Source: a virus
Virus genome (UHGV): UHGV-0375936
Strand: one strand, 5' to 3'
DNA length: 64,000 nucleotides
The notes under the pieces: model-generated
Seen by the model: the letters and a program-made list of their open reading frames with translations, nothing else
Databases searched by the model: none
What the model was told of the DNA's origin: nothing
Program-made: the position numbers and the translations under genes
Shown: in pieces, positions 1-64,000 of the stretch
Layout: each line of letters begins with the position of its first letter
How positions within the stretch are numbered: position 1 is the first letter of the stretch

Positions 1-1
1 T

Positions 2-2770
2 AAAACTGCAACCCGTGTAAATGCTCAGTATCTGGATAACATGCGATTGGCACAGTACGGATTTAGAGATCATGACGAGTGGTCTTCCGATGATGGCGCA
101 AAAGCACGTTATTTAGAAGACAACTTGAAACCGTATATCTCTTATACAGAGAATGGTCAAGCACAGTTGCGTGGTTTGTCCGGTGACGACGTGAAGAAAC
201 TGGCCGAAGGGTTTGGTACTAACGTAGAAGACAAAGGCGAAATGCTGGCGTTTAGTGCGTTTATGCTACAACGTTTTGTGCCGATCTATTTACGTTGGAT
301 TACGGCACTGAAATCCATGGATAATGATATCGCGTTAGCAGATGTCGGTAATCCTGCGAAAGTGTCGAAAGCGGACATGCTGAGTATCTTCAACAAAATG
401 AAGATGTCGAAAGATGCACCTGCTTTCCGTGCTTTAGAAGACCCCCGTAAGGTTAACCAAGGTTGGTTCTCTAAAGCGTGGGATTTCGTAACGTTTACCC
501 CGGCCGAGTTTTTGTCAGGCGAAGAAGTCGTTGAAGCGCAAGAACGCGTGCTTCGTTCGATTAACATGCGTCGTGATGAAAAACGTAAGGATGTAAATGC
601 TACAGGCGGTGTGGCCGAAGGACACAAAGTTGCTTCTGTGGCAGAATCGACCCAAGCGTTGGCTCAAGCGGATGCGGAACGCAACAAAGAAGTTGCGAAA
701 GTTGAAGGTTGGGAAGACGGCACCGAACAAGTTCAGGTTCAAGTCGACTGGAGAAGTTTACCTAAAGAAACCGATCTTCGTGATTTAGAATCTGTAAGGT
801 TGAAAGCTTATGGCGCGGTGAGCATTACTCAAACAACCCGTAACCTCTATACGCTCTTGGAACGTCAAGTGTTGCAAGACACCGATGTGAAAAGCTGTAC
901 GTATAAAGGCGACTGGAAACGTGCGATTGCGGTGATTGCGCCTGACGCCATTGGTGGGCCAAAAGAAGATCGGTACAAGAACTGGTTCTATAACCGCTTC
1001 TTGCCTGTCTTCATGACGTACATCGTTGGGGTAAAACGTTATGTTCCTGCCGCCGATCCGATGGACCTACGCGTTACGGGTGGGTTCTTGTATGAAATCG
1101 CACTGATGATGCGTGGTGCATACAACCTGAAAGGGGGTATTCGTCAGTCAGTGTGGGAGGTACCGTTTAACCCGTTAGGGGGAGACGCTAACACCGACGC
1201 TGGTTCAGTTGCAACAGAGTTAGAGAACCTGAAAGAACTGTCTAAGGAAGCTGACTTGGCAGTACGTAAAACGCTGCGTGCTACGCCTTCTGCGGGTTTC
1301 CGTGTGAACTGGCAGCGAAAAGATCGTGCGACCCAGATGTTCTTGACTGACGATGAGAAGGAGCAACCGACTCGACCACAGATGAACACCTCCTCCTCTT
1401 ATCGTGACCTATTGCAACCGGCAGCGAACGACGGTGGGAATTACGGCACACCAAACGATTTGGCCGGTGCTTACGGTAAGATGGGAGCTAAGAATTACGC
1501 CGCATTTACTACCGGTAACTTCGGCGTGAAACTTGGCGATATGCAAGACGGTGACTATAAAACGTTAGCGGCTAAGTATCCAATTTCAACGTTGGGTGAC
1601 GGATTGAAGCCTAACTTGAATGCGGTTGCAGCACTGATTACAGACGTAGCGAAGATGATGGGTGTTCCTCCAGCGTTAGCACTGGGAATGGCACAAGCAG
1701 AATCTGGGCTTAGATACGGTATCAAAGCTAAAGGAAGTTCTGCGGCTGGCTTGTTCCAGTTCATCAACGATACCTGGGGTGCGCAGATGAAAGCTTATGC
1801 GAGACGTTATGGTATCCCGCAAACCAACCAGTATGACCCGTGGGCGAATGCTCTGCTTGGCGTCCGTCATATTCGTGATAATATCGAGAAAGCCAGAAAG
1901 GATTTAGGTGGTATCGATCCTCCAGGTGCAGCTGTTTACCTCTACCACTTCTTAGGACAAGGTGGCGGTAAGAAATTCCTGCAAGAATGGAAGCGTGATC
2001 CGAACGGCCCATCGTCGCGTGGTGCGTCGGCCGATCAAATCGCGGCAAACAGCACAATTTTCTACAAGAATGGAAAATTGCGTAGTTTGGATGAAGTGCT
2101 CAACATCATGGGTGGTAAGATTGGTGCCGTAGGAACAAACGCGATCGCGGCTAACCAGGCATCGCTGAAAGACTTGACGACAGGCGTAACGCCAATGCCG
2201 TCTTCCCCGGCTATCGCTGCAGGTGCCGCTAACGATCCGTCTATCACAGGCCCGGCAGATAACCTGCCAGCCGCGAACGAGGCGAATCGCGACTCCGCTT
2301 TAGCAGACAAAGGCGCGATGGGTGCTGAAGATATTAAAGCTGCAACGGGTGGTGGTCCGGCTGTGCCGAGTCCCGGTGGCGATGTCACGCCGAGCGATGC
2401 GTCAGTTGTTGTAGAGACGGTGGGTCAAAATGCACGTGCTGATGGCCTGGCCGAAGAGGAAGTTGCCAAAGTAAAAGAAGGTGCTAGACAGCAGATGGAG
2501 AAATCGACCCGCCCTGCACCAACGGTAACTTCCGATGCTCAGACCGCTTCTACAGTGAACAGTGGTGATCCGATTAGCGTACAACAGCTGGCGGTTGCAA
2601 AAGAGTCTGCGGGCTATCTGAGAGAGATTGTAACAATTCTTCGTCAGCGACCACAGGCTATGCAAAACGGTCCGGCTAACCCGGCGTCAACCGCTCCGGG
2701 TTCGGCGTCACGTAACGTGTCAATAACTCAACCCGCGCCGAAACTCGACGTTAGTCGTAAATCAGCGTAA
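2..2770 (+). CDS. Large virion-associated protein with soluble lytic transglycosylase (SLT-like) domain; 5' end probably outside window
   Basis: Frame is open from window edge (no in-frame stop before first ATG at 41); SLT motif AESGLRYG...AAGLFQF around aa 555-585; Ala/Pro/Gly/Ser-rich C-terminal tail; hairpin terminator follows. Confidence 0.7.
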   Translation, partial: KTATRVNAQYLDNMRLAQYGFRDHDEWSSDDGAKARYLEDNLKPYISYTENGQAQLRGLSGDDVKKLAEGFGTNVEDKGEMLAFSAFMLQRFVPIYLRWITALKSMDNDIALADVGNPAKVSKADMLSIFNKMKMSKDAPAFRALEDPRKVNQGWFSKAWDFVTFTPAEFLSGEEVVEAQERVLRSINMRRDEKRKDVNATGGVAEGHKVASVAESTQALAQADAERNKEVAKVEGWEDGTEQVQVQVDWRSLPKETDLRDLESVRLKAYGAVSITQTTRNLYTLLERQVLQDTDVKSCTYKGDWKRAIAVIAPDAIGGPKEDRYKNWFYNRFLPVFMTYIVGVKRYVPAADPMDLRVTGGFLYEIALMMRGAYNLKGGIRQSVWEVPFNPLGGDANTDAGSVATELENLKELSKEADLAVRKTLRATPSAGFRVNWQRKDRATQMFLTDDEKEQPTRPQMNTSSSYRDLLQPAANDGGNYGTPNDLAGAYGKMGAKNYAAFTTGNFGVKLGDMQDGDYKTLAAKYPISTLGDGLKPNLNAVAALITDVAKMMGVPPALALGMAQAESGLRYGIKAKGSSAAGLFQFINDTWGAQMKAYARRYGIPQTNQYDPWANALLGVRHIRDNIEKARKDLGGIDPPGAAVYLYHFLGQGGGKKFLQEWKRDPNGPSSRGASADQIAANSTIFYKNGKLRSLDEVLNIMGGKIGAVGTNAIAANQASLKDLTTGVTPMPSSPAIAAGAANDPSITGPADNLPAANEANRDSALADKGAMGAEDIKAATGGGPAVPSPGGDVTPSDASVVVETVGQNARADGLAEEEVAKVKEGARQQMEKSTRPAPTVTSDAQTASTVNSGDPISVQQLAVAKESAGYLREIVTILRQRPQAMQNGPANPASTAPGSASRNVSITQPAPKLDVSRKSA

Positions 2771-2779
2771 TAACAACAG

Positions 2780-2807
2780 GGGGGTAGGAAACTACCCCCG
2801 TTTTTTT
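2780..2807 (+). terminator. Rho-independent terminator
   Basis: GGGGGTAG-gaaa-CTACCCCC stem-loop followed by T7 run, directly after stop at 2770. Confidence 0.7.
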
Positions 2808-2818
2808 AGAGGTAAAAC

Positions 2819-4990
2819 GTGGACGCTAGATCAGCTAACGACTCAAGCTGGGTCAGAAATCTATTTAAGGGAGAGTTGGAAGGCCGAGATGAACGTTTTC
2901 TGGCCTTGCGACGCTACTCTAACGGTATGATGTCTTTTGAAGATACGACCATGGGCGGTAGTAAAGCGATTAATAGCCCTCCGCAGTTTACGTGGTTTGC
3001 AGACCCCCCATCAACTGGGGCATTTGCACGACCCGGTAATCGTGAGGCGGAGAAAAAGGCGTTGGCTAACGGTATGCCAACCGCTTCTTATCGCTTAGGG
3101 ACGTATTATTACGAAAGTATTAACCAAAATTCGTTTTACGTACATTGCCGTTTCGGCAAACCGAAATATCTGGGCATGGCCGCGTTCTTTGCGAATATGT
3201 ACGATTCCAACTTAGCATATTTAGCGCGTACGGGTGACTATCCGGGAATGATCCGTACGATAGCAAGTTATATCGGCGCGGCAGCGATATGGGCAACGGT
3301 GGGTACTGTCGCTTTTGCGGTAATTTTAATTACTCCACGCATTCTCGCGGCAGCGTTGAATAAAGAAACGTCGCGTTATTATTACGTTAAACCGACGATG
3401 CATCTGTATTTGCGTGCTGTACAGAACATCTTGAATACGCAACTTGTTTATCGTCGTTTGGTTCCTACGGGTATCTTAGGTACCTTCCAGGTCAGTCAAG
3501 ACGGAGATGGAAAAGGGAACAAAAAAGCACGCGATGAGGCTTTTGAAGCGTTACCGGAGGTTTGGAAAAAGGGCGGTGAATTCGATGTCTTTAAGATGAT
3601 CAACCGTTATCAAACTTTGGCGAACTATCAGAATCAACGTTTAAAAGAGCTTCGTAAGCAGTCCTCAAGTGACGACGAACTCGCCGAGCGGATACGAAAT
3701 TTCTATCTGGATAGCACGTATGGTGCAGCTTCGTATTCTGACGATGTGAGAAATTACGAAGTTTCTTTGCAAGACATGGAACGGTTAGCCGCTTCCGAAC
3801 GCGGTGGTTATGCGGCGAAAGACGCGTCGGGTAAAGATATTAACAGCGTTGATGAACTGGAGAAAGGGGTTCTCGATGCGTTTAGTTCCGGGTTACAAAC
3901 TGGGGGAACGGCAAGCGACCTAGAGGCGCAGGCGGCAGAAATCCAAAACAAAATGAATGAGGATTTGGAAAATGCCGATGCGAGTAACCTCACCGAGGGA
4001 CAACAGAATACGATACAGTCCTGGGCGGATAAAGGTAAAGAATCAACCATGGAGACGTTCTTCGGCGACTTTGTTAAAGTGGTTGGCGAACAGATTGAAG
4101 GGATTAAAGCACAGGCGCTGTCCGAAATCTACAATGGTTCTCAGTGGGTGACCTGGAGAATCGATGGGAAGGACACCGTCTCTCGTTCGTTCTCTAACTC
4201 CACAAAAGAGCCGGAGATTTCTAGTACAGTTAACTCAATGACGGCGAAAGCTCGTCAACTTGAAGTAAACTTGTCTGGCGGGCAAACCGGCTTCAACGCT
4301 GTCGATTCATTAATTACAGGCTTTAAGTCCGTAATGCGTGGGTTAGCAGATACGCTGCATTTAACGGGGATTATGTCGTTATATAACTCATCCGTCATCG
4401 ACTTCCCAGAGGTGTGGGACAGTTCAGATGCCTCGGGTGACGATATTAACTTGACAATACCTTTACGTGCGTGGTCGGGAAGTGACCTGGATATCTTCCA
4501 GGAGATTCTAGTGCCGCTGTCCTTTTGGATCGCCGCAGTATGTCCAATTGCGACGGGTAAACAATCATTCACACATCCGTTTTATTTGGAATGTTACTCA
4601 CAAGGCCGATTCTCGTTCCGTAATGCTATCGTGACTTCTTTGTCTTTACAATTCGGTGTTGGTGGTTTAGGTTGGCGACCAGGTGATTCTGTTCCACTGT
4701 CTTGTGATATCAATGTTACCATCCGCGATTTGTCCCGTGTGATGTATATGCCCATCGTTACAGACACTGGTGTTTGGGACGACGATAATAAATTCAGTGA
4801 GTTTATGGCGTGTTTGGGTGCAGCGACGTTGTACGAGCGTACGAACGGTATAGAGCGTGCCAAGATCCAGGGAAGCATTTGGGCACAGAACTGGGCATCT
4901 GCATGGTCACAAGGCAGCTTTATCAACTCTGCGTTTGATGTGCTTCCAGCACGCCAGATCGCGAACATCTTCTTGCCGCAAGCACGTTAA
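2819..4990 (+). CDS. Hypothetical membrane-associated protein (723 aa), GTG start
   Basis: GAGG 6 nt upstream of GTG; long ORF; hydrophobic helix IGAAAIWATVGTVAFAVILI; same strand/operon as SLT protein. Confidence 0.6.
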   Translation: MDARSANDSSWVRNLFKGELEGRDERFLALRRYSNGMMSFEDTTMGGSKAINSPPQFTWFADPPSTGAFARPGNREAEKKALANGMPTASYRLGTYYYESINQNSFYVHCRFGKPKYLGMAAFFANMYDSNLAYLARTGDYPGMIRTIASYIGAAAIWATVGTVAFAVILITPRILAAALNKETSRYYYVKPTMHLYLRAVQNILNTQLVYRRLVPTGILGTFQVSQDGDGKGNKKARDEAFEALPEVWKKGGEFDVFKMINRYQTLANYQNQRLKELRKQSSSDDELAERIRNFYLDSTYGAASYSDDVRNYEVSLQDMERLAASERGGYAAKDASGKDINSVDELEKGVLDAFSSGLQTGGTASDLEAQAAEIQNKMNEDLENADASNLTEGQQNTIQSWADKGKESTMETFFGDFVKVVGEQIEGIKAQALSEIYNGSQWVTWRIDGKDTVSRSFSNSTKEPEISSTVNSMTAKARQLEVNLSGGQTGFNAVDSLITGFKSVMRGLADTLHLTGIMSLYNSSVIDFPEVWDSSDASGDDINLTIPLRAWSGSDLDIFQEILVPLSFWIAAVCPIATGKQSFTHPFYLECYSQGRFSFRNAIVTSLSLQFGVGGLGWRPGDSVPLSCDINVTIRDLSRVMYMPIVTDTGVWDDDNKFSEFMACLGAATLYERTNGIERAKIQGSIWAQNWASAWSQGSFINSAFDVLPARQIANIFLPQAR

Positions 4991-5006
4991 TGTTTGAGAG
5001 GAAATA

Positions 5007-5570
5007 ATGGCTAATACGCTATTAGGTAAATCAGGAAAACAGCTGGTTTATGAGTTATTAGTAAAAAAGAATCCAGGTTTGGTAGAGAAAGGTATTACAA
5101 TCGATAAGTTGAATTTTGGCACACCGGCACTTATCCCTGCGGTAGAAACACCAGAAACTCAATTTACGCGATTAAATACCCAACTTAGCGTCCAGGGAAT
5201 TATTGAACAGAAAACGTTTGGTAAAATTGACGTTATTTATCGTCGATTGGATTTAGAACACCTCTTAGGTGACTTTGTAGTTTCTGTTGCGGGTATCAAT
5301 GCGGCTACGGTATCTGAGGTACTACAGCTTTTTCGCACTAAGTACAATTTGCAGATTACCGACGATGAAGTTGAGAACCCAACAGCTGCACCGGACAGCA
5401 AAGATAAAACCATCATTATCATGAATGGGAGATCTTTGGCGTGGACGGGGCGGTTGGAGGTGTACTTGACAGAGCTACCGTCCGACGGTAAGGATATTTC
5501 GAAGTTGATTAAAGTCACCGAACTTGACGGTTTGACGTATATCTCTTCTGGGATTGTTCCAGGCGCTTAA
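5007..5570 (+). CDS. Hypothetical protein (187 aa)
   Basis: ORF with GAGAGGAAATA-ATG spacing; 16 nt after previous stop; followed by terminator. Confidence 0.6.
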   Translation: MANTLLGKSGKQLVYELLVKKNPGLVEKGITIDKLNFGTPALIPAVETPETQFTRLNTQLSVQGIIEQKTFGKIDVIYRRLDLEHLLGDFVVSVAGINAATVSEVLQLFRTKYNLQITDDEVENPTAAPDSKDKTIIIMNGRSLAWTGRLEVYLTELPSDGKDISKLIKVTELDGLTYISSGIVPGA

Positions 5571-5596
5571 AAAAGAAAAAAAAATAAGAAAGTTAA

Positions 5597-5630
5597 CCTA
5601 CCTCCTTTCGGAGGTAGGTGCTTTTATTTA
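5597..5630. terminator. Bidirectional rho-independent terminator between convergent genes
   Basis: CCTACCTCC-tttcg-GAGGTAGG hairpin flanked by A-run upstream and T-rich run downstream. Confidence 0.6.
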
Positions 5631-6461
5631 TTTCGCCAAGTCTGCTTCTTTTACAAAGATACCGTCGGCATTCAGGTAACCTTTACGGTCTTTGATTTCG
5701 TGCCAGGCCAAAGAGAAACAATGGCGAATATCCAGTTTGTAATACAAGGCGATACGGGCAAGATGGGCTAAACCCAGGCTGACGAAATCGAAACCATGAT
5801 CTTTACCTTCCATAAAGGTTGTGGCAAAACTTTCAATAGCGTGAAGGTATTGTTGATGTGGGTATCCAGCGTTGTTTAAATTTTCTTCAACTTCAGCTAC
5901 ATCTTCCACGCCTAAGCGTAGACCAGACTCGATGCAGTCTTCTGCCACTGTAAGGTGACCAGAATACGCATCCCCTAATTCGATGATGTTTACCAGAACC
6001 ACCAACGCATCACCAATACCATCCATGATCAGTTCAGGTTTGTTTTTACTGATACCCGCCGCAATTTCACCTAACTCTTCAAAGAACTTCGTGATTTGGG
6101 TTTCCAGTTTGCCGTTATCGAGAATCCCACGTTCTTTAGACCAACCTTTAACGAGTTTTACACATTTTGCGATCGTGCAAACTAGAACAGATTCTGTATG
6201 CATTACCGTACCGTTATAAACGGCATCGGTAAGCTTAATAGGCGCTACAATCGTTTCAATATCCAGTTCTTGATTACCGGTGTGGCGTTTACCTTCTACA
6301 CGAATACGGTTAGTACCAGGATTTACCCCGATGGTGTAGATGGCATCAAATTGAATTGCTTTCTCATTCAGAGCACGCAGTTGTGCGTTAACTTCTTCCA
6401 GGTGCTGACCAGGATTAACTACGATGTTGTAAATAGCGTTGATGTCAAAACGTTCGCCCAT
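5628..6461 (-). CDS. MazG-like nucleoside triphosphate pyrophosphohydrolase domain protein (277 aa)
   Basis: Central segment ITKFFEELGEIAAGISKNKPELIMDGIGDALVVLVNIIELGD resembles MazG/all-alpha NTP-PPase EExxE...D motif; N-terminal part unassigned. Confidence 0.45.
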   Translation of the reverse strand: MGERFDINAIYNIVVNPGQHLEEVNAQLRALNEKAIQFDAIYTIGVNPGTNRIRVEGKRHTGNQELDIETIVAPIKLTDAVYNGTVMHTESVLVCTIAKCVKLVKGWSKERGILDNGKLETQITKFFEELGEIAAGISKNKPELIMDGIGDALVVLVNIIELGDAYSGHLTVAEDCIESGLRLGVEDVAEVEENLNNAGYPHQQYLHAIESFATTFMEGKDHGFDFVSLGLAHLARIALYYKLDIRHCFSLAWHEIKDRKGYLNADGIFVKEADLAK

Positions 6462-6480
6462 TCTAAAACTCCATTAGATT

Positions 6481-6524
6481 AACAAAAAAAGAATAAAGAT
6501 TAGGGGTGCTACATAAGCACCCCG
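6481..6524 (-). terminator. Rho-independent terminator (minus strand)
   Basis: GGGGTGCT-tatgtag-AGCACCCC hairpin followed on minus strand by T-rich run (revcomp of aacaaaaaaagaataaag). Confidence 0.55.
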
Positions 6525-6531
6525 TGAACTG

Positions 6532-6675
6532 TTAAATTTTGCAAGCCCCGCCTGAGCAGTTATCGTCTTCCGTAGTTGGGTCAGCACCCTTCTCTACGGT
6601 AGCTTCCGGGTCTAAGCCAGGGATTGCAAATTCGTCAGTTTCTTTAACGGTTTCTGCTTTAACTTCTTCAGTCAT
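6532..6675 (-). CDS. Small acidic peptide (47 aa) ending CSGGACKI
   Basis: ORF not in track (below size cutoff); ATG overlaps stop of upstream ORF as ATGA; translation MTEEVKAETVKETDEFAIPGLDPEATVEKGADPTTEDDNCSGGACKI. Confidence 0.35.
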   Translation of the reverse strand: MTEEVKAETVKETDEFAIPGLDPEATVEKGADPTTEDDNCSGGACKI

Positions 6676-6896
6676 TTTTTAGTTTCCAAATTTCTTACAA
6701 AGGGGTTAACAGTTTTGATATTAAGGTTAGCGAACGGCGACAGAAGTTTCGCCATCGGTGCTAGACCTGGCGGCGTCTCTTTATATCGCACGATGCGCAT
6801 CTTCGATTTACCAGGACCCTTACGTACACGGTTGTAGCCAATAAAATATAGAGTACCTGTAAAGTATCTCAGGCTGTGAAAGCGTGGCTTCTTCAT
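6672..6896 (-). CDS. Small basic protein (74 aa), translationally coupled to downstream acidic peptide
   Basis: ORF in track; stop TGA overlaps ATG of 6532-6675 ORF (ATGA); weak RBS. Confidence 0.4.
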   Translation of the reverse strand: MKKPRFHSLRYFTGTLYFIGYNRVRKGPGKSKMRIVRYKETPPGLAPMAKLLSPFANLNIKTVNPFVRNLETKK

Positions 6897-6927
6897 TAGA
6901 TTTCCACTCGAATGTGATAGGTTCTAA

Positions 6928-7374
6928 TTAACCCATTAAATGGATTACAACGTCTTTAGTTACTGAGTTTGCAAGTAAGCGGAAGAACTTCATGTAACGG
7001 AACATGCTAAAGAAAACCCCAGCGTCGTCTATAATGACAAGGCTGTATTTTTCTTTTTCTGTACCCATTTGGTAACCGCTGATTTGTGTGATGTTTTCCG
7101 GTAATTCTTCGAGACCCAAACGGAATAGCACATCGTCCTCTAAGAACCCTTTTGGGTTAACGAACAACACTTTCCCTTTATGGTTCTTAGCTAACTCGAC
7201 ACCGAAGTCTGTAAGCCCCATCTGCCTACCTGTACCGTAGCGGATAGTACGAAATTCAGATAAGGCATTGGGACCATAACGTTCGGTAAATGGGTTATCT
7301 TTAGAATCCAGATCAGTTAAACCTTTTGATAATTCTTCTACTACGATGTTATAGTTAACATGAGTTTTAGACAT
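6928..7374 (-). CDS. Hypothetical protein (148 aa)
   Basis: ORF on minus strand between td exon 2 and small ORF pair. Confidence 0.55.
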   Translation of the reverse strand: MSKTHVNYNIVVEELSKGLTDLDSKDNPFTERYGPNALSEFRTIRYGTGRQMGLTDFGVELAKNHKGKVLFVNPKGFLEDDVLFRLGLEELPENITQISGYQMGTEKEKYSLVIIDDAGVFFSMFRYMKFFRLLANSVTKDVVIHLMG

Positions 7375-7403
7375 TTCAATGTTCCTTTTAGTTAAGTGGC
7401 GGC

Positions 7404-7700
7404 TTACACCGCGACAGGCGCAGCAATATGTGGATGTGCTTGATAGCCGACTAATTCGAAGTCTTCGTATTTATAATCGAAGATAGAATCAGGTTTACGT
7501 TTGATATCCAGTTTAGGCAGCGGATAAGGCTCTCGCGTAAGCTGAAGTTTTGCTTGTTCCAGATGGTTAGAATACAGATGAACGTCTACACCACTATAAA
7601 CCAACTCGTCCGGAACCATATCCAATTGCTGTGCAATCATGTGGGTCAAGATCGCGTAGGAAGCGATGTTAAATGGCAAACCTAAGAATACGTCATTACT
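7404..7700 (-). CDS. thyA: Thymidylate synthase, exon 2
   Basis: Encodes [20 protein letters not shown]...[10 protein letters not shown], the conserved TS C-terminal half; in-frame stop 7 codons upstream of the annotated Met shows the exon must be joined by splicing. Confidence 0.85.
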
Positions 7701-8784
7701 CATTACGTTCAGATGCGGTCGTTAGTCGCATCCCGCGCCATTACGCGCAGCTGCATGTCACCATGCAGATCGGACTATATCACCCTCTACATTGTAGAGG
7801 CTCTCCCGTTTCGAGAACACTTGTTCCCTACGAACAGTCACGTTCTAGTCTCTGGGCATTTATCTGACCATTTCCATGTGGCATATTTTGGATTTTTACT
7901 GTTTACCCTCCAGAGGACAACGGTTGTGTGTTTACCTAGCTGTCTTCCGGCCTCTGTAATACTTTCGTATTCAATGCCGTCAATGTTTACTGGTCTGCTG
8001 TTTGTGGGCTTGGTACCCATCCTGCGTTCGGCAAGTTTACGTTTAGTCTCGTCAGAATGGTGTTTACCGTAAAAAGGATTTTTCTCTCCAACACGCTGCG
8101 CAGCAATGATGGATAGCTTTCTACGTGTTTCCTCACTGCGTTTTATCCCGAGACACGGTGAGGTATTATGTTTATACCATTCTGCTAACTTTTCACTCAT
8201 TTTCTTCCTGGATTCGGGAGTATGTGTGCGACCATACATGCCGTTTGCCTTGCCGAATTTACCGTAAATTTTTTGACGTTCTTCCTTTGACATTTTTGAG
8301 AATCTTCGATAGAGTGAGTTAGTCATTTTTTGAATAATCTCTGCCCTTCTTGGATTCCTGCTAATGCAATCGTAACCGCATTCGATGTTAACAAATCCTT
8401 TTTCACTACTAATCATTTTCTGTTCGAGCTCGCGCGCCTCCGCTTTAGATGTGCAAGGCACGATAGTTGGGTTACCGTCGTATCTATACCCTTCATTCCA
8501 GATTTTCTGGAGTGTAAAGTTATGATGCGTACCTTTCTCTAACAGATTTAAATGAATTTTGATACGCTCGTTGAAATCACGAGTCTCTCCGACGTAGCGA
8601 AAACGTTTTTCACCTTTTACGAAAGTAATAATGTAAACAACTGCCATAGGACCTCCTTTGTTTCATATTAAAAGGCTGTCCTAGAAATGGTTCGAATTTA
8701 GCAACGGGTTCTCTCCGTAGAGTTCTTCCCGTTTTAAGGAGAGTTTTTCGACTAAGGTCACCCTTAGAAGGCGCAGTTATGTTT
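7701..8784 (-). mobile_element. Group I self-splicing intron (1084 nt) interrupting thymidylate synthase, carrying a homing endonuclease ORF
   Basis: Lies between TS halves; exon 1 ends in U (CGU), intron ends in G (..GUAAUG); group I-like elements GAUAUAGUCC, GAUCUGCA and GACUA in 3' part; 5' part resembles the T4 td intron as recalled from memory. Confidence 0.7.
7838..8647 (-). CDS. Intron-encoded GIY-YIG homing endonuclease (I-TevI-like)
   Basis: N-terminal VVYIITF...RFRYVGET (GIY...YIG) with downstream R, E residues; repeated G..H..E.RRK.S linker motifs; own SD AAGGAGG before ATG. Confidence 0.85.
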   Translation of the reverse strand: MAVVYIITFVKGEKRFRYVGETRDFNERIKIHLNLLEKGTHHNFTLQKIWNEGYRYDGNPTIVPCTSKAEARELEQKMISSEKGFVNIECGYDCISRNPRRAEIIQKMTNSLYRRFSKMSKEERQKIYGKFGKANGMYGRTHTPESRKKMSEKLAEWYKHNTSPCLGIKRSEETRRKLSIIAAQRVGEKNPFYGKHHSDETKRKLAERRMGTKPTNSRPVNIDGIEYESITEAGRQLGKHTTVVLWRVNSKNPKYATWKWSDKCPETRT

Positions 8785-9528
8785 ACGCATCAGAAAGAAA
8801 CAAGAAAGCTTACGGCGTGGAATGCCCTCACGATCTAAAGTTTCATGAAGTCGTTCTTCATCATCAATATCTTCGTGATTAATAAGTGGCGCGTTCGCAA
8901 ATTTTTCCGGTTCATTTGCTTCGTACCAATCCAGTCGCTCAAGCAGTGTCATTTCTGTAGTGTAGAACTGGAAGTAGTTGTGACACGGATTAAGTGCCAT
9001 GTCGTCCAGGTCACTTACGTTCCAGGCACTAACAATAATGCGACGAGAATCAGGGTCTTCGCGAAGTTGCTGGATGACCTTACTGATCTGGTCGTGAGAT
9101 TTGCGATAAATAACGATACTTTCTTCAGGATTGTCTCTTGCAATAGTCCCAACGTAGTGATAGCCCCGTTTTCTCAACACGTCTTTACTACGCTCGTCCC
9201 AAAGATAAACCATTTTGGTATCCATCCAATCCCGCCACTGGTGTCCGTAGACAGGACCTAAATCCCCTTCTTCATTCGCCCACTCGTTCCAGATTTTTAC
9301 CCCATTCTCTTGCAGGTACTTCACGTTAGTGTCACCATTTAAGAACCACAGCAGTTCGTGAATGATACTTTTCAGGTGAACCTTCTTCGTAGTAACTAAT
9401 GGGAAACCTTCTTTCAGGTCAAAACGTAGTTGACGACCAAATACAGATAGTGTCCCTACACCTGTGCGGTCTTTCTTGACAACACCGTTATCCAGAATGT
9501 CTTTCATTAACGCTAAATACTGTTTCAT
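8785..9528 (-). CDS. thyA: Thymidylate synthase, exon 1
   Basis: [15 protein letters not shown]...DRTGVGT...HELLWFL...[10 protein letters not shown]...PCHNYFQFY catalytic Cys motif; ends KLSCFFLMR then runs into intron stop. Confidence 0.85.
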
Positions 9529-9845
9529 TTGTTATTATTCCCCATTCGTTTCGTTAAAATATCTAAATTACGTTGCGCTTGTTCAGGACTAAATATAATG
9601 TTTTCCTGGCTATACGTTACATGGAAATGTTTTTTGTTAACAATGTCAACCTTAAGGCCACGAACTTCGAATTGCCGTTTAGCCTCTTCAACCTTTTTTG
9701 GTGAGATTCTAAGAAGACCTGGAAATAGTTCGTCCGCAGGAACGTAATATTTGATCTCCTTAGTTTCGGGAATTAATTCGATTCTATCTAAACTGACGCT
9801 TATAATTTCGTCAATCTTTTTCTTGATATTGTCGTTCGTAACCAT
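9525..9845 (-). CDS. Hypothetical protein (106 aa)
   Basis: ORF, minus strand, abutting neighbours with 4-nt overlap. Confidence 0.55.
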
Positions 9846-10153
9846 CAGATTTTGTCCCTTTCGAGTTCAGTTAAAATTTCAAATAGGTCTGCGTTGGACT
9901 GCAGTACGATTTCACTGCCTTCTGCTACAACGGTAATTGTTGGCTTCTTACCACGTAGCAAGAACTCCCATCGCATTGTTCTTACGTGGTTGTCGAGTAA
10001 CTGCTTTAATTTGTGGTTAACTTCGACTTCCAATTTGCCCAGTAACTGCGGTGTAATAGCTTCGCCTGAATTTTTGTTATAAAGTGTACGCACTAAAGAA
10101 CGTAAAGAATAGCCAATGCACTGCGAAATTGCCCAACCCGAATAGTTTTCCAT
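9845..10153 (-). CDS. Hypothetical protein (102 aa)
   Basis: ORF, minus strand, 1-nt overlap with downstream gene. Confidence 0.55.
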   Translation of the reverse strand: MENYSGWAISQCIGYSLRSLVRTLYNKNSGEAITPQLLGKLEVEVNHKLKQLLDNHVRTMRWEFLLRGKKPTITVVAEGSEIVLQSNADLFEILTELERDKI

Positions 10154-10154
10154 G

Positions 10155-10700
10155 TTAATCCTTCAAAATGTCTTTAAGTTTTAGTTTTGTATAGAACGGA
10201 GAACTACTTAGTTCTTCTGTCCAACTTATACGTCCGTTCTGTAGAACCCGGTCGAAGATTAGGCCGTTCATCTTTACAATTCTAGCCAACTGATAAAAGA
10301 GCGTCGTGAGGTGTAGTCGACGCTCCATTTGTGCGCGTGCGGTACAACTGCGTACCGCTTTGATAGCAAGTACCGCTTCTGGCATCAACGTCACCGCGAT
10401 TGTCTCAGGATGTTCGTTTTTCCATTTCTTAATGGCCAGTAGTCTGTGTAACGATTTTTCAAGGGGGCGTAAATCCCCGTTATTCATCACGTAAACCAAG
10501 GCAGCAAGATCCCACAAGGCAATACCTACTGCTTTAGCAACAAACAACCCATCGTGTGTTGTTGTGGATTCACAGACTTTGCCAATACTTCCGTAAATAC
10601 GTGCAGTCCATGCGTCTGTCTGTTCGCCAGGTTTTATACCCGCGTTATCCAGAAAGTGTTTAAACGCATTAACGTGATCAGTTAACTGTATTTGTTTCAT
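10155..10700 (-). CDS. Hypothetical protein (181 aa)
   Basis: ORF, minus strand, compact spacing. Confidence 0.55.
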   Translation of the reverse strand: MKQIQLTDHVNAFKHFLDNAGIKPGEQTDAWTARIYGSIGKVCESTTTHDGLFVAKAVGIALWDLAALVYVMNNGDLRPLEKSLHRLLAIKKWKNEHPETIAVTLMPEAVLAIKAVRSCTARAQMERRLHLTTLFYQLARIVKMNGLIFDRVLQNGRISWTEELSSSPFYTKLKLKDILKD

Positions 10701-10714
10701 TTCCGATACCCGAT

Positions 10715-11179
10715 TTAGTCACGAGACTTTATTTTAAGGTACGCAACCGCAGCTCCCATGATTGCAATACCGGCACCCCAACCTATCTTTTCTATTACAC
10801 TCATATCGTCCCATCTTTTCTCTTCGTTACGTCGTTTGGCCTCTTCTGCCCGTTCTCTCCACATCGCTTCGCGTTCCAGACAGCTGGGATTTATTTCCTT
10901 TTCACAACGACGTTTCCGTTCTTCTTCCCCAATCAGTTCTTCTAAATAGAGCCTCGTTTCTTCCACAGCTTGTTCATAGACGTCTATGCGATCGGGAAGA
11001 ATTCTCCTGTGGTTGGATTTGTTGCGGACGGTGGCAATCATGTGGAGTTTCCGTTCGTATTTTGGTTCGAGAAGATAGGCTATGCTTTTGGTCTTCTCAT
11101 GAAGTCCACGACCAGTACCGCCGAGTTTTTCCACAAGTTCCTCTACGGAAATTGCAAGTTCGAGAATATATGTACGCAT
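10715..11179 (-). CDS. Hypothetical Glu/Arg-rich protein with C-terminal membrane anchor (154 aa)
   Basis: Charged coiled-coil-like middle (EERKRRCEKE..AEEAKRRNEEKR) and C-terminal hydrophobic IGWGAGIAIMGAAVAYL. Confidence 0.5.
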   Translation of the reverse strand: MRTYILELAISVEELVEKLGGTGRGLHEKTKSIAYLLEPKYERKLHMIATVRNKSNHRRILPDRIDVYEQAVEETRLYLEELIGEEERKRRCEKEINPSCLEREAMWRERAEEAKRRNEEKRWDDMSVIEKIGWGAGIAIMGAAVAYLKIKSRD

Positions 11180-11240
11180 AATCGTTTTCTCCGCTTGAAT
11201 GTAGTTCGGGGAGACATAAGTCTGTTCCCAACTGTAAAAA

Positions 11241-11609
11241 TCATTTCAACAAAACAAGATGAATTTGGTATTCGTCATCAGCAGGAGAAGAATAATCGTC
11301 GGTTTCAGGAAACGATAAATCTCCTAGTAGAGTGTGGAAGGATAATCCGTGTACAGCCTCAACTTTTCGTACAAGCGGAAAACCCGTTCTTTTAATCCAA
11401 TTGTAATCAACAAACATAACACCACCAGGACTTCCCGAACCTGACCACACACGAATTTCCACAGTCTTTCCCGAAAAGTTGGCAAGTACGGTGCGTAGCT
11501 TTAATAGCACACCACGTGTGAGTGGTACTTCAATAACTTGTTTTGGTAAAACAAATTCAGGGAATCTAAAACCGAACCCATTGGGGGTATTAAAAAACTG
11601 AGCTTGCAT
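11241..11609 (-). CDS. Hypothetical protein (122 aa)
   Basis: ORF, minus strand, follows terminator. Confidence 0.5.
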   Translation of the reverse strand: MQAQFFNTPNGFGFRFPEFVLPKQVIEVPLTRGVLLKLRTVLANFSGKTVEIRVWSGSGSPGGVMFVDYNWIKRTGFPLVRKVEAVHGLSFHTLLGDLSFPETDDYSSPADDEYQIHLVLLK

Positions 11610-11624
11610 GGTAAATTCTCCTTT

Positions 11625-11667
11625 AGGGTAAAAAATGAAAATACCCTACTCCCAGACAGGAGTAGGG
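11625..11667 (-). terminator. Rho-independent terminator (minus strand)
   Basis: CCCTACTCC-cagaca-GGAGTAGGG hairpin followed on minus strand by TATTTTCATTTTTT. Confidence 0.6.
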
Positions 11668-11673
11668 TAGGTG

Positions 11674-12333
11674 TTACATACGGGTAACTGAATCCCAGTA
11701 ATCACGAAGATATTCTTGGTCTTCAGGATCTTTTGGCGTAGCCGGAATATGGCCGTCAAACTCAAACGGAATTACAGATAGCACATCCGCAATCTCGTAA
11801 CGTTCGACTTCCAGTTCAACTTTCACCCAGTCACCGACGCTGGTACTGCTACGCATTTCAGTGAGGAGATCGTTAAAGTCACTCGAAAGTTCAATTGCAG
11901 GGTGTCCGGTGGTGATCGTGAAAATATCAATATCCCAATGCTTAGCACCCTTATCGGCTAATTCACCCGGTTCTAAGTGAATACGTTTCACCAGGTGTGC
12001 CAAATAACCGTCCTTGTAAAAAGAGAGTGCAGAACTAATCCCGATATCCGAATTCTCTTCAACCTTTCCGTCCAGGAATTTACGCTTAAGCGTTAGCTGT
12101 GCTGTACCGTCTTCTTTAATACGGATACGGCGACGCCCACCTTCTATCGGCATGAGAATGTCCATGAACATCTTAGTGGACTGTGCGTGCAGCCAATCCC
12201 ATCCCGCTTGCGTAGGTTTAACCCAGACGCAATATTCCTTTTCCACTTCACGTTTAATGGATTCGCCTGCAACGCGAATAACCTCTTCTTCCTGCGCTTT
12301 TTCCAATTGCGCAAGGGTATCGAATAATCCCAT
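11674..12333 (-). CDS. Hypothetical protein (219 aa); possible CYTH/triphosphate-tunnel-like fold
   Basis: N-terminal REVEKEY (ExExK-like), RRRIRI...LTLK, later ELEVERYEI acidic motifs; weak motif-level resemblance only. Confidence 0.5.
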   Translation of the reverse strand: MGLFDTLAQLEKAQEEEVIRVAGESIKREVEKEYCVWVKPTQAGWDWLHAQSTKMFMDILMPIEGGRRRIRIKEDGTAQLTLKRKFLDGKVEENSDIGISSALSFYKDGYLAHLVKRIHLEPGELADKGAKHWDIDIFTITTGHPAIELSSDFNDLLTEMRSSTSVGDWVKVELEVERYEIADVLSVIPFEFDGHIPATPKDPEDQEYLRDYWDSVTRM

Positions 12334-13175
12334 TAGATTAATCCCATACTTTCACTGACGCTCGTAATGTCGAACGTTGTGTCGTTAAAGTCGATGTTTT
12401 CTACAATAGAAACCACCAGATTAGGAAGCCATTCCGAATGGGGTGGTGTAATAACCCGGCCGTTCATAACGTAGTAATGCAAGAACGGTAATCCCATCGA
12501 ATGGCAGTACGATAACACATTACCTAAGCAGCTTCCGTCAAACTTCAAGAGTCGGAGTTTACGCAGTAATGCGTTTTGAAATGCACCGTTCGCGTAATCG
12601 CTAAACTCGCCAGGCCGATAATCCGTGCCCCCGTAAATACTCGCCTTTAATCGCCGACCGCGTTGTATACATTCAGCCCCAGTCAGGGTGCGTAATAAAC
12701 GGATGTCAGGATATTCAGTTTCCAAACGACCCAAAGCGTTTATTCCGTAGCCTTTGTAGAACAGATAGTCTACGATCCTTAAATAATGATAGTAGCCTTC
12801 TAGCGTTAGAAACTGACCGTGAATTGTGTCGAATTTCGCACCGTTAGGTTGTGCGTAGAAGTTACTGATCATTTTCCCTACGGTAGTACGACCGTTAGAG
12901 TAAAAGTTAACATGGTTGATACCATCGGTAAAAGGGAGTTTTTCGGGTAACGCACAAACGTAGCCTAAACGACGAAGGTATAGGACATAAACAAAGCGCT
13001 CATCAGGAGTAAGCACGATGTTTGACGCGTTAACGTATGTATTAGGATTATTTTGGCCAGGTTGATAACCCAGCGTTAATGCCAAAGCGTGATTGTCTTC
13101 GCTCTGACTTTTGATCTTCTTTAATACGGAACGCAGTAATTGTGGTTCGGACATAACCGGCCTCTTAAATTGCAA
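12333..13175 (-). CDS. Hypothetical protein (280 aa)
   Basis: ORF, minus strand. Confidence 0.55.
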   Translation of the reverse strand: MQFKRPVMSEPQLLRSVLKKIKSQSEDNHALALTLGYQPGQNNPNTYVNASNIVLTPDERFVYVLYLRRLGYVCALPEKLPFTDGINHVNFYSNGRTTVGKMISNFYAQPNGAKFDTIHGQFLTLEGYYHYLRIVDYLFYKGYGINALGRLETEYPDIRLLRTLTGAECIQRGRRLKASIYGGTDYRPGEFSDYANGAFQNALLRKLRLLKFDGSCLGNVLSYCHSMGLPFLHYYVMNGRVITPPHSEWLPNLVVSIVENIDFNDTTFDITSVSESMGLI

Positions 13176-14466
13176 AATAGTCTTCCACGATTTTATCGGT
13201 AGACTGGTAACTTACACTGCCTGCAGCAATCACGTAATTACGTTTCTCAGTGGTCAGTAGCGCCTGAATCGCATTTACGCCTGCATAGGTGTAAAGTTTA
13301 AGTTCAGTCATTTCCGGCGTGATGTTTTTCGCTTTGTCCCATTTTGCATCTAATCCTTTAAATAACGTTAATAGACGAGTGCCATACGTTTTGAAACTGA
13401 CACCGGGCTCAACCCGAAGGTTAGCCATAAGGTTTTGGATAACGGTGGTTGCGATCTGAGTCCCTTGCCCCGGTTGGAGTTTATCCAGATAGTATTCCGT
13501 TGAATCCAGATTACCTGTCGCTGCTGCCTGAATCATCAGCTCGCCGTACAGTACCTCTTTCGCTTGCGCATCGGTAATCGCTTGAAGCATCGGTTCGATT
13601 TTAGCCGGTAAACCATAACTGTTCAGTTTGGTAGACAGGCCATAAATCAACGCCGAAGAGGTATTAATATCTAACGTGGAGAAACTGTTGCTGCCTTTAA
13701 AGCTGTTAATCAGGTTATCGATGGCTAAGAAGTCGTCTAAGTCTTTGTAGCTGTCAAAAGTATGCTGTACGTCATCAACGATCGAGGTGATTTGATAACG
13801 CATACTGTTGACTTCGGACATAAACCCGTTGACTTCTTGACTAACTTCCGAGGGGAGTTTAGCCAGTTGCCCAGCAATGTTCATCGTCCCTTCGAGACGT
13901 TTTTTCACCGAGTTAAAGTCAGTACCGATACCTGATAAAACAGAGTCGGTTAAGCTGCCGATACTATCCCACCCTTTACCTAACAGCTTCCCCATCCCAC
14001 CTGGACTTAGGTAGTCTAGCGCTTTTAGGCCATCTTCATCCTTTTTCTTAAAGGGTTCAGAAACGTCACGCTTTTGTGGGTCGAGGACAGGAAGCGTTTC
14101 TTTGGTATTAGATGCAAAACCGGGAACCTTTTGTCCTGGCGACACCCCGGAGGCTGAACTCCCCGCAGTCTTAGTTCCCCCAACACTGGCGGTATCGCTA
14201 CCGCCAAAAAGGTTACCAATTTTGCTGGTCAGCTCGTTGCCGCCGCTAATGAGTTTGTTGAAAGTTTCACCAGCGCGGTCTGATAGTCGGCTGACGCTAT
14301 CGACCGTGTTCTTAATACCACGCTCCGCATTTTCCACTGTTGTTTGTACGCGGTTTGTGGCGCTCTTTGCCGTATTAACGGAATTATCGATTGCCGACTG
14401 ACCTTTATTTATCTGACTGGTTATTTGGTCGATTTTCATTCTGGTCTCCAATTTGGTATTCGTCAA
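13165..14466 (-). CDS. Hypothetical protein (433 aa), Ser/Thr/Gly-rich N-terminal half
   Basis: Long ORF; start may be internal because annotated start overlaps upstream gene by 62 nt. Confidence 0.55.
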   Translation of the reverse strand: MTNTKLETRMKIDQITSQINKGQSAIDNSVNTAKSATNRVQTTVENAERGIKNTVDSVSRLSDRAGETFNKLISGGNELTSKIGNLFGGSDTASVGGTKTAGSSASGVSPGQKVPGFASNTKETLPVLDPQKRDVSEPFKKKDEDGLKALDYLSPGGMGKLLGKGWDSIGSLTDSVLSGIGTDFNSVKKRLEGTMNIAGQLAKLPSEVSQEVNGFMSEVNSMRYQITSIVDDVQHTFDSYKDLDDFLAIDNLINSFKGSNSFSTLDINTSSALIYGLSTKLNSYGLPAKIEPMLQAITDAQAKEVLYGELMIQAAATGNLDSTEYYLDKLQPGQGTQIATTVIQNLMANLRVEPGVSFKTYGTRLLTLFKGLDAKWDKAKNITPEMTELKLYTYAGVNAIQALLTTEKRNYVIAAGSVSYQSTDKIVEDYFAI

Positions 14467-15250
14467 GGTTTACCGTGACCTGAACTTCGTAGATTTTATT
14501 GTCTTTTTGACGCTTTAAAGTCAAAAGGATTTCGAAACTACGAACATCAATTGCCTTGAGTACCCTCATAAACCATTTCCAGGAAAACTTCTTTTTTAAC
14601 CTTAGATTGTGCTGCATGTTGTGCCGCAAATCATTTCGTTTCGACGGCGTCTGCTCACAGTTAGCAGGTTCGTTAACGAAGTTTGTGGAAAGACGATACC
14701 ACCAGTCCGCATTCATTTTCATGTTTGCGAAGATAGTCCAAGTTAGCCGAGATAACGGATGTACCATCATCTTTGCGGTCTCACCACAGTTCTGGAAATA
14801 ACGGTTCAATTGCGCAGTTGCAGACTCTTTAGGTCGTTCGTCGTTATCTTCGAACAAATCCCGAGCGAGATCTTCACGCACGCGTGTGGTAATTTCAGAT
14901 ACGGTTTTTGTTTTGAAGTGTCCTCGGTAAGTGGTTACACAAATCCGCAGTGTCTCCACTCCGGTAATCACCAACCCTTCTGTAAAACCTCGCCAGGTAA
15001 GATCGACAGGTAGTGCAGGGATGTTACCTGAACTCAGCTTCGTGGAGATACGTTGTATTCGATCGTCCATCGTTGCTTTTGAACGTGTTTTAAATTCTGG
15101 AGACAGAATATGTTTGGCGACGGCGAGTTTATAATCCGAAGGCTTCCATCCGATCAATTCTTTATAATTCCAATATAGTGTTTGAAGTGGTCCGCCTGCA
15201 CGTTCGTCTTCAGCGTCCACGACCACACTTACTTTTTTGCTATCCATCAC
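14405..15250 (-). CDS. Hypothetical protein (281 aa)
   Basis: ORF, minus strand. Confidence 0.55.
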   Translation of the reverse strand: MMDSKKVSVVVDAEDERAGGPLQTLYWNYKELIGWKPSDYKLAVAKHILSPEFKTRSKATMDDRIQRISTKLSSGNIPALPVDLTWRGFTEGLVITGVETLRICVTTYRGHFKTKTVSEITTRVREDLARDLFEDNDERPKESATAQLNRYFQNCGETAKMMVHPLSRLTWTIFANMKMNADWWYRLSTNFVNEPANCEQTPSKRNDLRHNMQHNLRLKKKFSWKWFMRVLKAIDVRSFEILLTLKRQKDNKIYEVQVTVNLDEYQIGDQNENRPNNQSDK

Positions 15251-15281
15251 ATCACCTTGTTACAAGGGGGTTACTGGTTTA

Positions 15282-15830
15282 TTAAATAGGACGTTCTAAA
15301 AGGTAGTGCTCAATCAACGTTTCCAGTTCCCGGAATAAATGCGCTGTTTGATTTACCAGCGCTTTGTCTTCGTCGGACTCCGGTTTAAGGAACGCTGATT
15401 CATAGGGTTGAATTAGCGCGAGTAATTTACCCAGCTTATAAGCGGCAACCTCAGGACTGGACGTCCCAAAATAAGTGTCTAGCCATCGGTATTCCGCCAA
15501 GTCGTTTCGTTTATTTAAAGCGTCAGGTAATGGTAGCCATTCGATTGAACTCCTGTTAATTGCTCGTTGGTATTCATTAATGAGGAATGCCAAACGTTGA
15601 TAAACGAGGTCAATGTTATTAATACGCAATTCGAGGAAACCGCGAAGGCTGGGACGAAAGGGTTCTTCGTTTATGTTTAAAGGCAACGTAAGCAATTGTA
15701 AGCCGGTAAAGACTCTGACATAGGGGTTGTGGGTGTTCTTATGGAACTCCTGCTTCAGAGACTCTCTGAGGGCTTTTAAACGATTATTCTCTAACCGTTG
15801 TTTAAAACGAGTTATTATTCCTGTTAACAT
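15282..15830 (-). CDS. Hypothetical protein (182 aa)
   Basis: ORF, minus strand. Confidence 0.55.
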   Translation of the reverse strand: MLTGIITRFKQRLENNRLKALRESLKQEFHKNTHNPYVRVFTGLQLLTLPLNINEEPFRPSLRGFLELRINNIDLVYQRLAFLINEYQRAINRSSIEWLPLPDALNKRNDLAEYRWLDTYFGTSSPEVAAYKLGKLLALIQPYESAFLKPESDEDKALVNQTAHLFRELETLIEHYLLERPI

Positions 15831-15901
15831 AATTCACTCCTAAAGAATGTCTCACGTAGATAATATCTGTCTGACTTCTTTTTGAAATTGAGGTAGTAAG
15901 A

Positions 15902-16366
15902 ATGGCTGACGAAGAAGTGAAATATCAGGCGTTTGATGGAGATGTGGACGACGAAGAATCGCTTCTCCGCCAAACGCAACAAGCCCGTGTACGGATTGTG
16001 AACCTCATCTTAGACGATCCACAAGCACACAAAGACTTGAAAACGGTAGACCGATTAGGGTCTTTGCTTAACGACGTTGACAAACAAATCATTTCCAAAC
16101 GTCGCGTCGCCGCTGCACAGAAAAACAGCGAAGCTAACCAAGATTTGGCGAATGCACTTAATAGCATCCTCATGCAACGCGGTAATATCAAAATACGTCG
16201 TCACGATGAGGAAATCGAAGAAACCCAGGGCTACCAGCCCCCCGTTCCTGTTATTCCTGATGTTGAAGTAACAGAAGGGGAGCTGGCACCAGTAGGCGAA
16301 CAAATCGATGTTAGGTCCATTATGACGGCGGCGTTTGCACGTCCTGAGCAGGGCGAGCAAGACTAA
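15902..16366 (+). CDS. Hypothetical acidic protein (154 aa)
   Basis: Plus-strand ORF with GAGGTAGTAAGA-ATG; 3' end overlaps convergent minus-strand gene by 47 nt. Confidence 0.5.
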   Translation: MADEEVKYQAFDGDVDDEESLLRQTQQARVRIVNLILDDPQAHKDLKTVDRLGSLLNDVDKQIISKRRVAAAQKNSEANQDLANALNSILMQRGNIKIRRHDEEIEETQGYQPPVPVIPDVEVTEGELAPVGEQIDVRSIMTAAFARPEQGEQD

Positions 16367-17042
16367 ATAAAGCGGCATCTCGTGGGTCGACACCGACCCA
16401 CTCTGCCATAAACCGGATATGTTCCTTAAACGGGTTAACGCCGTCTTGTTTGATTTGTTCAACCAATACTCCGGTCAGTTCTGGTGTGAGCATGGCAGGG
16501 TGTGTGATGGTAAAGCTCGGAATCGGTTTTTTCAAGTGTGTGGCGTTAAGCTTAATCCACTCGAACCAATCGTACATTATCCAGCAATCCCACGCCAATG
16601 ACAATCTCCCCGGTGTGAGATCTTCTAACGACCAAGACACCAATTCAACTTGTACGTTATTGTAGTACATCCGAAACAGATTCAAAAAGGCTTGAAGTTC
16701 TTCGCCCGTTAAATCCGTATAAGGCCACGTATTGATGGTCAGAGTGGGTTTTTCAATCGGCGAATGCATTTCGATTTCAAGCAACATACACTCGAATTCG
16801 TTTTTCATTGTTGCCAATAATTCAGTAGGCTGTGCATTAATCAACGCGCGCTTATCCCGCTTCCGCCACTCTTCATCCCATTTTTCAAATCCGAGTACGC
16901 CAGCCCAAGCTTCTGTATAGCGACGACGATAAACATCGTAGTCTAGCAATGCTAAGCTTTCAGGCTTAACGGCTTTTACCCAACCTAAACGCGTATCAAA
17001 TAACGTATCAATATCGATTAAGAAACGCCGAGATAATCTCAT
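16320..17042 (-). CDS. Hypothetical protein (240 aa)
   Basis: ORF, minus strand; 4-nt overlap with upstream gene. Confidence 0.55.
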   Translation of the reverse strand: MRLSRRFLIDIDTLFDTRLGWVKAVKPESLALLDYDVYRRRYTEAWAGVLGFEKWDEEWRKRDKRALINAQPTELLATMKNEFECMLLEIEMHSPIEKPTLTINTWPYTDLTGEELQAFLNLFRMYYNNVQVELVSWSLEDLTPGRLSLAWDCWIMYDWFEWIKLNATHLKKPIPSFTITHPAMLTPELTGVLVEQIKQDGVNPFKEHIRFMAEWVGVDPRDAALFSLARPAQDVQTPPS

Positions 17043-17707
17043 GACGGATGGCCTATGTTGTTACCGATATGCATCGCTTTTAGGTACGCCGACCACGTAC
17101 GCGTTGCTTTAGAACTCGTTCGCTCCGCTCCAGGCAAATCAATACGCCCTTTACCGGTTTGGCGCAGAGATTGATAGAAAGCACGTTGTAGTGCGTCGTT
17201 ACCACCACGCGCCCACAGGAACTCTTTCAGTGTCCAGTCGTGGCCATCGGAATACATGATGTATGCCTCTGGGAAGGACACCCCGGATGCTTTGGAAGGT
17301 CCGACGACTTGACCGGAGAGTTTATCGCGAACTTTGTCGTTTTTCGCAACCGCCATTTTCTTTTCTTGCATCTGTGTCTGACGACGGACAGGCAAGCGTA
17401 AGACTAAGTGAGGGTAACGAGTACGGTGATAGACACCCGTTTTTGGTTCTGTTAACCAGAGTCGTTGCTCCAGGTTTACCCCGAGAATTTTGCACACCTC
17501 GATATTGCGCAGGTGGTCAATTTCGACTTTACTTCCCACCGGGTTGTAAATAGGCAAACCGTTACGAAGTCGGTTAAACTGTTCGTCGGTCATTCGTGCG
17601 AAGGCTTTCTTCGCGGCTTCGGCATTAATGCCAGAAGGGTCTACCAACTTTAAGATTTGTAAGGCGTAGGCTTCCGCCTTTTTACGCCGCGCTGGTTCGA
17701 GTTTCAT
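17039..17707 (-). CDS. Hypothetical protein (222 aa)
   Basis: ORF, minus strand. Confidence 0.55.
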   Translation of the reverse strand: MKLEPARRKKAEAYALQILKLVDPSGINAEAAKKAFARMTDEQFNRLRNGLPIYNPVGSKVEIDHLRNIEVCKILGVNLEQRLWLTEPKTGVYHRTRYPHLVLRLPVRRQTQMQEKKMAVAKNDKVRDKLSGQVVGPSKASGVSFPEAYIMYSDGHDWTLKEFLWARGGNDALQRAFYQSLRQTGKGRIDLPGAERTSSKATRTWSAYLKAMHIGNNIGHPS

Positions 17708-17981
17708 TGTCTACCGCCTTACGTAAATTGGATAACGTTTCTGCTTCAAGCAGGTCAATCCAGTAGCTGATAGCTTCCGTGTTTTCAGGAAGTTCGGAAT
17801 GTACTGGCGCATACCCGTAACGTACTAATAGATTCGAGTAATACTCAGCGACCTTTAAACAAAAGGATTCCAGATCGGGAAACGGGTGAGTGAAGGCTTC
17901 ACGAAATTCGGCCGCTGTTTCTAAATTAACACTTGCCAATCCTTCACTTAAGCGTTCCACAATCTCCGTTTGATAACGCAT
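17682..17981 (-). CDS. Hypothetical protein (99 aa)
   Basis: ORF with AAGGAG before ATG at 17981. Confidence 0.5.
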   Translation of the reverse strand: MRYQTEIVERLSEGLASVNLETAAEFREAFTHPFPDLESFCLKVAEYYSNLLVRYGYAPVHSELPENTEAISYWIDLLEAETLSNLRKAVDNETRTSAA

Positions 17982-18025
17982 GATGACTCCTTAGGTCGGG
18001 TAGGGTTTACCCCACCCGAGCCTAT

Positions 18026-19522
18026 TTATTTCTTTTTCGTCAGGAACTTCGGTTCTAGTCCATCAACAGCCATACCCAGAATGGTACGTGCAGTCAGTGT
18101 ACGTTTACCGCCTTTGGTTTCCTGGTCTTTAAACATCCAGTATTCTACCGTGTTGTCCAGAATTTCATTCCAGTCCCACTTCTCGTCAATCAGTTTGTAA
18201 ATCTCACCCATGCTGAGATGATACTTCATTTCAAGACGATGGTAGTTGTTTTGCATATACGCAATTGCCGCAGTGATTTCTAAAGCGCGACGTAAGCGGG
18301 CGTTATCAGAAATCATATCACGGATTGTCGTGCGTTGGAATTTCACACCAGGCAGAATGTCCAGTTCTTTGATGGAGCCGCCACTACCGCTTGATGTGAA
18401 ACCAAAGTCTGATTTTTTCAGTGTGTCACTTAAATAGTGCCACAGGCTCAGGTGATATAACAGACCCATTTCCTGAGAGAAGATCATCTGAAATTTCACA
18501 CCGGTATGACCACCCTTCGCACGATACTGGGTAAAGGTGATAATCTTCAAGTCGTTTACCGACGCATTCATCGCCTTAGAACGTGACGTCGGATAAAGTT
18601 CTTCGTTAACACCGGTCTGTGCGTTATAGCTCTGGTCTTTCTTCAGTTCCCCTGATTTCGTCGCGACGATAAAAGAGTTTGTTAAAAAGCTAAGCTGACG
18701 GCGAGGAATACCTGCGAATTTTAAATCGTCGTTGGCGTCGTCGAGAATTTTCGCATTTGCTTTTTGAGCCTGTCGGCCACCCGCCATCGCTTTCCCAGAG
18801 TCATCGGCCATCTGTGCCACGAAGCCCATGTAAAAACCACCGCGTGCAAACGCAGACGGCCAGCGGCTCATCATATTCGATTTTTGCAGCGCATCGTGGG
18901 CGTTCAGGATGTTCTGATCAGAATCCCCGATATCCGTTTTTGCGTGCTTGTCTTCCAGCGAACTGGAATGCCACTCTGACAGGGAGTCGATAGAATAAAG
19001 CCAGGGGTCCAGGATTTCTTTTAACTTACGACGAACCGGATCGGGGAACGGTGTTACGCGGGTCTTACCAGACATATACTGCTTGAAGCGTTTTTCAACT
19101 TCATCACGAATATAATCACTGTAATACTGTTCCCCAGGCATTACGTCAGAACCGACCAGGTTATAACGACCTTCGTGGATAAGTTCCAGTACGGATGTTC
19201 CGTCGTCGATACCGTTGGCGTTCATGGCAGAGATGTACCCAGTTTCTAAACGATCGAGGGCAGCGGACACTTCTGTATCGTACTTAGAACCCCACTCTGC
19301 TTTATAACGTTGCAGGATTTGGAAGATACAGAAATCTAACAAGGTGGATTTAAAGGTGTTACCGCGACCTGCGAAACCCATGATGTGGGCAAAACCACCG
19401 TTAAGGTAGTACAAACCATCTTCACCTTTTTCGTAGTTACCTAAGGCATGATCCATGATGGTGTAAACGTTAAAACGTGGACGAATTACTTCACCGATAA
19501 CTTGCTTAGTTGGGCCTGCCAT
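18026..19522 (-). CDS. Hypothetical protein (498 aa)
   Basis: Long ORF with GGAG before ATG; no motif I can assign with confidence. Confidence 0.6.
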   Translation of the reverse strand: MAGPTKQVIGEVIRPRFNVYTIMDHALGNYEKGEDGLYYLNGGFAHIMGFAGRGNTFKSTLLDFCIFQILQRYKAEWGSKYDTEVSAALDRLETGYISAMNANGIDDGTSVLELIHEGRYNLVGSDVMPGEQYYSDYIRDEVEKRFKQYMSGKTRVTPFPDPVRRKLKEILDPWLYSIDSLSEWHSSSLEDKHAKTDIGDSDQNILNAHDALQKSNMMSRWPSAFARGGFYMGFVAQMADDSGKAMAGGRQAQKANAKILDDANDDLKFAGIPRRQLSFLTNSFIVATKSGELKKDQSYNAQTGVNEELYPTSRSKAMNASVNDLKIITFTQYRAKGGHTGVKFQMIFSQEMGLLYHLSLWHYLSDTLKKSDFGFTSSGSGGSIKELDILPGVKFQRTTIRDMISDNARLRRALEITAAIAYMQNNYHRLEMKYHLSMGEIYKLIDEKWDWNEILDNTVEYWMFKDQETKGGKRTLTARTILGMAVDGLEPKFLTKKK

Positions 19523-19537
19523 TTAGCGCTCCGATAA

Positions 19538-19837
19538 TTAACGATTCTTGGTCGGAAGAAGGAGACGGCGGTTGTGCCAGAATTCAAAGTAGGTCTCTAC
19601 CCACTCAGTAACTTCTTCCGCATTTTCAGGATAAGGGTTTTCAATAGACTCGAAACGGCGTTTATTACGCTCGTCAATTTCCAGTTCCATAACACGTTTA
19701 CCGCTCGGGCACGACGTTACGCTCAAGACTTTTCCAACTTGAATAGGTTTACCGTTCTGACCTTTTTTAACAGGGGTCAGATAAATTTCCGGTTCTAAAC
19801 GCGGTGTGGTGTTTCGAGTCAGTAATTTGATTTTCAT
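19538..19837 (-). CDS. Hypothetical protein (99 aa)
   Basis: ORF, minus strand. Confidence 0.5.
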   Translation of the reverse strand: MKIKLLTRNTTPRLEPEIYLTPVKKGQNGKPIQVGKVLSVTSCPSGKRVMELEIDERNKRRFESIENPYPENAEEVTEWVETYFEFWHNRRLLLPTKNR

Positions 19838-19935
19838 CGAGCTTTACCTTTATGGAAGAGTCTCGGTCATAAGGTTTGGGTGAACTGTAAAAAGACTTTA
19901 CTATGTAACCCTGACTTATAATCCGAGGTTTTAGA

Positions 19936-20691
19936 ATGAATGTAAATCCACTTGCAGCGTTATCTAGCTTCGCCGCTAAAGCGTCTGCAATCTTACCGAA
20001 AGGGTTTAGTGGCCCTCAACAAGAGATTGCATTAACCACTTATGACGAGATGTCGGACGTTTCCAAGTGGATGCAACAAGAAAAATTCCTTCACTTTGCG
20101 GGAATGTTGGTTATCGTTCCACCTGGGTTTAATACCTACGTGATGGATCATTTGAACCGCTTAGAATCCGTATGGAGTTCACTGCAAAACATTTATACGG
20201 GTATTCTGTTGCCGGTCGATAAACAACTTTCGGCCCTTACACATGATGTGGGTGTACTGTCATTACCGATTGGTTTCCGTTACAAAAATGTTAATATACC
20301 TTTACGTAACGTTAACCCGAAAGATCTGGTTAACTTGTTAGCGAAATCGTACACTAACAACGTTATTGATCAGCGACCGATTGAGAAGACGTACCACAGC
20401 GCGTCTGAGATTGACGTTGCGTTCAATCGTGCTAAAGCCCTGAACGTTGAAATTACGAAACGTTTACGGACGAATATCGACAAGTCAATCGAGTCCATTC
20501 GCACTACGTCAGAAATCTTGTCCGAACAAAACATTCATCCGAATGTAGCAAAAGAACTGACGATGATGTTAGATTTTGCATCCGATTGGGTGGAGCTGTT
20601 TGGTCTGTTTATGAAACAGGTTAACGAGTTAATCGAATGCCTGAACGTTACTGCCGAACGCTTAAAAGCGCTTAAGGCAAACAAAAAATAA
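19936..20691 (+). CDS. Hypothetical protein (251 aa)
   Basis: Isolated plus-strand ORF, followed by bidirectional terminator. Confidence 0.55.
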   Translation: MNVNPLAALSSFAAKASAILPKGFSGPQQEIALTTYDEMSDVSKWMQQEKFLHFAGMLVIVPPGFNTYVMDHLNRLESVWSSLQNIYTGILLPVDKQLSALTHDVGVLSLPIGFRYKNVNIPLRNVNPKDLVNLLAKSYTNNVIDQRPIEKTYHSASEIDVAFNRAKALNVEITKRLRTNIDKSIESIRTTSEILSEQNIHPNVAKELTMMLDFASDWVELFGLFMKQVNELIECLNVTAERLKALKANKK

Positions 20692-20702
20692 AAAAGTAAA
20701 GT

Positions 20703-20745
20703 TACCCCTAGACCGCATGGTCTAGGGGTAAACTATTTATTTCCC
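20703..20745. terminator. Bidirectional rho-independent terminator
   Basis: TACCCCTAGACC-gcat-GGTCTAGGGGTA hairpin with A-run upstream and T-rich run downstream. Confidence 0.6.
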
Positions 20746-21636
20746 ACGATAAAATCCAGAAATGTAACTCGGCGCTATCCATCGCCATTCGCGCCAGCGC
20801 ATTTCTGACATTTTACCACACCATACACGCTTCCAATGCGCACGACGGATATGTGCGGCGCAATAAATCGCCAAACAAACCTCGTGTCCTTCCTTGCGTT
20901 GCTGCTCTATATCTTCCCATTGTACCGGACTTACATCTAAAACGACCGCTTCACTACGTGGGCGAATTTCTGTATCAGGAACATAACGAATGGACCTTCC
21001 GCGAAATTCTTTTTTCTCGCGCTCAGTTCGTTTAATTCGTGACGAAAGATATAGCCCGATGTAGACCGCGTCGAGTAGTCGCTGATTCTCCTTAACCGAA
21101 GTAAGGAGCGGCTTTAACTCCACGAAATCATCTTTACTTTTATCGATCGTGTAAATCTCAAACTCCATGTATACCGACTCGTCATGTTCTTCGCATGACA
21201 TCACAAAGAGAACTTCTTCACCTTCGTAAAGACGTCTTCCGATAAATAACGTGATTGGGGTTTCGTCGAGATTTACTGTAACCGAGAAAGTAAATGAAGG
21301 GATGGTTTCTATCCAGAAGTACGGGATATTTTTTAGTCTCTCAGTTTTTGCTAAGAGCGCCATCAGTTCTTCATCCGAGATGATTTCAACAGCAGCGTAT
21401 TGCCATCCTAGTCCCAGGGACTGCTTAATCAGTCTGGGGATCTGTTCGGTAACGCCATACTCACGATAGGTCGGATCTTTAACTGGCATAAACGTTACGG
21501 GTATTTGACGTTTATGCTCGTTAATGAACCGAATAAAGCGACACTGATCTAATCCGTGAATTGTTTGGTGTGCCTTTTCTATTTGTTCACTCATGCGTCT
21601 TAGCGCTTTCCCGTAAAGTCTATTATTCGTTGTCAT
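20737..21636 (-). CDS. Hypothetical protein, paralog A of a pair with conserved Arg/Trp-rich C-terminus (300 aa)
   Basis: Track ORF trimmed to ATG at 21636 preceded by TTTAGGAGTATTAAA; C-terminus AAHIRRAHWKRVWCG...WIAPSYISGFY matches neighbour. Confidence 0.55.
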   Translation of the reverse strand: MTTNNRLYGKALRRMSEQIEKAHQTIHGLDQCRFIRFINEHKRQIPVTFMPVKDPTYREYGVTEQIPRLIKQSLGLGWQYAAVEIISDEELMALLAKTERLKNIPYFWIETIPSFTFSVTVNLDETPITLFIGRRLYEGEEVLFVMSCEEHDESVYMEFEIYTIDKSKDDFVELKPLLTSVKENQRLLDAVYIGLYLSSRIKRTEREKKEFRGRSIRYVPDTEIRPRSEAVVLDVSPVQWEDIEQQRKEGHEVCLAIYCAAHIRRAHWKRVWCGKMSEMRWREWRWIAPSYISGFYRGK

Positions 21637-21661
21637 TTTAATACTCCTAAACACTTTTAGC

Positions 21662-22588
21662 TTAATTGTGGGGTACGTAGCCACGGACAAATGTAGGTGG
21701 AATCCAACAAAGTTTTCTCTTTCTTTCACCATTTCTAGGGCCGACCCAATATCTGCGCCAGTGTGCGCGACGGATGTGGGCAGCCTTAGCATGTTTGATA
21801 CCTTGCATGGTTTTCAAGTCAGTGTTAAACCCTTTTAGATAATTCACTTGTCCTGGCGTGATATCTATCTTAACATCGCGTTCACGAGGTTTAACGTCGT
21901 AACTAATACTACCGTTCTTTTTGATTTCCTTGAACTTAATATCATTAAAAGACCCCCTGTAATTAGGCGGGATTAGCGTACACAGAAAAATCATCGAAGT
22001 AGCGGCTTTGGCCAGAGATAACCATAGCATCTTTTCTTGTTCGGTCCGTACGCCAGTTGTATAATCGATTTCAACAAGCCCGTTTCCAACACTACATATC
22101 TCTAACGAGCAGGTGGCGATTGTGGTAACGCCTTCTGTTAACCCGTAATCAGTATTTGTAGCGATTATAATAAACCTTCTTTTCCCATTTTTTCGATAGC
22201 CGAGAAAGAAAGTCTCATCCTCTTTACCTACGTCGATTGCTACAGTCCATGTGGGTATAAAGTCCAACCATTCTTCAGGGAATTTACTGGGCATCTCAGT
22301 CTCGAAAACAAGTTCTCTAAGTGCTTGGTTGGATATTAAGGAAGCACCACCGTATAGCCATCCAATTGCCAATGTTTGAGCGTGAAGGGAACGGGGTTCT
22401 TTGAGACCTAACTCGGCGTCGTAGGGTATAAAGGCATTGGTTAAATGGTTACGATTCTTTTTTATCCATTTCGAGACAGGATTTTCCTTTATTCGGTTTT
22501 CTTCCATGACATTTTCAAGATGCTGAGACCCCATTTGTCTAAGGCAGTCTTTAATACCTTTTACTTTTTTACTTTTGTACAAATACAT
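21662..22588 (-). CDS. Hypothetical protein, paralog B (308 aa)
   Basis: C-terminus AAHIRRAHWRRYWVG...WIPPTFVRGYV; internal GW and IPxWT motifs shared with paralog A. Confidence 0.55.
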   Translation of the reverse strand: MYLYKSKKVKGIKDCLRQMGSQHLENVMEENRIKENPVSKWIKKNRNHLTNAFIPYDAELGLKEPRSLHAQTLAIGWLYGGASLISNQALRELVFETEMPSKFPEEWLDFIPTWTVAIDVGKEDETFFLGYRKNGKRRFIIIATNTDYGLTEGVTTIATCSLEICSVGNGLVEIDYTTGVRTEQEKMLWLSLAKAATSMIFLCTLIPPNYRGSFNDIKFKEIKKNGSISYDVKPRERDVKIDITPGQVNYLKGFNTDLKTMQGIKHAKAAHIRRAHWRRYWVGPRNGERKRKLCWIPPTFVRGYVPHN

Positions 22589-22599
22589 GGTTTATTCTC

Positions 22600-22643
22600 C
22601 TAAAATGGTTAAAAATAAAGTAACCCTAGCCGAAGCTAGGGTG
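22600..22643 (-). terminator. Rho-independent terminator (minus strand)
   Basis: ACCCTAGC-cgaa-GCTAGGGT hairpin then T-rich run on minus strand. Confidence 0.55.
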
Positions 22644-22647
22644 TCTA

Positions 22648-23136
22648 TTAGTCGATTTTGACGTAATCAGGATAATTAGCTTTTAGCCACTCCCATAGTT
22701 GCAGAGCAAGTTGGTTTTCGTTACGCTTGATGATTTCTACGATTTCGTTCAAGAGAGAGTCTTCAACCCAAATCCGGGTATAAAATTTTTCCCATTCCGG
22801 TTCTGTATAAGGGACTAGCGGAGTAGGGAATCGACCCATGTGGTACGCATCAGAAACTTTCTTTAAGAACTCGTTGCGACCATGGCGTAGACGTTGCCGA
22901 ACGTCTGTTTCTGTCATGCGCTTGCTTGATGGATCGAAGAAGTCAAGTATGATAAATATGTATCCAAATAAGCTCTGAGAAGAAAAGTAGGACGCGGCGT
23001 AGTCCGCCATCCAGGGAGTGTCTACAACCAACGGAGTCAACTTTTCTTCAATTTCTTTTCGTACACGTGTTTCGTTATTGAGAAATTCATGTACGAAATC
23101 GGTGTCACGAATATCGAAGTTATGATTTAAGTTCAT
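22648..23136 (-). CDS. Hypothetical protein (162 aa)
   Basis: ORF, minus strand. Confidence 0.55.
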   Translation of the reverse strand: MNLNHNFDIRDTDFVHEFLNNETRVRKEIEEKLTPLVVDTPWMADYAASYFSSQSLFGYIFIILDFFDPSSKRMTETDVRQRLRHGRNEFLKKVSDAYHMGRFPTPLVPYTEPEWEKFYTRIWVEDSLLNEIVEIIKRNENQLALQLWEWLKANYPDYVKID

Positions 23137-23137
23137 T

Positions 23138-23662
23138 TTATTGTCCTAAAATTGGGGTGAGTTTGTCTGCGGTGTTTAACAACGCTTTTGTAATTTCGTG
23201 GTTGGTCTCTTTTAGGATGGCGCAGCAGAGAGTGGTATAAACCTCAATTGCTAACGTGATTTCTTGTTCGGTCAGACACGGTTCGGTACCGCCAACCCCA
23301 TAACGTTGCGCTGCATATTCAATTTCAAGTTTCAAACGTTTTCGTAGTGCCTCGTCATCAGTTAAACGCGCACACGCCCGATCGAAACGTCTATTGTAAG
23401 CCTCGATCTTGTGGACAATTTCGCGTCGCAGTTGGTCGACATTTACGTTATCATCAAGAGTGATGGTGACGTTGTCAACTAAACAGTAATGTACTGTGTG
23501 TCGTAAGTTGTGTAATGTGGCGACAGTAACGACCCGCTCCTGATGGTCGCTAAAGCCGTGAGCACCACAGAGCTTGCGTGCAACTGCGCCGGAGATTTTC
23601 TCCTCTAGCGCTATCGGTGTGGCAATGGTTGTTTTCTTACGAAGCTGAATTAAAATATCCAC
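23138..23662 (-). CDS. Hypothetical protein (174 aa)
   Basis: ORF, minus strand, 1-nt spacing. Confidence 0.55.
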   Translation of the reverse strand: MDILIQLRKKTTIATPIALEEKISGAVARKLCGAHGFSDHQERVVTVATLHNLRHTVHYCLVDNVTITLDDNVNVDQLRREIVHKIEAYNRRFDRACARLTDDEALRKRLKLEIEYAAQRYGVGGTEPCLTEQEITLAIEVYTTLCCAILKETNHEITKALLNTADKLTPILGQ

Positions 23663-23664
23663 GA

Positions 23665-24237
23665 TTATACTCCTTTAGGTTGACCGTATTTTGATGACAG
23701 GTAGATGAGCTCAGCATGGCAGATTTTCTCAACTAACCCGAGTGTCTCAAGGAAAATATCCCGGATACGGGACATTGTTTCGTTGGTAAGAATATCGCTC
23801 CAACACGTTGTGTCTATTATATCCGTCGTTGAAGATTGTCGCTGCAGTATGGCGACATACACTTCGTCGAGGGTATCTGGAGCATTATTCTGTAAGTAAT
23901 GCGCGGCATGTAGAAAGGCTTTCTCAAGAATCAGGTGAATATCCGTATCGGGATCAGTTACCCGCACTAAATGTGGGTATGTCATAGCCGAATGGATTTT
24001 TCGCTCTAACTGTTCAATGAGATTATTCACCATCGCTTCTGAATCCAGGATAGTAATTTCGACCCCACTGTGTTCTTCAGAAATCTTGTTCTCATGTACT
24101 GCTATCGCGTCGTGCAGTTCAAACGCAACGCGGCTACGCATCTCACTTAACAGTTTGTTTAATTTGCCCCGTGACTCGCTGAGTGAGAAATCGATAAGTA
24201 TTTTCATGTTAATAGCCCTGATAAATGATGTCGTCAC
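23665..24237 (-). CDS. Hypothetical protein (190 aa)
   Basis: ORF, minus strand. Confidence 0.55.
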   Translation of the reverse strand: MTTSFIRAINMKILIDFSLSESRGKLNKLLSEMRSRVAFELHDAIAVHENKISEEHSGVEITILDSEAMVNNLIEQLERKIHSAMTYPHLVRVTDPDTDIHLILEKAFLHAAHYLQNNAPDTLDEVYVAILQRQSSTTDIIDTTCWSDILTNETMSRIRDIFLETLGLVEKICHAELIYLSSKYGQPKGV

Positions 24238-24946
24238 GGTCTTTACGTAACTGGCAGTATGTTACGTCAGCACCGTTAGGGATTTGTACGCCAGCGTCTT
24301 CAAGATAAATAACACCAGTCTGATTACAGAAATAAAAAGACCACAAGTACGGATTGCCTTGACAACTGTTTTCACGATGATCGAAGGGCCAATAGCCTCG
24401 ATACAATTCGTCGTAATCACCGCGCTCGATACCAAAAGCAATCATTTCTTTTTCCCACAATCTGCTTTCGGCGTCGTAAATCGAAAACCAGAAACCGACG
24501 AGGTTCTTTGTCCGTTTAACGTTCATTAAGTCGTTATAAATGGGGAAGAGTGCTTTATTGAAACTTTCTAACATCCCTGGAGAGAGTAGAAAGTTCACGT
24601 AATATTCTAGCCATTGATAAACGGCTTCCCAGACATCCTCAGAAGAGAAATGCTCGAATACGGCGTCATCACAATCGTAGTTATCGAAGACCCCTGAGAG
24701 ATCTATTATGACGTCGCGAAGGTCAAAGTTTCGGTTGGTATTGACACCCTCAATAACTTCAGCGATGAGACGAGTAAAGACGTTTGTGCAGGCAGTCTGT
24801 GCGGTATAAAAGAATTCTCCTTGTACGGTTGACCACTTTGGGTCCTTCAAATGTTCATTGAAGTATTGTGGCCAAATTTTATAAAAGATTCCCTCGAACA
24901 ACGAGGGATTGATACGTTGTAATTGAGGGACATAAACTTTTAGCAT
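24209..24946 (-). CDS. Hypothetical protein (245 aa)
   Basis: ORF, minus strand. Confidence 0.55.
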   Translation of the reverse strand: MLKVYVPQLQRINPSLFEGIFYKIWPQYFNEHLKDPKWSTVQGEFFYTAQTACTNVFTRLIAEVIEGVNTNRNFDLRDVIIDLSGVFDNYDCDDAVFEHFSSEDVWEAVYQWLEYYVNFLLSPGMLESFNKALFPIYNDLMNVKRTKNLVGFWFSIYDAESRLWEKEMIAFGIERGDYDELYRGYWPFDHRENSCQGNPYLWSFYFCNQTGVIYLEDAGVQIPNGADVTYCQLRKDRDDIIYQGY

Positions 24947-24982
24947 TTTAATAACTCCAATGGTGTTACACCTGGATAATAT

Positions 24983-25651
24983 CTATCTAAGAATATTTTT
25001 AGCGAAAAAAGGATCGACTATAAACTCCTTCACCTGTGAGTCATAACCCGAATGTATTTGATCGCTACTGAGCAAATACCCGTCTAAATCGTGTGGAAGA
25101 ATCCAAGAATCCCCCTGTTTAAAAATACCATAATCTGTTGTTCCAGAGGAAAAAACGATTTCCTCTGGAGAGGGATAGATGTGGCGTAAGGCAAGATCAG
25201 ACGGCTTTAGCACGATTAATCGAACGGGATGTTGACTGACTGCCTCTTTAATAAACTGTTCACGATTAAACCAAATTATTTTTTCGGGGTAAGTTTCGAA
25301 TTCAGCCCATGTCCGCGTGATAACTAATTTGGAAATCTTTCTCAATTCTTCAGAATGCTCTGCGTAGCCGATACACTCCTTGCGTACTTCATGATTTTCT
25401 ACCGATGCTGTGAATTTTTGGAATAGGTGTTGTTGGAAAAAGCCGTTCTCCGGGATATCACAACCCGCGTTGTATAGTGCAACGATCTCCCACAACAACG
25501 AAAGAGAAAACACAAATGCTAACTTTTCCACAACTTCCCAATCTTCGGAGTAAGGGGCTTTAAAGCCCCAATACTGCCGTGCGTTATACATAAAGTGAGT
25601 TTGTAAAAACCGAGGGGCTTTTGACAAGACCTCACTATAAACGATCAGCAT
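24983..25651 (-). CDS. Hypothetical protein (222 aa)
   Basis: ORF, minus strand. Confidence 0.55.
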   Translation of the reverse strand: MLIVYSEVLSKAPRFLQTHFMYNARQYWGFKAPYSEDWEVVEKLAFVFSLSLLWEIVALYNAGCDIPENGFFQQHLFQKFTASVENHEVRKECIGYAEHSEELRKISKLVITRTWAEFETYPEKIIWFNREQFIKEAVSQHPVRLIVLKPSDLALRHIYPSPEEIVFSSGTTDYGIFKQGDSWILPHDLDGYLLSSDQIHSGYDSQVKEFIVDPFFAKNILR

Positions 25652-27165
25652 TCAAGCTCCTTATCCGTCAATATTCGTTTGTTTGAATAATAGCCGCACC
25701 ACAACCCATGATATTTTTCCCCGATATAAACCAACGCGTACTCGATATACTGCCGTTCTGGACGCCGTACCGCCACGTAGAATCGTCCTTCTGGTTCTTT
25801 CATACGGTTGATTTCCGTACGCGTCGGTATGTCGATACCTCGAGTAAGGATGGTTTTAACCTTGTTTTTGCTACCTGGGATATGGATGGTTACGTCAAAA
25901 CCTTTATCTACGTTACGATAAAAGTCTTTCTTCGGCTTACCTTTCTCATCGTAAAGCAGGTCAGTAATGTCGTTCATTACGACTGAGTTTTTCCCCTCCA
26001 TGGCATCGCGTAACCAACCTGCAAGCTCATCACGAATCGTAATGCAGCGATAAGACAATAACGCGGGACGAAGAATTCGTGTAATCGAAAGATCTTCAAA
26101 CATCCACAGGTTTTTGTCTTCGCTAAAATGCATCCGTTCGATAGGAATACCGTTAGCTGCGGCTTCTGCGAACTTCTTACGTTTTACGAATAAGTTAAAT
26201 ACAACGGCGATGGGATCAAATTGACGTAAACGGGGCACCCCTTCCCACGCTTTCGCAGAGTGGGTATTTACCAACTCGTATACGTTATCCCACGGTTCTT
26301 TGGTAAACATTACGCAGAATTGTGCGTCTGGAATGTACTTACCAACGAAGACGATATCGTCCTTCTGTTTTGCATGGTTCCCACCGAACATGTAATAAAG
26401 TTTATTACCGTTAACCGTAACCGTGGGATGCGGTTCGTTCACCATCGGGTAACAGAACTTCGTAACACAGATATCAGGAAAGGCAGACAAATTGACACCC
26501 TCGCCAACAACTTCTGGTTGCTGTTCTTCCTCAGGCATCTCGTCTTTTGACCAATACGGTGTATAGTCTAACCCATCACCTCGAGCCGAAATACTTGAAC
26601 CTTTCCGTGCTAACTCGTCGGCACGTTCGTTTCCATAACGTCCTGAATGCCCTTTAATTTTAAGGACACGAACACCTTTCCCTTCTTTCTTTAACCGCTG
26701 TTTAACCTCCCACATCCGTTGGATTAATTCCAAGTTCGCAATAGGTGTACCGTCTGCACGACGCCAACCGCGTGCAGCCCAACCATCAATCCAATCGTTA
26801 TACGTGTTGACAACGTAAGAGGCATCGATATAGATAACATAGTTTTTGGCAACGAAAGGTGCGTGTTCGAAGACGGTCAGGAAAGCCACGAGTTCTGCAA
26901 CGTCAGAGTGTGACATTTTTGGTACAGGCACAACGCCGTCAATAAACTCCACAGTTTCTGGTAAAGGTGGAAGTTTTTCATCCTTGTTTATCTGGCGGTA
27001 TCCTGACGACGTAATCCCCTCTGGAATAGAGGGATGGCGGTAAACCCGACCATCCTCAATCGCTTCACGATTAAATAAGTATCCATGAATCCCCGCTCCT
27101 GTACCGAGCGGGGAGGTCAAATGGCTACCATCCGTGTAAATTACTGCAACATCAACGTTCTTCAT
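25645..27165 (-). CDS. RNase HI domain protein fused to ~300-aa uncharacterized C-terminal region (506 aa)
   Basis: N-terminal VAVIYTDGSHL...GTGAGIHGY and later IKGHSGRYGNERADELARKG match RNase H type 1 signature; C-terminal half unassigned. Confidence 0.65.
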   Translation of the reverse strand: MKNVDVAVIYTDGSHLTSPLGTGAGIHGYLFNREAIEDGRVYRHPSIPEGITSSGYRQINKDEKLPPLPETVEFIDGVVPVPKMSHSDVAELVAFLTVFEHAPFVAKNYVIYIDASYVVNTYNDWIDGWAARGWRRADGTPIANLELIQRMWEVKQRLKKEGKGVRVLKIKGHSGRYGNERADELARKGSSISARGDGLDYTPYWSKDEMPEEEQQPEVVGEGVNLSAFPDICVTKFCYPMVNEPHPTVTVNGNKLYYMFGGNHAKQKDDIVFVGKYIPDAQFCVMFTKEPWDNVYELVNTHSAKAWEGVPRLRQFDPIAVVFNLFVKRKKFAEAAANGIPIERMHFSEDKNLWMFEDLSITRILRPALLSYRCITIRDELAGWLRDAMEGKNSVVMNDITDLLYDEKGKPKKDFYRNVDKGFDVTIHIPGSKNKVKTILTRGIDIPTRTEINRMKEPEGRFYVAVRRPERQYIEYALVYIGEKYHGLWCGYYSNKRILTDKELEC

Positions 27166-27167
27166 TC

Positions 27168-27902
27168 TTAATCCCTGGTTAATTGATCACGAATCTGTGG
27201 CGCAACATACTCGCCTGTTTTCAGTTCTTCGTGACAGGCTTTGGCGCGTTCAAACCCGTATTGGCGTGTGACCAAAGCGAGGTGGTAAATACGTGCCGTG
27301 GTGTAGGCTTCTTTTGCTGCATCCCACATTGCGTGGTGCTCAAAAGCGGGCTTACCGCGTGTCCAGTAAATTTGCTCTACGGTTAAGTCAGGCTCGAAAC
27401 CAAATGCAAAGGCTAAACGTTCTGCAGTACGATCGCTATCCAGTGCACTAAATTTACGGAACTTCCCTGGCGGAATATCACATTGTGCGAACGCGTTCAT
27501 GAAAATCGGTGCATCAAAGTCAGGACCACGCATGGTAATAACAAATTCATGTTTTGCGGTAATCTCCCCGAGCCATTTTTGCATCGCCCACAGTGCGTCC
27601 GGCAATGCTGTCGTCCCACCCCATGCTTCCGCATAGGCTTCACGAGACGGTGCGTATTCGGGTTCGCCTTTACCTTCCCACCAACCAACAGTTTGTGGGT
27701 CTTCGTGGAAAATGGCTTTTGCTTTAGGATCGTTAGGATCAATACGGATGTATGAGGAACCGACCATTTTCAATGTAGGGACGTCAAAGGCCACTAAACC
27801 TGCACTTAACAGATAAGCATCGGGACGTAATGATTTGGTTTCAGCATCAGCGCCAATAACCAGCGTCGGTGTGTACGGGGTGACAATTTTTGGGTAGGTC
27901 AT
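27168..27902 (-). CDS. DEDDh-type 3'-5' exonuclease (DnaQ/RNase T-like)
   Basis: Exo motifs: VIGADAET (DxE), GPDFDAPIF, HHAMWDA (H-x4-D). Confidence 0.65.
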   Translation of the reverse strand: MTYPKIVTPYTPTLVIGADAETKSLRPDAYLLSAGLVAFDVPTLKMVGSSYIRIDPNDPKAKAIFHEDPQTVGWWEGKGEPEYAPSREAYAEAWGGTTALPDALWAMQKWLGEITAKHEFVITMRGPDFDAPIFMNAFAQCDIPPGKFRKFSALDSDRTAERLAFAFGFEPDLTVEQIYWTRGKPAFEHHAMWDAAKEAYTTARIYHLALVTRQYGFERAKACHEELKTGEYVAPQIRDQLTRD

Positions 27903-27944
27903 GTTGAATTCTCCTGTTAGTCTACATTAAAATAGTCGTAAACG

Positions 27945-27988
27945 TTAAAAAGAAAGACCCTCCTGTACCACGAAAGGGTACAGGAGGG
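27945..27988 (-). terminator. Rho-independent terminator (minus strand)
   Basis: CCCTCCTGTACC-acgaaa-GGGTACAGGAGGG hairpin then T-run on minus strand. Confidence 0.6.
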
Positions 27989-27993
27989 GGGTG

Positions 27994-28452
27994 TCAGTAC
28001 AAACACGATGTCAAGTATTGGTTATACGAATCGAGCAGTGTCTGACGGTCGGAACGGTAATTCCACAACAAATTATTGAGTTTACGCGATAAGTCACGGC
28101 TAATCTCCTGGGGCGTTAAAGAGCTTTCATCAAGAGATAAGCGTTCAGGTACAACATGTAACTTCGGTAACTCATAACGTTCACAAAGTGGAGCCAGCAT
28201 TGGTGGGCTCCAGCCACGTTTAACGGCTTGTTGGTTTAAATTTCGGGTGTAGACATAAACGTAGTAAGCATAGGTGTTGACATCCGCAACATACTCACGC
28301 ATTGCATTATTGTCAATTTTCCAATTCACCATTATTGGCGGTGTAGGAGGAAGTTCCAGTGGCCTATAAGCTGGACGTTTAACTTCGTCGCCGTAGCTAT
28401 TACTCACCAACCCCACGAACACCATCATGATGAATAACAGCATTTTCATCAA
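27994..28452 (-). CDS. Secreted Pro-rich protein (152 aa)
   Basis: N-terminal signal-like MMKMLLFIMMVFVGLVSNSYG; RPAYRPLELPPTPPI; start abuts stop of upstream membrane protein. Confidence 0.55.
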   Translation of the reverse strand: MMKMLLFIMMVFVGLVSNSYGDEVKRPAYRPLELPPTPPIMVNWKIDNNAMREYVADVNTYAYYVYVYTRNLNQQAVKRGWSPPMLAPLCERYELPKLHVVPERLSLDESSLTPQEISRDLSRKLNNLLWNYRSDRQTLLDSYNQYLTSCLY

Positions 28453-28956
28453 TCACTCCTTAGAAGACGTTAGCGTCTTTATGATCTCCTGTCGAAAACT
28501 GTTCGCATTTAAATTGCCAACAGGTCTCGCCGAAGCCTCTTTACGTTGTTCTGGTGTTGAAGCTGGATTAACAGGAGTTTCTGGTTTTGTCGAAGACAGA
28601 TCCTTCGCCGTACCGCTCGCTTTCGATGAATTAAACGTGCTTTCATATGGCGGTTTCTGGCCGAGGCAAACGAAGAGCCTGTCGTATAACTTCCCATTAT
28701 CTTCTTTTAGTTTATCTCGATCTTGTTTCATCTCTTGGTAAGACTGCGACATATACGTGTCATGAGACTGCACTGCAACGAGCGCGTGAAACTGTTGTAC
28801 ATAGGCGTAGGAGACGAAGCCAGAATACGACAACAAGATCGTGATGATTAAAGTCATTATCTTGCTTGCTCTTGATACGTTTTCTCCTTCTCCTGGTTTA
28901 AATGCTTCCATTAACATCTGAAGGAAGAACGGAAGCACTTTAAAAAATGAACCCAT
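28453..28956 (-). CDS. Membrane protein with charged periplasmic-type segment (167 aa), i-spanin-like architecture
   Basis: Single TM IMTLIITILLSYSGFVSYAYV then QEMKQDRDKLKEDNGKLYDRL and Pro/Ser/Thr-rich tail. Confidence 0.45.
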   Translation of the reverse strand: MGSFFKVLPFFLQMLMEAFKPGEGENVSRASKIMTLIITILLSYSGFVSYAYVQQFHALVAVQSHDTYMSQSYQEMKQDRDKLKEDNGKLYDRLFVCLGQKPPYESTFNSSKASGTAKDLSSTKPETPVNPASTPEQRKEASARPVGNLNANSFRQEIIKTLTSSKE

Positions 28957-28981
28957 TGCTCACCTCGGAGTATTTTTAATT

Positions 28982-30355
28982 ATGTTAGACTTACAAGGTT
29001 TTATTCAGATACCGGCACTGTTTGACAATCAGGACGGCGTCACCGCTCCGGTGGGCGAGCTGTCGGATTTGACACTCTCGTACGCGAAGAGTAAACAGAC
29101 GTTTACTAAAACCAATTTGCAAGTTCAATTGGTGACTTTTACGTCTAAACGAGAAAAACAGACGGTTGTTGTACCAGCCGAATTTTCTGATCATATTCTA
29201 ACCGTTTCTCAATGGATTTACCAGCAAGCCATCTTGGGGAATCTGAGAAATGACGAACTTGAATTCCAGCGCCTGTTACTAGGACAATTCCAATCAACCA
29301 TTTCTGGCGTTCAGTCCGGTGCGATGATCCAGACGAACAGTAACTGGTTCCCACGCTGGGTGAGCTGGAAATATGAAGCAACAGCAGATCAAGTACAAGA
29401 TGACACCGATGTAGATAATCAGATCATTGTTTGGTTCTCGGATGAAGACTTCGATCAAGATTACACAGGGTTCGAAATCGAAGTGCAGATGCCGATTTCA
29501 CCAATCGACACATTTTTGTCGACCAAGTCAGTCGTTGAAAAGGCGATGGAAGGGTTTAACCTTACCGAACACCATAAGAAAATCAATGAGTTAATGGCAG
29601 GGTTTCCTTACACCGCTATCCAAACCAACTACTATACTTGGCACGATAAAGAAAACTACGAGTCCACCCTAGTTGTCCCAATGTCGGTTATTATTTACGG
29701 CCGCGCGGGAAAAAACCCAACGAAAATAAAGCAAGCGTTGCGAGAACATATTCTCGCCAATTCTAGCTTTACTGTCCCCGTCGGGGTAAAGGTATTTCCT
29801 GAAATTTTCACTACCACGAAATTTACAATTGTTCCTGGATGGAAAATTCGTGGAATACCTAATGAGGAAGACGTAGCGGCGCTTTATTCCCCTATCCTTC
29901 CATATGATTTCTGGGTCAAAGCTATCAGTCGGTTTGGAGAATGGGCAGACCTGACGGTAGCAGAAAGAAATACTAAAACGATCAGTAAGCCTACGACAGA
30001 TGTAACTGACTTACCAACCGTTTATAAATCATTAAACTGTGTTGTAATCAGTGGGCCAGAAAATGATACGCGGAAAGCGACCTTACACGAAACTATCCCG
30101 GATTATGCGTTAATTGCGACGACTAACCCTGATATTGCGCGTATGTCGAAAACAACGACCGAATGGTTGGCGTTATTTTTCCAGGCACTTATTGCTGCGG
30201 AAGAATACCACCCGTATCAAACCAGCTTGGATATTGTAAAACTGGTCGATGAGGCTGACCCTGATAACTACTTCTGGGTGTTTGAATACGACAACGTAGA
30301 ATATCGTATCCTGTCTCGGAAAGCGAAATGGTACACCGAGTTAGACAAGGAGTAA
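28982..30355 (+). CDS. Hypothetical protein (457 aa), plus-strand island
   Basis: Long plus-strand ORF inside minus-strand block. Confidence 0.6.
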   Translation: MLDLQGFIQIPALFDNQDGVTAPVGELSDLTLSYAKSKQTFTKTNLQVQLVTFTSKREKQTVVVPAEFSDHILTVSQWIYQQAILGNLRNDELEFQRLLLGQFQSTISGVQSGAMIQTNSNWFPRWVSWKYEATADQVQDDTDVDNQIIVWFSDEDFDQDYTGFEIEVQMPISPIDTFLSTKSVVEKAMEGFNLTEHHKKINELMAGFPYTAIQTNYYTWHDKENYESTLVVPMSVIIYGRAGKNPTKIKQALREHILANSSFTVPVGVKVFPEIFTTTKFTIVPGWKIRGIPNEEDVAALYSPILPYDFWVKAISRFGEWADLTVAERNTKTISKPTTDVTDLPTVYKSLNCVVISGPENDTRKATLHETIPDYALIATTNPDIARMSKTTTEWLALFFQALIAAEEYHPYQTSLDIVKLVDEADPDNYFWVFEYDNVEYRILSRKAKWYTELDKE

Positions 30356-30358
30356 TGA

Positions 30359-30982
30359 ATGGCTACGCGTTTACCACTCCAGGTACCAGTCAACACCACG
30401 GGACTGTTCAAAGTAAAAACACCATTTACTTTGGCCGAGACGGTCATTTATACGGTAGAAGCGTCACGTACCTTCCCAGATTTAGTACGTCAGAATATTG
30501 ACGTTTATAACTCGTATTACCAGCCAGTAGGGCTAGGACGTGAAGAATATTTAGCAGATGCGAATGTTAGTGCGTCGATTTTAACATTTAAATCTCGGGA
30601 CGGTCAAGTTGTATACATACCTGACACCTACCTGGAATCATACCCAGGTTTATCCGGGATCACGTATCAACGAAATGTGTTAGTAGTAGATTTGGCACTG
30701 GTACCGGATTACGTGAAAGTGTCGTCTATAACAAAAGACGTTTCAGATATTCTCACGCATACACTAGGGATTGAGCCGAAAGTTGAAATTACAACGCTCG
30801 AGTATGAGGGGAAGGTAACGGAGGAACAGCACTTGCAGATGGAAGCGGCACGAAAAAATAAAATTCGTGAATCTATTCCATTAGGTGAGAAAGTTGCTGC
30901 GTTGACAGAAGAGAACAAAAAATTAAAAGAGTTAAACAACCAAATGTTAGAGATTCTTAAAGCTAACGGGTTAGTTAACTAA
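30359..30982 (+). CDS. Hypothetical protein with C-terminal coiled coil (207 aa)
   Basis: GGAG before ATG; C-terminus EENKKLKELNNQMLEILKANG; followed by terminator. Confidence 0.55.
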   Translation: MATRLPLQVPVNTTGLFKVKTPFTLAETVIYTVEASRTFPDLVRQNIDVYNSYYQPVGLGREEYLADANVSASILTFKSRDGQVVYIPDTYLESYPGLSGITYQRNVLVVDLALVPDYVKVSSITKDVSDILTHTLGIEPKVEITTLEYEGKVTEEQHLQMEAARKNKIRESIPLGEKVAALTEENKKLKELNNQMLEILKANGLVN

Positions 30983-30984
30983 AA

Positions 30985-31020
30985 AGATTACCCTACTCCT
31001 TCGGGAGTAGGGTAGCTTTT
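30985..31020. terminator. Bidirectional rho-independent terminator
   Basis: ACCCTACTCC-ttcg-GGAGTAGGGT hairpin, A-run upstream, T-rich downstream. Confidence 0.65.
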
Positions 31021-31023
31021 ATT

Positions 31024-31575
31024 TTAAATGTCGACTTCTAGTTTACGGTAATCGATGACGCCTTGAGCAATCATAGCAGCAACATCGTTCCAGGTACGAA
31101 AAATGAAGTAAACTGTGTCTCCGTTTAAAAAGATGTTAGATTCTTTATCCGGGAAATCATCTTCACTGAGGTAGTAGTAAGGTTTGTCGAAAGGGAAGTC
31201 GCGCTCATCAGAGGAACCAAGTACCGCATAACGATTGCCACAATCAAACAGAATCTTCCAACCAGACAATTCACTATTAGCGTCAATACGATCGTCGATT
31301 TCAACGGTAATAGGAGAATGATCAAGAAAGCTGATTGTAACCTCTCCGTTATGCTGTCGTTTAAATCGACGAATATCTGTAGGCACAATTTCAGATGCTG
31401 CTATAAGGGAATAAAGTTGTGTTACGGTGATCTTTTTGTAAACACTATCGCCATCCCACAAACGATCAAATAAGAAATTAGCCAGGAAATTTATATCCTT
31501 TAAACGTGAACGGAAAACAGAACCACGACGAATACCGTAAGCCAGATGAGTTAAATATTCAGACGATGGAAACAT
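31024..31575 (-). CDS. Hypothetical protein (183 aa)
   Basis: ORF, minus strand. Confidence 0.55.
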   Translation of the reverse strand: MFPSSEYLTHLAYGIRRGSVFRSRLKDINFLANFLFDRLWDGDSVYKKITVTQLYSLIAASEIVPTDIRRFKRQHNGEVTISFLDHSPITVEIDDRIDANSELSGWKILFDCGNRYAVLGSSDERDFPFDKPYYYLSEDDFPDKESNIFLNGDTVYFIFRTWNDVAAMIAQGVIDYRKLEVDI

Positions 31576-31594
31576 TTTAATACTCCTAAGGTGG

Positions 31595-31629
31595 GAAAAA
31601 GAATTAACCCTACTCCCGGAGGAGTAGGG
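31595..31629 (-). terminator. Rho-independent terminator (minus strand)
   Basis: CCCTACTCC-cgga-GGAGTAGGG hairpin then TTAATTCTTTTT on minus strand. Confidence 0.55.
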
Positions 31630-31637
31630 GATTTAAA

Positions 31638-32573
31638 TTACTTTTTGGTTTGACCCAGGTTTTCAAGAACCAGCTCACGAATATACTTCTGAGTTCGTTT
31701 CTTCGGCGGTAGAGCCATAAGAGTGTCAACGATTCCCTGGCCGCCGATAACCTTGCTGACGAGTTGTTGAACTTGGAAGAGTTCTGCTTCTTCGTCACTG
31801 ATCTCATTAGCTTGGTCTTTCTGACACAACGCTTCTACCAGGTCAGCTACGGATATTTCATTTTCGTCACCGGGGAAATCCAGGTTTAACGATTCGAAAA
31901 CATCACGCTTAACGAGTACAGATTTCAGATCATCGTAGTCTTCACAAACGGCGACTTCTGTGCCAGGTACCGTTTCTTCTTCGTCATGATCTCCTTCCTC
32001 AGGGTTATGGTATTTTACCAACGGTGAGTTGAACAACGGTCCTTTTTTCATCAGCACAAAACCTACATGTGACCAACTGCTCAGGATGAAATAGACAGCA
32101 GACCCACTTAATCCGATATTACCTTGACGTAGGTCAAACGCAATTTCTTGACGGCGATAAATCTGCCCTAAATCAAAGAAAGCTTCGTCACGAGCTGCAA
32201 CAACATCATACTGATTCGCACCTTGTTCTACCACAACGAACCAATTACCGTGATCCGTTGTATGTTGGTAAGGCACGAAAGATGGGTCATCTCTCATGAT
32301 GGGATTAATGGCGATGGTCGAATACAGCATTCCCATAGAGAAGTTGAACGTATTCCTTTCTTGAAACGCAGTGAAATTATCAATTGGAAGGATTAAGGAG
32401 GTACGTTCGATAGAGAAAACCGTTTCCTGTGTAATCGACGTTGGATTTCTGCCCAGGAAATAACCACGTAAAAAGTCGGCGGTCGCACCCACATTGGTTT
32501 GCATCGTCTTGCTGCTATGGTAACGACGTAGCGTGTTAGCCAGTTCGTGAATTACTTCAGATGGAAAAGTCAT
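31638..32573 (-). CDS. Hypothetical protein (311 aa)
   Basis: ORF, minus strand. Confidence 0.55.
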   Translation of the reverse strand: MTFPSEVIHELANTLRRYHSSKTMQTNVGATADFLRGYFLGRNPTSITQETVFSIERTSLILPIDNFTAFQERNTFNFSMGMLYSTIAINPIMRDDPSFVPYQHTTDHGNWFVVVEQGANQYDVVAARDEAFFDLGQIYRRQEIAFDLRQGNIGLSGSAVYFILSSWSHVGFVLMKKGPLFNSPLVKYHNPEEGDHDEEETVPGTEVAVCEDYDDLKSVLVKRDVFESLNLDFPGDENEISVADLVEALCQKDQANEISDEEAELFQVQQLVSKVIGGQGIVDTLMALPPKKRTQKYIRELVLENLGQTKK

Positions 32574-32627
32574 TTTAATAGTCCTCTTTTAGGTTTGTTC
32601 AAATCAACTAAGGGTTATGTAAAAAAG

Positions 32628-33107
32628 TTAAAATAATGGCAAGTTACGCCATTGTCCTACCGAGTAAAAAGCTTTTGGATGTTTACGGATATACGCTTTC
32701 GCTTCTTCTGGCAACCAACGGTCACCCGCCAGTTTTTGTTGTGCAACAATTACCGCCATCAACAAATACGGGTTTTTCGCACCGGGGAACTTTGCATTGG
32801 TTTCTAGCGCAATATCCAACATTGACGACCAGCCCAGTAATTTATGTTGCGCCGGTAAACGTTCTTCAATATACATCAGCCATTTCATGATTTGTTTAGG
32901 CTTATACGGACAGGTATAATTCGCCCAACACACCATGACGAACTTAATAGCCTTCGCAATCACCCATACAGGGACAGTCACGAAAAGGCAGAAAATGGCC
33001 AACTGCGAGGCGGGCGCTTCGACAAAAGTAACCGCTACAAGAACCATACACAGTTCAAGTACCACAAACCAAAAACGCGTTGGATAACGCCAAATGAATT
33101 TTATCAT
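32628..33107 (-). CDS. Small integral membrane protein (159 aa), holin-like candidate
   Basis: Two or more hydrophobic helices in N-terminal half (FWFVVLELCMVLVAVTFV; LAIFCLFVTVPVWVIAKAIKFVMV). Confidence 0.45.
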   Translation of the reverse strand: MIKFIWRYPTRFWFVVLELCMVLVAVTFVEAPASQLAIFCLFVTVPVWVIAKAIKFVMVCWANYTCPYKPKQIMKWLMYIEERLPAQHKLLGWSSMLDIALETNAKFPGAKNPYLLMAVIVAQQKLAGDRWLPEEAKAYIRKHPKAFYSVGQWRNLPLF

Positions 33108-33124
33108 AACTCTGTTCCTTTAGG

Positions 33125-33168
33125 GAATGAAAATAAAAGTACCCCTTACTCCGTATAGGGTAAGGGGT
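33125..33168 (-). terminator. Rho-independent terminator (minus strand)
   Basis: ACCCCTTAC...GTAAGGGGT hairpin then T-rich run on minus strand. Confidence 0.5.
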
Positions 33169-33173
33169 AGAAG

Positions 33174-33683
33174 TTAGAAGAACGGCTGATTTGGAATGAC
33201 AGCGTACTCTAAAATGAACATATGTTCCGGGGCGTCTTCTTTACGCCAGACTTTGTGTGTCGACACAAGTTTTTCCAGAATCGTTAAGAAACTACGTTGG
33301 CAGTATGTGTTTTCACCAAGCAGTAGATTTTGAAGTTCTACAGTAGCGTCCATATACGCCTGTTTAAAGACTAAACTACGGTTATACTGCCCGGTAAAAT
33401 TCCAAAGCAAGACCTTCCCTTCTTCGGTTTCTTTTACCGTTGGCCGTAAACCACAAATCCACAGTAAGGCAAGGTTGACGTTCCAGTCAAACTCTAAACC
33501 TTCTTCTTCGTCAACACCGAATGCTGTGGGTAAAGCATCGTAAAATTCGTGTTTCTCTGCGAATTCTTCATCCGACTTAATCTCGTCTTCGATACTGCTT
33601 CGGACAATACTGTAAACGTCTTTCGCGGTCAATTGTGCGGCTTTTGTAATGCCTTTATACCAATCGGTTACTACGATGCTCAA
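33174..33683 (-). CDS. Hypothetical protein (169 aa)
   Basis: ORF, 4-nt overlap with upstream SLT gene. Confidence 0.55.
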   Translation of the reverse strand: MSIVVTDWYKGITKAAQLTAKDVYSIVRSSIEDEIKSDEEFAEKHEFYDALPTAFGVDEEEGLEFDWNVNLALLWICGLRPTVKETEEGKVLLWNFTGQYNRSLVFKQAYMDATVELQNLLLGENTYCQRSFLTILEKLVSTHKVWRKEDAPEHMFILEYAVIPNQPFF

Positions 33684-34405
33684 AGGGTAACTCCTCTATT
33701 GATTGGAAAACTCGTGTTTATCGTATCCCAAATTCTACTAACTTCCGCCAGTTGAATCTGACGTGGTGTTTTCTTCGCAAACGCAAGCTGACGTGGGGCC
33801 GAGCCCACAACAACAGGCACATCGATTTTCGCGCTATAGAACGAGGCGTCTTTCATAAAGCCTGCCATTTCTCGTTGTGCTGCTCGAGATTTGCTTTTGA
33901 TTCGCGTGTGAGCGCCACTTTCACCCCAGTGGTAAGCTAACGCAACTTCAGCCATGGTGGGCTTGCGTTTGAGTCGTTTGGTTAACCCCTTCTCAAGATG
34001 TTTAACATACGCGGTAGCCAGCAAAACAGCATTACGCGGATTATACAAATCGGCGTTCTGACTAAGACCTAATTCTTTTCCATAAAGCTTTAGCAGATTA
34101 CGCTTGGTACTTGGAAGCATTTGTACCAGGCTGTGTGCTCGTGAGCTTTTGTTGTAAGCCTTGGGATCAAAACGCGATTCACGATAAATCAGCGTAATCA
34201 TCAGCTTGGGATCAACGCCCTGCTTTCGTGAGATTTCCACAATTAACGGGCTGACTTTTTCGAACCGATGTTGGATTTGTGCAAACTCTCGCTGATGCTT
34301 AGAATGTGGCGTTGACGTTGACGCCTGTGCGTTAAACGCGAAAAGTGTTACCAGTAAAAGAAAGAAGATACGAAACATTTTGTTTCTCCAGTTGGATTTA
34401 TACAT
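33680..34405 (-). CDS. Secreted lytic transglycosylase (SLT domain); candidate endolysin
   Basis: Signal-like MFRIFFLLLVTLFAFNAQA; SLT motif YRESRFDPKAY...SLVQMLPST...AYHWGE. Confidence 0.7.
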   Translation of the reverse strand: MYKSNWRNKMFRIFFLLLVTLFAFNAQASTSTPHSKHQREFAQIQHRFEKVSPLIVEISRKQGVDPKLMITLIYRESRFDPKAYNKSSRAHSLVQMLPSTKRNLLKLYGKELGLSQNADLYNPRNAVLLATAYVKHLEKGLTKRLKRKPTMAEVALAYHWGESGAHTRIKSKSRAAQREMAGFMKDASFYSAKIDVPVVVGSAPRQLAFAKKTPRQIQLAEVSRIWDTINTSFPINRGVTL

Positions 34406-34478
34406 TTCCGTATTCCGTAAGACGAAATGACGGCGCGGACAGCTAATACTCCTTTGTTGTGTGCCCTAATGATAATAT

Positions 34479-34976
34479 CTATTTAAAAGAGTTTGGAATT
34501 AATGACTCTGCTTCTTGGTACAGCTTATCAGGTAAATATAACGTGTAGCGCTGCCTCCTCGGTTCAAGTTTTTTGTAAAGCCACAAAAAGATTTCTTGTC
34601 TTTCCCAGGAATCTAACCACCCATTTGCCATCCCCAGTGGAGGGATAGCAACGCTGGTATCCAGATCCTCAGCACAGTCTGCTAATGCGGTAATGCCCGC
34701 AGTAACATAAGAAACCTGGGATTTTAAACGCCAATGTGTTTTCGTGGGGAGCAAGATACACTTTTCGTCAGAGTAAACGTAAACGCTTCCAATCTTAATT
34801 TCGTCTTCACGACACCGCTTACGATAATCCTGATAAAGGTTGGGGTAGCGTTCACGACACGCGAGTGCAATACCGCGACCCATCGCTCCTACGCAGTTAA
34901 TGGTAACGACTTTATAGTCTTCGGGCGCATTAAAAAGATCGTTACCAATTTCAGATTCTTTACGTACCGTTAACAT
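34479..34976 (-). CDS. Macro domain protein, TARG1/OARD1/DarG-like (ADP-ribose processing)
   Basis: NDLF...KVVTINCVGAMGRGIALACRERYP and LGMANGWLDSWERQ resemble my recollection of the TARG1-type motifs; track start at 35039 is TTG, ATG at 34976 used. Confidence 0.6.
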   Translation of the reverse strand: MLTVRKESEIGNDLFNAPEDYKVVTINCVGAMGRGIALACRERYPNLYQDYRKRCREDEIKIGSVYVYSDEKCILLPTKTHWRLKSQVSYVTAGITALADCAEDLDTSVAIPPLGMANGWLDSWERQEIFLWLYKKLEPRRQRYTLYLPDKLYQEAESLIPNSFK

Positions 34977-35063
34977 AACGAAACGCCCGGAGTTGATGTG
35001 TAGTATTAAAACGTGTACCGCCGATTGATAGCTCGACAAGTATAGCGATATATGTTTTACCCA

Positions 35064-35432
35064 TTATCGATTTTTCGTAATCCATTGCTTGACCGCTGCT
35101 TCTAAACCTTCGTGTTGTAAGCCCAGGCGCTGCATAGTCAGTGACAAGTTAAGCGTGTGGACGACCTGCTCACGGAACTGATGATCGTTCATACGGTCCC
35201 AGACCTTCTCTACTGAAATATTGTGTTTCCAGAGCAAATAAGCTTCACGACACGATGCGCGACGAACTAAACTGGGTTTAACAAAAGGCAACTCGATTTC
35301 AGGCAAGTAACCTAAAAGCTTAACTAACGGCGTTACCTGCGTCTTACCGAAGTCACCACATTGATAACAAATTTGCAGAATATCAATTTCATTCAACGGT
35401 ATGCCGTAAATTGATGGGTTCTCTGTGAACAT
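35064..35432 (-). CDS. Hypothetical protein (122 aa)
   Basis: GAGGAGAA before ATG. Confidence 0.5.
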   Translation of the reverse strand: MFTENPSIYGIPLNEIDILQICYQCGDFGKTQVTPLVKLLGYLPEIELPFVKPSLVRRASCREAYLLWKHNISVEKVWDRMNDHQFREQVVHTLNLSLTMQRLGLQHEGLEAAVKQWITKNR

Positions 35433-35634
35433 TCATATTCTCCTCAGGCTCGAAATGTGATTCGGGTGGCAACGTCCCTAAAGCCCCTTGGATACAAGCC
35501 GTCAGTGAAGGTTTGCCGAAACAGACCTTACCTATCGTCCCCACATTGGGATGCTGTAAGAACGCTTTCGCACGTTCGTATTCTTTCCAACAAATACTCG
35601 TATCCAAACCACCCACTCCGTACGATTTTAACAT
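35389..35634 (-). CDS. Hypothetical protein (81 aa)
   Basis: CAGGAGAG 8 nt before ATG; overlaps downstream gene by 44 nt in another frame. Confidence 0.4.
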   Translation of the reverse strand: MLKSYGVGGLDTSICWKEYERAKAFLQHPNVGTIGKVCFGKPSLTACIQGALGTLPPESHFEPEENMNVHREPINLRHTVE

Positions 35635-35700
35635 AATTAGCTCTCCTGACGTAAATTTCTCACACTCATAGTGAGGTACGCCAAGAGAGCTTTATTGTTT

Positions 35701-36144
35701 TTAGAATGTTTTGCTAAAATCGACCCACTCACGATCGTGTGAGTAAACCGCTTGATAGCCGCGTCGGATGAAATACTCTTTTGCTTCTTTACATTTCGCA
35801 TACATGCCAGTAACAATCTCGCCGAAAACTTCATCAGCTGCAATTGCTTTGAAAATCTCTTTCATTACACCCCGTTGACGATAGTCTGGGAGCACGTATA
35901 CCGAACGTATCTTAAGTGAACCGTTACGATTCCGATAACTACAGTATCCTACCGCGACATCATCCTGATACACCAGAACTATGCAGTTACCTTCGATCAG
36001 CTGTCGCGCATTTAACTTCGGCACCGACATTTTGATTTTCAGTAACGTGGCCTGGTGGTCTAAGTAACGGTAGTGTAGTTTGAGTAAATCGGCAGCTTGT
36101 CGCTCGCCAACTTTAGAAGATGCGTTCAACAAATAAATTTCCAT
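35701..36144 (-). CDS. GNAT-family N-acetyltransferase
   Basis: VLPDYRQRGVMKEIFKAIA (acetyl-CoA binding R/Q-x-x-G-x-G/A type motif); track start is TTG, ATG at 36144 used. Confidence 0.55.
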   Translation of the reverse strand: MEIYLLNASSKVGERQAADLLKLHYRYLDHQATLLKIKMSVPKLNARQLIEGNCIVLVYQDDVAVGYCSYRNRNGSLKIRSVYVLPDYRQRGVMKEIFKAIAADEVFGEIVTGMYAKCKEAKEYFIRRGYQAVYSHDREWVDFSKTF

Positions 36145-36175
36145 TTGCAAACCTTAGAGACGCAAAAAAGTAAAA

Positions 36176-36304
36176 TTAAAACCAACGCGCGATGACGAAA
36201 GCCGCAGCGGCTAATATGGCTGTGGTGATTATCAATCCACCCCATGAAAGTTCCGCGTCGTATAGTGCGGATATCGCTACATTCGTAGCGTTTATCGTGG
36301 TCAT
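36176..36304 (-). CDS. Micro membrane protein (42 aa)
   Basis: ORF below track cutoff; CAGGAGCAGAAA-ATG; MTTINATNVAISALYDAELSWGGLIITTAILAAAAFVIARWF. Confidence 0.4.
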   Translation of the reverse strand: MTTINATNVAISALYDAELSWGGLIITTAILAAAAFVIARWF

Positions 36305-36361
36305 TTTCTGCTCCTGTCAATACCCTCACACCGGAGGGTATCTTCTGGACTATTTGGGTGG

Positions 36362-36460
36362 TTAATCTTCGAACGCCCAACGGTGACGTTTAATCAGCCA
36401 GTTTAAACCTTTACCAATTAACCACAACGAGCCAAGTGTTAACAGAACCCCTACAACCAT
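36362..36460 (-). CDS. Micro membrane protein (32 aa)
   Basis: ORF below track cutoff; AGGAGAGGGAAT-ATG; MVVGVLLTLGSLWLIGKGLNWLIKRHRWAFED. Confidence 0.4.
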   Translation of the reverse strand: MVVGVLLTLGSLWLIGKGLNWLIKRHRWAFED

Positions 36461-36470
36461 ATTCCCTCTC

Positions 36471-36650
36471 CTAATTCCGCCATTCGCATTCGCGTTGACG
36501 CCAAATTGAACCCCACGATAGTTTAATCAGATAAGATGAAACTACCCATAAAATCATCACCACACAAAACATGACATAAAGAACCGCTAGAATGGACATG
36601 AAGCCAAACCCTGCCGCATCCACAATACGACGGAACCAATCAGTTTGCAT
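36471..36650 (-). CDS. Small membrane protein (59 aa)
   Basis: AAGGAG upstream of ATG at 36650; hydrophobic FGFMSILAVLYVMFCVVMILWVV; overlaps 3' end of SbcC-like gene. Confidence 0.45.
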   Translation of the reverse strand: MQTDWFRRIVDAAGFGFMSILAVLYVMFCVVMILWVVSSYLIKLSWGSIWRQRECEWRN

Positions 36651-39144
36651 AAACAATTTTTACTCCTTCGTTATACACCGCAGGCAATGTCACCCCTTCC
36701 GGTTCGATGACACAGTACGATGCTTCATTAAGTTTAGAATGAACCTCGGCTTCGTGGGAGACTACCAACAGTTGGGAAAATTCTCCCGAGTTTGCTAACG
36801 TTTTAATAAAACCGACCAGGTTGTTACGGTGCTCCTCATCCATGCCTTCCGAAGGCTCATCCAAAAGCAACGGAAACTGATGCAACTTCAGCGCTTTGTA
36901 CGCAGTCAGCCTGAACATCAGATTAAATATCGCACGCTGCGCCTTAGACCCTTTACGCACGTCAGGAACAGGCTCAGGATGCGTTTTTAGCTGGACAGGA
37001 AAAGTATAATCCAAATCGCCGTCAGTGAGGTCACAAGGCATAACGCGCATGGGGTACGTCCAGACCTGTTCGATATAACGCGTCATTAACTCTGTGATTC
37101 TAACGATAGCGTTGTAAAAATACTTTCTAAGTACACCCTTTTCTGGCGAGAAGGCTTGAATCATCAGTTTGTTATTGAACTGCTGGGCTTGTAAGTCAGC
37201 AAGTTCGCGTTCCAAACTGTTGAGCTGATTCAATTCATTTTCCATCTGACGATAACGTTCGCGTGCGGTTGTAAAAGCATCCAGCTTCCCTTCTCGAGCA
37301 CGTAAGAGTTCCTCGACGACCGTATTTGTCAACGTAACCTTAACATCACTCTCTAACCGTTCGAATAACGCACTGAAATCATCTACAGCACGTTTAACAT
37401 TCACCAGATAGGTAAGTGTCGTGTTAGCCAGTTCGTGCTCTCTACGACGCATTGAGAGCATCTCTGTGGCTTTACCTAATCGTGACTGTTGAAAAGCAAT
37501 TTTCTGTTGTAAAGCACCATCGACGTTACCAACGGCCGCTACGGCATCCTGCCATTCTTTTTCCGCCTTCACTAACCGTTGTCGGGTTTCATGGTACTCA
37601 ATAGCAGAGTACAACTCACTGTCAAACGCTGCGCATAGACTACCGAACTGTTCACGTGATTCTGTGAAAACGTTACGTTCTTGCAAACGCTTAAAGAACA
37701 TGCTCAATACCGGGTCCTTTGAATACGTCAGCACAATCTCACGAACCTGCCGCATATAAGTTACATCAGATTCTAACTCAACACGATCGCGTAATAGGGC
37801 CTCTAACTGCGTTTGCAGTTCCGTGCGCTGCTGCTGTTGTCCACGAATCGAAGACTCAAGTTCAGGTAAAGAACGTGTAACACCAGGCCGAAACTTAAAC
37901 CGGCACTGCGGACAATCCACTTCCGCTGTTTCTAAGTAGTGATTACGTTCGTGATTTAAATTCTGTAAAACGTTCTCCACTCGCTGGAGTCTATCCCGCA
38001 ACCCTGCGGTTTTTTGATCCATCACCAGAAGCCGTTCTTCCAAAACATTGAGTTTTTCAGTTGAATGAATTGCGTCCAGTGTTGTTCCTAACCGTTGCCC
38101 CCAAACACGCGCATCGGTAGCCGCACGAAGTTGGTCTAAATTGACGTTGTCGTTAAATAGACCCGGAAAGAGATGCTCGGTGTCCCATTTGGTAAGTAAC
38201 TCACGTAAACGCGCCAATGTATTCTTGAGACCTTCGTGATTCCGCATCAGGTAGTCTTGTCGTGTTGACTCATCCATCAATAACGACAAGTCTTTATTCA
38301 ACATCGATACCTCTGTTTCAGTAGACACGACAGCTTCGCGGGCCGTCGCTTCGTTTTGTCGCGCGACCAGTATCTGTTCATCGGTAGGCAGGCCACCACG
38401 ATGTTGTAATATTGCGTCGATGGTTGGGCCCAAGCTGTTTAATAACGCTTGGATTGTTTCGATGGTGACGGCACGATTTAATCCTGGCAACTGTTCGATT
38501 TCTCGGTTCAATTCACGTAAATCCGATTCCAAACCTTTTAATCTCGTCGCTAACTGCTGCCGTTCTTCCTCGTTCTCAATAACACGCGTCCGTAATTCGG
38601 CGATCTTGCGGCTGGTGATTTCAATACCCCCATTTAAGGCAGTAAGGTTTTTACGTAAACGTTGATAAAACCCTAACGCGTAAGTGAGGTCAGAGGTACT
38701 TAAACGGTAAAACCATTTGCGGCGTAATTCGGTTCCCGCATCGGTTAACAACACCTCACCATTTAATAGTTCTTTAATCTCTTTCGTAATACCCGTGATT
38801 TCTTCAACACGGGAGTTGTAGACTTTCGCATTACCTTGCTCGACGATCTTTGTCCCCGTGGTCAGGTTCTCAATATCGCAAACCAAAGAGTTGCCTTTAC
38901 GGGCAACTTTGAATCGATAGCGTTGATCGCCAACTAAACAGTAGTTCGTGTAAGAACCGCCGTCCCTGAATTCAGTTTTAGCTGGTGCTAAGGGTAAGAA
39001 CACAGACAGTAGACTGGTTTTCCCGCAGCCGTTCCCACCCAGGATAATTGTTGTCGGAGACTGGATAGTGAAATCGAAGGTTTCAATTTCATGTAACCCC
39101 ATCCCCGTAAAACCTTTGAGTATAATGCGTTCAACTTTTAGCAT
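36640..39144 (-). CDS. SbcC/Rad50-like SMC-family ATPase with CxxC zinc hook
   Basis: Walker A ILGGNGCGKTSLL; long coiled-coil middle; CPQC hook; Walker B/D-loop LLLDEPSEGMDEE; start set to ATG 39144 preceded by GGAGGTGGG. Confidence 0.7.
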   Translation of the reverse strand: MLKVERIILKGFTGMGLHEIETFDFTIQSPTTIILGGNGCGKTSLLSVFLPLAPAKTEFRDGGSYTNYCLVGDQRYRFKVARKGNSLVCDIENLTTGTKIVEQGNAKVYNSRVEEITGITKEIKELLNGEVLLTDAGTELRRKWFYRLSTSDLTYALGFYQRLRKNLTALNGGIEITSRKIAELRTRVIENEEERQQLATRLKGLESDLRELNREIEQLPGLNRAVTIETIQALLNSLGPTIDAILQHRGGLPTDEQILVARQNEATAREAVVSTETEVSMLNKDLSLLMDESTRQDYLMRNHEGLKNTLARLRELLTKWDTEHLFPGLFNDNVNLDQLRAATDARVWGQRLGTTLDAIHSTEKLNVLEERLLVMDQKTAGLRDRLQRVENVLQNLNHERNHYLETAEVDCPQCRFKFRPGVTRSLPELESSIRGQQQQRTELQTQLEALLRDRVELESDVTYMRQVREIVLTYSKDPVLSMFFKRLQERNVFTESREQFGSLCAAFDSELYSAIEYHETRQRLVKAEKEWQDAVAAVGNVDGALQQKIAFQQSRLGKATEMLSMRRREHELANTTLTYLVNVKRAVDDFSALFERLESDVKVTLTNTVVEELLRAREGKLDAFTTARERYRQMENELNQLNSLERELADLQAQQFNNKLMIQAFSPEKGVLRKYFYNAIVRITELMTRYIEQVWTYPMRVMPCDLTDGDLDYTFPVQLKTHPEPVPDVRKGSKAQRAIFNLMFRLTAYKALKLHQFPLLLDEPSEGMDEEHRNNLVGFIKTLANSGEFSQLLVVSHEAEVHSKLNEASYCVIEPEGVTLPAVYNEGVKIVYAN

Positions 39145-39164
39145 ACCCACCTCCATAAAGACGG

Positions 39165-39217
39165 AGTGTGGTGTAAAAAGAAAAAAATAAAGAAAGGGAG
39201 AACCCGAAGGTTCTCCC
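39165..39217 (-). terminator. Rho-independent terminator (minus strand)
   Basis: GGGAGAACC-cgaa-GGTTCTCCC hairpin then long T-run on minus strand. Confidence 0.65.
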
Positions 39218-39222
39218 TAACG

Positions 39223-39831
39223 TTATTTGGTATACAGCTGATAACCCATTGAAGCCCAATAATCAATGTTCTTCGCGTTTTCTACCCAAACCTGTCCCGC
39301 CTTTGTGGCTAAGACTTCCATTGTCAATGTACAGATCAGATTTGTTACCTGGATACAATTTCCAGGTGTAACATCATCCAGATAAACCGGATATAAAAAC
39401 GGCGATTTAATGGATTGGTACGGGTAAGAATAGTGGCTACCGACTTTCCACCCTTCTTCTACAGGGCAGAGATTATAAGTGCGTGTTTCAGGAACTGCGT
39501 TTTCAGAGATCCAGTTAACAACATCGGCTTTAATTCGATCGTGGTCGATATAGTAGAACACAACACGCTGTGGGATACTTGTGGTACCAGCCGGGTCTAA
39601 AGCCTCCAACGCCTTAAAAGGCGACGTTAACAATGTTGTACTGTTCTCAAGCGCGTAAACCAACTTTTCGTAAGCAGTCGGTGTTTTGCGTTTAAAATAT
39701 TCCCGTAAGCGAGGGTAAGCCAGGAAGCCCTCTACTTCTTCTTCCATTAAGTCAATGAATAAAGGCGTATGCGAAAACCGCTCTGCATTTTGCATCGCTT
39801 CAAGAAAACGAACTAATGTAATTTCGTTCAT
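39223..39831 (-). CDS. Hypothetical protein (202 aa)
   Basis: ORF, minus strand; no metallophosphatase motifs seen. Confidence 0.55.
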   Translation of the reverse strand: MNEITLVRFLEAMQNAERFSHTPLFIDLMEEEVEGFLAYPRLREYFKRKTPTAYEKLVYALENSTTLLTSPFKALEALDPAGTTSIPQRVVFYYIDHDRIKADVVNWISENAVPETRTYNLCPVEEGWKVGSHYSYPYQSIKSPFLYPVYLDDVTPGNCIQVTNLICTLTMEVLATKAGQVWVENAKNIDYWASMGYQLYTK

Positions 39832-39844
39832 CTGGTCTTTCCTT

Positions 39845-39879
39845 TTAGATCAAAAAAAGAAGCCCCGAGTAAACGGGGC
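39845..39879 (-). terminator. Rho-independent terminator (minus strand)
   Basis: GCCCCG-agtaaa-CGGGGC hairpin then TTCTTTTTTTGATC on minus strand. Confidence 0.55.
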
Positions 39880-39887
39880 CGGGCTAA

Positions 39888-40364
39888 TTACAGCCCTAAG
39901 TGCGTGAGTGATAAAATAGGTTGTGTTTCACCTTTAATCGTCGCGTAGGAACGATACATTTCTGCGTTACTTGAAAAAACTTCGTTAGCAACGATACATT
40001 CACCCGTCTCTAAAGAAAGGAGATAAATGTAGTCGCTCCATACGCTTTGTACCAATACCCACTCAAGTGCGGTATCATTTTCGCGTGTTGTTCGCAGGTG
40101 ATGAAAGTAAGGACGGATTGCATCAACCGCCGCATTAAAACGACGGTGATAGATTCGGGTTAAATCAAAGGTCCAGATTGTTTCCAGGTCGACTGGATGT
40201 AATGTGCGCACCGTTTCGATAATCGTCGACTGATCGTTAAGGCGCGAGGCTTCGGCGATACGTAGCAGTTTCCAGGCTACCGTTAAGTTGTGGCGAATTT
40301 GTTCAGGTTTAGCCGACAGGTCATGATGAAATTGCGCAGCTTGGTAAACGTTAGATAATTGCAT
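39888..40364 (-). CDS. Hypothetical protein (158 aa)
   Basis: ORF, minus strand. Confidence 0.55.
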   Translation of the reverse strand: MQLSNVYQAAQFHHDLSAKPEQIRHNLTVAWKLLRIAEASRLNDQSTIIETVRTLHPVDLETIWTFDLTRIYHRRFNAAVDAIRPYFHHLRTTRENDTALEWVLVQSVWSDYIYLLSLETGECIVANEVFSSNAEMYRSYATIKGETQPILSLTHLGL

Positions 40365-40384
40365 TTTAATACTCCTTTAGGTAA

Positions 40385-40420
40385 ATATGTCGTAAAAAGG
40401 ACCCCGGACGTACCGGGGCC
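40385..40420 (-). terminator. Rho-independent terminator (minus strand), end of secreted-protein operon
   Basis: CCCCGG-acgta-CCGGGG hairpin then TCCTTTTTACG on minus strand. Confidence 0.55.
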
Positions 40421-40430
40421 AAGACTACAC

Positions 40431-40820
40431 TCAAAGATCTAATTCGATAGCACCAGCCATCTTGCCCCGTTCTTCTATAACGATCAGATAACGGTCGCGA
40501 GATTTGCTTTTAGCGAGAGTTAAGACAACGGTAGGGTCGCACGTTTTCGTGGTGATAGGAAGAACCTCTCTTGCGACGGAATCGAGCAGAAAGTAATAAC
40601 CTGCGGGACACATTGTGCCGCCATCAGCTTTTACCAGAATATAGCGCCCGTCTGCGCCGACTTCTTGGCAGATTGTTTCACCGACTTCGCAAACTTCAAA
40701 CCCCGGAGGATTGTACTGGTAATCGGTATTGTTGTTTGGGGTTAGCAGTAAATCGTTAACTTGAGTAGATGCTGCTACACTCAGGGAGAAGAAGAATGCT
40801 AAAACGCAGACGAGACGCAT
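40431..40820 (-). CDS. Secreted small Cys-containing protein 1 (129 aa)
   Basis: Signal-like MRLVCVLAFFFSLSVAAS; AAGGAG RBS; CEVGETICQ...GRYILV motif shared with next gene. Confidence 0.6.
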   Translation of the reverse strand: MRLVCVLAFFFSLSVAASTQVNDLLLTPNNNTDYQYNPPGFEVCEVGETICQEVGADGRYILVKADGGTMCPAGYYFLLDSVAREVLPITTKTCDPTVVLTLAKSKSRDRYLIVIEERGKMAGAIELDL

Positions 40821-40830
40821 GAGTTACTCC

Positions 40831-41241
40831 TTAAATTTTAAGTTTATCCATAGCTACAACGATAGGTTTTTCCGAAGTGTCTAATATCCCTACCATTGGC
40901 ACACCATCTACGACTTCGAAGAATGGTTTGTTATTACCAGAGCATAGACGTTTGTCGTTGTATTCGAGACGCTGAGCCTTCCACGTTTCGAGGTTGAGTA
41001 CGGACATTGGGCTGTCGTAGCACCAGGCACCACCTTGCTCAACGATGAATACGTATCTGCTACCTTTGTATTTAAACAGGCTCTTTGCCTGGCAGTACAA
41101 CCCGTCTATTTCCGTACAATAGAAATCATCGGTGCTATTGACGTACTTAATATTGTCTGGCAACTGTATTGTCTTTGCTGTAGCGTTGACAGAGAACAGA
41201 ACAGCCATTGCAATGAGAAGAGTATTAATGATAGTTTTCAT
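40831..41241 (-). CDS. Secreted small Cys-containing protein 2 (136 aa), paralog of protein 1
   Basis: Signal-like MKTIINTLLIAMAVLFSVNATA; CTEIDGLYCQ...SRYVFIV. Confidence 0.6.
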   Translation of the reverse strand: MKTIINTLLIAMAVLFSVNATAKTIQLPDNIKYVNSTDDFYCTEIDGLYCQAKSLFKYKGSRYVFIVEQGGAWCYDSPMSVLNLETWKAQRLEYNDKRLCSGNNKPFFEVVDGVPMVGILDTSEKPIVVAMDKLKI

Positions 41242-41252
41242 GATAAAAGTCC

Positions 41253-41738
41253 TTAGTATTTAGATTGTTCTACGTACTTCTTAACCAGGTAAGCGAATTC
41301 GGCAACACCGATATCACCGAACCAAATCAGGTAACCGGGGTCGATGTTGTAGTAATAACCGACGAGTTTCTTGGTGTGTGGGTTGTATAGCGTTACGATG
41401 TATTCCCAACCACAAGCGTTAGCTTTACAACCGCCACTTTCAATCCAGATTTTGTTGTTGATGTTTACCGGATACATGTTACCGCCAGGGCCATCCATGT
41501 AACCTTTAGAGCCGAACATACCATCCAGTCCCACAGGGTCTAGTGTTTTATCAACAACGGCTTTAAACGACTTATCGGTATCGTACAAGTCGTTGATGTT
41601 TGGGCACGCATTTGGCTGGCCTTCCCAAGCGTTTCCATCACAGGTAAGCAATTCGTCTACGGAGGCCGCATCTACAGTTGGCGTGGCACCGATAAACAAG
41701 AAAACCAGAAAGAACATCAGTGTATGTAAACGTTTCAT
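41253..41738 (-). CDS. Secreted small protein 3 (161 aa)
   Basis: Signal-like MKRLHTLMFFLVFLFIGATPTVDAA; Cys pairs CDGNAWEGQPNACPN, CKANAC. Confidence 0.6.
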   Translation of the reverse strand: MKRLHTLMFFLVFLFIGATPTVDAASVDELLTCDGNAWEGQPNACPNINDLYDTDKSFKAVVDKTLDPVGLDGMFGSKGYMDGPGGNMYPVNINNKIWIESGGCKANACGWEYIVTLYNPHTKKLVGYYYNIDPGYLIWFGDIGVAEFAYLVKKYVEQSKY

Positions 41739-41756
41739 TGTAACTACTCCTTTAGA

Positions 41757-42149
41757 TTATTCGGCAGGACGATTTAAGGTAACGCGTCCGATTAATTCAG
41801 CGTTGTGAAAGAAGTCCACAGCGGTATAGTTACCAACTGATAGCGGATGGATACTAACTGACATTACTTTTGGTTGTTCGCAGGCGATATCCGTCAGGCG
41901 TTGGTAGACTTGTGCACGAGTGTCAGCAATGAGTAATCCCGTACACGTTTCACCACGCACTAAACGATAAACTTGCAGTTTACCGAAACTGCGCATTAAC
42001 GTAGGCGTCTCATCCGGGTTGATAATCGGTGACTCAGGAGCCGGTTCGTAATAGCGGACATCCGAATCACCGAAAGCATAAGTGCCAGTAATTCCGACCG
42101 CACAGAAAACAATGATAGTATAAAGTATAGTTCTGATATTCATTTTCAC
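41757..42149 (-). CDS. Secreted small protein 4 (130 aa)
   Basis: Signal-like MKMNIRTILYTIIVFCAVGITGTYAF. Confidence 0.6.
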   Translation of the reverse strand: MKMNIRTILYTIIVFCAVGITGTYAFGDSDVRYYEPAPESPIINPDETPTLMRSFGKLQVYRLVRGETCTGLLIADTRAQVYQRLTDIACEQPKVMSVSIHPLSVGNYTAVDFFHNAELIGRVTLNRPAE

Positions 42150-42171
42150 GCACTCTAAAAAAGATTAATAC

Positions 42172-42633
42172 TTATTTGTTAGGACGGGTGTGTCCACAGT
42201 TCTGGAAGAAAGTTTCAGATAAACGATCGCCTTCTACGGTAAAGTTAGCGGCATCGTTACCATTGATACTCACACTGAAAGTTTTGGCATTACCGATAGC
42301 ATTAACGAAAGCAACCCAAGCGTGTTCTGCCTTGTCGCTACCGTCCACGGTAGGGATGTTATAGGTTTTGCCGTTTACGACAATATCCATCATGTTATCT
42401 TCAGCGTTAGTTGCACCTACGGGTTCCCCGTAATACCAAACCATGCGACCGTAAAATTTGCGATTCACAGTTTCTGTGTCACAGTTGATAGACAGTCCGT
42501 TTCCGGCGGTGTCTTCGATTTCGTAAACTGCCTGGCCAGGGTTTTGTATTTGTTCCCAACTATTGATTGCAGCGTATGCGCTATTGAGGCCGAAAGTTAA
42601 AATGGTTATTAAGAATGTGATAAAGGTTTTCAT
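42172..42633 (-). CDS. Secreted small protein 5 (153 aa)
   Basis: Signal-like MKTFITFLITILTFGLNSAYA. Confidence 0.6.
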   Translation of the reverse strand: MKTFITFLITILTFGLNSAYAAINSWEQIQNPGQAVYEIEDTAGNGLSINCDTETVNRKFYGRMVWYYGEPVGATNAEDNMMDIVVNGKTYNIPTVDGSDKAEHAWVAFVNAIGNAKTFSVSINGNDAANFTVEGDRLSETFFQNCGHTRPNK

Positions 42634-42679
42634 TGAAATGCTCCTTCGAGTTATGGGGAAGCTCCCACAAATTATGAAA

Positions 42680-43051
42680 TTAAATAACTGTGTTGGGTAA
42701 TGCTTTAATCTGTGTATAACTATCTCCGATACCTCTTATCATTTCCAGACGCTCTTCTGTAGAAAGGCTTTGGTTAATGTCTTTGTCAAGATTGAACAGT
42801 GTCAAGAGTTTTGCAATTGCAACCGTCAAGTTGTCGGACAGCTCGTTGTTTTTACGCCATTCTTCGTTACGGAAAATAGAGATAAGGTCTTTCGCCTGGC
42901 CTTCAGCGTGCGGTTTGGCTAACTGCGCGTCACGCTGTTCGATAAGGTATGCTTCGTTAGTAAGTAAACGTTTCAGGTTTTCTGGGTTAGTGGCAGCGCG
43001 AGTAACGATCATTAATACAACAAACGGGTCTTTAAATAATTCGTTTTTCAT
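42680..43051 (-). CDS. Hypothetical protein (123 aa), first gene of secreted-protein operon
   Basis: TTTTAGGAGAACTAAAG-ATG; no signal peptide. Confidence 0.55.
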   Translation of the reverse strand: MKNELFKDPFVVLMIVTRAATNPENLKRLLTNEAYLIEQRDAQLAKPHAEGQAKDLISIFRNEEWRKNNELSDNLTVAIAKLLTLFNLDKDINQSLSTEERLEMIRGIGDSYTQIKALPNTVI

Positions 43052-43081
43052 CTTTAGTTCTCCTAAAATGGTTTTCGTTAA

Positions 43082-43125
43082 GTGAGAGCTTTTGTACTCT
43101 CACCTAAGTAATATATATCTGAAAT
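43082..43125 (-). promoter_or_regulatory. Conserved 25-nt motif plus leader hairpin (copy 1); candidate promoter
   Basis: Minus-sense ATTTCAGATATATATTACTTAGGTG followed by GTGAGAG...CTCTCAC hairpin, then RBS/ATG of 42680-43051; 23 of 25 nt identical to copy at 47484-47508. Confidence 0.35.
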
Positions 43126-43141
43126 TATTTTTAATATTAAC

Positions 43142-43178
43142 GAACAAAAAAATAAAAGGTGGGGGTAAACCCCCCACC
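43142..43178 (-). terminator. Rho-independent terminator (minus strand)
   Basis: GGTGGGGG-taaac-CCCCCACC hairpin then TTTTATTTTTTTGTT on minus strand. Confidence 0.65.
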
Positions 43179-43182
43179 GATG

Positions 43183-43761
43183 TTATACATCGAACCGATA
43201 CTGCCGGGAGTTAATGAGGAATTCGGTATTCAGCTCAATCCATTCGAGTAAATCACCCAACGGTAATCGGTTTGGGTTTTCTAACTCAATAGACGCTACC
43301 GGATAAGAGTTTACTAATTCCGTAATTGTATCAATACCCTCTTGCGTTCCATCGTCTTCTAAGGTGATTGTAAACGGCATATCGGTACGATCCGCATTAG
43401 GATTGTACAAACTGACTTTTGTTGCTTGGACAAACGCAGACAGGTCGTCACGTATAATGCGTGTATCAGGCGATAGAACTACCCAGAGATGCTGCCCTGG
43501 CTGGAGTTTACGTTTTGCGTAGTTTAAGAAAGGACTTGCCATCAAGTTTTCCAAACCACAACAGATGCTACGTAACTGTATTCCGCGCGGATCTCGGTAA
43601 TCCACATCGAAAATTCCCACAGGTTCATTCGCTGCCTGTTTTATCAGAAAGGCCAATACCGTGTCCGCTCTTTCTGGTAAGGAAAGCTCTATTCCCTCAA
43701 GCTCCCCATCGACGAGATTTTCTAACCAAACGTCTTTTCGCATTTCTATTAATCGGTACAC
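43183..43761 (-). CDS. Hypothetical protein (192 aa)
   Basis: ORF, last gene of operon downstream of paralog family. Confidence 0.55.
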   Translation of the reverse strand: MYRLIEMRKDVWLENLVDGELEGIELSLPERADTVLAFLIKQAANEPVGIFDVDYRDPRGIQLRSICCGLENLMASPFLNYAKRKLQPGQHLWVVLSPDTRIIRDDLSAFVQATKVSLYNPNADRTDMPFTITLEDDGTQEGIDTITELVNSYPVASIELENPNRLPLGDLLEWIELNTEFLINSRQYRFDV

Positions 43762-43773
43762 GGTTCCACCTCA

Positions 43774-44547
43774 CTAATAATTAAGTTTTACATCGGCAAT
43801 AAACAGCAATTGTTTACCATGTTGCTGCACTTCTTTCCAACCTAGTTTCATAGCAGCGTCAACAACATCTAACATGCTGTAACGGGACATCAAAGATTCT
43901 GATTTTGTTCCTGACATTAAGTAAAGTGGCTCATTAGGGCTACGGTCACGTGCGTCAGGAAGTTCCCGAGAGACTGCTGATCCTTCGGGTACGGTAACAA
44001 CATGAATCACGGTAAATGGTCTCTTGTGCGTCAGATAGATACGAAACCCAACGTGTTCAGATTCATGAAAGACTTTCTTCACAACCACATCTTTTAGTGT
44101 CGTCTGAACATCAGCCCCAGGTAATATCGTGGTTTCACGTGAAACGAAACAACGGCTATTTTCAATCGTGGAGAAATAATTACGTATCGGCAAACTAGCG
44201 TTATGATCGCGCAGTTTTTTGCTCAGTAGATCGAAGTTCAGTTCTTTAACTTTCTCTAGCCATTCTTTGGCTTGTTGAATGTAATAACTACCGACAGTGC
44301 GATAAGTTAATACCTTACCTGTGCTTACTTTCCAAAGTTTAACGCTTAGTGAATTTGGCTTATAGCGACGATACTCACCCCGCGTATAGTTGATGCGCTC
44401 GTAACGCTCTACATCGTCAACGGGTGCAGATTCGATCGATTGTAATTGCAGCGTACGATCTAATCTATCGGCGAATAGTAGTGATGTTAGCGGACCTTCG
44501 ATCAAATACGGTTCGGTTTTAAAGATATCATCTAGATGGATTTTCAT
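43774..44547 (-). CDS. Paralog-family protein 4 (257 aa), shared C-terminal module
   Basis: C-terminus DVVDAAMKLGWKEVQQHGKQLLFIADV. Confidence 0.6.
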   Translation of the reverse strand: MKIHLDDIFKTEPYLIEGPLTSLLFADRLDRTLQLQSIESAPVDDVERYERINYTRGEYRRYKPNSLSVKLWKVSTGKVLTYRTVGSYYIQQAKEWLEKVKELNFDLLSKKLRDHNASLPIRNYFSTIENSRCFVSRETTILPGADVQTTLKDVVVKKVFHESEHVGFRIYLTHKRPFTVIHVVTVPEGSAVSRELPDARDRSPNEPLYLMSGTKSESLMSRYSMLDVVDAAMKLGWKEVQQHGKQLLFIADVKLNY

Positions 44548-44614
44548 TTCTATTTCCTTCTTAACAAAAGCCGCGACTAAAGCGCGGCAGTTAGAGAAAG
44601 TCTATTTTTACTTA

Positions 44615-45766
44615 TTAGAGGTCAGCAACAAACAACAGCTGGCAGCCGTACTTTTGTACGTCCGCCCAACCGTAGTCTTTTCCGATTATAGGTAGATGTA
44701 AAATATCCAGCTTCTCGTCTTTCGCTTTTAGTTTCGCCATTAACGCATTGGACTCCTCAGCACTGAGGAGTAATGCTGGCTCTTTTTCAGTACGTCCTTC
44801 TGCGGTTGGGAAGAAATTGTAATAGCTGCGAGTAGGTAAATCGACAGAAAAACTACGATTGCCTATTCTGGCGATGAACGCAACTCCTTCACAGTTAGCA
44901 TCTACACTACACGACCATCCCGCCTCCGTTAAAAGGTCTTTTAACAGACACCACACTTTAAGTTGGTTCTTAGAAACTGTACGGTAAATAGCAAGATGTT
45001 CAGGAAGTAAATGTACGCCCATAACCACGTTTTCAGATTTCTCGTCAAGCAACTCTGGATGCTGTATCGGGAACAATAATTCACTGATACCCACGTTATC
45101 AATTTTGTTAACAAAATCAGTTAATTCATCTTTTAAGGTAGACACTTGATTTTCTCCTTTGTCTTCAATAATCAGGTGGGGTTCGCCGCTAATTAAAATG
45201 TGGTAAACGAGATCGTCAGTAGAACGGTAAGTGAGCTTGATTGCTTTATCACTTAATATTTCGTAGCGGAAGAAACTTTCGTACCAACTTGAGCCGAAAT
45301 CGTTTTGTGTAAGCTCCTGCTCAACTTTGATGGTTTTTGCTTCAAAGCCGATTAACTCGCTTAATAACGCGAGTTCTTGTTTAGTTAAAATAGCTACACC
45401 GTGAAAGGGCACTTGTTCAAGCTGAAAACATAACTTAGTGACTTCACCATTTGGGAAGACCTTAAACATAATCTTCCGGTTGCTACTCTTTTCCCTAACA
45501 ACGAGTTTACGGTAATTTAGTCCACAATTTGTGTAAGCCGCGAACTGGTAACCTTCAATTTCTTCATCGGAAGTACAGACATCGACAGGCGCGATAATCT
45601 CATCGTATTCACTAAGTACACAGCAGCCCAATTTATAACCAAACAACGTATGTTGTAAAAAATAGTCGAGGGTTAAGCTTGGTAGTGGCCAAGCCCGATT
45701 ATAGCATCTGTCCATCAGTTCTTTTAGGTACTTGGCATGTCTTGGTTTAGAAATAATATTTCGCAT
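44615..45766 (-). CDS. Paralog-family protein 3 (383 aa), shared C-terminal module
   Basis: C-terminus FFPTAEGRT...LLL...GKDYGWADVQKYGCQLLFVADL. Confidence 0.6.
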   Translation of the reverse strand: MRNIISKPRHAKYLKELMDRCYNRAWPLPSLTLDYFLQHTLFGYKLGCCVLSEYDEIIAPVDVCTSDEEIEGYQFAAYTNCGLNYRKLVVREKSSNRKIMFKVFPNGEVTKLCFQLEQVPFHGVAILTKQELALLSELIGFEAKTIKVEQELTQNDFGSSWYESFFRYEILSDKAIKLTYRSTDDLVYHILISGEPHLIIEDKGENQVSTLKDELTDFVNKIDNVGISELLFPIQHPELLDEKSENVVMGVHLLPEHLAIYRTVSKNQLKVWCLLKDLLTEAGWSCSVDANCEGVAFIARIGNRSFSVDLPTRSYYNFFPTAEGRTEKEPALLLSAEESNALMAKLKAKDEKLDILHLPIIGKDYGWADVQKYGCQLLFVADL

Positions 45767-45797
45767 TTTTACTCTCCTTTAGGGGTTTTTTCGTTAC

Positions 45798-46352
45798 TTA
45801 AGCAGGGCAAGCTAAGAACAACAACTGCTGACCGATTTTACGTACGGTATACCAACCGTGGGCTTTAGCGACCGCGATCAACGTTTCCCAGTCATCAACA
45901 TCACATTGCTCGTTCCGAAGTTTTGTAAAGAGTGCTTCGGCTTCGTCTTGGTTTAATAACTTACCTGGATTATCAGGGGTGGTGCCAGAAGGGGTTGGAA
46001 AGAAATCGTATTGACGCGCTAAGAGAAAATCAACCAGATACTTGGTGTTCTCTTTATAAACCAGTGTGGAAGTCTTCCCTTCGTGGAAGAAGCTGCCTGT
46101 TTTCCAAACGCTATCTTTCAGTAAGCTCTGAAGGTAATCTGTAAAGCCCGTTCTAAATGGGATATGCGTTTTACGCGTGATGTTGCGACGCAGCGGGGTT
46201 TCCTCCACAGCTTGTACACTCACCCCTACTATCATCGCACCTGGCTGAATAATGGTATTGGTCAGTACGGTATAGGGACAGTTAAAGAAATGTTCACCTA
46301 CACCTTTTTCAAGGGATTGGATAATTTCATTTTTCAGTTTAGTCAGATACAT
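45798..46352 (-). CDS. Paralog-family protein 2 (184 aa), shared C-terminal module
   Basis: C-terminus FFPTPSGTT...LL...AKAHGWYTVRKIGQQLLFLA; 3' DNA similar to that of 44615-45766. Confidence 0.6.
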   Translation of the reverse strand: MYLTKLKNEIIQSLEKGVGEHFFNCPYTVLTNTIIQPGAMIVGVSVQAVEETPLRRNITRKTHIPFRTGFTDYLQSLLKDSVWKTGSFFHEGKTSTLVYKENTKYLVDFLLARQYDFFPTPSGTTPDNPGKLLNQDEAEALFTKLRNEQCDVDDWETLIAVAKAHGWYTVRKIGQQLLFLACPA

Positions 46353-46378
46353 GATATATTCTCCTTTTAGGTTTTTAC

Positions 46379-47113
46379 TTACGCGGTTTTAATTAGCAGC
46401 AGATAGCCCTTCGTAATCTCAGCACAACTCCACCCTTTTACGGCAGCGACACCACGAAGGTAATTTTCTGTGTGATACTGTAAAAACGGATCGTCTGGAT
46501 TAATCTCAACTAGGTGAGTGGCTTTAGAAATCGTTTCCGCCTCTGGGATTTGTTTTGTTAAGCCTGATGCAATCAGTTCAATAACGCGGTATCCCTCTAA
46601 CCAAGAAACATAGATACGTAAACCGTATAACTTACCGTTATCTTTTAAGGGATAAAGACTGATGTCCCGGCCGAGCAACGTTAATTCTACATCAGTGGGA
46701 AGGTTTTCTACATGCTTGATTAACCCTACCCCATGTCTAAACAGTGGGAAGTAAGAGTATAGCGTCAGCATACTGCTTCCTCCAATAAACGTAACATCGG
46801 AAACGGTAGGCGTGCTGGCAATGAGGCGAACATGTTCCGCTACGACTTCAAGTTCGGCGTCACTGATCAATTTATAGAATAAAATGACGCTGGTTTCGGT
46901 ATTAAGAACAAAGAAGAACCGGTTGGCGTGACTGCTTATCGTGTATTCGTCAACCATGCTGTCGATAACGTCACTGTCTGGATAATCTTCGGGTTTAATT
47001 GTTTCAGCAGAGACTAACTTAGCAGGTTGGGATTGCCCTATTAGTTCATTAACCACCGTAGAAGAAAGTTCTAAACTGGTGTTAGTAAAGATATCGTCTA
47101 ATAATTCTCTCAT
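46379..47113 (-). CDS. Paralog-family protein 1 (244 aa), divergent member
   Basis: C-terminus GVAAVKGWSCAEITKGYLLLIKTA; LKD..G segment as in other members. Confidence 0.5.
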   Translation of the reverse strand: MRELLDDIFTNTSLELSSTVVNELIGQSQPAKLVSAETIKPEDYPDSDVIDSMVDEYTISSHANRFFFVLNTETSVILFYKLISDAELEVVAEHVRLIASTPTVSDVTFIGGSSMLTLYSYFPLFRHGVGLIKHVENLPTDVELTLLGRDISLYPLKDNGKLYGLRIYVSWLEGYRVIELIASGLTKQIPEAETISKATHLVEINPDDPFLQYHTENYLRGVAAVKGWSCAEITKGYLLLIKTA

Positions 47114-47453
47114 GATTTACTCGCTAATCTCAATAAAGGGGAGTCTATTATTATGGATTGTAAAAGAGGTATAAGGAAGTCACTACGTTCCTCTGGGAAG
47201 AGTATGTCGGTATACTACGTATACCTCCGCTATTTATATCCGTATACATAATGCCCCCTACCCCCTACCGGTATCCCGAGTAGCAGAATAAAGGGACATA
47301 ATGTAATTTTTAGTACCTGTTATCGGAAGGTACTAAATGGAGTGTAGTCTTTAAGCCGTTTGAGCAGCTCATTGAGACTTTCTTTCTTTTTAGTAGACAT
47401 GATCTGTCTCTCCAAATGGTTTAATCAATCCGTTTCGAATGAAACGTGCTCGT

Positions 47454-47508
47454 AGGGACTGAACTGGTACTTCAGTCCCTATTCACTTAAGTAAAATATA
47501 TCTGAAAT
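47454..47508 (-). promoter_or_regulatory. Conserved 25-nt motif plus leader hairpin (copy 2); candidate promoter
   Basis: Minus-sense ATTTCAGATATATTTTACTTAAGTG followed by AGGGACTGAA...TTCAGTCCCT hairpin; 23 of 25 nt identical to copy at 43101-43125. Confidence 0.35.
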
Positions 47509-47533
47509 CAATTCCGATCTAAGGAACGTCCCG

Positions 47534-48499
47534 ATGGAGAAATCCAGTGTTGATTTTTTCTCAATTGGTATCGTCGCGGAAGACAAACCCCGTGGTACAG
47601 ATCGGGTAAAAGTGATACCAATTGAAACCAACTTTGCTAACCCTACCGTGGTGCAATCTGTTTCTTCAGCAACTGAAAAGACGCATGAAACGTCCGGTGC
47701 AACAGATAACCTAACCATTAAGACGGGTAACACGATAACCGCAAAGTGGTGGAAGTTTAACTCCAACCGAATTAATTCCCCTGACGTTAAACGAGAAGAC
47801 TACGTTATCTTGTTGCGTTTGGGGAAAACCGATATTTATTTTTGGATTGATCTGAACTTCGCTAACGTTAAGCGATTAGAAGATGCGGTTTATGCGTGGT
47901 CGGCTGACCCTGAAAACCAAATGGCGGATGACTTGTCCAATGCGTATGTGTTGAACGTTTCGACGATTGACAAACATATCACGCTAAGAACGAGTATGGT
48001 GAATGGCGAGAAAGCGGCGTGGTTGTTTCAGTTTGATAATGCAAACGGTACGTGGCAGTGCGTTGACCATAAAGGAAACAAGTATTACATTAACTCGGTT
48101 GAAGATGATCTCGGGTTTGAGAATGCGATGCTTTCAAAAGTGAACATCAACAAAGAAGATGCGTTCATTTATTCAAAGCGTTCTATTAACCTGGAAACGA
48201 AAACGATTAATGAAAAATGTGAAGTCCGCAATACGGAAGCAGCGAATTCCGTTACGTTTAAAACACAAACCTGGTTAACAGAAGCGGGCAGTTCGACAAC
48301 GTTTAAAACGCCGAACTTTAAACAAGAAGGGAAGGAAGCGATGTTCACCGGTAATTTGGAAATCGCTAAGAACTTCAAATACGGTGGTACGGGTGAAGGC
48401 GTGGGTGTCTTTACGGTTAAAGATGCCATTATTTCCGGTATTACCTTTAGCGTTCACATTCACCAAGGTAAACATGGCCCGACATCACCTCCACAGTAA
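47534..48499 (+). CDS. Hypothetical structural protein (321 aa) with His-rich C-terminus
   Basis: First gene of plus-strand late block; C-terminus SVHIHQGKHGPTSPPQ; function not established. Confidence 0.55.
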   Translation: MEKSSVDFFSIGIVAEDKPRGTDRVKVIPIETNFANPTVVQSVSSATEKTHETSGATDNLTIKTGNTITAKWWKFNSNRINSPDVKREDYVILLRLGKTDIYFWIDLNFANVKRLEDAVYAWSADPENQMADDLSNAYVLNVSTIDKHITLRTSMVNGEKAAWLFQFDNANGTWQCVDHKGNKYYINSVEDDLGFENAMLSKVNINKEDAFIYSKRSINLETKTINEKCEVRNTEAANSVTFKTQTWLTEAGSSTTFKTPNFKQEGKEAMFTGNLEIAKNFKYGGTGEGVGVFTVKDAIISGITFSVHIHQGKHGPTSPPQ

Positions 48500-48706
48500 T
48501 TCCCCTTTTTCTTACGTTGTTTTTATATATTGTGACCTGACGTTGGTAAAACTTTTTATCAACACTTTTCTTAAACCCATCGTTTAGTTAAGCAGGCCAC
48601 TTTTTTTCGCGCACTCTACTCCTCCCTACGGGGAGGAGCTATCTTATGCTTCGGTTGTAACACACGTCGGTCTTAGACCACTAACCTTTTGAAATGGAGA
48701 GCTGTT

Positions 48707-48916
48707 ATGTCTATTAAAGAGTTCTCTTCTGCTGAGCATATTCCAGAAGAGTTTAAGAAAATCGGTAACGTTAGCGCTTTCGGCGATACCGTTGATCATG
48801 TAACTGGTAAACTGGCTGCTGAAGCTGAAAAAATTGGCGGCGACGCATTCAAAGTTATCGGTATTTCCGGCAACAACAAACTGCACGGTAACGCGATTGT
48901 CTACAAAAAAGACTAA
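48707..48916 (+). CDS. DUF1471 (YdgH/BhsA/McbA-like) small protein without signal peptide; probable host-derived moron
   Basis: ATG at 48707 preceded by GGAGAG; mature-domain-like sequence KIGNVSA...GDAFKVIGISGNNKLHGNAIVYKK; codon usage (CTG, GGT, AAA) resembles enterobacterial highly expressed genes. Confidence 0.55.
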   Translation: MSIKEFSSAEHIPEEFKKIGNVSAFGDTVDHVTGKLAAEAEKIGGDAFKVIGISGNNKLHGNAIVYKKD

Positions 48917-48920
48917 GCGA

Positions 48921-48977
48921 AAAAAAAAACGTGCTACTCCTACCCTCTAAGAGGGTAGGAGGTTACTTTATTTTTTT
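48921..48977. terminator. Bidirectional rho-independent terminator
   Basis: CTCCTACCCTC-taa-GAGGGTAGGAG hairpin with A10 upstream and T7 downstream. Confidence 0.7.
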
Positions 48978-50230
48978 CGTGCTCTAAAGCGATGCATTTC
49001 TAAATACACTTTTTCCCAGGGACCGAATGGACCGACGATTGCTTGCGCGTCGTTAATCTTCTTCTGATTATACCACCGGGCTTCACGAAAGACGTAGTTT
49101 TGACTGTCGAACTCTGTGGTGTTAAATACCCACTCACCCTCCTCCCATGTAGGCCAATAGCCCACCGTCTTTCCGAAGCGGTTGTTTAAGTACCCTAACG
49201 GTTTTTCAGAATCAGGATCGTTAGGGTCCTTGAGATAACAACGTCCCCAAACTGCGTTATGCGATACACCCACAACCTCTTCTTCTAAATACGGATTATC
49301 TACCGTAAAGATAAACGAAGACTCGTGGAGTAAAAGCGCCTTTAATGTTTCGGGGTTGCGAATACGTTGGACATTAGTAGGTGTTGATAAATCCCCCACA
49401 CCGATGGCGTCCCAGTCGTAATAGCGACGGGTTTCCAGAACGGTCCGCGCAAGATCAAAATTCGGTAAAGAAATCATGATCGCACGGTCGGAGAAATAAC
49501 CGCCCGGAGGCAACCAACGTAACAGTCCACCGATGACGAAACCCACCGTTTTTCCCGTAATAGATTCGGGTAGCGAAATCATTAACGTGGAGTAATAGTC
49601 ACGTGTGGTGTCGAGCTTGTTTAGGGTAAGGTTGGCAATGGGGTAAGTTTTAACATTCCCTAACTGACCAAAAACCATACAGCCGATATCTGGCGTACAG
49701 GCCCTTCGTACAATTTTACCGGCCCCGGGTAATCGGACACCTACGGTATCTGTCTGATGCGCTACCCATTGACCGTTAATGTTGTACAGTACACTATTAC
49801 GGTATTTGTCCTTCCACTTGTCCTCACAAACGATGACAACGTCATCAGCATCATCTAAGCTGAAATCTTGACTGTGGTGGTACCCCGGCGGACACAGGTA
49901 CGTTTCAACGGGCACGTCAGCATTAATCGATTGGTAATGTGCCCAACTGAATTCGAGTTTCGGCAATCCGGCCTTTAGAGTGGGGATGACGTTTCCGGCT
50001 TTTTCATTTAACCAATCTTGTAAAGTGTCTGTTCGGTTTTGTAGTTCGGCAAGATGGTATTGGCTGACTAACGTATAGTCTTTACCAAGTGCACTTAAAC
50101 CGATCTCAAAGGTGTGGTAGTCTGAACACAACGTATTTAAGGGTTGCGTGACATCGATGGCTCCCCAGGTACGGGACTCTCGAGAGAAGCCAAAAGCGCT
50201 GTCGGGCCGCACTTGATAAGCAGTAGTCAC
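48968..50230 (-). CDS. Hypothetical protein (420 aa), minus-strand gene within late block
   Basis: Long ORF convergent with DUF1471 gene. Confidence 0.6.
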   Translation of the reverse strand: MTTAYQVRPDSAFGFSRESRTWGAIDVTQPLNTLCSDYHTFEIGLSALGKDYTLVSQYHLAELQNRTDTLQDWLNEKAGNVIPTLKAGLPKLEFSWAHYQSINADVPVETYLCPPGYHHSQDFSLDDADDVVIVCEDKWKDKYRNSVLYNINGQWVAHQTDTVGVRLPGAGKIVRRACTPDIGCMVFGQLGNVKTYPIANLTLNKLDTTRDYYSTLMISLPESITGKTVGFVIGGLLRWLPPGGYFSDRAIMISLPNFDLARTVLETRRYYDWDAIGVGDLSTPTNVQRIRNPETLKALLLHESSFIFTVDNPYLEEEVVGVSHNAVWGRCYLKDPNDPDSEKPLGYLNNRFGKTVGYWPTWEEGEWVFNTTEFDSQNYVFREARWYNQKKINDAQAIVGPFGPWEKVYLEMHRFRARKK

Positions 50231-50298
50231 AGCTCTTTTCCTCTATAGATTCAAGTCATAGTATGAACTTCGACGCCCACGGACTATAGGAGTAGAGA

Positions 50299-53200
50299 AT
50301 GGCTGTCGTCCTAGACCCACACTTCAAAAAACCGGGGAATAAAATAACCGGTGAAGCGGTCGCCGTCATTGGTACGAAATACCGAATGTTGGTACCTGCC
50401 CACGCCCCTTTTTTCACCACATCCCTGGTGGTCAAGAGCGGCGGCAAAACACTGACCTTAGGCGACGATTACATTATTACACACCCGTACGAGACCGGTA
50501 TGTTGCGCACAGCCTATCTCATTCACGGGATGATTTGGATTGTTAATGACAAATACAAATCGAATTTTACGGTAGATTACCACGCCGTTGGTTGTGGTCA
50601 GGCTACCCAACAACAGATTACCGCAGAACGCGAACTCAATAAAGATAAATACCCGACTACGTGTCAGTGGGACACCGTCATCGGGGACGTTTACTTTCCG
50701 CCGGTCGATATCCAGTTCGATTGGGAGAATTGGAAAGGTGAACTGGAATTAATGCAGGCTATTGCTGGATTAGGCGATTCGTTAGGGGAAGTCGTGAGTC
50801 GACTTAACCCCATCGCACGCAATACCCTGGATTTAGAATACCGTGCTAACAGCAAGGTTATCACTTCCGAGCAGTATGCCGCATACGACAATAAAGGTGG
50901 GTTCACCTACAACACTACCCGTCATCGTTATAGCTTGAGTTATAAAACTGCAACCTTTAACGACTACGCCCTGTCAGTGAAACATAGAATTCCTGCTATT
51001 CTGCCAGACATGACGAAATTGAATCCAAACGAACAGATCGATTGGATGCTCTGTTATGCTAACGGCGGGGCAAGTATTCTACGGCTGCAGCTAAAACAGC
51101 GCAAAATCTCACTGGTCTTAACGGTCGCTATTGGTAGCGGTTCAACAAACTACGATTATACGTTAATCAACGGTTTAACTGACGATGAGTTAAAAAACGA
51201 TATCGATTTTAGTGTAACCCGTCAACCCGGAAACGGTGTTTACGTCATCGTAGTAAAAACAAATAAACAGACCATGGATTACACATTCAACGTCGATACG
51301 CCGCCTGATGAGTTCTCGGCAGGGTATTCGAAAACGGATGTTGCTAAATGGTTGAAGTCTAAAACGAACATTAACCTGAACTGGTATGCTGGACAAAAAG
51401 ATTATGTTCAAATTCGTTCTTTACCCGGCGCACCAGAACCTGACGTCGACAACGATGTTTACCAGTTAATAGTTAAATACCATCAATTAGTTGAGCAGCT
51501 GTATCGTAACGCGCCTGCACACGAACACGTTACACGTAAGGACAACCCGCACACCGATACGTGGGGCCCGATCCGTGCGTTACAGCTGAATGGTATTGCG
51601 TCGGATGCCGCGTTAGCTTACGGGAAAACGAAACAACAGTTAACGGATTATGTTAATGCTAAGTACCCAACACAAGCAACGTTAACCGCACAGAAAAAAC
51701 TGCTTCGTGAATCGGCGAACAAGAACGTTAACGGCACGATTACCACACTTCCGGGTTTTACTTCGTTCACGACGGAAGTTGATCCGGTTTCGATGTCGAA
51801 ATACGTGAGTCCTAGTTTTAGCGAAAGCTACGTTAGTAATGGTCACAGGTATCACGGTGCGCTTCGTTACACAGGAACGAAAAGCGGTTTCAGTGCTAAC
51901 TTTAATGCGGTGCCTGCCAACCTGCAAGATATTGACTTTATTGTTACCGGACGTAAAACAGCGTCTGGTAACGAAGCTGTCGGTGCAGTTGGTTTGCGTT
52001 TCTACGAAAACCCCGGTAGTAACTCCGGTAAGTTTGTAGAGATTAACGGACAAATCTGGGCTGGTACCCTTACTATCAGTCTGACATTGAACGGTTACGG
52101 GAGTCCGTTACCGTCGGTGCGTTATATTTCTCAAGCCCCTAATCCGGCAATACCGGATGGAGATTTTACGCTACGTTTTCAACTGAAGCGTACAGGGAAC
52201 GTGTTTGACGTCGTTATTACCGTAAACGGTAAAACGTATAGCGCCCGGATTAACTTCAATAACATGGACGCTGCGTTAGAAGCATTAGAGAATCAGCACC
52301 ACTTTAAATCGCTGATCAATAATGTTGCCGATGGCGTCAAAATTAGTTCGCAAAACAAAGGTAACACGGTTACCATTAAGAAAGCACCGGATGTCGTTGA
52401 CGGAACTCGTTTAGGTGCCCAGTTTGTCGTTGATCCGAAATCCATTAAGTTTATTGGCCAAGGTTCAACTGATGTTAACGTAGGAAATAACCCCGTAACG
52501 TTCCAAGCAGGTACTAACCAGCTTATGTTGTATCCTGACGATCGTGGGTTACAGTGGCGTGGTAAAAAACTCTTAGACCCTACCACCGTGGCCCCGTATC
52601 TGCCAGGTAATACCGCAGGTGGTACCGGTTTATTCTACGCAAGCTCGACAACAACAGTTACGATCACTGGTAGCGGGATAAAAGCTTCGCCGTTCGTAGC
52701 GACCTTTATTCTCCCTACCGCGACCGATACAACGGCTCTGGCAGCTTGGCAGTTGACCGATGAGTTCGGTACTGCTGAAAACCTTGCAGCAACGCCAGCA
52801 CTGATTGAAAAACTGGATGCGGAGTTCACCGGTAAGTTAGTTGCAGTTAAATCGTACATTAACGACATGCAGCTTACCAGCTCGGTTACTATCGATAAGA
52901 TTACCTTCGGTTTAGGTAATGTTGCGAATACGCCCGATGTCAATTTACCGATTTCTACAGCACAGCGTGCGGAGTTAGATAAATACTCGCCTAAGGTTCA
53001 CCAACACCCGTTTACCGCTTTTGGTACCGGGAACGCAACCACAGCGAAACGCGGTCTGATTAAATTTGGTCTGGATGTGGATGATGCGACTTTAGCACTC
53101 GATGGGAGTGTGGTAATGGCGCAGACTTCCCAGATTGAAAAATTGGAGAGTGCTGTCGGCGGCGTTGACTCGGAGGCACGTCTTGATATCATACGTTTTG

Positions 53201-54621
53201 GTGAGTCTGGTAACGACTTAATAGACGTTACGGTCAAAGACAAAATTCTGGTCACGCTTCCAGCTTCAACGTATTTTATCGGTGGCGAAACGTACACCGT
53301 ACCGTTGATGACGATTAACGTTAGTGAACGTTTTCCGAAATTGAATACAGAGATCTACGCGGGGATTTTTGTTGATATTGTTGATAACAAAGCGAAGTAT
53401 ATTATCCACGACAGCTACAGTCAGGCCGAAACGGATACCATGACGCGTGTGGGGTTGATCGGCGTCAACGACCTTTCTGAGGTGTTCGTTACAGAGATGC
53501 GTAATGTCACACGGTTGGGTGATTTCCGTGAACTGAAAGATCATAAAGCCGATGACAACGCACACATTCAGCGCTCCGCATCACGTGCAGCGCTTGGGTT
53601 AGCTAACTTAACCGTAGGTGCGCCTTGCTGGGCTTCTGGACTCCAGGCAGTAGTACGCGGTGAAGCAGATTGGCGTTATGTTGCCGGTGGACAGTATAAA
53701 GCTTTAGACGGGGTGAAATACGACCAGCTCGCATCCAAGTGGATTTTTGACGCGAAAGGGGTAAGCGATAACCTACACGGGTTTATCCACAACATGTTCC
53801 CAGCTTTTAAGAACGCAGGAATGCGGGTAAGTTGGGAAACAGAAAGCAACGCAAAAACCGGCACGGTGTTAGAAACTGTTTTAGGTTGTTGGAAAAACAC
53901 CGACGGCGAGTTTATGCGGTTGTCGTTACTTATCACTCGTGGTTATCGTTTAACTGACAGCAACGGTGAGTATTGTTACGCAGGGTTCGGTTTGAACTTC
54001 GGTAGCGGGAAATCGGTAGTGTTAGGTTTCACACCAACGAAGCGTGTTACGCCTGCACCGTGGAATACGTTACAACCTGACGTAACGTTTACCCACACCC
54101 GTGCTGCAAATAACGCATTAACGTTTAACGCAACACTGACCTTAGCGGGCACTACGTATACCGTCGTGGTGTTTTTATCTGCGACAGATAAATACGTAAG
54201 CTGCACGGCAGCAGGGGGAGCTACGCAGAAAATCCCTCTAACTGACCGTTTAACAGGGTTCAACCTCGCACCTATCGTTAACGATCCGTATACCCCTATT
54301 TACTACGGTTTAGGGGGACTTTATGAGGATGAGGTTCGTGCCAACATCCGTTCTACGGCAGACAGCGCAACCGCGAATAAAGTCTACGGTACGTTGTTAG
54401 ACTATATTAGCAACTATTCCTCATTAAATCGTGTGCGCGTTATGGAATTGAGCGGTGTCAGTTCAGACCCCGAAACGCTTAATGCGTTAGTGGCAACTGA
54501 ATTTAATAACAACCTGGCGGATTACGCCGCGTTACCGATACCTTCTTATCTTAACAAGGAGCGCGTAATGTCGTTTATCGACACCAACAATAAAGTGCAG
54601 GCGGTAATCATTCGCGATTAA
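50299..54621 (+). CDS. Giant tail fiber protein A (1440 aa)
   Basis: Tail-fiber motif FGLGNVANTPDVNLPISTAQRAELD...HQH; ATTAKRGLIKF repeat; N-terminal module VPAHAPFF..LVV...LGDDYI shared with next two ORFs. Confidence 0.75.
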   Translation: MAVVLDPHFKKPGNKITGEAVAVIGTKYRMLVPAHAPFFTTSLVVKSGGKTLTLGDDYIITHPYETGMLRTAYLIHGMIWIVNDKYKSNFTVDYHAVGCGQATQQQITAERELNKDKYPTTCQWDTVIGDVYFPPVDIQFDWENWKGELELMQAIAGLGDSLGEVVSRLNPIARNTLDLEYRANSKVITSEQYAAYDNKGGFTYNTTRHRYSLSYKTATFNDYALSVKHRIPAILPDMTKLNPNEQIDWMLCYANGGASILRLQLKQRKISLVLTVAIGSGSTNYDYTLINGLTDDELKNDIDFSVTRQPGNGVYVIVVKTNKQTMDYTFNVDTPPDEFSAGYSKTDVAKWLKSKTNINLNWYAGQKDYVQIRSLPGAPEPDVDNDVYQLIVKYHQLVEQLYRNAPAHEHVTRKDNPHTDTWGPIRALQLNGIASDAALAYGKTKQQLTDYVNAKYPTQATLTAQKKLLRESANKNVNGTITTLPGFTSFTTEVDPVSMSKYVSPSFSESYVSNGHRYHGALRYTGTKSGFSANFNAVPANLQDIDFIVTGRKTASGNEAVGAVGLRFYENPGSNSGKFVEINGQIWAGTLTISLTLNGYGSPLPSVRYISQAPNPAIPDGDFTLRFQLKRTGNVFDVVITVNGKTYSARINFNNMDAALEALENQHHFKSLINNVADGVKISSQNKGNTVTIKKAPDVVDGTRLGAQFVVDPKSIKFIGQGSTDVNVGNNPVTFQAGTNQLMLYPDDRGLQWRGKKLLDPTTVAPYLPGNTAGGTGLFYASSTTTVTITGSGIKASPFVATFILPTATDTTALAAWQLTDEFGTAENLAATPALIEKLDAEFTGKLVAVKSYINDMQLTSSVTIDKITFGLGNVANTPDVNLPISTAQRAELDKYSPKVHQHPFTAFGTGNATTAKRGLIKFGLDVDDATLALDGSVVMAQTSQIEKLESAVGGVDSEARLDIIRFGESGNDLIDVTVKDKILVTLPASTYFIGGETYTVPLMTINVSERFPKLNTEIYAGIFVDIVDNKAKYIIHDSYSQAETDTMTRVGLIGVNDLSEVFVTEMRNVTRLGDFRELKDHKADDNAHIQRSASRAALGLANLTVGAPCWASGLQAVVRGEADWRYVAGGQYKALDGVKYDQLASKWIFDAKGVSDNLHGFIHNMFPAFKNAGMRVSWETESNAKTGTVLETVLGCWKNTDGEFMRLSLLITRGYRLTDSNGEYCYAGFGLNFGSGKSVVLGFTPTKRVTPAPWNTLQPDVTFTHTRAANNALTFNATLTLAGTTYTVVVFLSATDKYVSCTAAGGATQKIPLTDRLTGFNLAPIVNDPYTPIYYGLGGLYEDEVRANIRSTADSATANKVYGTLLDYISNYSSLNRVRVMELSGVSSDPETLNALVATEFNNNLADYAALPIPSYLNKERVMSFIDTNNKVQAVIIRD

Positions 54622-54631
54622 GGAGAATTTT

Positions 54632-57600
54632 TTGATGAAAGCGTATCCTTACGATCCTCGGGGGACGAAAGCCGAGAATCACTTCTTAGAGGAGCGTATC
54701 ATCGGGTCAGAGAACAACAACGATCGGGTGGTGATTTTAGACCACCGCCCGTTCTTTGAAGATTTGGTCGTCAGACAACCAGGTTCAACCACCCCACTGA
54801 GTCGTGGGGTGGACTACGAACTGCAATATCAGCTGACGGAACTGGATGACTCGGTAGCAGCCAACGTGTATTGTGGGGTACACCTTATCAACCCATCCAT
54901 CAAAGGCATCGTAACCTTTGAAGGACAAATGCTCGGCGGTACGTTCTACGACCCGTTTGTTGATATTCTCGATGAACTGGTGAAATATTTGAATAACCCT
55001 GTCAGTGCTGACTGGTTGTTATTAGACGGTAGACCATCGTTATATCCAGCGACGCCAGCAGCAACGTCCTGGGCGGATTTGCTGAACAAAAAATATTTAG
55101 CGTCGGCAGTTCACGATATTGAATTGAAAACCGACGACGCTAACCAGTTAATTAAAGACAAATTAGCTGAAGTTAAAGCGTTAGTGACTGCGTTGGGTAA
55201 AGAAATCGAAGCATTTAACTACCCGGCACATATCGCGGAAACCAACCCACACAAAACCACATCCGCGCAGATTAACGCGCATCCTGTTAACTTGAAAACA
55301 CCCGACACCTTTATGGCGTACGGGTTAAAGTTGAAAGCGCTGACGGATGAGCTGAAAGCGTTTCGTTTACCCCAGTCAGTTATCGACACGTATATCTCTC
55401 ACTGGATTTCTTCGGAAGTACGTGGCGTGTTTAACTGTACGGTGTCAGGAAACCGCGCACAGTTCCGTTCGAAAAACGGTGAGTCAGAAATCATTTTTGC
55501 CAACGATGGTTTTACGTTAAAATCCAACGGTTCTGTGGTATTAGCGGTAGGGCATCTGGAAGGTACGGGTGCAGGACGTTACATTAATTGGCGTGCCGGT
55601 AAAAACACATTACGCATCGAGTCAACAGGCGATGCTTTAGGGATGAACAAACTCACCCTGAACGGTAACCCGTTACTGACTACCACGGCGTTGATGGAAT
55701 ACCAACAAGATCCAGATGCGGGTTCTGGTGGCGGTGGCGACCCTGATGACTCGAAGGTGTACATTGAAGGCCGTAATGGGATTAGCTTTACCGGTAAAGG
55801 TTCTCGCGCCGACCCTATCGTGGGGACTATCGACCCAACAAAAGCGACAACCGCCGAAAAAGGCGTCGCTAAACTTAAAACAGGTAAAGGTACAGAAACG
55901 ACTGGGGTTGCTGCAACTCCGGCTTCGTTAGCACCATACTCGACTGACCTATCGGGGTATGTGGCTAAAACGACCATGATTAACGGTAAGCCGATGAACG
56001 ACGGCTCCAGGACAATCACGAAAGCTGATCTGGGGTTAGGGCAAGCGAATAACACCGCAGACGTTGACAAACCGTTGTCTACCGAGTTAAATGCGGCGCT
56101 TAGCGGCTTAGCGGATGCAGGCCACCACCACGATTGGTCGGAACTCGGCATTTATAAAGCCTCGCAATCCGTTTACGGTATCGGTCGTTACGCAACTAAC
56201 CAGAACGGTTTGGTTGAAAACCGTGCGGTAGTACCGAACATCTTAAAAGAACTTTCGGCGCGTTTAGATGTGGTTGCTGCGGCGATTGCAAACGCGAAAG
56301 AAGGATCGGTAACGGATTTCGCTGCGGTAAAAGGCGCAGAGTGGCGCTTTAATAGTCAGGGTACGGCAATCTCCGTTCAAGATTTGAAGTATTTCTATTT
56401 GCTGAACGGTACGAAAGCTGATAGCACCGTTACAGGTTCGATTGACCTGCAAACTACGCCGATGTTTAACTGGTTCTCACCGAACAACCAAATTGAGACG
56501 ACTTGGCCTACGGGGAAAGTGAGCGCTGGTAAGGGTATTAACTGGACAGGTATTGAAGAACCACCACTAATGGGTTTCCAATCTGTTCCGGTAGGTAAAA
56601 CTGCCTCACAGATGGGTGACCAGTCAGTTGTTACTGTGTTGGCCAAAACGCGGGTAAGGGCACACCAGTCGAAGCTTTGGGTTTATGCCGCAGGGGGTGG
56701 TCCGGTTACAGTTTACATTAACGGTATCCAGGCAGCCACAGGCCAGTCTCCACTCGTTGCAGTGCATGAAACATCAGCAGACGTTGAAAACTACACCGTA
56801 GCGGTTAAAGCTGAGTGTAGCGACACAGCTAAATCCGCAGCGGTGCAATTCGAAATTTACGACGGTGACTACCCCGTTTATTTCAGTGGCCCTGAAACGC
56901 GCGTAGAGCTTCTCCAAGAGTTTGTTACAACACACGTAGGGATTCGTCATTATCTGTACGTTAACATGCTCACAAGCTCTCTGTATTCGCGTACTGAGCC
57001 AATTCAGAGTGTTGCAGTTGATCCTGAGCGCGGTTATATCGGCTACGTTGATATTGTTGCCGGTGAGTCTTACGCGAATAAGAGCGTGAGTTTTGAAACC
57101 ACGTTTGATTTCGGGAAAAGTGCCGAGGTTAGTGAACACATTGACACACGCAAAGCACACGGACTCAGCTCTGTAGACTGGACGTTAACGGATAACCCAC
57201 GTTTCCCGTTATTAAATCGTGCGATTGCAGAGCCGAGAACGTGTATTTTTAGAAAAACGTTAACGGCCGGTACTGGTGACGTTTTTCATCTCGTGAGTCG
57301 TGGTCTTTATACTTACGCACATAACCAAAACGTGAAGTCCAGTCTTCAATACGTTGTGATACCTGAAGGTGCTACACCGTATTGCTGGTTTACGCCGTTT
57401 AACCCGAAAGAAAACAACGCACCGACGTTCGAAGGTTCGTTTGTGTTCGACGTTGACGACGTCGGTGGAACACAAGCGCTCACGGCTGCACCGGATTTGG
57501 TGCTGTGTACGTCAACACAAGGTAGCAGCGTTAAACGTCGTTACGTACGTATTGACCTAACTGCCAAAGCGTGTAAGCTGGGGATTGGTTCTCGTTCAGA

Positions 57601-58816
57601 TTCTGCGGTTACGGATATCCCGTTAGTGATGGAGGAATCTGGGGAAACGGCGGTGGCGGCAACGTTTAAGGATGTGTTGTTCAACGGCGAGGAAACCAAC
57701 GCAGCGATACTCGACTTGATAGGCTGGGGTCCAAATAAAGACAAAATCTCTGCAAACCACGCGCCACGAGGTATGATTCGTTATCGTTACAACGTAAACA
57801 CTCGGGTATTACGTTTAGCACTATCGTTCTCACAGTTCGGAACGACAACAGTTAAGCACCGCCAGTTGGAAATTGAATTTCCGTTTGATTTGGTGGATTA
57901 CTTCACCGGTGACGGTGTAGGATTGTCGTTTAAAGAACTGTCTGCGAAATGCCGTGTAACGATTAGCCACGCACTGATTGATCCGGTTACGACTAAAATC
58001 GATATTGATAAGTATCATTACCTACGCTCGTTATTTGAGTCGTATTTGGATGCATCTGTTGGTTATTTGGCTGATACCAAAGACGCCGACTTTAACCAGT
58101 CTGTGATTGACCCTGCGACTTATGAGATTAATCAGAAATACCGCGTTACCGAAAGCATTGCGCTGCCGACCGGTCAGGGAAGTGTTGCTGTTTCCCATGA
58201 CGGTCAGTTACCTGCACAGTTCTTTGACCGTAAGCTGTCTCGCGGTGCTTTGATGGCCAAGAAAGGTGAACTTCATACTTCCTGGAACAATGAGTGGAGT
58301 ACATCCAAAGCTGCCGCAAACCGGTATCGACATAAACTCATTCTGCGCTTTGCACAAGGTGCTGATAAACAACAGTACCGTGTTGCAAAAGTGACAGGAA
58401 CGGTGAAGTGTAACTGGCCGGGCAAGGTGATTATCGGTGATGCTGGGAAGGACGCGTATGTATCAGCTATCGATAGCGTGCCGTTTGCGCTTTCGACCAG
58501 CGCGGACACAGGTAAAGCAGTTACCCTTACGCCAAAGGATCTACGTGTAGGGCAGGACATTTATATTGTCTTAGAACCACCAGGCAATAATCCAGAAGGC
58601 TACGAGCTTAACTTTACCTGTTCGTTAGATGTCACTGACGAGAAAGGTGTCCGTCAAGACCAGCTCAATGCGCAGAGTTTCGAACTCCGTAGCGGCGAAA
58701 GTCAGTTCTTAATGGAGAAACGCAATCCGTACCACATCACGAGTAAAGCGTGGAAGTGGATTCTGGCTGTACTGAAACGAGAACTTAACGGGAAGCAGTT
58801 AGGGGATCGTACTTAG
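54632..58816 (+). CDS. Giant tail fiber protein B (1394 aa)
   Basis: LGLGQANNTADVDKPLSTELNAAL...HHHDW; KATTAEKGVAKLKTG repeat; Gly-rich GSGGGGDPDD; AAGGAG RBS. Confidence 0.75.
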   Translation: MMKAYPYDPRGTKAENHFLEERIIGSENNNDRVVILDHRPFFEDLVVRQPGSTTPLSRGVDYELQYQLTELDDSVAANVYCGVHLINPSIKGIVTFEGQMLGGTFYDPFVDILDELVKYLNNPVSADWLLLDGRPSLYPATPAATSWADLLNKKYLASAVHDIELKTDDANQLIKDKLAEVKALVTALGKEIEAFNYPAHIAETNPHKTTSAQINAHPVNLKTPDTFMAYGLKLKALTDELKAFRLPQSVIDTYISHWISSEVRGVFNCTVSGNRAQFRSKNGESEIIFANDGFTLKSNGSVVLAVGHLEGTGAGRYINWRAGKNTLRIESTGDALGMNKLTLNGNPLLTTTALMEYQQDPDAGSGGGGDPDDSKVYIEGRNGISFTGKGSRADPIVGTIDPTKATTAEKGVAKLKTGKGTETTGVAATPASLAPYSTDLSGYVAKTTMINGKPMNDGSRTITKADLGLGQANNTADVDKPLSTELNAALSGLADAGHHHDWSELGIYKASQSVYGIGRYATNQNGLVENRAVVPNILKELSARLDVVAAAIANAKEGSVTDFAAVKGAEWRFNSQGTAISVQDLKYFYLLNGTKADSTVTGSIDLQTTPMFNWFSPNNQIETTWPTGKVSAGKGINWTGIEEPPLMGFQSVPVGKTASQMGDQSVVTVLAKTRVRAHQSKLWVYAAGGGPVTVYINGIQAATGQSPLVAVHETSADVENYTVAVKAECSDTAKSAAVQFEIYDGDYPVYFSGPETRVELLQEFVTTHVGIRHYLYVNMLTSSLYSRTEPIQSVAVDPERGYIGYVDIVAGESYANKSVSFETTFDFGKSAEVSEHIDTRKAHGLSSVDWTLTDNPRFPLLNRAIAEPRTCIFRKTLTAGTGDVFHLVSRGLYTYAHNQNVKSSLQYVVIPEGATPYCWFTPFNPKENNAPTFEGSFVFDVDDVGGTQALTAAPDLVLCTSTQGSSVKRRYVRIDLTAKACKLGIGSRSDSAVTDIPLVMEESGETAVAATFKDVLFNGEETNAAILDLIGWGPNKDKISANHAPRGMIRYRYNVNTRVLRLALSFSQFGTTTVKHRQLEIEFPFDLVDYFTGDGVGLSFKELSAKCRVTISHALIDPVTTKIDIDKYHYLRSLFESYLDASVGYLADTKDADFNQSVIDPATYEINQKYRVTESIALPTGQGSVAVSHDGQLPAQFFDRKLSRGALMAKKGELHTSWNNEWSTSKAAANRYRHKLILRFAQGADKQQYRVAKVTGTVKCNWPGKVIIGDAGKDAYVSAIDSVPFALSTSADTGKAVTLTPKDLRVGQDIYIVLEPPGNNPEGYELNFTCSLDVTDEKGVRQDQLNAQSFELRSGESQFLMEKRNPYHITSKAWKWILAVLKRELNGKQLGDRT

Positions 58817-58852
58817 GACAGACTGCCTGCGGGCAGTTGTGTGTCCGTAGGT

Positions 58853-58892
58853 AACCCCTCCCTGTAATGGGGAGGGGTATCCATTTTATTTA
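58853..58892 (+). terminator. Rho-independent terminator/attenuator between tail fiber genes
   Basis: ACCCCTCCC-tgtaatg-GGGAGGGGT hairpin followed by ATCCATTTTATTT. Confidence 0.55.
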
Positions 58893-58910
58893 AAAGTAGG
58901 AGTCTTTACG

Positions 58911-61900
58911 ATGCCGAGAGAAGACGCGGCGCAGTTTAACGGTACGCTAAGCACAACGACGTACCCTAACCGATTTAACGTGGTCATTCCGCCTGAAGGA
59001 CCTTTTTATCGTATCGGATTAAAACTCACAGTAGCCGACGATACCGCGCCTAACGGACGTCGTACTCTGATTGAGGGGTTGGACTACTATTTAGGCTATT
59101 ACTTTAAAGAACTCGCAGAAGCTGAACAAGATCAGATTTATGGCGGGTTTATGTTGCTTACTGCAACAGAAATCGAATATGAGATTTTAGGGGTAGCACG
59201 TCAATACCGTGTACCGCAATCTGAAATCGGGAAGTTCTTAGTTCGTACTGACCTGAAAGACCCACGTAACGTGGACTGGTCAGAGTTAATGGCGTATGCG
59301 CCAGTTATTCAACCTATCGATCCCCCTGCTAACTTAGAAGAAGCTATCCTGAGGGATGAGGTTGTTAAAGCGTTAAACGATATCCGTAAGAAAATCATTC
59401 AACGTTCAACAGAGTTAGATGCAGCGTTTACCGAAGTCACTAACCTGATTTACGAGAACGGTAAAAAGATTTTCGATGAAGAACTATACCAACACCACCT
59501 TAATCCTAACGCTCACCAGTATACGACCACTGATGTTGGTGCTCTTCCGGTTTTGGGACGTGCTGTTGACGCGACAAAAGCGTTTGGACTGACGATTGAC
59601 CAGCTGGCTACGCTGATGGGTTCGGCGGGTATTGAGCAATCAGACGTTGATCAGTTAATAGGTGAAGCCCTCGGCACTGTTTACGGTCGTTGGGGCAGCA
59701 CGAACGGTAACGAACTGACGTTTAAAACCGCAGGCGGACACATCATCAGTATCCGTGGTGATAAGTGGTTAATTACCTCACCGCAACCGTTGGTGATTAA
59801 AGCAGACCAGGACAACAACGAATCGGGTTTGGCGGTTGAATTTAGTGCGGGGCTGAATACGCTTTGGGTACACTCTGGGACAGAACAAGATGTATTAGCG
59901 CCGGTTTACAACTCTGTGTATTTGGTTACACCAGAAATGGTGAACATGTACCTTACGTCTGTAACGTTACTTGAAGCAAATGCCTATTTCAAACCATCAG
60001 ACACCGTAAAACCATACGGTACAGCGAAGCAGTCTAATCCGCTAACGTTGAACGCGAATATCCCCACAGCAACCGAGTCGGTTTATGGGGTGTTTTCGAT
60101 TACGAATATCGCAACCTCCGTAGCACTAGGCACTGCTATTTCCCAAAAGGCGGTGACCGAATTAAAAGACCGGTTAGACTTGTACGTTGACGATGACTAC
60201 ACGGTTAACGGTAAAGGGTTTGTTAAGACAGGCGATAAAATGGTGTTAACCTTAACGAAAACCGATTTCGGTATCGATAAGATGGATAACACCACGCCGA
60301 TCGCTAAACCGGTAACAAAAGCGTTAGCGAATGTGCTGAAAAATAAAAGTTTGAAGGTGCATACGCACACTACCGCCGATTTGGATAATGTCCCGATTGG
60401 TAGTGCGACCGTGGATGGTATCTTACAGCTGTGGGATGCGATTGATACCACGAATGATAAAGCCGTCACATCACGCCAAGGGTGGTTGTTCGCAAAAGAG
60501 ATTAAGAAGGTCTCTGATAAACTGAATACCCTCTTGCCCGCATGGACAACGTCCGGGAGCAAATACACCAATAATTCGATATTGCCGATCTTGTCGATGG
60601 GTAATTACGAAGGTTATGGTAAAAACATGGATGCGCTCCAGATGGTTATAGGGGTACAACAAGGTAAGCTTTATGCTTTAATTAGTTCTAAATCTGCCCT
60701 TCCGGGAACTGAGGGTATTTATTACGCTGTTGCTGGGTTAAAAAACGACAAAAGTCTCGGTGAAATTTACAAAACAACTTTCCGTTATAAGCCGAAAGGG
60801 TTAGAGACGAATTATCCGGGGGTGGAACTAAAAGAAATTACCGTTACTGGCACCGAAGCATTTATAGCGAAGGGCAGCGACGATAATTATTATTTAGTTA
60901 AACTGAACGGTTCAATGGATTACACCAAACATACCGATGTCAGGTTGGTAACTTTCTCAGAATTTGTTTCAGAAACAACATGGGAATTTGTGCCGAATAT
61001 GTTCATGGATCGTGTGGTCATAGCCGATAACGGCGTCTATGTTTTGCGTACGATGCTAATGGCCGATCTGAAAAACAATAGTCTGGTGGACTACATTAAG
61101 GATACTCCGCAACCTATGTTCCGTGTTGGGTTATTGCGACTTAATAAAACCGATCGGTTTGAACAGGTTGATTTAAGCTCTACACGAAAAATCGGTAAGT
61201 GTGCCGATTTGGTTGAACCTGGCGCGTTCGATGTAGATAATCCGAATACGAAGCGTCTTGCCTACTTCACTGCGGAAGGCAAAGCGTTGTGGACAGTGAA
61301 TTTACAATTAACTAGAGGGGTGTCAAGATGGATAACGCCCGTTGTTAAGGACGGTCACTTGTTAACCGTCGGCGTGTCTGGCGTTTGTCTTGGTTTTTCT
61401 TCAACGAAAGGTACCACATTCGGGCCATGGAATGGTGCTTATCGTCTCGACCTATTAACCGGGGAGGTTGGGTTAGAGACAACTAACATCTTCCCAATCA
61501 AAATCGATACTACAGGTTGCTACTTAAAAGACGGAACAAAAATAGAGCTGAAATGGAAATGGGCTACTCGAAGTTCTGGCTATATGGCCGACAATAGAAT
61601 CTGTGTCGGTGATATGGTTTATTCTTGCTGCTGTTCGACAGAAAAACAACTTGCACCGTCTCTCCATTACCAGAAACTCCCAGAAGGAGTTAGTTATCTG
61701 GACTATGTTAAGTTGAGTGCGGGGTATGAGGGGCAATCTACGTTTGAAAATCGGATAAACCCTGTGGTGGGTTCGGTGTGGAAACCGTCTATGACCTTCC
61801 CATTGTTCTTCCCAGGAACAAACAAAGTATGGCTTAAACATCAAAAAACGGCTTATTTCATTGAAGCCGAATATGATAAAGATACGACTTATGGTTATCC

Positions 61901-64000
61901 TGGATACGGCGGGTTTGGACCAACATCCCGCCGTGTTGAAAAAAAAGCGAACGAATACGGCGTATTGACAAATATACCGCTGGTTGTTACGCCAGACATA
62001 CCGAAAGGTCTACTAGATGGGGCTTACTTTATCGGTGCTGAAAGTAAACCATGTAAAGTTGTTTACGGTACCACTACGGTGGCTAGTGATCGGTTGTCTA
62101 TCGATGCGGCAGAATGGGCGAAGTTGACTAATATTGTTCAGTCCAGCCAGTTCTCTGGGGCTTCTAACGGCAACGCCTATGAGCGGATTAGCGTAGCTAA
62201 GACCAAAAAGAACAACTACAGTTTGTCCTTTTGGGTGCTTGGTCAAACGATGTCTGGTGGTCCGCTTTGTATCGCGATAGTGAGTCTTATCTATAAAGAC
62301 ACTGACGGGGTAAATAAGTTTGCTTTTTACTTCTTTCAGGTAAAACCGACTATAACCAACGGGGTCATAAGGTTCGTTAGTTCGGAAGCGAGAATGATGA
62401 CGTTCAGGGAAAAAGTGGCCAGTAACGCCATTAATCTCTCACCCACAGCTTTTAATGGTGAACTTAAACAACGCTCCGGTCAAGTTTTCCTTTATTCGCA
62501 AGACGGACAAAAGTTCAGATTCTCAATACATAACCTGGTTGGCGGGAATCTTGTAGGATCAGAGATTTCTTTTGCTTTTGGGATAAACTTGACTAAAAAA
62601 GGAGAATGGTTTACCGGCGAAATTCATCGGGCGTGGGGCTATACGTATACGCTGAATAATACATCTGAAGTCTATATACCCGATCTCTCGGGCATCGCGC
62701 TATTGACTTGTAACTCGGAAGATTTAAACGAGTTGTATCTCGGTGGCGAACAGTATAGAATCTCTGATTTGTTTAACAAAAAATATACTGTTATCGATAA
62801 GATTATTATTGGCGGCGTACAAACACAGAGCGGTTGGAATTTCTATCTGACGGAGGAAACCGAGTTAAGTTTTGGAAATAAAAGATATACCGTTCCAAGA
62901 TGGTCCGTTGATTTAAGCGATGAATTCCCGACTAATCACGCTAACCAGACATTCTACGTTTATGCTGAAGTGGTCGGTTCTACTGCCCAATACCGCATCG
63001 GTTTAGAGCAGTTAGCTGATACCTCGTCGAGACTGTTTGTTGGGACAGTAACCACTGATTCGAACCGTATTACGGATATCAGTATCGATAAAGTAAAACG
63101 GTTAGGTCGTGTAAAAGAGCTGGAAAATCATGCCTCGGTTGTTGATCAGCACGATGTGGCGCAGGCGTTCGACAGGAAAACTGGTCCACTATTAACAGTG
63201 GTTAATAAACCCGTTAAAGCCATTACAGCATCTGCGAGCAAGGGTGCTGGGTATGTCGATGGCCAGAAATGGAATACGTTGTCCGGGATTGCAACGCGGC
63301 CCAGGTTGCCGGTACAGGAAACCTATTCAGGTTATAAAAGTATCAGCAGGGTGGCGTATGAGAACTGCGCTGACCAGTTCTGGCAGAAAGCGGTTGCTGC
63401 GAACGTTGCAGCGGCTACTGCTTCTGAGAACAAACAAGCAGCAACCGCGAACATGAAGTGGTTGGGTGCGTATACGAAACCGACTACCGGCGAGTATGCA
63501 TATCTGGCATTGAGTCTGCGTGTTAAAGTACCTGGCGATCCTGGTACTACTAATCGTCGACTGAAAATCAGGCTTGCGGCCCCGACAGGTATAACTCAAG
63601 TTCGTTACGGGCTAAATCAGTCTGGCGGTACGATGACTGAACAGACAGTAACGCTAACTGCTAACAGTTACCTGGAAAAAGAACACGCGGGATTTAAGCC
63701 AGCCGCCGAAGTCCGCCTTCATGCTACGTTTGTCATTCCAAAAAATGAATACGATAGCTACCGGACCAAATTTGGTGCTGTTCAGCTGATTGACGTTGAG
63801 ACGAACACTGTCATTAAACAGACAGATATCGACACACCGTTTATCGTGTACACCGCCACAGAGCAAGCGGCACAATCTGGTTTGGTGTATAAAGCGGTTA
63901 AGAGTCAGTTTCGTCAACTCCCGGCTCAACCTGTCGTCATTGTAACTGATGGACAGACAGGGACTACACCACCGGTGAAAACCGCATATTCTGACGGCAC
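58911..64000 (+). CDS. Giant tail fiber protein C, 3'-truncated by window (more than 1690 aa)
   Basis: AGGAG before ATG 58911; frame open to window end (no ORF stop listed); N-terminal module VVIPPEGPFY...GLDYYLGY; DNTTPIAKPVTKALANVL...HTHT motif. Confidence 0.7.
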   Translation, partial: MPREDAAQFNGTLSTTTYPNRFNVVIPPEGPFYRIGLKLTVADDTAPNGRRTLIEGLDYYLGYYFKELAEAEQDQIYGGFMLLTATEIEYEILGVARQYRVPQSEIGKFLVRTDLKDPRNVDWSELMAYAPVIQPIDPPANLEEAILRDEVVKALNDIRKKIIQRSTELDAAFTEVTNLIYENGKKIFDEELYQHHLNPNAHQYTTTDVGALPVLGRAVDATKAFGLTIDQLATLMGSAGIEQSDVDQLIGEALGTVYGRWGSTNGNELTFKTAGGHIISIRGDKWLITSPQPLVIKADQDNNESGLAVEFSAGLNTLWVHSGTEQDVLAPVYNSVYLVTPEMVNMYLTSVTLLEANAYFKPSDTVKPYGTAKQSNPLTLNANIPTATESVYGVFSITNIATSVALGTAISQKAVTELKDRLDLYVDDDYTVNGKGFVKTGDKMVLTLTKTDFGIDKMDNTTPIAKPVTKALANVLKNKSLKVHTHTTADLDNVPIGSATVDGILQLWDAIDTTNDKAVTSRQGWLFAKEIKKVSDKLNTLLPAWTTSGSKYTNNSILPILSMGNYEGYGKNMDALQMVIGVQQGKLYALISSKSALPGTEGIYYAVAGLKNDKSLGEIYKTTFRYKPKGLETNYPGVELKEITVTGTEAFIAKGSDDNYYLVKLNGSMDYTKHTDVRLVTFSEFVSETTWEFVPNMFMDRVVIADNGVYVLRTMLMADLKNNSLVDYIKDTPQPMFRVGLLRLNKTDRFEQVDLSSTRKIGKCADLVEPGAFDVDNPNTKRLAYFTAEGKALWTVNLQLTRGVSRWITPVVKDGHLLTVGVSGVCLGFSSTKGTTFGPWNGAYRLDLLTGEVGLETTNIFPIKIDTTGCYLKDGTKIELKWKWATRSSGYMADNRICVGDMVYSCCCSTEKQLAPSLHYQKLPEGVSYLDYVKLSAGYEGQSTFENRINPVVGSVWKPSMTFPLFFPGTNKVWLKHQKTAYFIEAEYDKDTTYGYPGYGGFGPTSRRVEKKANEYGVLTNIPLVVTPDIPKGLLDGAYFIGAESKPCKVVYGTTTVASDRLSIDAAEWAKLTNIVQSSQFSGASNGNAYERISVAKTKKNNYSLSFWVLGQTMSGGPLCIAIVSLIYKDTDGVNKFAFYFFQVKPTITNGVIRFVSSEARMMTFREKVASNAINLSPTAFNGELKQRSGQVFLYSQDGQKFRFSIHNLVGGNLVGSEISFAFGINLTKKGEWFTGEIHRAWGYTYTLNNTSEVYIPDLSGIALLTCNSEDLNELYLGGEQYRISDLFNKKYTVIDKIIIGGVQTQSGWNFYLTEETELSFGNKRYTVPRWSVDLSDEFPTNHANQTFYVYAEVVGSTAQYRIGLEQLADTSSRLFVGTVTTDSNRITDISIDKVKRLGRVKELENHASVVDQHDVAQAFDRKTGPLLTVVNKPVKAITASASKGAGYVDGQKWNTLSGIATRPRLPVQETYSGYKSISRVAYENCADQFWQKAVAANVAAATASENKQAATANMKWLGAYTKPTTGEYAYLALSLRVKVPGDPGTTNRRLKIRLAAPTGITQVRYGLNQSGGTMTEQTVTLTANSYLEKEHAGFKPAAEVRLHATFVIPKNEYDSYRTKFGAVQLIDVETNTVIKQTDIDTPFIVYTATEQAAQSGLVYKAVKSQFRQLPAQPVVIVTDGQTGTTPPVKTAYSDG

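What the first reader, a model, noticed from the sequence alone, without database searches (positions are those of the whole stretch)
43774..47113. Four-gene tandem paralog family with variable N-termini and a conserved C-terminal module
Four consecutive genes (257, 383, 184, 244 aa) end with a related ~70-110 aa C-terminal module (LKD...FFPT..G.T...P..LL....GW..V...G.QLLF.A) while their N-terminal regions differ in length and sequence. The 3' ends of 44615-45766 and 45798-46352 are also similar at the DNA level (aacaaca..ctg..ccg..ttt..tacgt), indicating recent duplication or recombination. Modular diversification behind a constant domain is typical of host-interaction or anti-defense effector families, or of proteins sharing a packaging/partner-binding tag.
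Basis: seen in the sequence. Interest (0 to 1): 0.65.

Follow-up and report, generated by a model that had tools for sequence, protein, structure and literature searches.

The report
Jumbo-phage paralog array sharing uncharacterised domain
Four neighbouring genes of an SPN3US-like giant phage are old, fast-evolving relatives that share a small, compactly folded end-domain of unknown function; the domain also occurs alone or fused to many unrelated partners in other phages, and in SPN3US its carrier is not in the virus particle, so it looks like an intracellular accessory (host-interaction) family rather than a housekeeping or structural one.

Summary
The four minus-strand genes exist as described: A 43774-44547, B 44615-45766, C 45798-46352, D 46379-47113. 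A, B and C share a significant C-terminal module (blastp 3e-6 to 5e-14). D has lost the module's signature loop. It is still tied to the family by full-length remote homology to A (E 1e-4) and by the same predicted β-α-α-β-β ending.

The window is an SPN3US/Asesino-like jumbo phage. The array fills a syntenic slot whose module-gene count varies from 1 to 4 between genera. The paralogs are ancient (third-codon identity 31%), so the "recent duplication" reading fails. B and D have dN/dS of 0.30-0.44, against 0.01-0.07 for neighbours, and alleles are exchanged between otherwise near-identical genomes. The SPN3US ortholog gp175 is absent from the virion proteome, which disfavours a packaging tag.

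Best reading: a non-virion accessory family with a shared binding domain and variable partner domains. Function is unproven. Interest is moderate.

The parts
46379..47113 (-). Gene D (244 aa), first gene of the array. It is a diverged member: a full-length remote homolog of A whose C-terminus (residues ~190-244, nt 46382-46546) is predicted to have the module's β-α-α-β-β order but lacks the PD..DRTpN.P signature.
   Evidence: ORF. 76 homologs at 48-100% identity on ~225-kb contigs. D-HMM hits A at E 1e-4. hhalign results. AF2 pLDDT 83.5. Shuffle test 1/3000. dN/dS 0.30-0.44.
45798..46352 (-). Gene C (184 aa). The module is residues ~96-184 (nt 45801-46067). The N-terminal ~95 aa is hypervariable between related genomes (27-29% identity in three loci).
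44615..45766 (-). Gene B (383 aa). The module is residues ~296-383 (nt 44618-44881). It shares ~108 aa with C. It has a unique ~295-aa N-terminal region and dN/dS of 0.35-0.41. A 42%-identity alternative allele occurs in L011/L012, and the gene is split into two ORFs in L009.
43774..44547 (-). Gene A (257 aa). The module is residues ~181-257 (nt 43777-44004). It is the best-conserved member (81-94% identity, dN/dS 0.09-0.18) and the closest to SPN3US gp175 and Asesino gp195.
   Evidence: Module AF2 model pLDDT 90.5.
43183..43761 (-). Gene E (192 aa, phrog_20879). It is the conserved downstream neighbour (12-nt gap) and the boundary marker of the syntenic slot. It is not a member of the family.
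   Evidence: hhalign against the module gives 0.4% probability.
44570..44588 (-). Terminator-like GC-rich hairpin plus T-run in the B-A gap.
   Evidence: consensus scan only; the count is not above the shuffle expectation.
43158..43178 (-). Strong terminator-like hairpin (8 pairs, 7 GC, T-run) after gene E; the likely end of the D-C-B-A-E transcription unit.
47166..47306 (-). Highly conserved non-coding element immediately upstream of D. It holds GGGGGTAGGGGG (47254-47265) and a hairpin GGAGGTATAC-GTA-GTATACCGACA (47205-47228). It is a candidate promoter, leader or regulatory RNA for the array.
   Evidence: Near-identical in five genomes whose D proteins are 48-84% identical, and the core is present in SPN3US and Asesino. 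MFE -51 kcal/mol, z -3.5. Compensatory stem changes in four genera. No Rfam or tRNA match. Unique in the window.

Best explanation
The four genes are an old, vertically inherited but fast-evolving tandem family of non-virion accessory proteins in an SPN3US/Asesino-like jumbo phage. Each ends in the same autonomous ~70-residue α/β domain: a conserved loop PD..DRTpN.P, then β-α-α-β-β ending in GW..V…G.Q.LL.A. The proposed mechanism is inferred, not shown. The domain is a self-sufficient binding unit that docks onto one conserved partner inside the infected cell, most likely a protein. The unrelated N-terminal regions add or diversify a second activity or specificity. A phage would then carry one to four such proteins as a toolkit for host takeover or counter-defence. 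What is shown: the homology, the domain's fold confidence and autonomy, its promiscuous fusion, the variable copy number at a fixed slot, relaxed or diversifying evolution with allele exchange, and absence of the SPN3US ortholog from virions. What is inferred: the binding function, the identity of the partner, and the host-interaction role.
For: Homology. Confident compact fold: pLDDT 90.5. Autonomy and modularity: 104 clusters at 50% identity, of which 63 are stand-alone, 34 C-terminal and 10 N-terminal, with at least 25 unrelated partner regions. No enzyme or housekeeping family matches. The domain has no charge bias (median pI 6.2; 42% acidic, 26% basic), which argues against a dedicated nucleic-acid binder. 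The genes are real and constrained (dN/dS below 1), but B and D sit at 0.30-0.44 against 0.01-0.07 for structural neighbours. L015 is 99-100% identical in the flanks yet 79-94% in the array, with raised dS, which indicates allele exchange. Copy number at the syntenic slot is 1 in SPN3US and Asesino, 2 in ChrisDB, 3 in Huxley and 3 plus D here. B is interrupted in one genome, which suggests it is dispensable. SPN3US gp174-179 are absent from the virion MS list. Stand-alone copies lie in early or replication-type regions.
Confidence: 0.4

Rival explanations
1. The module is a winged-helix-like or R3H-like nucleic-acid-binding domain, and the proteins are phage transcription or replication regulators whose N-terminal regions sense or oligomerise.
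Confidence: 0.15
2. The module is a homo- or hetero-oligomerisation domain that assembles the paralogs, or the phage's own proteins, into one complex. This would be a phage-internal scaffold or chaperone, for instance for the adjacent baseplate and tail-fibre proteins, rather than a host-directed factor.
For: The array lies next to the baseplate assembly gene, the essential tail protein gp171 homolog and giant virion structural paralogs. A terminal β-hairpin could pair between subunits. Assembly chaperones are typically non-virion, which matches.
Against: The array is transcribed divergently from the baseplate gene and runs with a long non-structural cluster. Stand-alone copies in other phages lie in replication or early regions, never in structural modules. 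The number of module genes (1-4) does not track any obvious structural gene count. B is interrupted in one apparently complete genome.
Confidence: 0.15
3. The conserved D-R-T-x-N loop is a small-molecule or nucleotide binding (or catalytic) site. The domain would be a sensor or sponge for a signalling molecule or metabolite, and the N-terminal parts would be effectors.
For: The invariant or near-invariant residues are polar (D, R, T, N) and lie in an ordered loop (pLDDT ~94). The domain functions alone in most clusters. It is repeatedly found near nucleotide-metabolism genes (ThyX, ligase, Grx, dNK/Tmk, PhoH, ThyA).
Against: Seventy residues is very small for a ligand pocket. There is no structural similarity to known sponges or nucleotide-binding folds. 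D has lost the loop yet is conserved under purifying selection. The neighbourhood association is absent in L024, L026 and L027.
Confidence: 0.1
4. The shared module is a packaging or targeting tag that directs the proteins into the capsid (ejection proteins) or into the phage nucleus.
For: SPN3US-like and phiKZ-like phages package many paralogous proteins and selectively import proteins into a nucleus; no common import signal is known.
Against: SPN3US gp175 was not detected among the virion proteins. gp175 has no phiKZ homolog in the CoreGenes table. The domain also occurs in PhiEaH1 (Iapetusvirus) and in 23-157-kb phage contigs with ordinary replication or lysogeny-type contexts, where a nucleus-specific tag would make no sense. 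Most copies are stand-alone, so there would be no cargo.
Confidence: 0.07

Closest known systems
PHROG families 26772, 33648, 24489 and 18480 (unknown function), e.g. SPN3US gp175 (SPN3US_0175 / YP_009153469, 412 aa), Asesino gp195 (223 aa) and Huxley gp185-187
   Same: They share the C-terminal ~70-aa domain (HMM E 1e-20 to 1e-39). They occupy the same syntenic slot between the baseplate assembly gene and the phrog_20879 gene.
   Different: The N-terminal regions are unrelated. The window lineage has three clear copies plus D, against one in SPN3US and Asesino. C and D are not captured by any PHROG at E<=0.1, apart from a noise-level D hit. None of these families has a described function.
Large paralog families of phiKZ/SPN3US-like phages (e.g. 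the 17-member SPN3US head family; the gp53/gp54 ejection proteins; the gp168-170 baseplate-periphery paralogs)
   Same: They are tandem paralog arrays of unknown function in the same phage group, and are diverged to low identity.
   Different: Those families are virion components, some cleaved by the prohead protease. The SPN3US member of this family is not in the virion list, and there is no sequence similarity.
Winged-helix / MerR-Xis-type β-α-α-β-β DNA-binding domains
   Same: The order of secondary-structure elements is the same and the size is similar.
C-terminal β-α-β-β segment of class I SAM-dependent methyltransferases
   Different: It is only a fragment of a ~250-aa Rossmann fold, with rmsd 4-5 Å, no SAM-binding motif and no methyltransferase Pfam hit. 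It is a substructure resemblance, not homology.

Membership tests
Uncharacterised phage domain family defined here (PHROGs 26772/33648/24489/18480) | Significant profile match to the ~70-aa module, including the PD..DRTpN.P loop and the GW..V…G.Q.LL.A ending | tested here: met
   A, B and C score 1e-16 to 1e-35 against module HMMs. A and B hit the PHROGs at 5e-11 to 4e-3. This is met for A, B and C only.
Uncharacterised phage domain family defined here (PHROGs 26772/33648/24489/18480) | The same feature, applied to gene D | tested here: inconclusive
   D gives no hit with the small HMM. It scores 8 bits over the last 33 residues, reached by 1/3000 shuffles. The signature loop is absent (IPEAETISKATH). 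Full-length homology to A at E 1e-4 and the same predicted topology argue for a diverged member.
Virion / ejection-protein paralog families of SPN3US- and phiKZ-like phages | Detected in purified virions by mass spectrometry | tested here: not met
   The SPN3US virion table lists gp171, gp173 and then gp193, so gp175 is absent. This was tested on the ortholog only, not on this phage.
Winged-helix DNA-binding domains | Clear structural similarity to wHTH domains and a basic recognition helix | tested here: not met
Class I SAM-dependent methyltransferases | Seven-stranded Rossmann-like fold with a SAM-binding GxGxG motif, and a Pfam methyltransferase profile match | tested here: not met
Known anti-phage defence components (PADLOC) | Profile match to a defence-system protein | tested here: not met
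   The only hit is a noise-level DpdF match, E 0.024 at 11 bits.
Known anti-defence proteins (Acr, Ocr, Tad, Gad, Acb and others) | Sequence or structure match to a characterised anti-defence protein, or inhibition of a defence system | not testable with these tools
   No anti-defence profile library was available. PDB sequence and fold searches gave no such hit. A functional test needs experiments.

The most novel reading that the evidence does not exclude
The ~70-aa module is a previously undescribed phage 'docking' domain that delivers interchangeable effector domains to one conserved hub in the infected cell, for example a host machine that many phages must control. The 1-4-gene arrays in SPN3US-like jumbo phages would be a diversifying counter-defence or takeover toolkit, controlled by the unusually conserved structured leader element upstream of the array.
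Probability: 0.15. Interest if true: 0.7.

Novelty: new variant of a known kind. Interest (0 to 1): 0.42.

Why it matters
Most genes of jumbo phages have no function. This work defines a compact, confidently folded and autonomously occurring domain with no Pfam family and no solved relative. It shows the domain fused to many unrelated partners, expanded to varying degrees at one fixed genomic slot, and evolving faster than its neighbours. That gives experimenters a small, tractable handle: a 70-aa domain to use as bait for finding a common partner, in a genetically workable system (SPN3US gp175). It also corrects two tempting readings, recent duplication and capsid-packaging tag. If the partner turns out to be a host defence or core host machine, the family would be a new class of modular phage effectors. 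If not, it remains one more paralog family of unknown function.

Tried and rejected
1. tblastn of B and D against 50,697 GenBank phages gave no hit at 1e-3.
2. Scans against Pfam, NCBIfam, PADLOC and PDB sequences, with full-length proteins and with profiles, gave nothing beyond noise.
4. BFVD returned only uncharacterised jumbo-phage proteins. AFDB50 was not available.
5. I tested whether the neighbouring genes that end in '…GF…' tails (E192, SPN3US gp176 and gp179 and their Asesino counterparts) are hidden members. hhalign probability was below 1%, so this was rejected.
7. The recent-duplication or gene-conversion reading for B and C was rejected.
8. The search for related loci with broad alignments failed for lack of a conserved 7-10-column stretch. 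Narrower alignments found only close relatives or two small contigs.
9. The SPN3US infection-proteome paper (Weintraub 2019) is not held, so expression timing could not be read.
10. The nucleotide-metabolism neighbourhood idea held in L003, L017, L025 and PhiEaH1 but not in L024, L026 or L027. It was downgraded to 'non-structural or early regions'.
11. Rfam and tRNA scans of the conserved upstream element were negative.
Full report
WHAT IS THERE. The region 43774-47113 holds four consecutive minus-strand ORFs: A 43774-44547 (257 aa), B 44615-45766 (383 aa), C 45798-46352 (184 aa) and D 46379-47113 (244 aa). All start with ATG. A, B and C have clear Shine-Dalgarno sequences, and the gaps between genes are 26, 31 and 67 nt. 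A fifth gene, E (43183-43761, 192 aa), follows A after 12 nt. Terminator-like hairpins lie after B (44570-44588) and, more strongly, after E (43158-43178). The array is the first part of a long leftward run of genes that starts at a 420-nt divergent intergenic region shared with a baseplate assembly gene (47534-48499, +).

GENOME CONTEXT. The window is part of a jumbo phage of the SPN3US/phiEaH2/Asesino group. A flanking tail protein (48968-50230) is 80% identical to Asesino and phiEaH2 and 76% to SPN3US gp171. Giant virion structural paralogs, the baseplate protein and SbcC are also present. No GenBank phage matches the array at the DNA level. The same lineage is common as contigs of about 225 kb in metagenomes and in Shigella, E. 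coli and Salmonella assemblies.

CHECK OF THE OBSERVATION. The C-terminal similarity is significant for A, B and C: blastp A-B 7e-10, A-C 3e-6, and B-C 5e-14 over 108 aa. A module HMM retrieves exactly these three in the window at 1e-30 to 5e-35.

The DNA-level claim does not hold as evidence of recency. B and C share one 18-nt match at the Y(N/D)FFPT motif, and aligned codons are 44% identical with third positions at 31%.

WHAT THE MODULE IS. An exhaustive profile search of 1.84 billion representative proteins found 104 clusters at E<=1e-3, two of which are repeat-protein false positives. The consensus is PD..DRTpN.P..LLS, then a helix, a variable linker and a second helix, then GW..V…G.Q.LL.A. 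The AlphaFold model is confident (pLDDT 90.5, pTM 0.76).

The domain is autonomous: 63 clusters are stand-alone proteins of 150 aa or less, 34 carry it C-terminally, 10 N-terminally and 1 internally. The fused regions form at least 25 groups with no mutual similarity, and the N-terminal parts of A, B, C and D are each unique to their own orthologs.

COMPARATIVE GENOMICS. The slot between the baseplate assembly gene and the phrog_20879 gene (E) is syntenic across genera. Its module-gene count varies: SPN3US has one (gp175, 412 aa), Asesino one (gp195, 223 aa), ChrisDB two, Huxley three, and the window lineage three plus D. Within the window lineage the order D-C-B-A-E and the gene lengths are conserved in nine further genomes, so this is not a shuffling cassette.

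The genes do evolve faster than their surroundings. dN/dS is 0.01-0.07 for the tail and baseplate neighbours, 0.09-0.18 for A, 0.14-0.25 for C, 0.30-0.44 for D and 0.35-0.41 for B. C's N-terminal part is only 27-29% identical in three genomes, while its module stays at about 60%. Alleles are mosaic. L015 is 99-100% identical to the window in the flanking genes but 79% (D), 87% (B), 91% (C) and 94% (A) in the array, with raised dS. B is replaced by a 42%-identity allele in L011 and L012, and is split into two ORFs in one E. coli-derived genome.

FUNCTIONAL CLUES. In the SPN3US virion mass-spectrometry table the detected products run …171, 173, 193…, so gp174-179 are not virion proteins. The CoreGenes table lists gp175 homologs in PhiEaH2 and CR5 but none in phiKZ (PMC5105663). 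Neither SPN3US genetics paper names gp175 as essential. Stand-alone copies in other phages lie in non-structural regions:
- L017 and L025: between ThyX and NAD-ligase, near DNA pol III, RecD2, Gmk and NrdD.
- L003, a 279-kb contig: next to glutaredoxin, with dNK/Tmk nearby.
- PhiEaH1: near PhoH and ThyA.
- L026, a 23-kb contig: after a DNA methyltransferase and before a Bro-N protein.
Because the domain also occurs outside the SPN3US-like group, a role tied to the phage nucleus (for import factors see bioRxiv 10.1101/2024.03.27.586873) cannot explain its distribution.

INTERPRETATION. The best-supported reading (confidence about 0.4) is a non-virion accessory protein family. The shared domain would be a self-sufficient binding unit for one conserved intracellular partner, and the variable partner regions would diversify a second function. 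Variable copy number, relaxed or diversifying evolution and allele exchange are what host-interaction loci usually show. The shown steps are homology, fold confidence, autonomy, promiscuous fusion, evolutionary pattern and absence of the ortholog from virions. The binding function, the partner and the host-directed role are inferred.

The rivals are a winged-helix-like nucleic-acid binder (0.15), an oligomerisation or assembly-chaperone domain (0.15), a ligand-binding loop (0.10) and a packaging or nuclear-targeting tag (0.07). The remaining probability covers readings I cannot name.

NOVELTY AND SCORE. The homology groups already exist as unknown-function PHROGs, and paralog families are commonplace in jumbo phages, so a specialist would not be greatly surprised. 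What is new is the delineation of a compact autonomous domain with no Pfam or PDB relative, its many fusion architectures, the variable-copy hot spot and the link of D to the family. I rate it a new variant of a known kind, with interest 0.42.

SIDE FINDING. Immediately upstream of D, at about 47166-47306 (minus strand), is a non-coding element that is nearly identical in five genomes whose D proteins are only 48-84% identical. Its core is recognisable in SPN3US and Asesino. It folds at -51 kcal/mol (z -3.5). A hairpin at 47205-47228 keeps its stem through compensatory changes in four genera. It has no Rfam or tRNA match and is unique in the window. It may be the promoter, leader or regulatory RNA of the array, and it deserves its own follow-up.

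Noticed in passing
window 47166-47306 (- strand); hairpin 47205-47228; G-runs 47254-47265: Non-coding element upstream of gene D. It is near-identical in five genomes although the adjacent D gene is 48-84% identical, and its core is conserved upstream of the first slot gene in SPN3US, Asesino, Huxley and ChrisDB. Folding gives z -3.5, the hairpin stem shows compensatory changes, there is no Rfam or tRNA match, and it is unique in the 64-kb window. It could be a leader, an sRNA or an operator for the array.
   Followed up: partly
window 47320-47400 (- strand): A 26-aa ORF (MSTKKKESLNELLKRLKDYTPFSTFR) with a Shine-Dalgarno sequence, in the divergent intergenic region. It is kept as an ORF, with amino-acid changes, in L007-L010 (MSTEKKSGLDEVIELFKRYNPAIPR in L008), which suggests a real micro-protein gene.
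   Followed up: no
window 39888-42633 (- strand) and 48689-48916 (+ strand): A run of small proteins (129-161 aa), several with N-terminal signal-peptide-like sequences, including one whose orthologs carry Pfam YfjT (PF27224). A 75-aa DUF1471/YdgH-BhsA-like gene lies between the tail and baseplate genes, which is unusual cargo for a lytic jumbo phage.
   Followed up: no
proteins P0011, P0036, P0041, P0045, P0049; L009 = GCA_026204915.1: Near-complete contigs of this phage lineage (~222-227 kb) occur in isolate assemblies labelled Shigella flexneri, E. coli and Salmonella enterica. This suggests carriage of the jumbo phage in bacterial cultures (pseudolysogeny or a carrier state) and a broad enterobacterial host range.
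   Followed up: no
L009 8334-9485 (ortholog of window 44615-45766): Gene B is split into 233-aa and 112-aa ORFs in one E. coli-derived genome. The module-bearing fragment is still intact, so this could be a frameshift, pseudogenisation or a sequencing error.
   Followed up: no
window 42172-43051 (- strand) vs L007-L010: The slot just downstream of gene E is variable. The window has both a 123-aa gene (42680-43051, phrog_27024) and a 153-aa gene (42172-42633). L007-L009 have only the 153-aa (YfjT-like) gene and L010 only the 123-aa gene.
   Followed up: no
window 50299-54621 and 54632-58816 (+ strand): Two adjacent giant virion structural proteins (1440 and 1394 aa) hit overlapping PHROGs (7557, 8078, 7449, 2163). 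They are paralogs of the SPN3US gp168-170 / phiKZ gp131-like baseplate-periphery family.
   Followed up: no

Follow-up and report, generated by a model that had tools for sequence, protein, structure and literature searches.

A DUF1471-fold protein without an export signal at a fixed site in the tail/baseplate block of Enterobacterales-infecting jumbo phages

Introduction

Within a 64,000-nucleotide stretch of the virus genome UHGV-0375936, hereafter the window, a short open reading frame lies between genes for structural proteins, and its product resembles a family of enterobacterial periplasmic stress proteins. A first-pass annotation, made from the sequence alone, read this gene as a recently acquired moron, possibly turned to a cytoplasmic function. 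As defined by Hendrix and colleagues, a moron is an autonomous unit with its own promoter and terminator, placed between the genes of a functional block; its traits include a patchy presence among otherwise similar phages and a deviant base composition. The locus raises two questions: whether this periplasmic-type domain is a newcomer or an old resident of the phage, and what such a protein, made without an export signal, may do there.

A DUF1471 domain without an export signal

The gene and its ribosome-binding site were read from the sequence and its translation:

48707-48916, plus strand: DUF1471 open reading frame of 69 aa, with its ATG at 48707 and its TAA at 48914-48916
48696-48699, plus strand: Shine-Dalgarno sequence GGAG, 7 nt 5' of the ATG

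The product, MSIKEFSSAEHIPEEFKKIGNVSAFGDTVDHVTGKLAAEAEKIGGDAFKVIGISGNNKLHGNAIVYKKD, has a computed mass of 7.36 kDa and a pI of 6.3, and the TGGAGA at the ribosome-binding site of its gene is kept in 11 of 12 aligned phages. The resemblance to the mature domain of YdgH/BhsA/McbA-type proteins put forward in the first-pass annotation is borne out by a match to the Pfam family PF07338 (YdgH_BhsA-like) with 38.2 bits (E 1.4e-9; gathering cut-off 27 bits), in which residues 17-67 cover profile positions 2-55 of 55. Among NCBIfam models, the best is BhsA (NF047859), with 46.8 bits over profile positions 30-85 of 85, so that only the signal peptide and a few residues are absent from the phage protein. 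The curated cut-off of this equivalog is 90, and the phage protein scores far under it as well as under the NCBIfam equivalog cut-offs of YbiJ, YahO, McbA and YhcN; the label 'multiple stress resistance protein BhsA' that phage orthologues carry in GenBank is an unjustified over-annotation.

The structural comparison agrees with the profiles. An AlphaFold2 model of the protein (pLDDT 89.4) has a small alpha/beta fold like that of YdgH domains, SrfN and YahO, with the topology strand-strand-helix-strand-strand, and its top Foldseek matches in the PDB are 4EVU, 2M2J, 2MA8, 2JNA and 2NOC, with a probability of 1.0 and query-normalised TM values of 0.69-0.78. After the solved DUF1471 structures, the further fold matches are RcsF and dodecins, and the fold neighbours also include a selenium-binding protein; the Foldseek search against the PDB returned no match to a solved phage virion structure. 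The best structural matches, namely the YdgH domains (4EVU, 2M2J) and related Salmonella proteins (2MA8, 2MA4, 2NOC, 2JNA), are all of secreted or periplasmic proteins with 17-25% sequence identity to the phage protein, and only 2MA4 and 2NOC were meaningful sequence matches in the PDB. BhsA/YcfR (ComC), YbiJ, YahO, McbA and YhcN, the enterobacterial periplasmic stress proteins, belong to the same Pfam family and have the same fold; the family core motif GNNKLHGNAIVYK is kept in the phage protein, and the shared core motifs include the C-terminal GNN..HG.A..YK. The phage protein differs from the BhsA type in that it lacks a signal peptide, is acidic and cytoplasmically made, and has a conserved, phage-specific N-terminus. 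In short, the gene product is a DUF1471-fold domain that corresponds to enterobacterial periplasmic proteins of the BhsA/YbiJ/YahO type in their mature form, without their export signal.

The absence of a signal peptide, also claimed in the first-pass annotation, is supported by three concordant observations. First, an in-frame TAG at 48674-48676, 31 nt 5' of the ATG, leaves at most 6 aa of N-terminal extension, starting at a TTG, which excludes an encoded signal peptide; an upstream in-frame start with a signal peptide is accordingly not present in this sequence. Second, the maximum 12-residue hydropathy within the first 35 residues is 0.39, a value that reaches about 2.0 or higher in the majority of bacterial homologues of full length, and by hydropathy none of 11 phage homologues (the window protein and ten others) has the hydrophobic N-terminus that would form a signal-peptide h-region. 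Third, the profile alignment starts at the mature domain. A Sec signal peptide and a periplasmic location are traits of the bacterial DUF1471 members, outside the Pfam domain definition, and the window protein lacks them. It must therefore be made in the cytoplasm.

A fixed position between tail and baseplate genes

The neighbours of the DUF1471 gene were assigned by PHROG matches and synteny:

47534-48499, plus strand: baseplate assembly protein, SPN3US gp173 homologue (phrog_3216, E 1.3e-113; synteny)
48968-50230, minus strand: SPN3US gp171 homologue, an essential tail/baseplate protein (phrog_3337, E 9.5e-144)
50299-58816, plus strand: two virion structural paralogues of 1440 and 1393 aa (phrog_7557 and phrog_8078), of the SPN3US gp170/gp169 baseplate/fibre family (synteny)

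The baseplate gene contains a hypervariable segment at about 48218-48330 in the identity profile, and the product of 48968-50230 is 76% identical to SPN3US gp171, which is essential, tail-associated and a homologue of phiKZ ORF130 (PMC5105663). The proteins gp170 and gp169 form SPN3US paralogue family C (PMC5694885). A third structural paralogue starts at 58911 and remains open past the window end at 64000, with more than 1,696 aa; an apparent ORF-free gap of 2.7 kb at 58817-61523 is an artefact, since this paralogue fills the region. The resulting gene order, with the phrog_3216 baseplate gene, the DUF1471 gene on the same strand, the convergent phrog_3337 gene and then the large structural paralogues, places the gene between structural genes as the first-pass annotation had stated, flanked by a baseplate (gp173) and a tail (gp171) homologue. 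The identical order is found in SPAsTU, ChrisDB, SPN3US (gp173-gp172-gp171-gp170), Wellington, pEa_SNUABM_29, EarlPhillipIV, a Logan contig and p98232.

The window gene can be assigned to PHROG 8068 as the orthologue of SPN3US gp172, because its product matches phrog_8068 over the full length (E 4.5e-32; residues 1-69 against profile positions 1-70 of 70) and it lies between the gp173 and gp171 homologues. SPN3US gp172 (SPN3US_0172) has the same 69 aa, the same signal-less DUF1471 domain and the same N-terminal MSI(K/R)E as the window protein, and it occupies the same locus with the same convergent terminator; the two are 44% identical, compared with 65% and 76% for the flanking proteins. The closest annotated relative of the window gene is WP_079772428.1 of p98232-contig_4 (NZ_CP173450.1, E. 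coli 98232), with 85.9% nucleotide identity over 48600-48977, 93% protein identity, an identical gene order and near-identical regulatory flanks. Although its record describes a circular plasmid of 221,873 bp from a urinary isolate, this sequence is actually the genome of a Seoul-like jumbo phage. In Erwinia phage Wellington, the orthologue is gp190 (57% identity, same locus), followed by a feature that the single-copy window lacks: a tandem second copy, gp189, of 186 aa, in which the DUF1471 domain is joined to a long acidic and probably disordered tail. Both Wellington proteins are without a signal peptide, like the window protein.

The distribution of the gene was surveyed at the protein level, which was required since a megablast search of the 511-nt locus against phages gave no match. 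A tblastn search with the DUF1471 protein found 60 phage records with 45%-80% identity, most of them full length from the first methionine, covering SPN3US-like, phiEaH2, Machina, Wellington, Derbicus and CR5 phages. The carriers among the matches listed are all jumbo phages of 197-251 kb, with Erwinia, Salmonella, Escherichia, Cronobacter and Proteus as hosts, and the restriction of the DUF1471 family to Enterobacterales thus holds for its phage carriers. The eight loci with the gene in IMG/VR all come from contigs that measure 107-246 kb. Homologues of the flanking tail gene occur in 87 records. Among Salmonella, Cronobacter, Proteus and Enterobacteria phages, the gp171 homologue and the DUF1471 gene have equal record counts, and the DUF1471 gene is present in every inspected clade member (44% or more identity). 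It is absent from Goslar and the Ea35-70/RAY group, and in Vibrio phage pVa-21 both flanking homologues are adjacent with no DUF1471 open reading frame between them. The locus is fixed in the tail/baseplate block of Enterobacterales-infecting Seoul-like jumbo phages, which are phiKZ relatives within Chimalliviridae. The family as such is already catalogued, as PHROG 8068, under the GenBank names 'DUF1471 domain containing protein' and 'BhsA', and as gp172 in SPN3US proteomics; literature searches on DUF1471 or BhsA in jumbo phages yielded no study devoted to the topic, nor any paper that takes up the lack of a signal peptide, the conservation across the clade or the allele mosaicism described below.

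An old resident rather than a recent acquisition

The first-pass annotation held that the codon usage of the gene differs visibly from that of its neighbours. To quantify foreignness, codon usage was compared with pooled phage usage by Monte Carlo sampling and with real 68-codon chunks of phage genes. The GC content (0.426) and GC3 (0.41) lie inside the range of the 56 phage genes in the window, and the synonymous-usage deviation (G = 50.1) is equalled or exceeded by 29% of the real chunks, so the claimed difference is not significant. Phage-preferred codons are slightly commoner than average in the gene, which also has a higher-than-average likelihood under phage usage. The sole mild oddity is a scarcity of G-ending codons (G3 0.10 compared with 0.22, about the 4th percentile), accompanied by a preference for pyrimidine-ending codons. 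Base composition and codon usage are typical for the phage and do not point to a foreign origin; the pattern fits translational optimisation of a highly expressed gene.

The evolutionary evidence points the same way. For close pairs of the gene, dN/dS is 0.06-0.12, which reveals purifying selection, and dS between orthologues is mostly saturated; together, these values mark an old, selected resident gene. An exhaustive HMMER search against 1.84 billion representatives returned four to five signal-less, phage-type clusters of 68-78 aa, followed by a sharp drop in score to bacterial proteins of 80-86 aa that are matched from about residue 30, after their signal peptide. In a rough neighbour-joining tree, the phage proteins form one group apart from their bacterial relatives. 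No close relative of the gene was found in 185,579 bacterial and archaeal species, represented by one genome each, and the sole E. coli nucleotide match is the 222-kb phage genome deposited as a plasmid.

These results bear directly on the reading of the gene as a recent, compositionally foreign host moron newly repurposed for a cytoplasmic role. Its domain is host-derived, a promoter-gene-terminator architecture (with a putative promoter) lies between structural genes, and the gene is missing from the Vibrio-phage outgroup, Goslar and the Ea35-70-like relatives; the architecture itself is moron-like. The two remaining moron traits are not found, given that the absences observed are confined to distant outgroups rather than patchy among similar phages, and that the base composition is not deviant. 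Recency fares worse still: the same locus recurs in 60 records and several genera, dS is saturated under purifying selection, codon usage and GC3 are phage-typical, and no close bacterial relative was found, the identity to bacterial DUF1471 proteins of solved structure reaching about 25% at most. We consider a recent acquisition extremely improbable. Instead, we infer that the DUF1471 gene of an enterobacterial host was captured once by the ancestor of the clade, lost its signal peptide and became fixed, in an ancient domestication. Both the identity and the history of the gene have good support.

Expression signals of the locus

The intergenic regions on both sides of the gene contain the following elements:

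48596-48612, plus strand: locus-specific conserved motif GCCAC-T7-CGCGC, an invariant block in alignments of 4 and of 12 phages
48619-48638, no strand assigned: upstream hairpin CTCCTCCC-TACG-GGGAGGAG, with an 8-bp stem and a 4-nt loop, followed only by a weak T-tract
48625-48648, plus strand: putative phiKZ-type promoter CCTAC-N15-TATG, with TATG at 48645-48648
48920-48977, no strand assigned: bidirectional intrinsic terminator, with A10 at 48920-48929, an 11-bp stem and 3-nt loop at 48937-48961, and T7 at 48971-48977

The downstream element confirms the strong bidirectional terminator proposed by the first-pass annotation. Its folding energy is -30.7 kcal/mol, with z = -6.5 on the plus strand and -5.9 on the minus strand, and it serves both the DUF1471 gene on the plus strand and the convergent tail gene on the minus strand, the last codons of which overlap the T7 tract. 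Its position is conserved in SPAsTU, ChrisDB and SPN3US, where changes in the stem preserve pairing, and it is essentially identical in p98232. The upstream hairpin, which had been given as 48620-48642, likewise exists, mapped here to 48619-48638; it overlaps the putative promoter and probably serves the end of the baseplate gene as a weak terminator or an insulator. In relatives, the corresponding position is occupied by another hairpin, with a distinct T-run in several of them. Perfect G+C-rich hairpins are abundant in the window (20 observed, compared with 1.07 +/- 0.93 in dinucleotide shuffles), they lie mostly at gene ends, and several share stems of the CCCTACTCC/GGAGTAGGG type. The bracketing of the DUF1471 gene by hairpins is thus the ordinary gene-end punctuation of this phage and is not specific to the gene.

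In the 12-phage alignment, the intergenic region is poorly conserved outside discrete blocks. One of these blocks lies directly after each phage's hairpin and has the form TTTAC-N15-17-TATG in most relatives; its TATG is found in 12 of the 12 phages, with TTTAC located 15-17 nt upstream in eight of them, and the window clade has CCTAC in place of the TTTAC half-site. In phiKZ, the G of a TATG is position +1 of late promoters, and AAanTTACc near -24 marks middle promoters (PMC4666361); SPN3US-type phages, which belong to Chimalliviridae, encode phiKZ-type RNA polymerases. Because of the conserved TATG motif, these promoter definitions and the polymerases, we infer a phage-polymerase promoter, with a probable start at about G48648 and a 5' UTR of about 58 nt. 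The strict pattern TTTAC-N14-17-TATG is not enriched in the window (4 matches compared with 3.1 expected), while all four matches fall in non-coding DNA or at gene 5' ends and one coincides with a start codon, weakly supporting the pattern as a genome-wide promoter class. The alternative pattern TTTAC..WTRTGAC was uninformative in the promoter search.

Comparison of the window with p98232 shows regulatory stretch and terminator to be about 95-100% identical, whereas the synonymous sites of the gene have diverged, which indicates constraint on the regulatory elements; divergence is also seen in the 5' UTR, from the putative start site as far as the ribosome-binding site. The motif at 48596-48612 has the form G[CT]CACTTTTTTC in all relatives and occurs once in the window. 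GCCACTTTTTTCGC was rejected as a general promoter or repeat, with one true copy in the window and a count not above chance. RNAalifold with 9 sequences found no consensus pairs that would suggest a conserved RNA structure or small RNA in the intergenic block, where single-sequence folds were unremarkable, and neither Rfam families nor tRNAs were detected in the window.

Two allele types that do not follow the flanking genes

The phage proteins fall into two types that are about 44% identical. The KKIGNV type is found in the window, SPAsTU, ChrisDB and phiEaH2, and the VEAGTVQVSG type in SPN3US-like phages. The distribution of nucleotide identity along the locus is discordant between the gene and its flanks:

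SPAsTU against SPN3US: flanks 75-85%, DUF1471 gene 35-60% nucleotide identity
SPAsTU against ChrisDB: flanks 55-70%, DUF1471 gene 70-80% nucleotide identity

This mosaic suggests cassette exchange by recombination among related jumbo phages, or ancient alleles. Allele type showed no co-variation with the flanking genes or with the hypervariable baseplate segment, which argues against a tight co-evolving interface between the protein and the products of the flanking baseplate genes.

Published proteomics and the possible role of the protein

Evidence at the protein level comes from published data on SPN3US. In virions from the CsCl step, gp172 was detected with 4 unique peptides and 6 spectra (81% coverage), at a spectral count per mass of 0.86 compared with 0.93 for the portal; it was named the smallest virion protein and was missing from the gp47 mutant (PMC5694885). 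The 2017 authors noted that a 7-kDa protein is easily lost from gels (PMC5694885). In a second data set (supplementary Table S2 of PMC7411985), gp172 bears the label 'Tail' and is annotated with the words 'Unusually high abundance in cell', and this annotation is the basis of the statement on high abundance. Its peptide-spectrum matches (PSM) numbered 6 in the wild type, 3 in one suppressed mutant, 2 in heads and 13, the highest value, in a crude differential-centrifugation sample. None were found in doubly purified tailed particles or in four further CsCl-purified preparations holding 2-39 PSM of gp171, three of which were prohead-plus-tail preparations with 23-39 PSM of gp171 (PMC7411985 Table S2). 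The protein is not in the 2023 SPN3US wild-type/tailless table, and gp173 was scored 'Tail' in SPN3US proteomics, where gp171 and gp173 are clear tail proteins. From these data, gp172 is certainly made and apparently in large amounts, while a stable place in the virion is less certain; because detection is inconsistent across purified preparations, the gp172 seen in particles could be an abundant contaminant.

The expression signals described above are consistent with such abundance. The gene may form its own transcription unit, composed of the putative TATG promoter, the GGAG, the pyrimidine-ending codons and the conserved bidirectional terminator, and a unit of this kind would be expected to yield a very abundant, soluble, acidic 7-kDa cytoplasmic protein at middle or late times, an expectation that fits the comment on gp172. 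On function, the domesticated domain would no longer be a periplasmic stress protein and may act as a small stand-alone binding module in tail/baseplate morphogenesis, either as an assembly accessory or as a loosely attached peripheral part that would be partly lost on stringent purification. We hold this role, taken on its own, only tentatively and somewhat short of an even chance. To the explanation as a whole, that of an anciently domesticated, highly expressed, cytoplasmically made 7-kDa protein that is probably a loosely bound tail/baseplate accessory, we give an even chance.

The same abundance data admit a non-structural role. The protein might be an abundant cytoplasmic effector, serving as a decoy or sponge for a host protein or a small ligand through its dodecin-like fold, which could matter in the long 'persistent' infections of Seoul-like phages, with its presence in particles due to contamination. 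Besides the comment 'Unusually high abundance in cell', this reading draws on the PSM distribution, which peaks in the crudest preparation and falls to zero in tail-containing samples that were well purified, and on the absence of gp172 from the 2023 virion table. Ligand-binding oligomers, for instance dodecins and a selenium-binding protein, are among the fold neighbours; the two deep allele types and the acidic-tailed tandem paralogue of Wellington suggest diversification; and the exact protein is found on hundreds of isolate-assembly contigs, with Seoul-like phages being reported as persistent. However, the invariant position in the tail/baseplate block, co-oriented with the baseplate gene, would not be expected of a gene for host takeover, the promoter type points to middle or late rather than early expression, and DUF1471 proteins have no known ligand or partner. 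We regard an effector as unlikely, though it deserves serious weight.

The virion data, taken at face value, could instead fit a low-copy component of the baseplate or tail tip, carried into the periplasm at infection without need of a Sec signal and acting there on the envelope, the action proposed for BhsA-type proteins. The 'Tail' label from the tailless-mutant comparison, the detection in wild-type virions at 0.86 per mass compared with 0.93 for the portal, and the location of the gene between two tail/baseplate genes are all in agreement with this role; incorporation into particles assembled in the cytoplasm would require loss of the signal peptide, and the family core motif GNNKLHGNAIVYK is kept. 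Detection of gp172 in purified tailed particles or tails is nevertheless not reproducible, no matching chain occurs among solved structures, and a high cellular abundance is needless for a low-copy part, all of which makes such a component quite unlikely in our judgement. A related possibility is a late protein that gets into the periplasm by way of holin lesions, the route of canonical endolysins, and whose target at lysis is the outer membrane or envelope. A periplasmic-type domain without a signal peptide, a putative late-type promoter motif and high abundance would suit it, but the window has no recognisable lysis gene near it, membrane disruption is not known for any DUF1471 protein, and the idea is speculative; we consider it very improbable. 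The loosely bound, cytoplasmically made tail/baseplate accessory remains the explanation that we prefer.

Implications for jumbo phages and the DUF1471 family

The immediate importance of this gene is modest, since it is an orthologue in an already catalogued family. The broader proposition that the clade turned a host envelope-stress domain into an abundant signal-less protein, acting in the envelope by a non-Sec route such as the baseplate or holin lesions, seems improbable to us. If it were true, the protein would mimic or antagonise host BhsA, YbiJ and their relatives and would perhaps aid persistent, non-lethal infections, and such infections would make nucleus-forming jumbo phages common in clinical isolate assemblies. 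The phage group that carries gp172 persists in many Salmonella, E. coli and Shigella isolates, and gp172-type proteins are cheap study targets, at 7 kDa and with an SPN3US amber-mutant genetic system in existence. DUF1471 proteins are among the most stress-induced and least understood small proteins of Enterobacterales, and a long-selected, abundant, signal-less phage version amounts to a natural experiment on what this domain binds outside the periplasm.

Allelic types and duplication of the DUF1471 gene

Comparison of the DUF1471 gene (window 48707-48916) with four loci of related phages (L001, L002, L003 and L006) separated two deep allele types, the spread of which is at odds with the flanking genes. 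Because these distributions conflict, the comparison suggests that the DUF1471 cassette has been swapped by recombination among jumbo phage lineages. In Erwinia phage Wellington (L005 4001-4847), the signal-less DUF1471 gene is duplicated in tandem (gp190 and gp189), and the second copy encodes 186 aa with a long acidic low-complexity C-terminal tail.

Conserved blocks in the upstream spacer

Comparison with the equivalent regions of the related phage loci L001-L014 revealed blocks conserved across genera at 48500-48612, 3' of the baseplate gene:

(T/C)TTAC, about 10 nt past the baseplate gene stop, conserved
WTRTGAC, conserved
TCG(C/T)TTG, conserved
G[CT]CACTTTTTTC, invariant

In every phage compared, the hairpin lies downstream of these blocks. 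No conserved RNA structure was found in the blocks of 48500-48612, and no further copies of them occur elsewhere within the window. They could possibly represent a binding site for a protein, or an additional promoter.

Promoter-like motifs and terminators

The strict pattern TTTAC-N14-17-TATG has four matches within the window, a number that does not exceed chance expectation:

11215-11238, minus strand
19868-19891, minus strand
35632-35655, minus strand
39154-39177, minus strand

All four are located in non-coding DNA or at gene 5' ends, all share the orientation of the downstream gene, and one overlaps a start codon. This placement and orientation hint that the phage may use a promoter class resembling the phiKZ middle and late promoters.

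Perfect G+C-rich hairpins with stems of at least 8 bp number 20 in the whole window, against about one expected by chance, and include the following:

5596-5619
11642-11669
30989-31014
31608-31629
48937-48961

Most of the 20 lie where genes end, and CCCTACTCC/GGAGTAGGG-like stems recur in many of them; the set resembles an intrinsic terminator family.

Neighboring genes

Two further features were located:

47453-47481, 11-bp hairpin inside the spacer 47114-47533
58911 to beyond 64000, plus strand, third large structural paralogue (gp168-like, >1,696 aa)

The baseplate gene (47534-48499) contains a short hypervariable segment at 48218-48330, where most pairs of sequences compared are only 10-50% identical at the nucleotide level, against 60-85% for the remainder of the gene. 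Where SPN3US and SPAsTU carry a 105-aa gene of the gp174 type, the window has a divergent 420-nt spacer (47114-47533) with no ORF beyond about 32 aa; a gp174-type gene may have been lost or have decayed here. The third paralogue was absent from the ORF lists because it extends past the window end, and this omission produced an apparent 2.7-kb "gene-free" gap, which is false.

Occurrence in isolate assemblies

Among annotated sequences, the one most closely related to the window is NZ_CP173450.1 (p98232-contig_4, 221,873 bp, circular), deposited as a "plasmid" of the urinary E. coli isolate 98232. The exact DUF1471 protein is present on 501 contigs, and at least 1000 contigs carry a variant with 93% identity to it; the database entries that have names are Shigella, E. 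coli and Salmonella. This occurrence matches the "persistent" Seoul-like jumbo phages reported in isolate assemblies (bioRxiv 10.1101/2024.12.31.630880).

Follow-up and report, generated by a model that had tools for sequence, protein, structure and literature searches.

What do three giant genes in a row contribute to the tail of a phage, and which of their products is likely to choose the host? The question arises from the window, by which we mean the whole 64,000-nucleotide stretch of virus genome UHGV-0375936 that was analysed. Three consecutive giant open reading frames lie there on the + strand (1440 aa, 1393 aa and 1696 codons, the last still open at the window end), just as had been predicted. 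The original prediction took them for tail-fibre genes, encoding either three distinct fibres of broad or switchable host range or the segments of one long fibre. Their identity as tail-fibre genes is borne out by orthology to gp170/169/168 of the Salmonella jumbo phage SPN3US and by homology to the N-terminal domain of phiKZ gp131. On balance, the best overall explanation seems to us, by a modest preference, to be that they encode fibres of SPN3US-like paralogue family C, anchored in parallel, with an exchangeable cassette in the third protein as the specificity determinant.

Gene layout and orthology

The genes, and the regions distinguished within and beside them, are as follows.

48968..50230, - strand: 420-aa gene, divergent and just upstream; orthologue of SPN3US gp171 (essential tail protein) and homologue of phiKZ gp130
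50299..54621, + strand: ORF1, 1440 aa, ATG with AGGAG upstream; SPN3US gp170 orthologue
50299..50778, + strand: ORF1 gp131-like N-terminal anchor domain (aa 1-160), containing PFF...G.DY
50779..51453, + strand: ORF1 inserted domain 1 (aa ~161-385), delimited by sliding-window identity and hhalign
51781..52410, + strand: ORF1 inserted domain 2 (aa ~495-704), lineage-specific, ~210 residues
52909..53007, + strand: ORF1 fibre motif GLGNVANTPDVNLPIS and HQH (aa 871-903)
53218..53715, + strand: ORF1 'module 2' (aa ~974-1139), common to ORF3, with RLG..EL..H-x6-H
54635..58816, + strand: ORF2, 1393 aa from the ATG at 54635; SPN3US gp169 orthologue
56033..56131, + strand: ORF2 fibre motif GLGQANNTADVDKPLS and HHH
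58854..58878, + strand: stem-loop (GC-rich stem of 11 bp) and then a T-run, within the 94 nt between ORF2 and ORF3
58911..64000, + strand: ORF3, ATG at 58911, 1696 codons in the window; SPN3US gp168 orthologue
58911..60548, + strand: ORF3 N-module (aa 1-546): anchor of gp131 type, predicted helix with H-x6-H (HHLNPNAH) and motif-bearing shaft
60270..60368, + strand: ORF3 fibre motif GIDKMDNTTPIAKPVT and HTH (aa 454-486)
60548..62802, + strand: ORF3 exchangeable cassette (aa ~547-1297), beta-propeller-rich; proposed receptor-binding/specificity module
62802..63290, + strand: ORF3 module 2 (aa ~1298-1460), common to ORF1: beta domain, then KRLG..EL..H-x6-H segment
63318..63860, + strand: ORF3 C-terminal beta-sandwich (aa ~1470-1650), lectin/carbohydrate-binding-module-like

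ORF2 had been listed as 54632-58816, with a TTG start and 1394 aa. The AGGAG found 8 nt ahead of the ATG at 54635, together with public gene calls of 1393 aa, makes 54635 its likely start, and 13 nt then separate ORF1 from ORF2. The stem-loop in the following spacer has an RNA fold z-score of -6.4 and, judging from its sequence, looks like an intrinsic terminator or attenuator; SPN3US and Erwinia phage Kwan have both hairpin and T-run too, with compensatory changes. Downstream of it come TAGGAG and the ORF3 ATG. ORF3 is free of premature stops, since a contig with 98.9% nucleotide identity stays open for 32 codons past the window before its stop, giving 1728 aa in total.

ORF1, ORF2 and ORF3 are one-to-one orthologues of SPN3US gp170, gp169 and gp168, respectively, at 42-68% identity. 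BLASTP puts the identity of ORF1 to gp170 at 68% for aa 1-494 and at 45% for aa 705-1440, and that of ORF2 to gp169 at 48% over its full length. Order and orientation are the same in SPN3US, as are the divergent gp171 and downstream gp167 neighbours and a spacer of ~95 nt, with hairpin, between gp169 and gp168. The upstream 420-aa protein is 76% identical to gp171 and also matches phiKZ gp130 (BLASTP, E 3e-12) and phrog_3337. The gene order recurs in Kwan, in an E. coli 'plasmid' copy and in IMG/VR relatives, and across genera with ~40%-identical orthologues the triad is kept as one copy each in fixed order. A query with full-length ORF3 retrieved 58 relatives.

Profile searches agree with a structural role. 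ORF1 matches phrog_7557 ('virion structural protein') and ORF2 phrog_8078, both with an E of 0, while ORF3 covers positions 1-1677 of the 1714 of phrog_7449; PHROG matches are restricted to virion structural, tail and tail-fibre families. The N-terminal domain of phiKZ gp131 is matched by ORF1 (over gp131 aa 11-169) and by ORF2, each with a BLASTP E of 4e-9, and by the gp168-family profile (over gp131 aa 35-237; hhalign probability 95.7%, E 9e-9). Although ORF145 is given as the phiKZ homologue of gp168 in Table 4 of PMC5105663, hhalign found no similarity of the gp168 family to phiKZ gp145 or gp146, and gp131 alone matched. Pfam yielded nothing above threshold for the whole proteins or ten sub-segments, the faint best being "Phage tail repeat like" at E 0.04, and a sequence search of the PDB with each protein and a 54-sequence family profile found no match even at E <= 1. 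No profile assigned a non-fibre function; in particular, a virion RNA polymerase was considered and rejected for want of any RNAP beta/beta' profile match in Pfam or PHROGs. A tailspike depolymerase was also rejected, as no right-handed beta-helix catalytic domain was found.

The gene set itself is not new. SPN3US gp168, gp169 and gp170 have been described as "Paralog family C", baseplate/tail-fibre candidates (Thomas et al. 2016, PMC5105663; Ali et al. 2017, PMC5694885), so that the set, being already catalogued, adds little. They occur in the virion but not in a tailless mutant (PMC5694885; PMC5105663), and their spectral counts per mass (1.08, 1.41 and 1.00, respectively) are low, near-equimolar and comparable to that of the portal (PMC5694885). 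The tail or baseplate location of the SPN3US and phiKZ orthologues was established by mass spectrometry, the tailless mutant, immunogold labelling and cryo-EM (PMC5694885, PMC5105663, PMC13250141). By analogy with them, the SPN3US proteins being 42-68% identical, the products of the three genes would have the same location, and we are highly confident that they are fibre proteins of the baseplate periphery.

Shared modules and anchoring

Homology among the three proteins is far beyond chance. A motif shared by all, followed by an H-x-H cluster, had been predicted, and both are indeed present once per protein; the strict consensus, however, fits ORF2 only, ORF1 and ORF3 having degenerate versions of the motif. 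It occupies aa 871-886 of ORF1, 468-483 of ORF2 and 454-469 of ORF3, with HQH at 901, HHH at 498 and HTH at 484, exactly 30 residues past the motif start in every case. A loose regular expression for it matched none of 2000 shuffles (0/2000). The related N-terminal segment P..PF(F/Y)...G.DY, also part of the original prediction, is found in 3/3 proteins. Beyond these signatures, an N-module of ~500 residues is colinear and common to ORF1, ORF2 (aa ~1-525) and ORF3. BLASTP aligns ORF2 29-505 with ORF3 20-491 (E 5e-19) and ORF1 780-924 with ORF2 377-521 (E 3e-11), and hhalign connects the ORF2 and ORF3 families at E 2e-34 and the ORF1 family with those of ORF3 and ORF2 at E 3e-14 each. After the N-domain an H-x6-H/NPH-type segment can be aligned (HIAETNPH in ORF2, HHLNPNAH in ORF3, HEHVTRKDNPH in ORF1). 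Module 2 additionally connects ORF1 and ORF3 (BLASTP E 4e-6; hhalign E 2e-11 for ORF1 974-1089 against ORF3 1298-1414).

Each protein would accordingly consist of a phiKZ gp131-like anchor, a helix with H-x6-H (…NPH) and a shaft whose segment bears the GLG..N.T.D..KP.S / H-x-H motif, but the distal parts differ. ORF1 carries two inserted domains, predicted to be globular. The first is present in SPN3US gp170 but missing from the more distant orthologues in L011 and L012, where sliding-window identity over ORF1 aa 181-360 is 0% and hhalign is colinear across the gap. The second, variable among close relatives (69-98% identity), is missing from SPN3US gp170, where the BLASTP alignment jumps from 492 to 500; tblastn against 50,697 phage records gave no match, and neither donor nor paralogue was found among the related loci compared. 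Comparison of five ORF1 regions by hhalign revealed no significant internal repeats (best E 0.03-0.08). ORF2 has a unique C-terminal part of ~830 residues, specific to the gp169 family, and ORF3 a ~750-residue beta-propeller-rich cassette and then a lectin/CBM-like beta-sandwich.

The phiKZ gp131-gp135 family (Sycheva et al. 2012; PMC13250141) offers the closest structural guide. It has the homologous anchor, followed by the helix that makes up its six-helix bundle, a counterpart of which is predicted here, and by H-x6-H/NPH; its genes adjoin a divergent gp130 homologue, and its distal domain is likewise a propeller, that of gp131 being seven-bladed and the ORF3 cassette propeller-rich, a likeness of fold that does not imply homology. 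In contrast, phiKZ has five smaller paralogues (110-771 aa) with a large distal domain on gp131 only, whereas the three proteins of the window are all giants (1393-1728 aa), built of a common N-module of ~500 residues and further modules; neither BLASTP nor hhalign detected similarity to phiKZ beyond the N-module. In the 2026 cryo-EM atlas of phiKZ, 12 fibre bases each comprise six gp131-like N-domains and a six-helix bundle under gp130, the outer-baseplate protein beneath which the fibres dock, and each base was modelled as gp131x3 + gp133 + gp134 + gp135, a "candidate" obtained by rigid-body fitting at ~4.5 A (PMC13250141).

Possession of the same anchor by all three proteins points most strongly to parallel attachment and to probable co-assembly rather than to end-to-end joining. 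By analogy with phiKZ, N-domains and helices would dock in parallel beneath the gp130-like protein encoded divergently alongside, and co-assembly would give a mixed base, its six N-domains and six-helix bundle drawn from different paralogues. We consider parallel anchoring very probable, and the mixed oligomer of paralogues, for which phiKZ is the precedent, evenly poised. Stoichiometry may differ from that of phiKZ, since the accessory paralogues there are short (~460 aa) and all three here are giant, or each protein may form its own homotrimer.

The last possibility leads to a rival explanation, in which the three are fibres or tailspike-like receptor-binding proteins independent of one another, each a homotrimer that is attached by its own gp131-like N-domain at a separate baseplate site and binds a different receptor. 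H-x-H metal sites in homotrimers are established for T4 gp37 and gp12, and the single H-x-H per protein could be such a site. Each protein also has a large unrelated distal region and shows variable patches among close relatives, and each star lobe of phiKZ has two docking sites (PMC13250141). Alternative sets of receptor-binding proteins would nevertheless be expected to show gain and loss, rather than a strict one-copy, same-order triad across genera. Amber mutations were recovered in SPN3US genes 168, 169 and 171, those in 168 and 169 in a conditional-lethal pool (PMC5105663), and phiKZ gp131-135 lack transposon insertions in every paralogue (PMC12676376), support for non-redundant paralogues that, with the conservation of the triad, leaves the predicted switchable fibres fitting poorly. 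The low, near-equimolar, portal-like abundance (PMC5694885) and the six N-domains per phiKZ site, modelled as a paralogue mix (PMC13250141), also tell against three separate fibres, which we regard as possible but rather doubtful.

The exchangeable cassette of ORF3

The one new element is the detail of the cassette, an internal, putatively sugar-binding module of a gp168-type protein that is swapped between otherwise near-identical phages. It comprises ~750 residues (~2.25 kb) that are 27-31% identical to every other allele, its nucleotide breakpoints are sharp (60547/60548 and 62802/62803), and its length is near-identical among alleles. The flanks are conserved at 76-95% nucleotide identity; the N-module on one side is 88-100% identical among close relatives, and module 2 begins exactly at the 3' breakpoint. 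Cassette relatives number only 17 among 1.84 billion cluster representatives, 14 of which give alignments hundreds of residues long at the equivalent position; 12 of the 14 lie in gp168-like proteins of 1490-1900 aa. GC content is 43.2% in the cassette, 46-48% in the flanks and 44.8% in the window, a contrast not distinctive enough to argue for foreign origin by itself. The six ORF3 allele clusters have ~965 members, among them 103 of the window type and 803 of the common type. Few cluster members are named: those with the window-type cassette are from Shigella flexneri and Salmonella, while other types come for the most part from Salmonella and E. coli, Enterobacter and Proteus contributing one partial record each.

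The AF2 model of the cassette, a monomer and so silent on oligomeric state, is a confident beta-propeller-rich unit. The same fold occurs widely among glycoside hydrolases, phosphorylases and sialidases, the endosialidase of phage phi92 being one example. A search of the propeller region for an Asp-box or other conserved catalytic motif found none. The C-terminal sandwich, as modelled, is similar to lectins, CBMs and domains of phage RBPs.

The commonness of propellers among such enzymes lends some substance to a second rival, namely that the three are proteins of the baseplate periphery with a structural or enzymatic rather than a receptor-binding function, such as glycan-degrading propeller enzymes or scaffold, with recognition elsewhere, for example in the gp167-like protein downstream or at another locus. 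The published label goes no further than "baseplate/tail fiber candidate" (PMC5694885), and a receptor role is proposed for the fibres here from sequence and models. However, the bases of the phiKZ fibres are gp131-like N-domains with the gp131 propeller at the distal fibre end (PMC13250141), receptor-binding modules are typically replaced in just this way, between flanks that stay conserved, the sandwich is like those of glycan-binding proteins and RBPs, and conservation of a catalytic motif is missing. Taken together, these make the second rival improbable.

We thus return to the cassette as the receptor-binding, host-specificity module of ORF3, an assignment that we favour with moderate confidence. 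It would be exchanged by homologous recombination within the conserved flanking modules, which suggests that ORF3 is probably the main host-specificity determinant and that it probably binds surface glycans. Since variable patches among close relatives occur in ORF1 and ORF2 too, specificity may be split among all three.

Comparison with other phages and implications

The phage falls outside Seoulvirus proper, in a "Seoul-like" lineage of ~222 kb that turns up in assemblies of bacterial isolates, and it differs from SPN3US chiefly in distal parts: gp170 is without the extra ~210-residue domain of ORF1 (aa 495-704), the central cassette of gp168 is ~27-30% identical to that of ORF3, and the last ~150 residues are unalignable. 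Predicted structures of ~900-aa virion structural proteins of other jumbo phages (Pectobacterium phage CBB, Erwinia phages PhiEaH1 and Joad, Serratia phage BF) match the whole cassette model end to end (Foldseek E 1e-20 to 5e-32, TM 0.60-0.74, ~860-940 columns). They differ in being stand-alone proteins rather than an internal cassette, at 11-14% identity, and are functionally unannotated.

With the long (gp34-37) and short (gp12) fibres of T4, the three proteins share the character of fibrous baseplate-attached adhesins with H-x-H metal-site-like motifs, and the phiKZ authors compare the function of the gp131 fibres to that of the T4 short fibres (PMC13250141). There is, however, no sequence-family match, and T4 tips are of needle/collar type, the distal domains here being propeller and sandwich folds. 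One long fibre of three segments joined end to end like T4 gp34-gp37, the other arrangement originally predicted, is suggested by adjacent co-oriented genes, the 13-nt spacer and large sizes, but is very unlikely indeed because every protein carries the baseplate-anchoring N-module, which a serial fibre needs on its proximal segment only, and Pfam and PHROG gave no match to T4 fibre segments, hinge proteins or chaperones.

A fuller version of the parallel arrangement can be offered tentatively. Each docking site might hold one mixed complex, in which ORF3 has a plug-in cassette between the shared N-module and the ORF1-shared module 2. These would act as fixed recombination arms for exchange of the ~2.25-kb block, and the window allele, at just 37% identity to its nearest relative, would have been donated by a deep lineage not yet sampled. 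If this is true, persistent Seoul-like jumbo phages could alter their host specificity by block exchange while retaining anchor and lectin-like tip. In any case, the three paralogues provide a system on which the phiKZ "hetero-hexameric fibre base" idea is checkable.

The domain map covers proteins for which Pfam and the PDB offer no coverage, and within it the cassette is the most likely host-specificity switch of a lineage that is met with very often in assemblies of Salmonella, E. coli and Shigella isolates. With the cassette pinpointed, host-range engineering or prediction for these phages becomes testable.

The gene triad and its relatives

Three giant genes (ORF1–ORF3) close the window; they and the other genes discussed here are:

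41-2770, + strand: gp181-type tail protein, matching only profile positions 1490-2407 of 2408 (the C-terminal portion)
47534-48499: gp173-like gene, 61% identical to SPN3US gp173 "baseplate assembly protein"; phrog_3216
~48707-48916, + strand: DUF1471/YdgH-BhsA-like gene, ~69 aa, flanked by the baseplate and gp171-like genes
48968-50230, divergent, upstream of ORF1: gp171-like gene, 76% identical to SPN3US gp171
50299-54621, + strand: ORF1, 1440 aa, ATG with AGGAG at proper spacing
54635 (ATG, preferred; 1393 aa) or 54632 (TTG, listed; 1394 aa), + strand: ORF2
58911 (ATG) to the window end, + strand: ORF3, 1696 open codons

Of the lengths originally predicted (1440, 1394 and more than 1690 codons), those of ORF1 and ORF3 stand but that of ORF2 needs correction. 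Its true start is likely the ATG at 54635 rather than the mechanically listed TTG: lying 8 nt after AGGAG, the ATG is the better spaced from a Shine-Dalgarno sequence, and 1393 aa is the length in every public gene call and database copy. ORF3 does run off the window, as had been proposed, and in a Logan contig of 98.9% nucleotide identity its frame has no early stop, closing 32 codons past the window end for a total of 1728 aa; a 399-aa gene comes next.

By sequence similarity, Salmonella phage SPN3US is a relative of the jumbo phage from which the window comes. Megablast of the window against 50,697 phage records gave only short matches of 71-76% to Erwinia and Salmonella jumbo phages, whereas in tblastn the jumbo phages of Erwinia and of the SPN3US-like group have relatives that align over the full length with 42-54% identity. 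Compared by BLASTP with the annotated genes of SPN3US, the three are one-to-one orthologues, pairing ORF1 with gp170 (68% identity over aa 1-494, 45% over aa 705-1440), ORF2 with gp169 (48%, full length) and ORF3 with gp168 (42% over aa 1-1545). The gene order, a divergent gp171-like gene and then gp170-, gp169-, gp168- and gp167-like genes, is identical in SPN3US, Erwinia phage Kwan (genus Wellingtonvirus), IMG/VR contigs (two of them only ~41% identical) and a copy from an E. coli "plasmid".

Neither a Pfam search nor PDB sequence and profile searches with ORF1–ORF3 gave a match, and their PHROGs matches are to virion structural, tail and tail-fibre families only. The N-termini of ORF1 and ORF2 match phiKZ gp131 (E 4e-9), and the gp168-family profile matches gp131 residues 35-237 with 95.7% probability, the alignment showing a conserved, putatively helical segment and then H-x6-H/NPH. 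The gp171-like gene is also homologous to phiKZ gp130 (E 3e-12); phiKZ gp145 and gp146 showed no similarity to the gp168 family.

The triad belongs to an already published family. SPN3US gp168, gp169 and gp170, named "Paralog family C", are scarce in the virion (spectral count per mass 1.08, 1.41 and 1.00, respectively), are missing from a tailless mutant and, because of their similarity to phiKZ gp131, are considered "baseplate/tail fiber candidates" (Ali et al. 2017, PMC5694885). In SPN3US, gp171 is placed among the essential proteins and gp168 is "expected essential"; for genes 168, 169 and 171, amber mutations are listed in the conditional-lethal pool (Thomas et al. 2016, PMC5105663).

The phage itself is absent from the isolate-phage collection. 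More than 100 protein clusters are 92-100% identical to ORF2; they sit on contigs of ~220-225 kb, which derive from gut metagenomes and from isolate assemblies of Salmonella, Shigella and E. coli. NZ_CP173450.1 (L005) and NZ_CP134650.1, with 84-85% nucleotide identity, were deposited as circular "plasmids" of ~222 kb from E. coli and Enterobacter ludwigii. The phage and these plasmid-labelled relatives fit the previously described "Seoul-like persistent jumbo phages" (bioRxiv 10.1101/2024.12.31.630880; PMC12768965). The DUF1471-like gene, of a bacterial stress, outer-membrane-associated protein family, is present at this position in the E. coli plasmid copy as well as in SPN3US and Kwan. The 41-2770 gene is evidently cut off by the window start; its family comprises giant tail proteins with a transglycosylase domain (phiKZ gp181 is annotated as a tail-associated endolysin), and the PHROG label "tail fiber protein" is misleading.

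The ORF2-ORF3 spacer carries, at 58854-58878, an 11-bp GC-rich hairpin with a T-run (RNA fold z -6.4), kept in SPN3US and Kwan with compensatory changes, which suggests a terminator or attenuator uncoupling ORF3 expression from that of ORF1-ORF2. Similar CTCC...GGAG hairpins lie at 48937-48961 and 48619-48638, near the small upstream gene.

Modules shared by the three proteins

The fibre motif GLG..N.T.D..KP.S occurs once per protein, starting at aa 871 in ORF1, 468 in ORF2 and 454 in ORF3, with H-x-H exactly 30 residues from its start in each; a loose form of the pattern matched 0 of 2000 shuffles. The original prediction of this combination in all three proteins holds as to presence, although the motif is degenerate in ORF1 and ORF3, and the related N-terminal segment it described is borne out by PF(F/Y)...G.DY near each N-terminus.

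Module sharing, as judged by alignment, is far above chance. BLASTP aligns ORF2 29-505 with ORF3 20-491 (E 5e-19), ORF1 780-924 with ORF2 377-521 (E 3e-11) and ORF1 994-1139 with ORF3 1321-1460 (E 4e-6), while profile-profile comparison aligns ORF2 33-518 with ORF3 24-505 (E 2e-34), and ORF1 27-922 and 974-1089 with ORF3 21-506 and 1298-1414 (E 3e-14 and 2e-11, respectively). Common to all three is an N-module of ~500 residues, consisting of the gp131-like anchor, the putative helix/NPH and a shaft with fibre motif and H-x-H. That of ORF1 is colinear with the others but split by two inserted domains:

ORF1 aa ~161-385: insert 1, missing in the distant orthologues of L011 and L012
ORF1 aa ~495-704 (window 51781-52410): insert 2, ~210 residues, missing in SPN3US gp170

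Insert 2, with no detectable homologue in the 50,697 phage records, varies more among close relatives (69-98% identity) than any other part of ORF1 and could be a second specificity element.

ORF1 and ORF3 also share module 2, with RLG..EL..H-x6-H, to which ORF2 has only a faint, non-significant counterpart (approximately aa 819-868, HIDTRKAH; profile-profile E 0.02-0.2); the C-terminal ~830 residues of ORF2 are family-specific. H-x6-H recurs at aa 1082 in ORF1, 200 and 836 in ORF2, and 195 and 1407 in ORF3. The first copy follows the anchor in ORF2, ORF3 and the phiKZ paralogues (a variant in ORF1); the second lies far downstream in each protein, in or near module 2, that of ORF2 having weak hhalign scores. 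These copies may correspond to recurring junctions of trimers or metal sites. Among 120 near-identical ORF2 homologues, aa 1251-1300 (window ~58382-58531) form a variability hot spot (mean identity 75%, minimum 60%; ~90-99% outside), and aa 841-1200 of ORF2 in the relative L007 are a longer diverged block (55-83%).

An exchangeable cassette within ORF3

Close relatives are 84-97% identical in ORF1 and 90-93% in ORF2; in ORF3 they fall into two groups, at 99% and at only ~61%. In sliding windows, ORF3 aa 1-540 show 80-100% identity (mostly >85%) and aa ~1321-1696 mostly 56-98%, against 12-48% (~30% overall) for aa ~541-1320. Nucleotide similarity to L005, L007 and L009 stops at 60547/60548 and restarts at 62803, neither position differing between the three relatives; the 3' breakpoint is the start of module 2. 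Protein length is nearly constant across alleles, at 1726-1728 aa.

The window allele of the cassette, found elsewhere only in L008 and one protein cluster (P0121, 103 members), shares 27-31% identity with every other allele; among the others, to which the alleles of SPN3US and an Erwinia phage belong, identity is 45-95%. In a HMMER scan, no more than 17 of 1.84 billion cluster representatives proved related to the cassette, the best at 37% identity. In fourteen the alignment is hundreds of residues long and lies at the corresponding position; 12 of these are gp168-like proteins of 1490-1900 aa and two are shorter proteins of 1223-1378 aa. Of the remaining three, one is a 454-aa fragment that matches over 46 residues at 98% identity, and the others are proteins of 756-932 aa with weak matches of ~40-50 residues. 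Given the low identity, few relatives and sharp breakpoints, the window allele looks like a replacement whose donor was a deep and so far unsampled member of this family; it would have entered by recombination within the conserved flanks.

AF2 models were built from an alignment of 54 sequences. Compared with predicted viral structures, the model of the entire cassette resembles stand-alone structural proteins of ~900 aa from the jumbo phages CBB, PhiEaH1, BF and Joad (TM 0.60-0.74). The model of aa 1301-1696 (pLDDT 81 overall) has three parts:

ORF3 aa 1301-1395: small beta domain
ORF3, between beta domain and sandwich: helical stretch with H-x6-H, low confidence
ORF3 aa ~1470-1650: beta-sandwich, well predicted

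The predicted folds fit carbohydrate recognition, short of proof, the resemblance being at fold level only. No catalytic signature is conserved. A structural or enzymatic role without adhesin function is conceivable but unlikely.

Anchoring and assembly

The phiKZ baseplate bears twelve fibres, each with a base under gp130 that is built from a six-helix bundle and six gp131-like N-domains; the model for this base is a candidate hetero-hexamer in which three gp131 join gp133, gp134 and gp135, and the gp131 propeller lies at the distal end (2026 atlas, PMC13250141). A transposon screen left gp131-135 all without insertions (PMC12676376). ORF1–ORF3 are most probably a fibre set likewise docked under the gp130/gp171-like protein. 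Parallel anchoring is very probable; for assembly as a mixed oligomer, as proposed for phiKZ, we put the chances at about even. The original prediction offered three distinct fibres or one multi-segment fibre. The former is less likely, given the strict conservation of the triad, the signs that individual paralogues are essential and the six domains of the phiKZ fibre base; the latter, three segments end to end, is unlikely because every protein has the anchor.

What is new here is the exchangeable cassette internal to ORF3; its polymorphism, the fold assignments and the lineage-specific insert in ORF1 add incrementally to the published family. Within the fibre set, ORF3 is probably the main specificity module.
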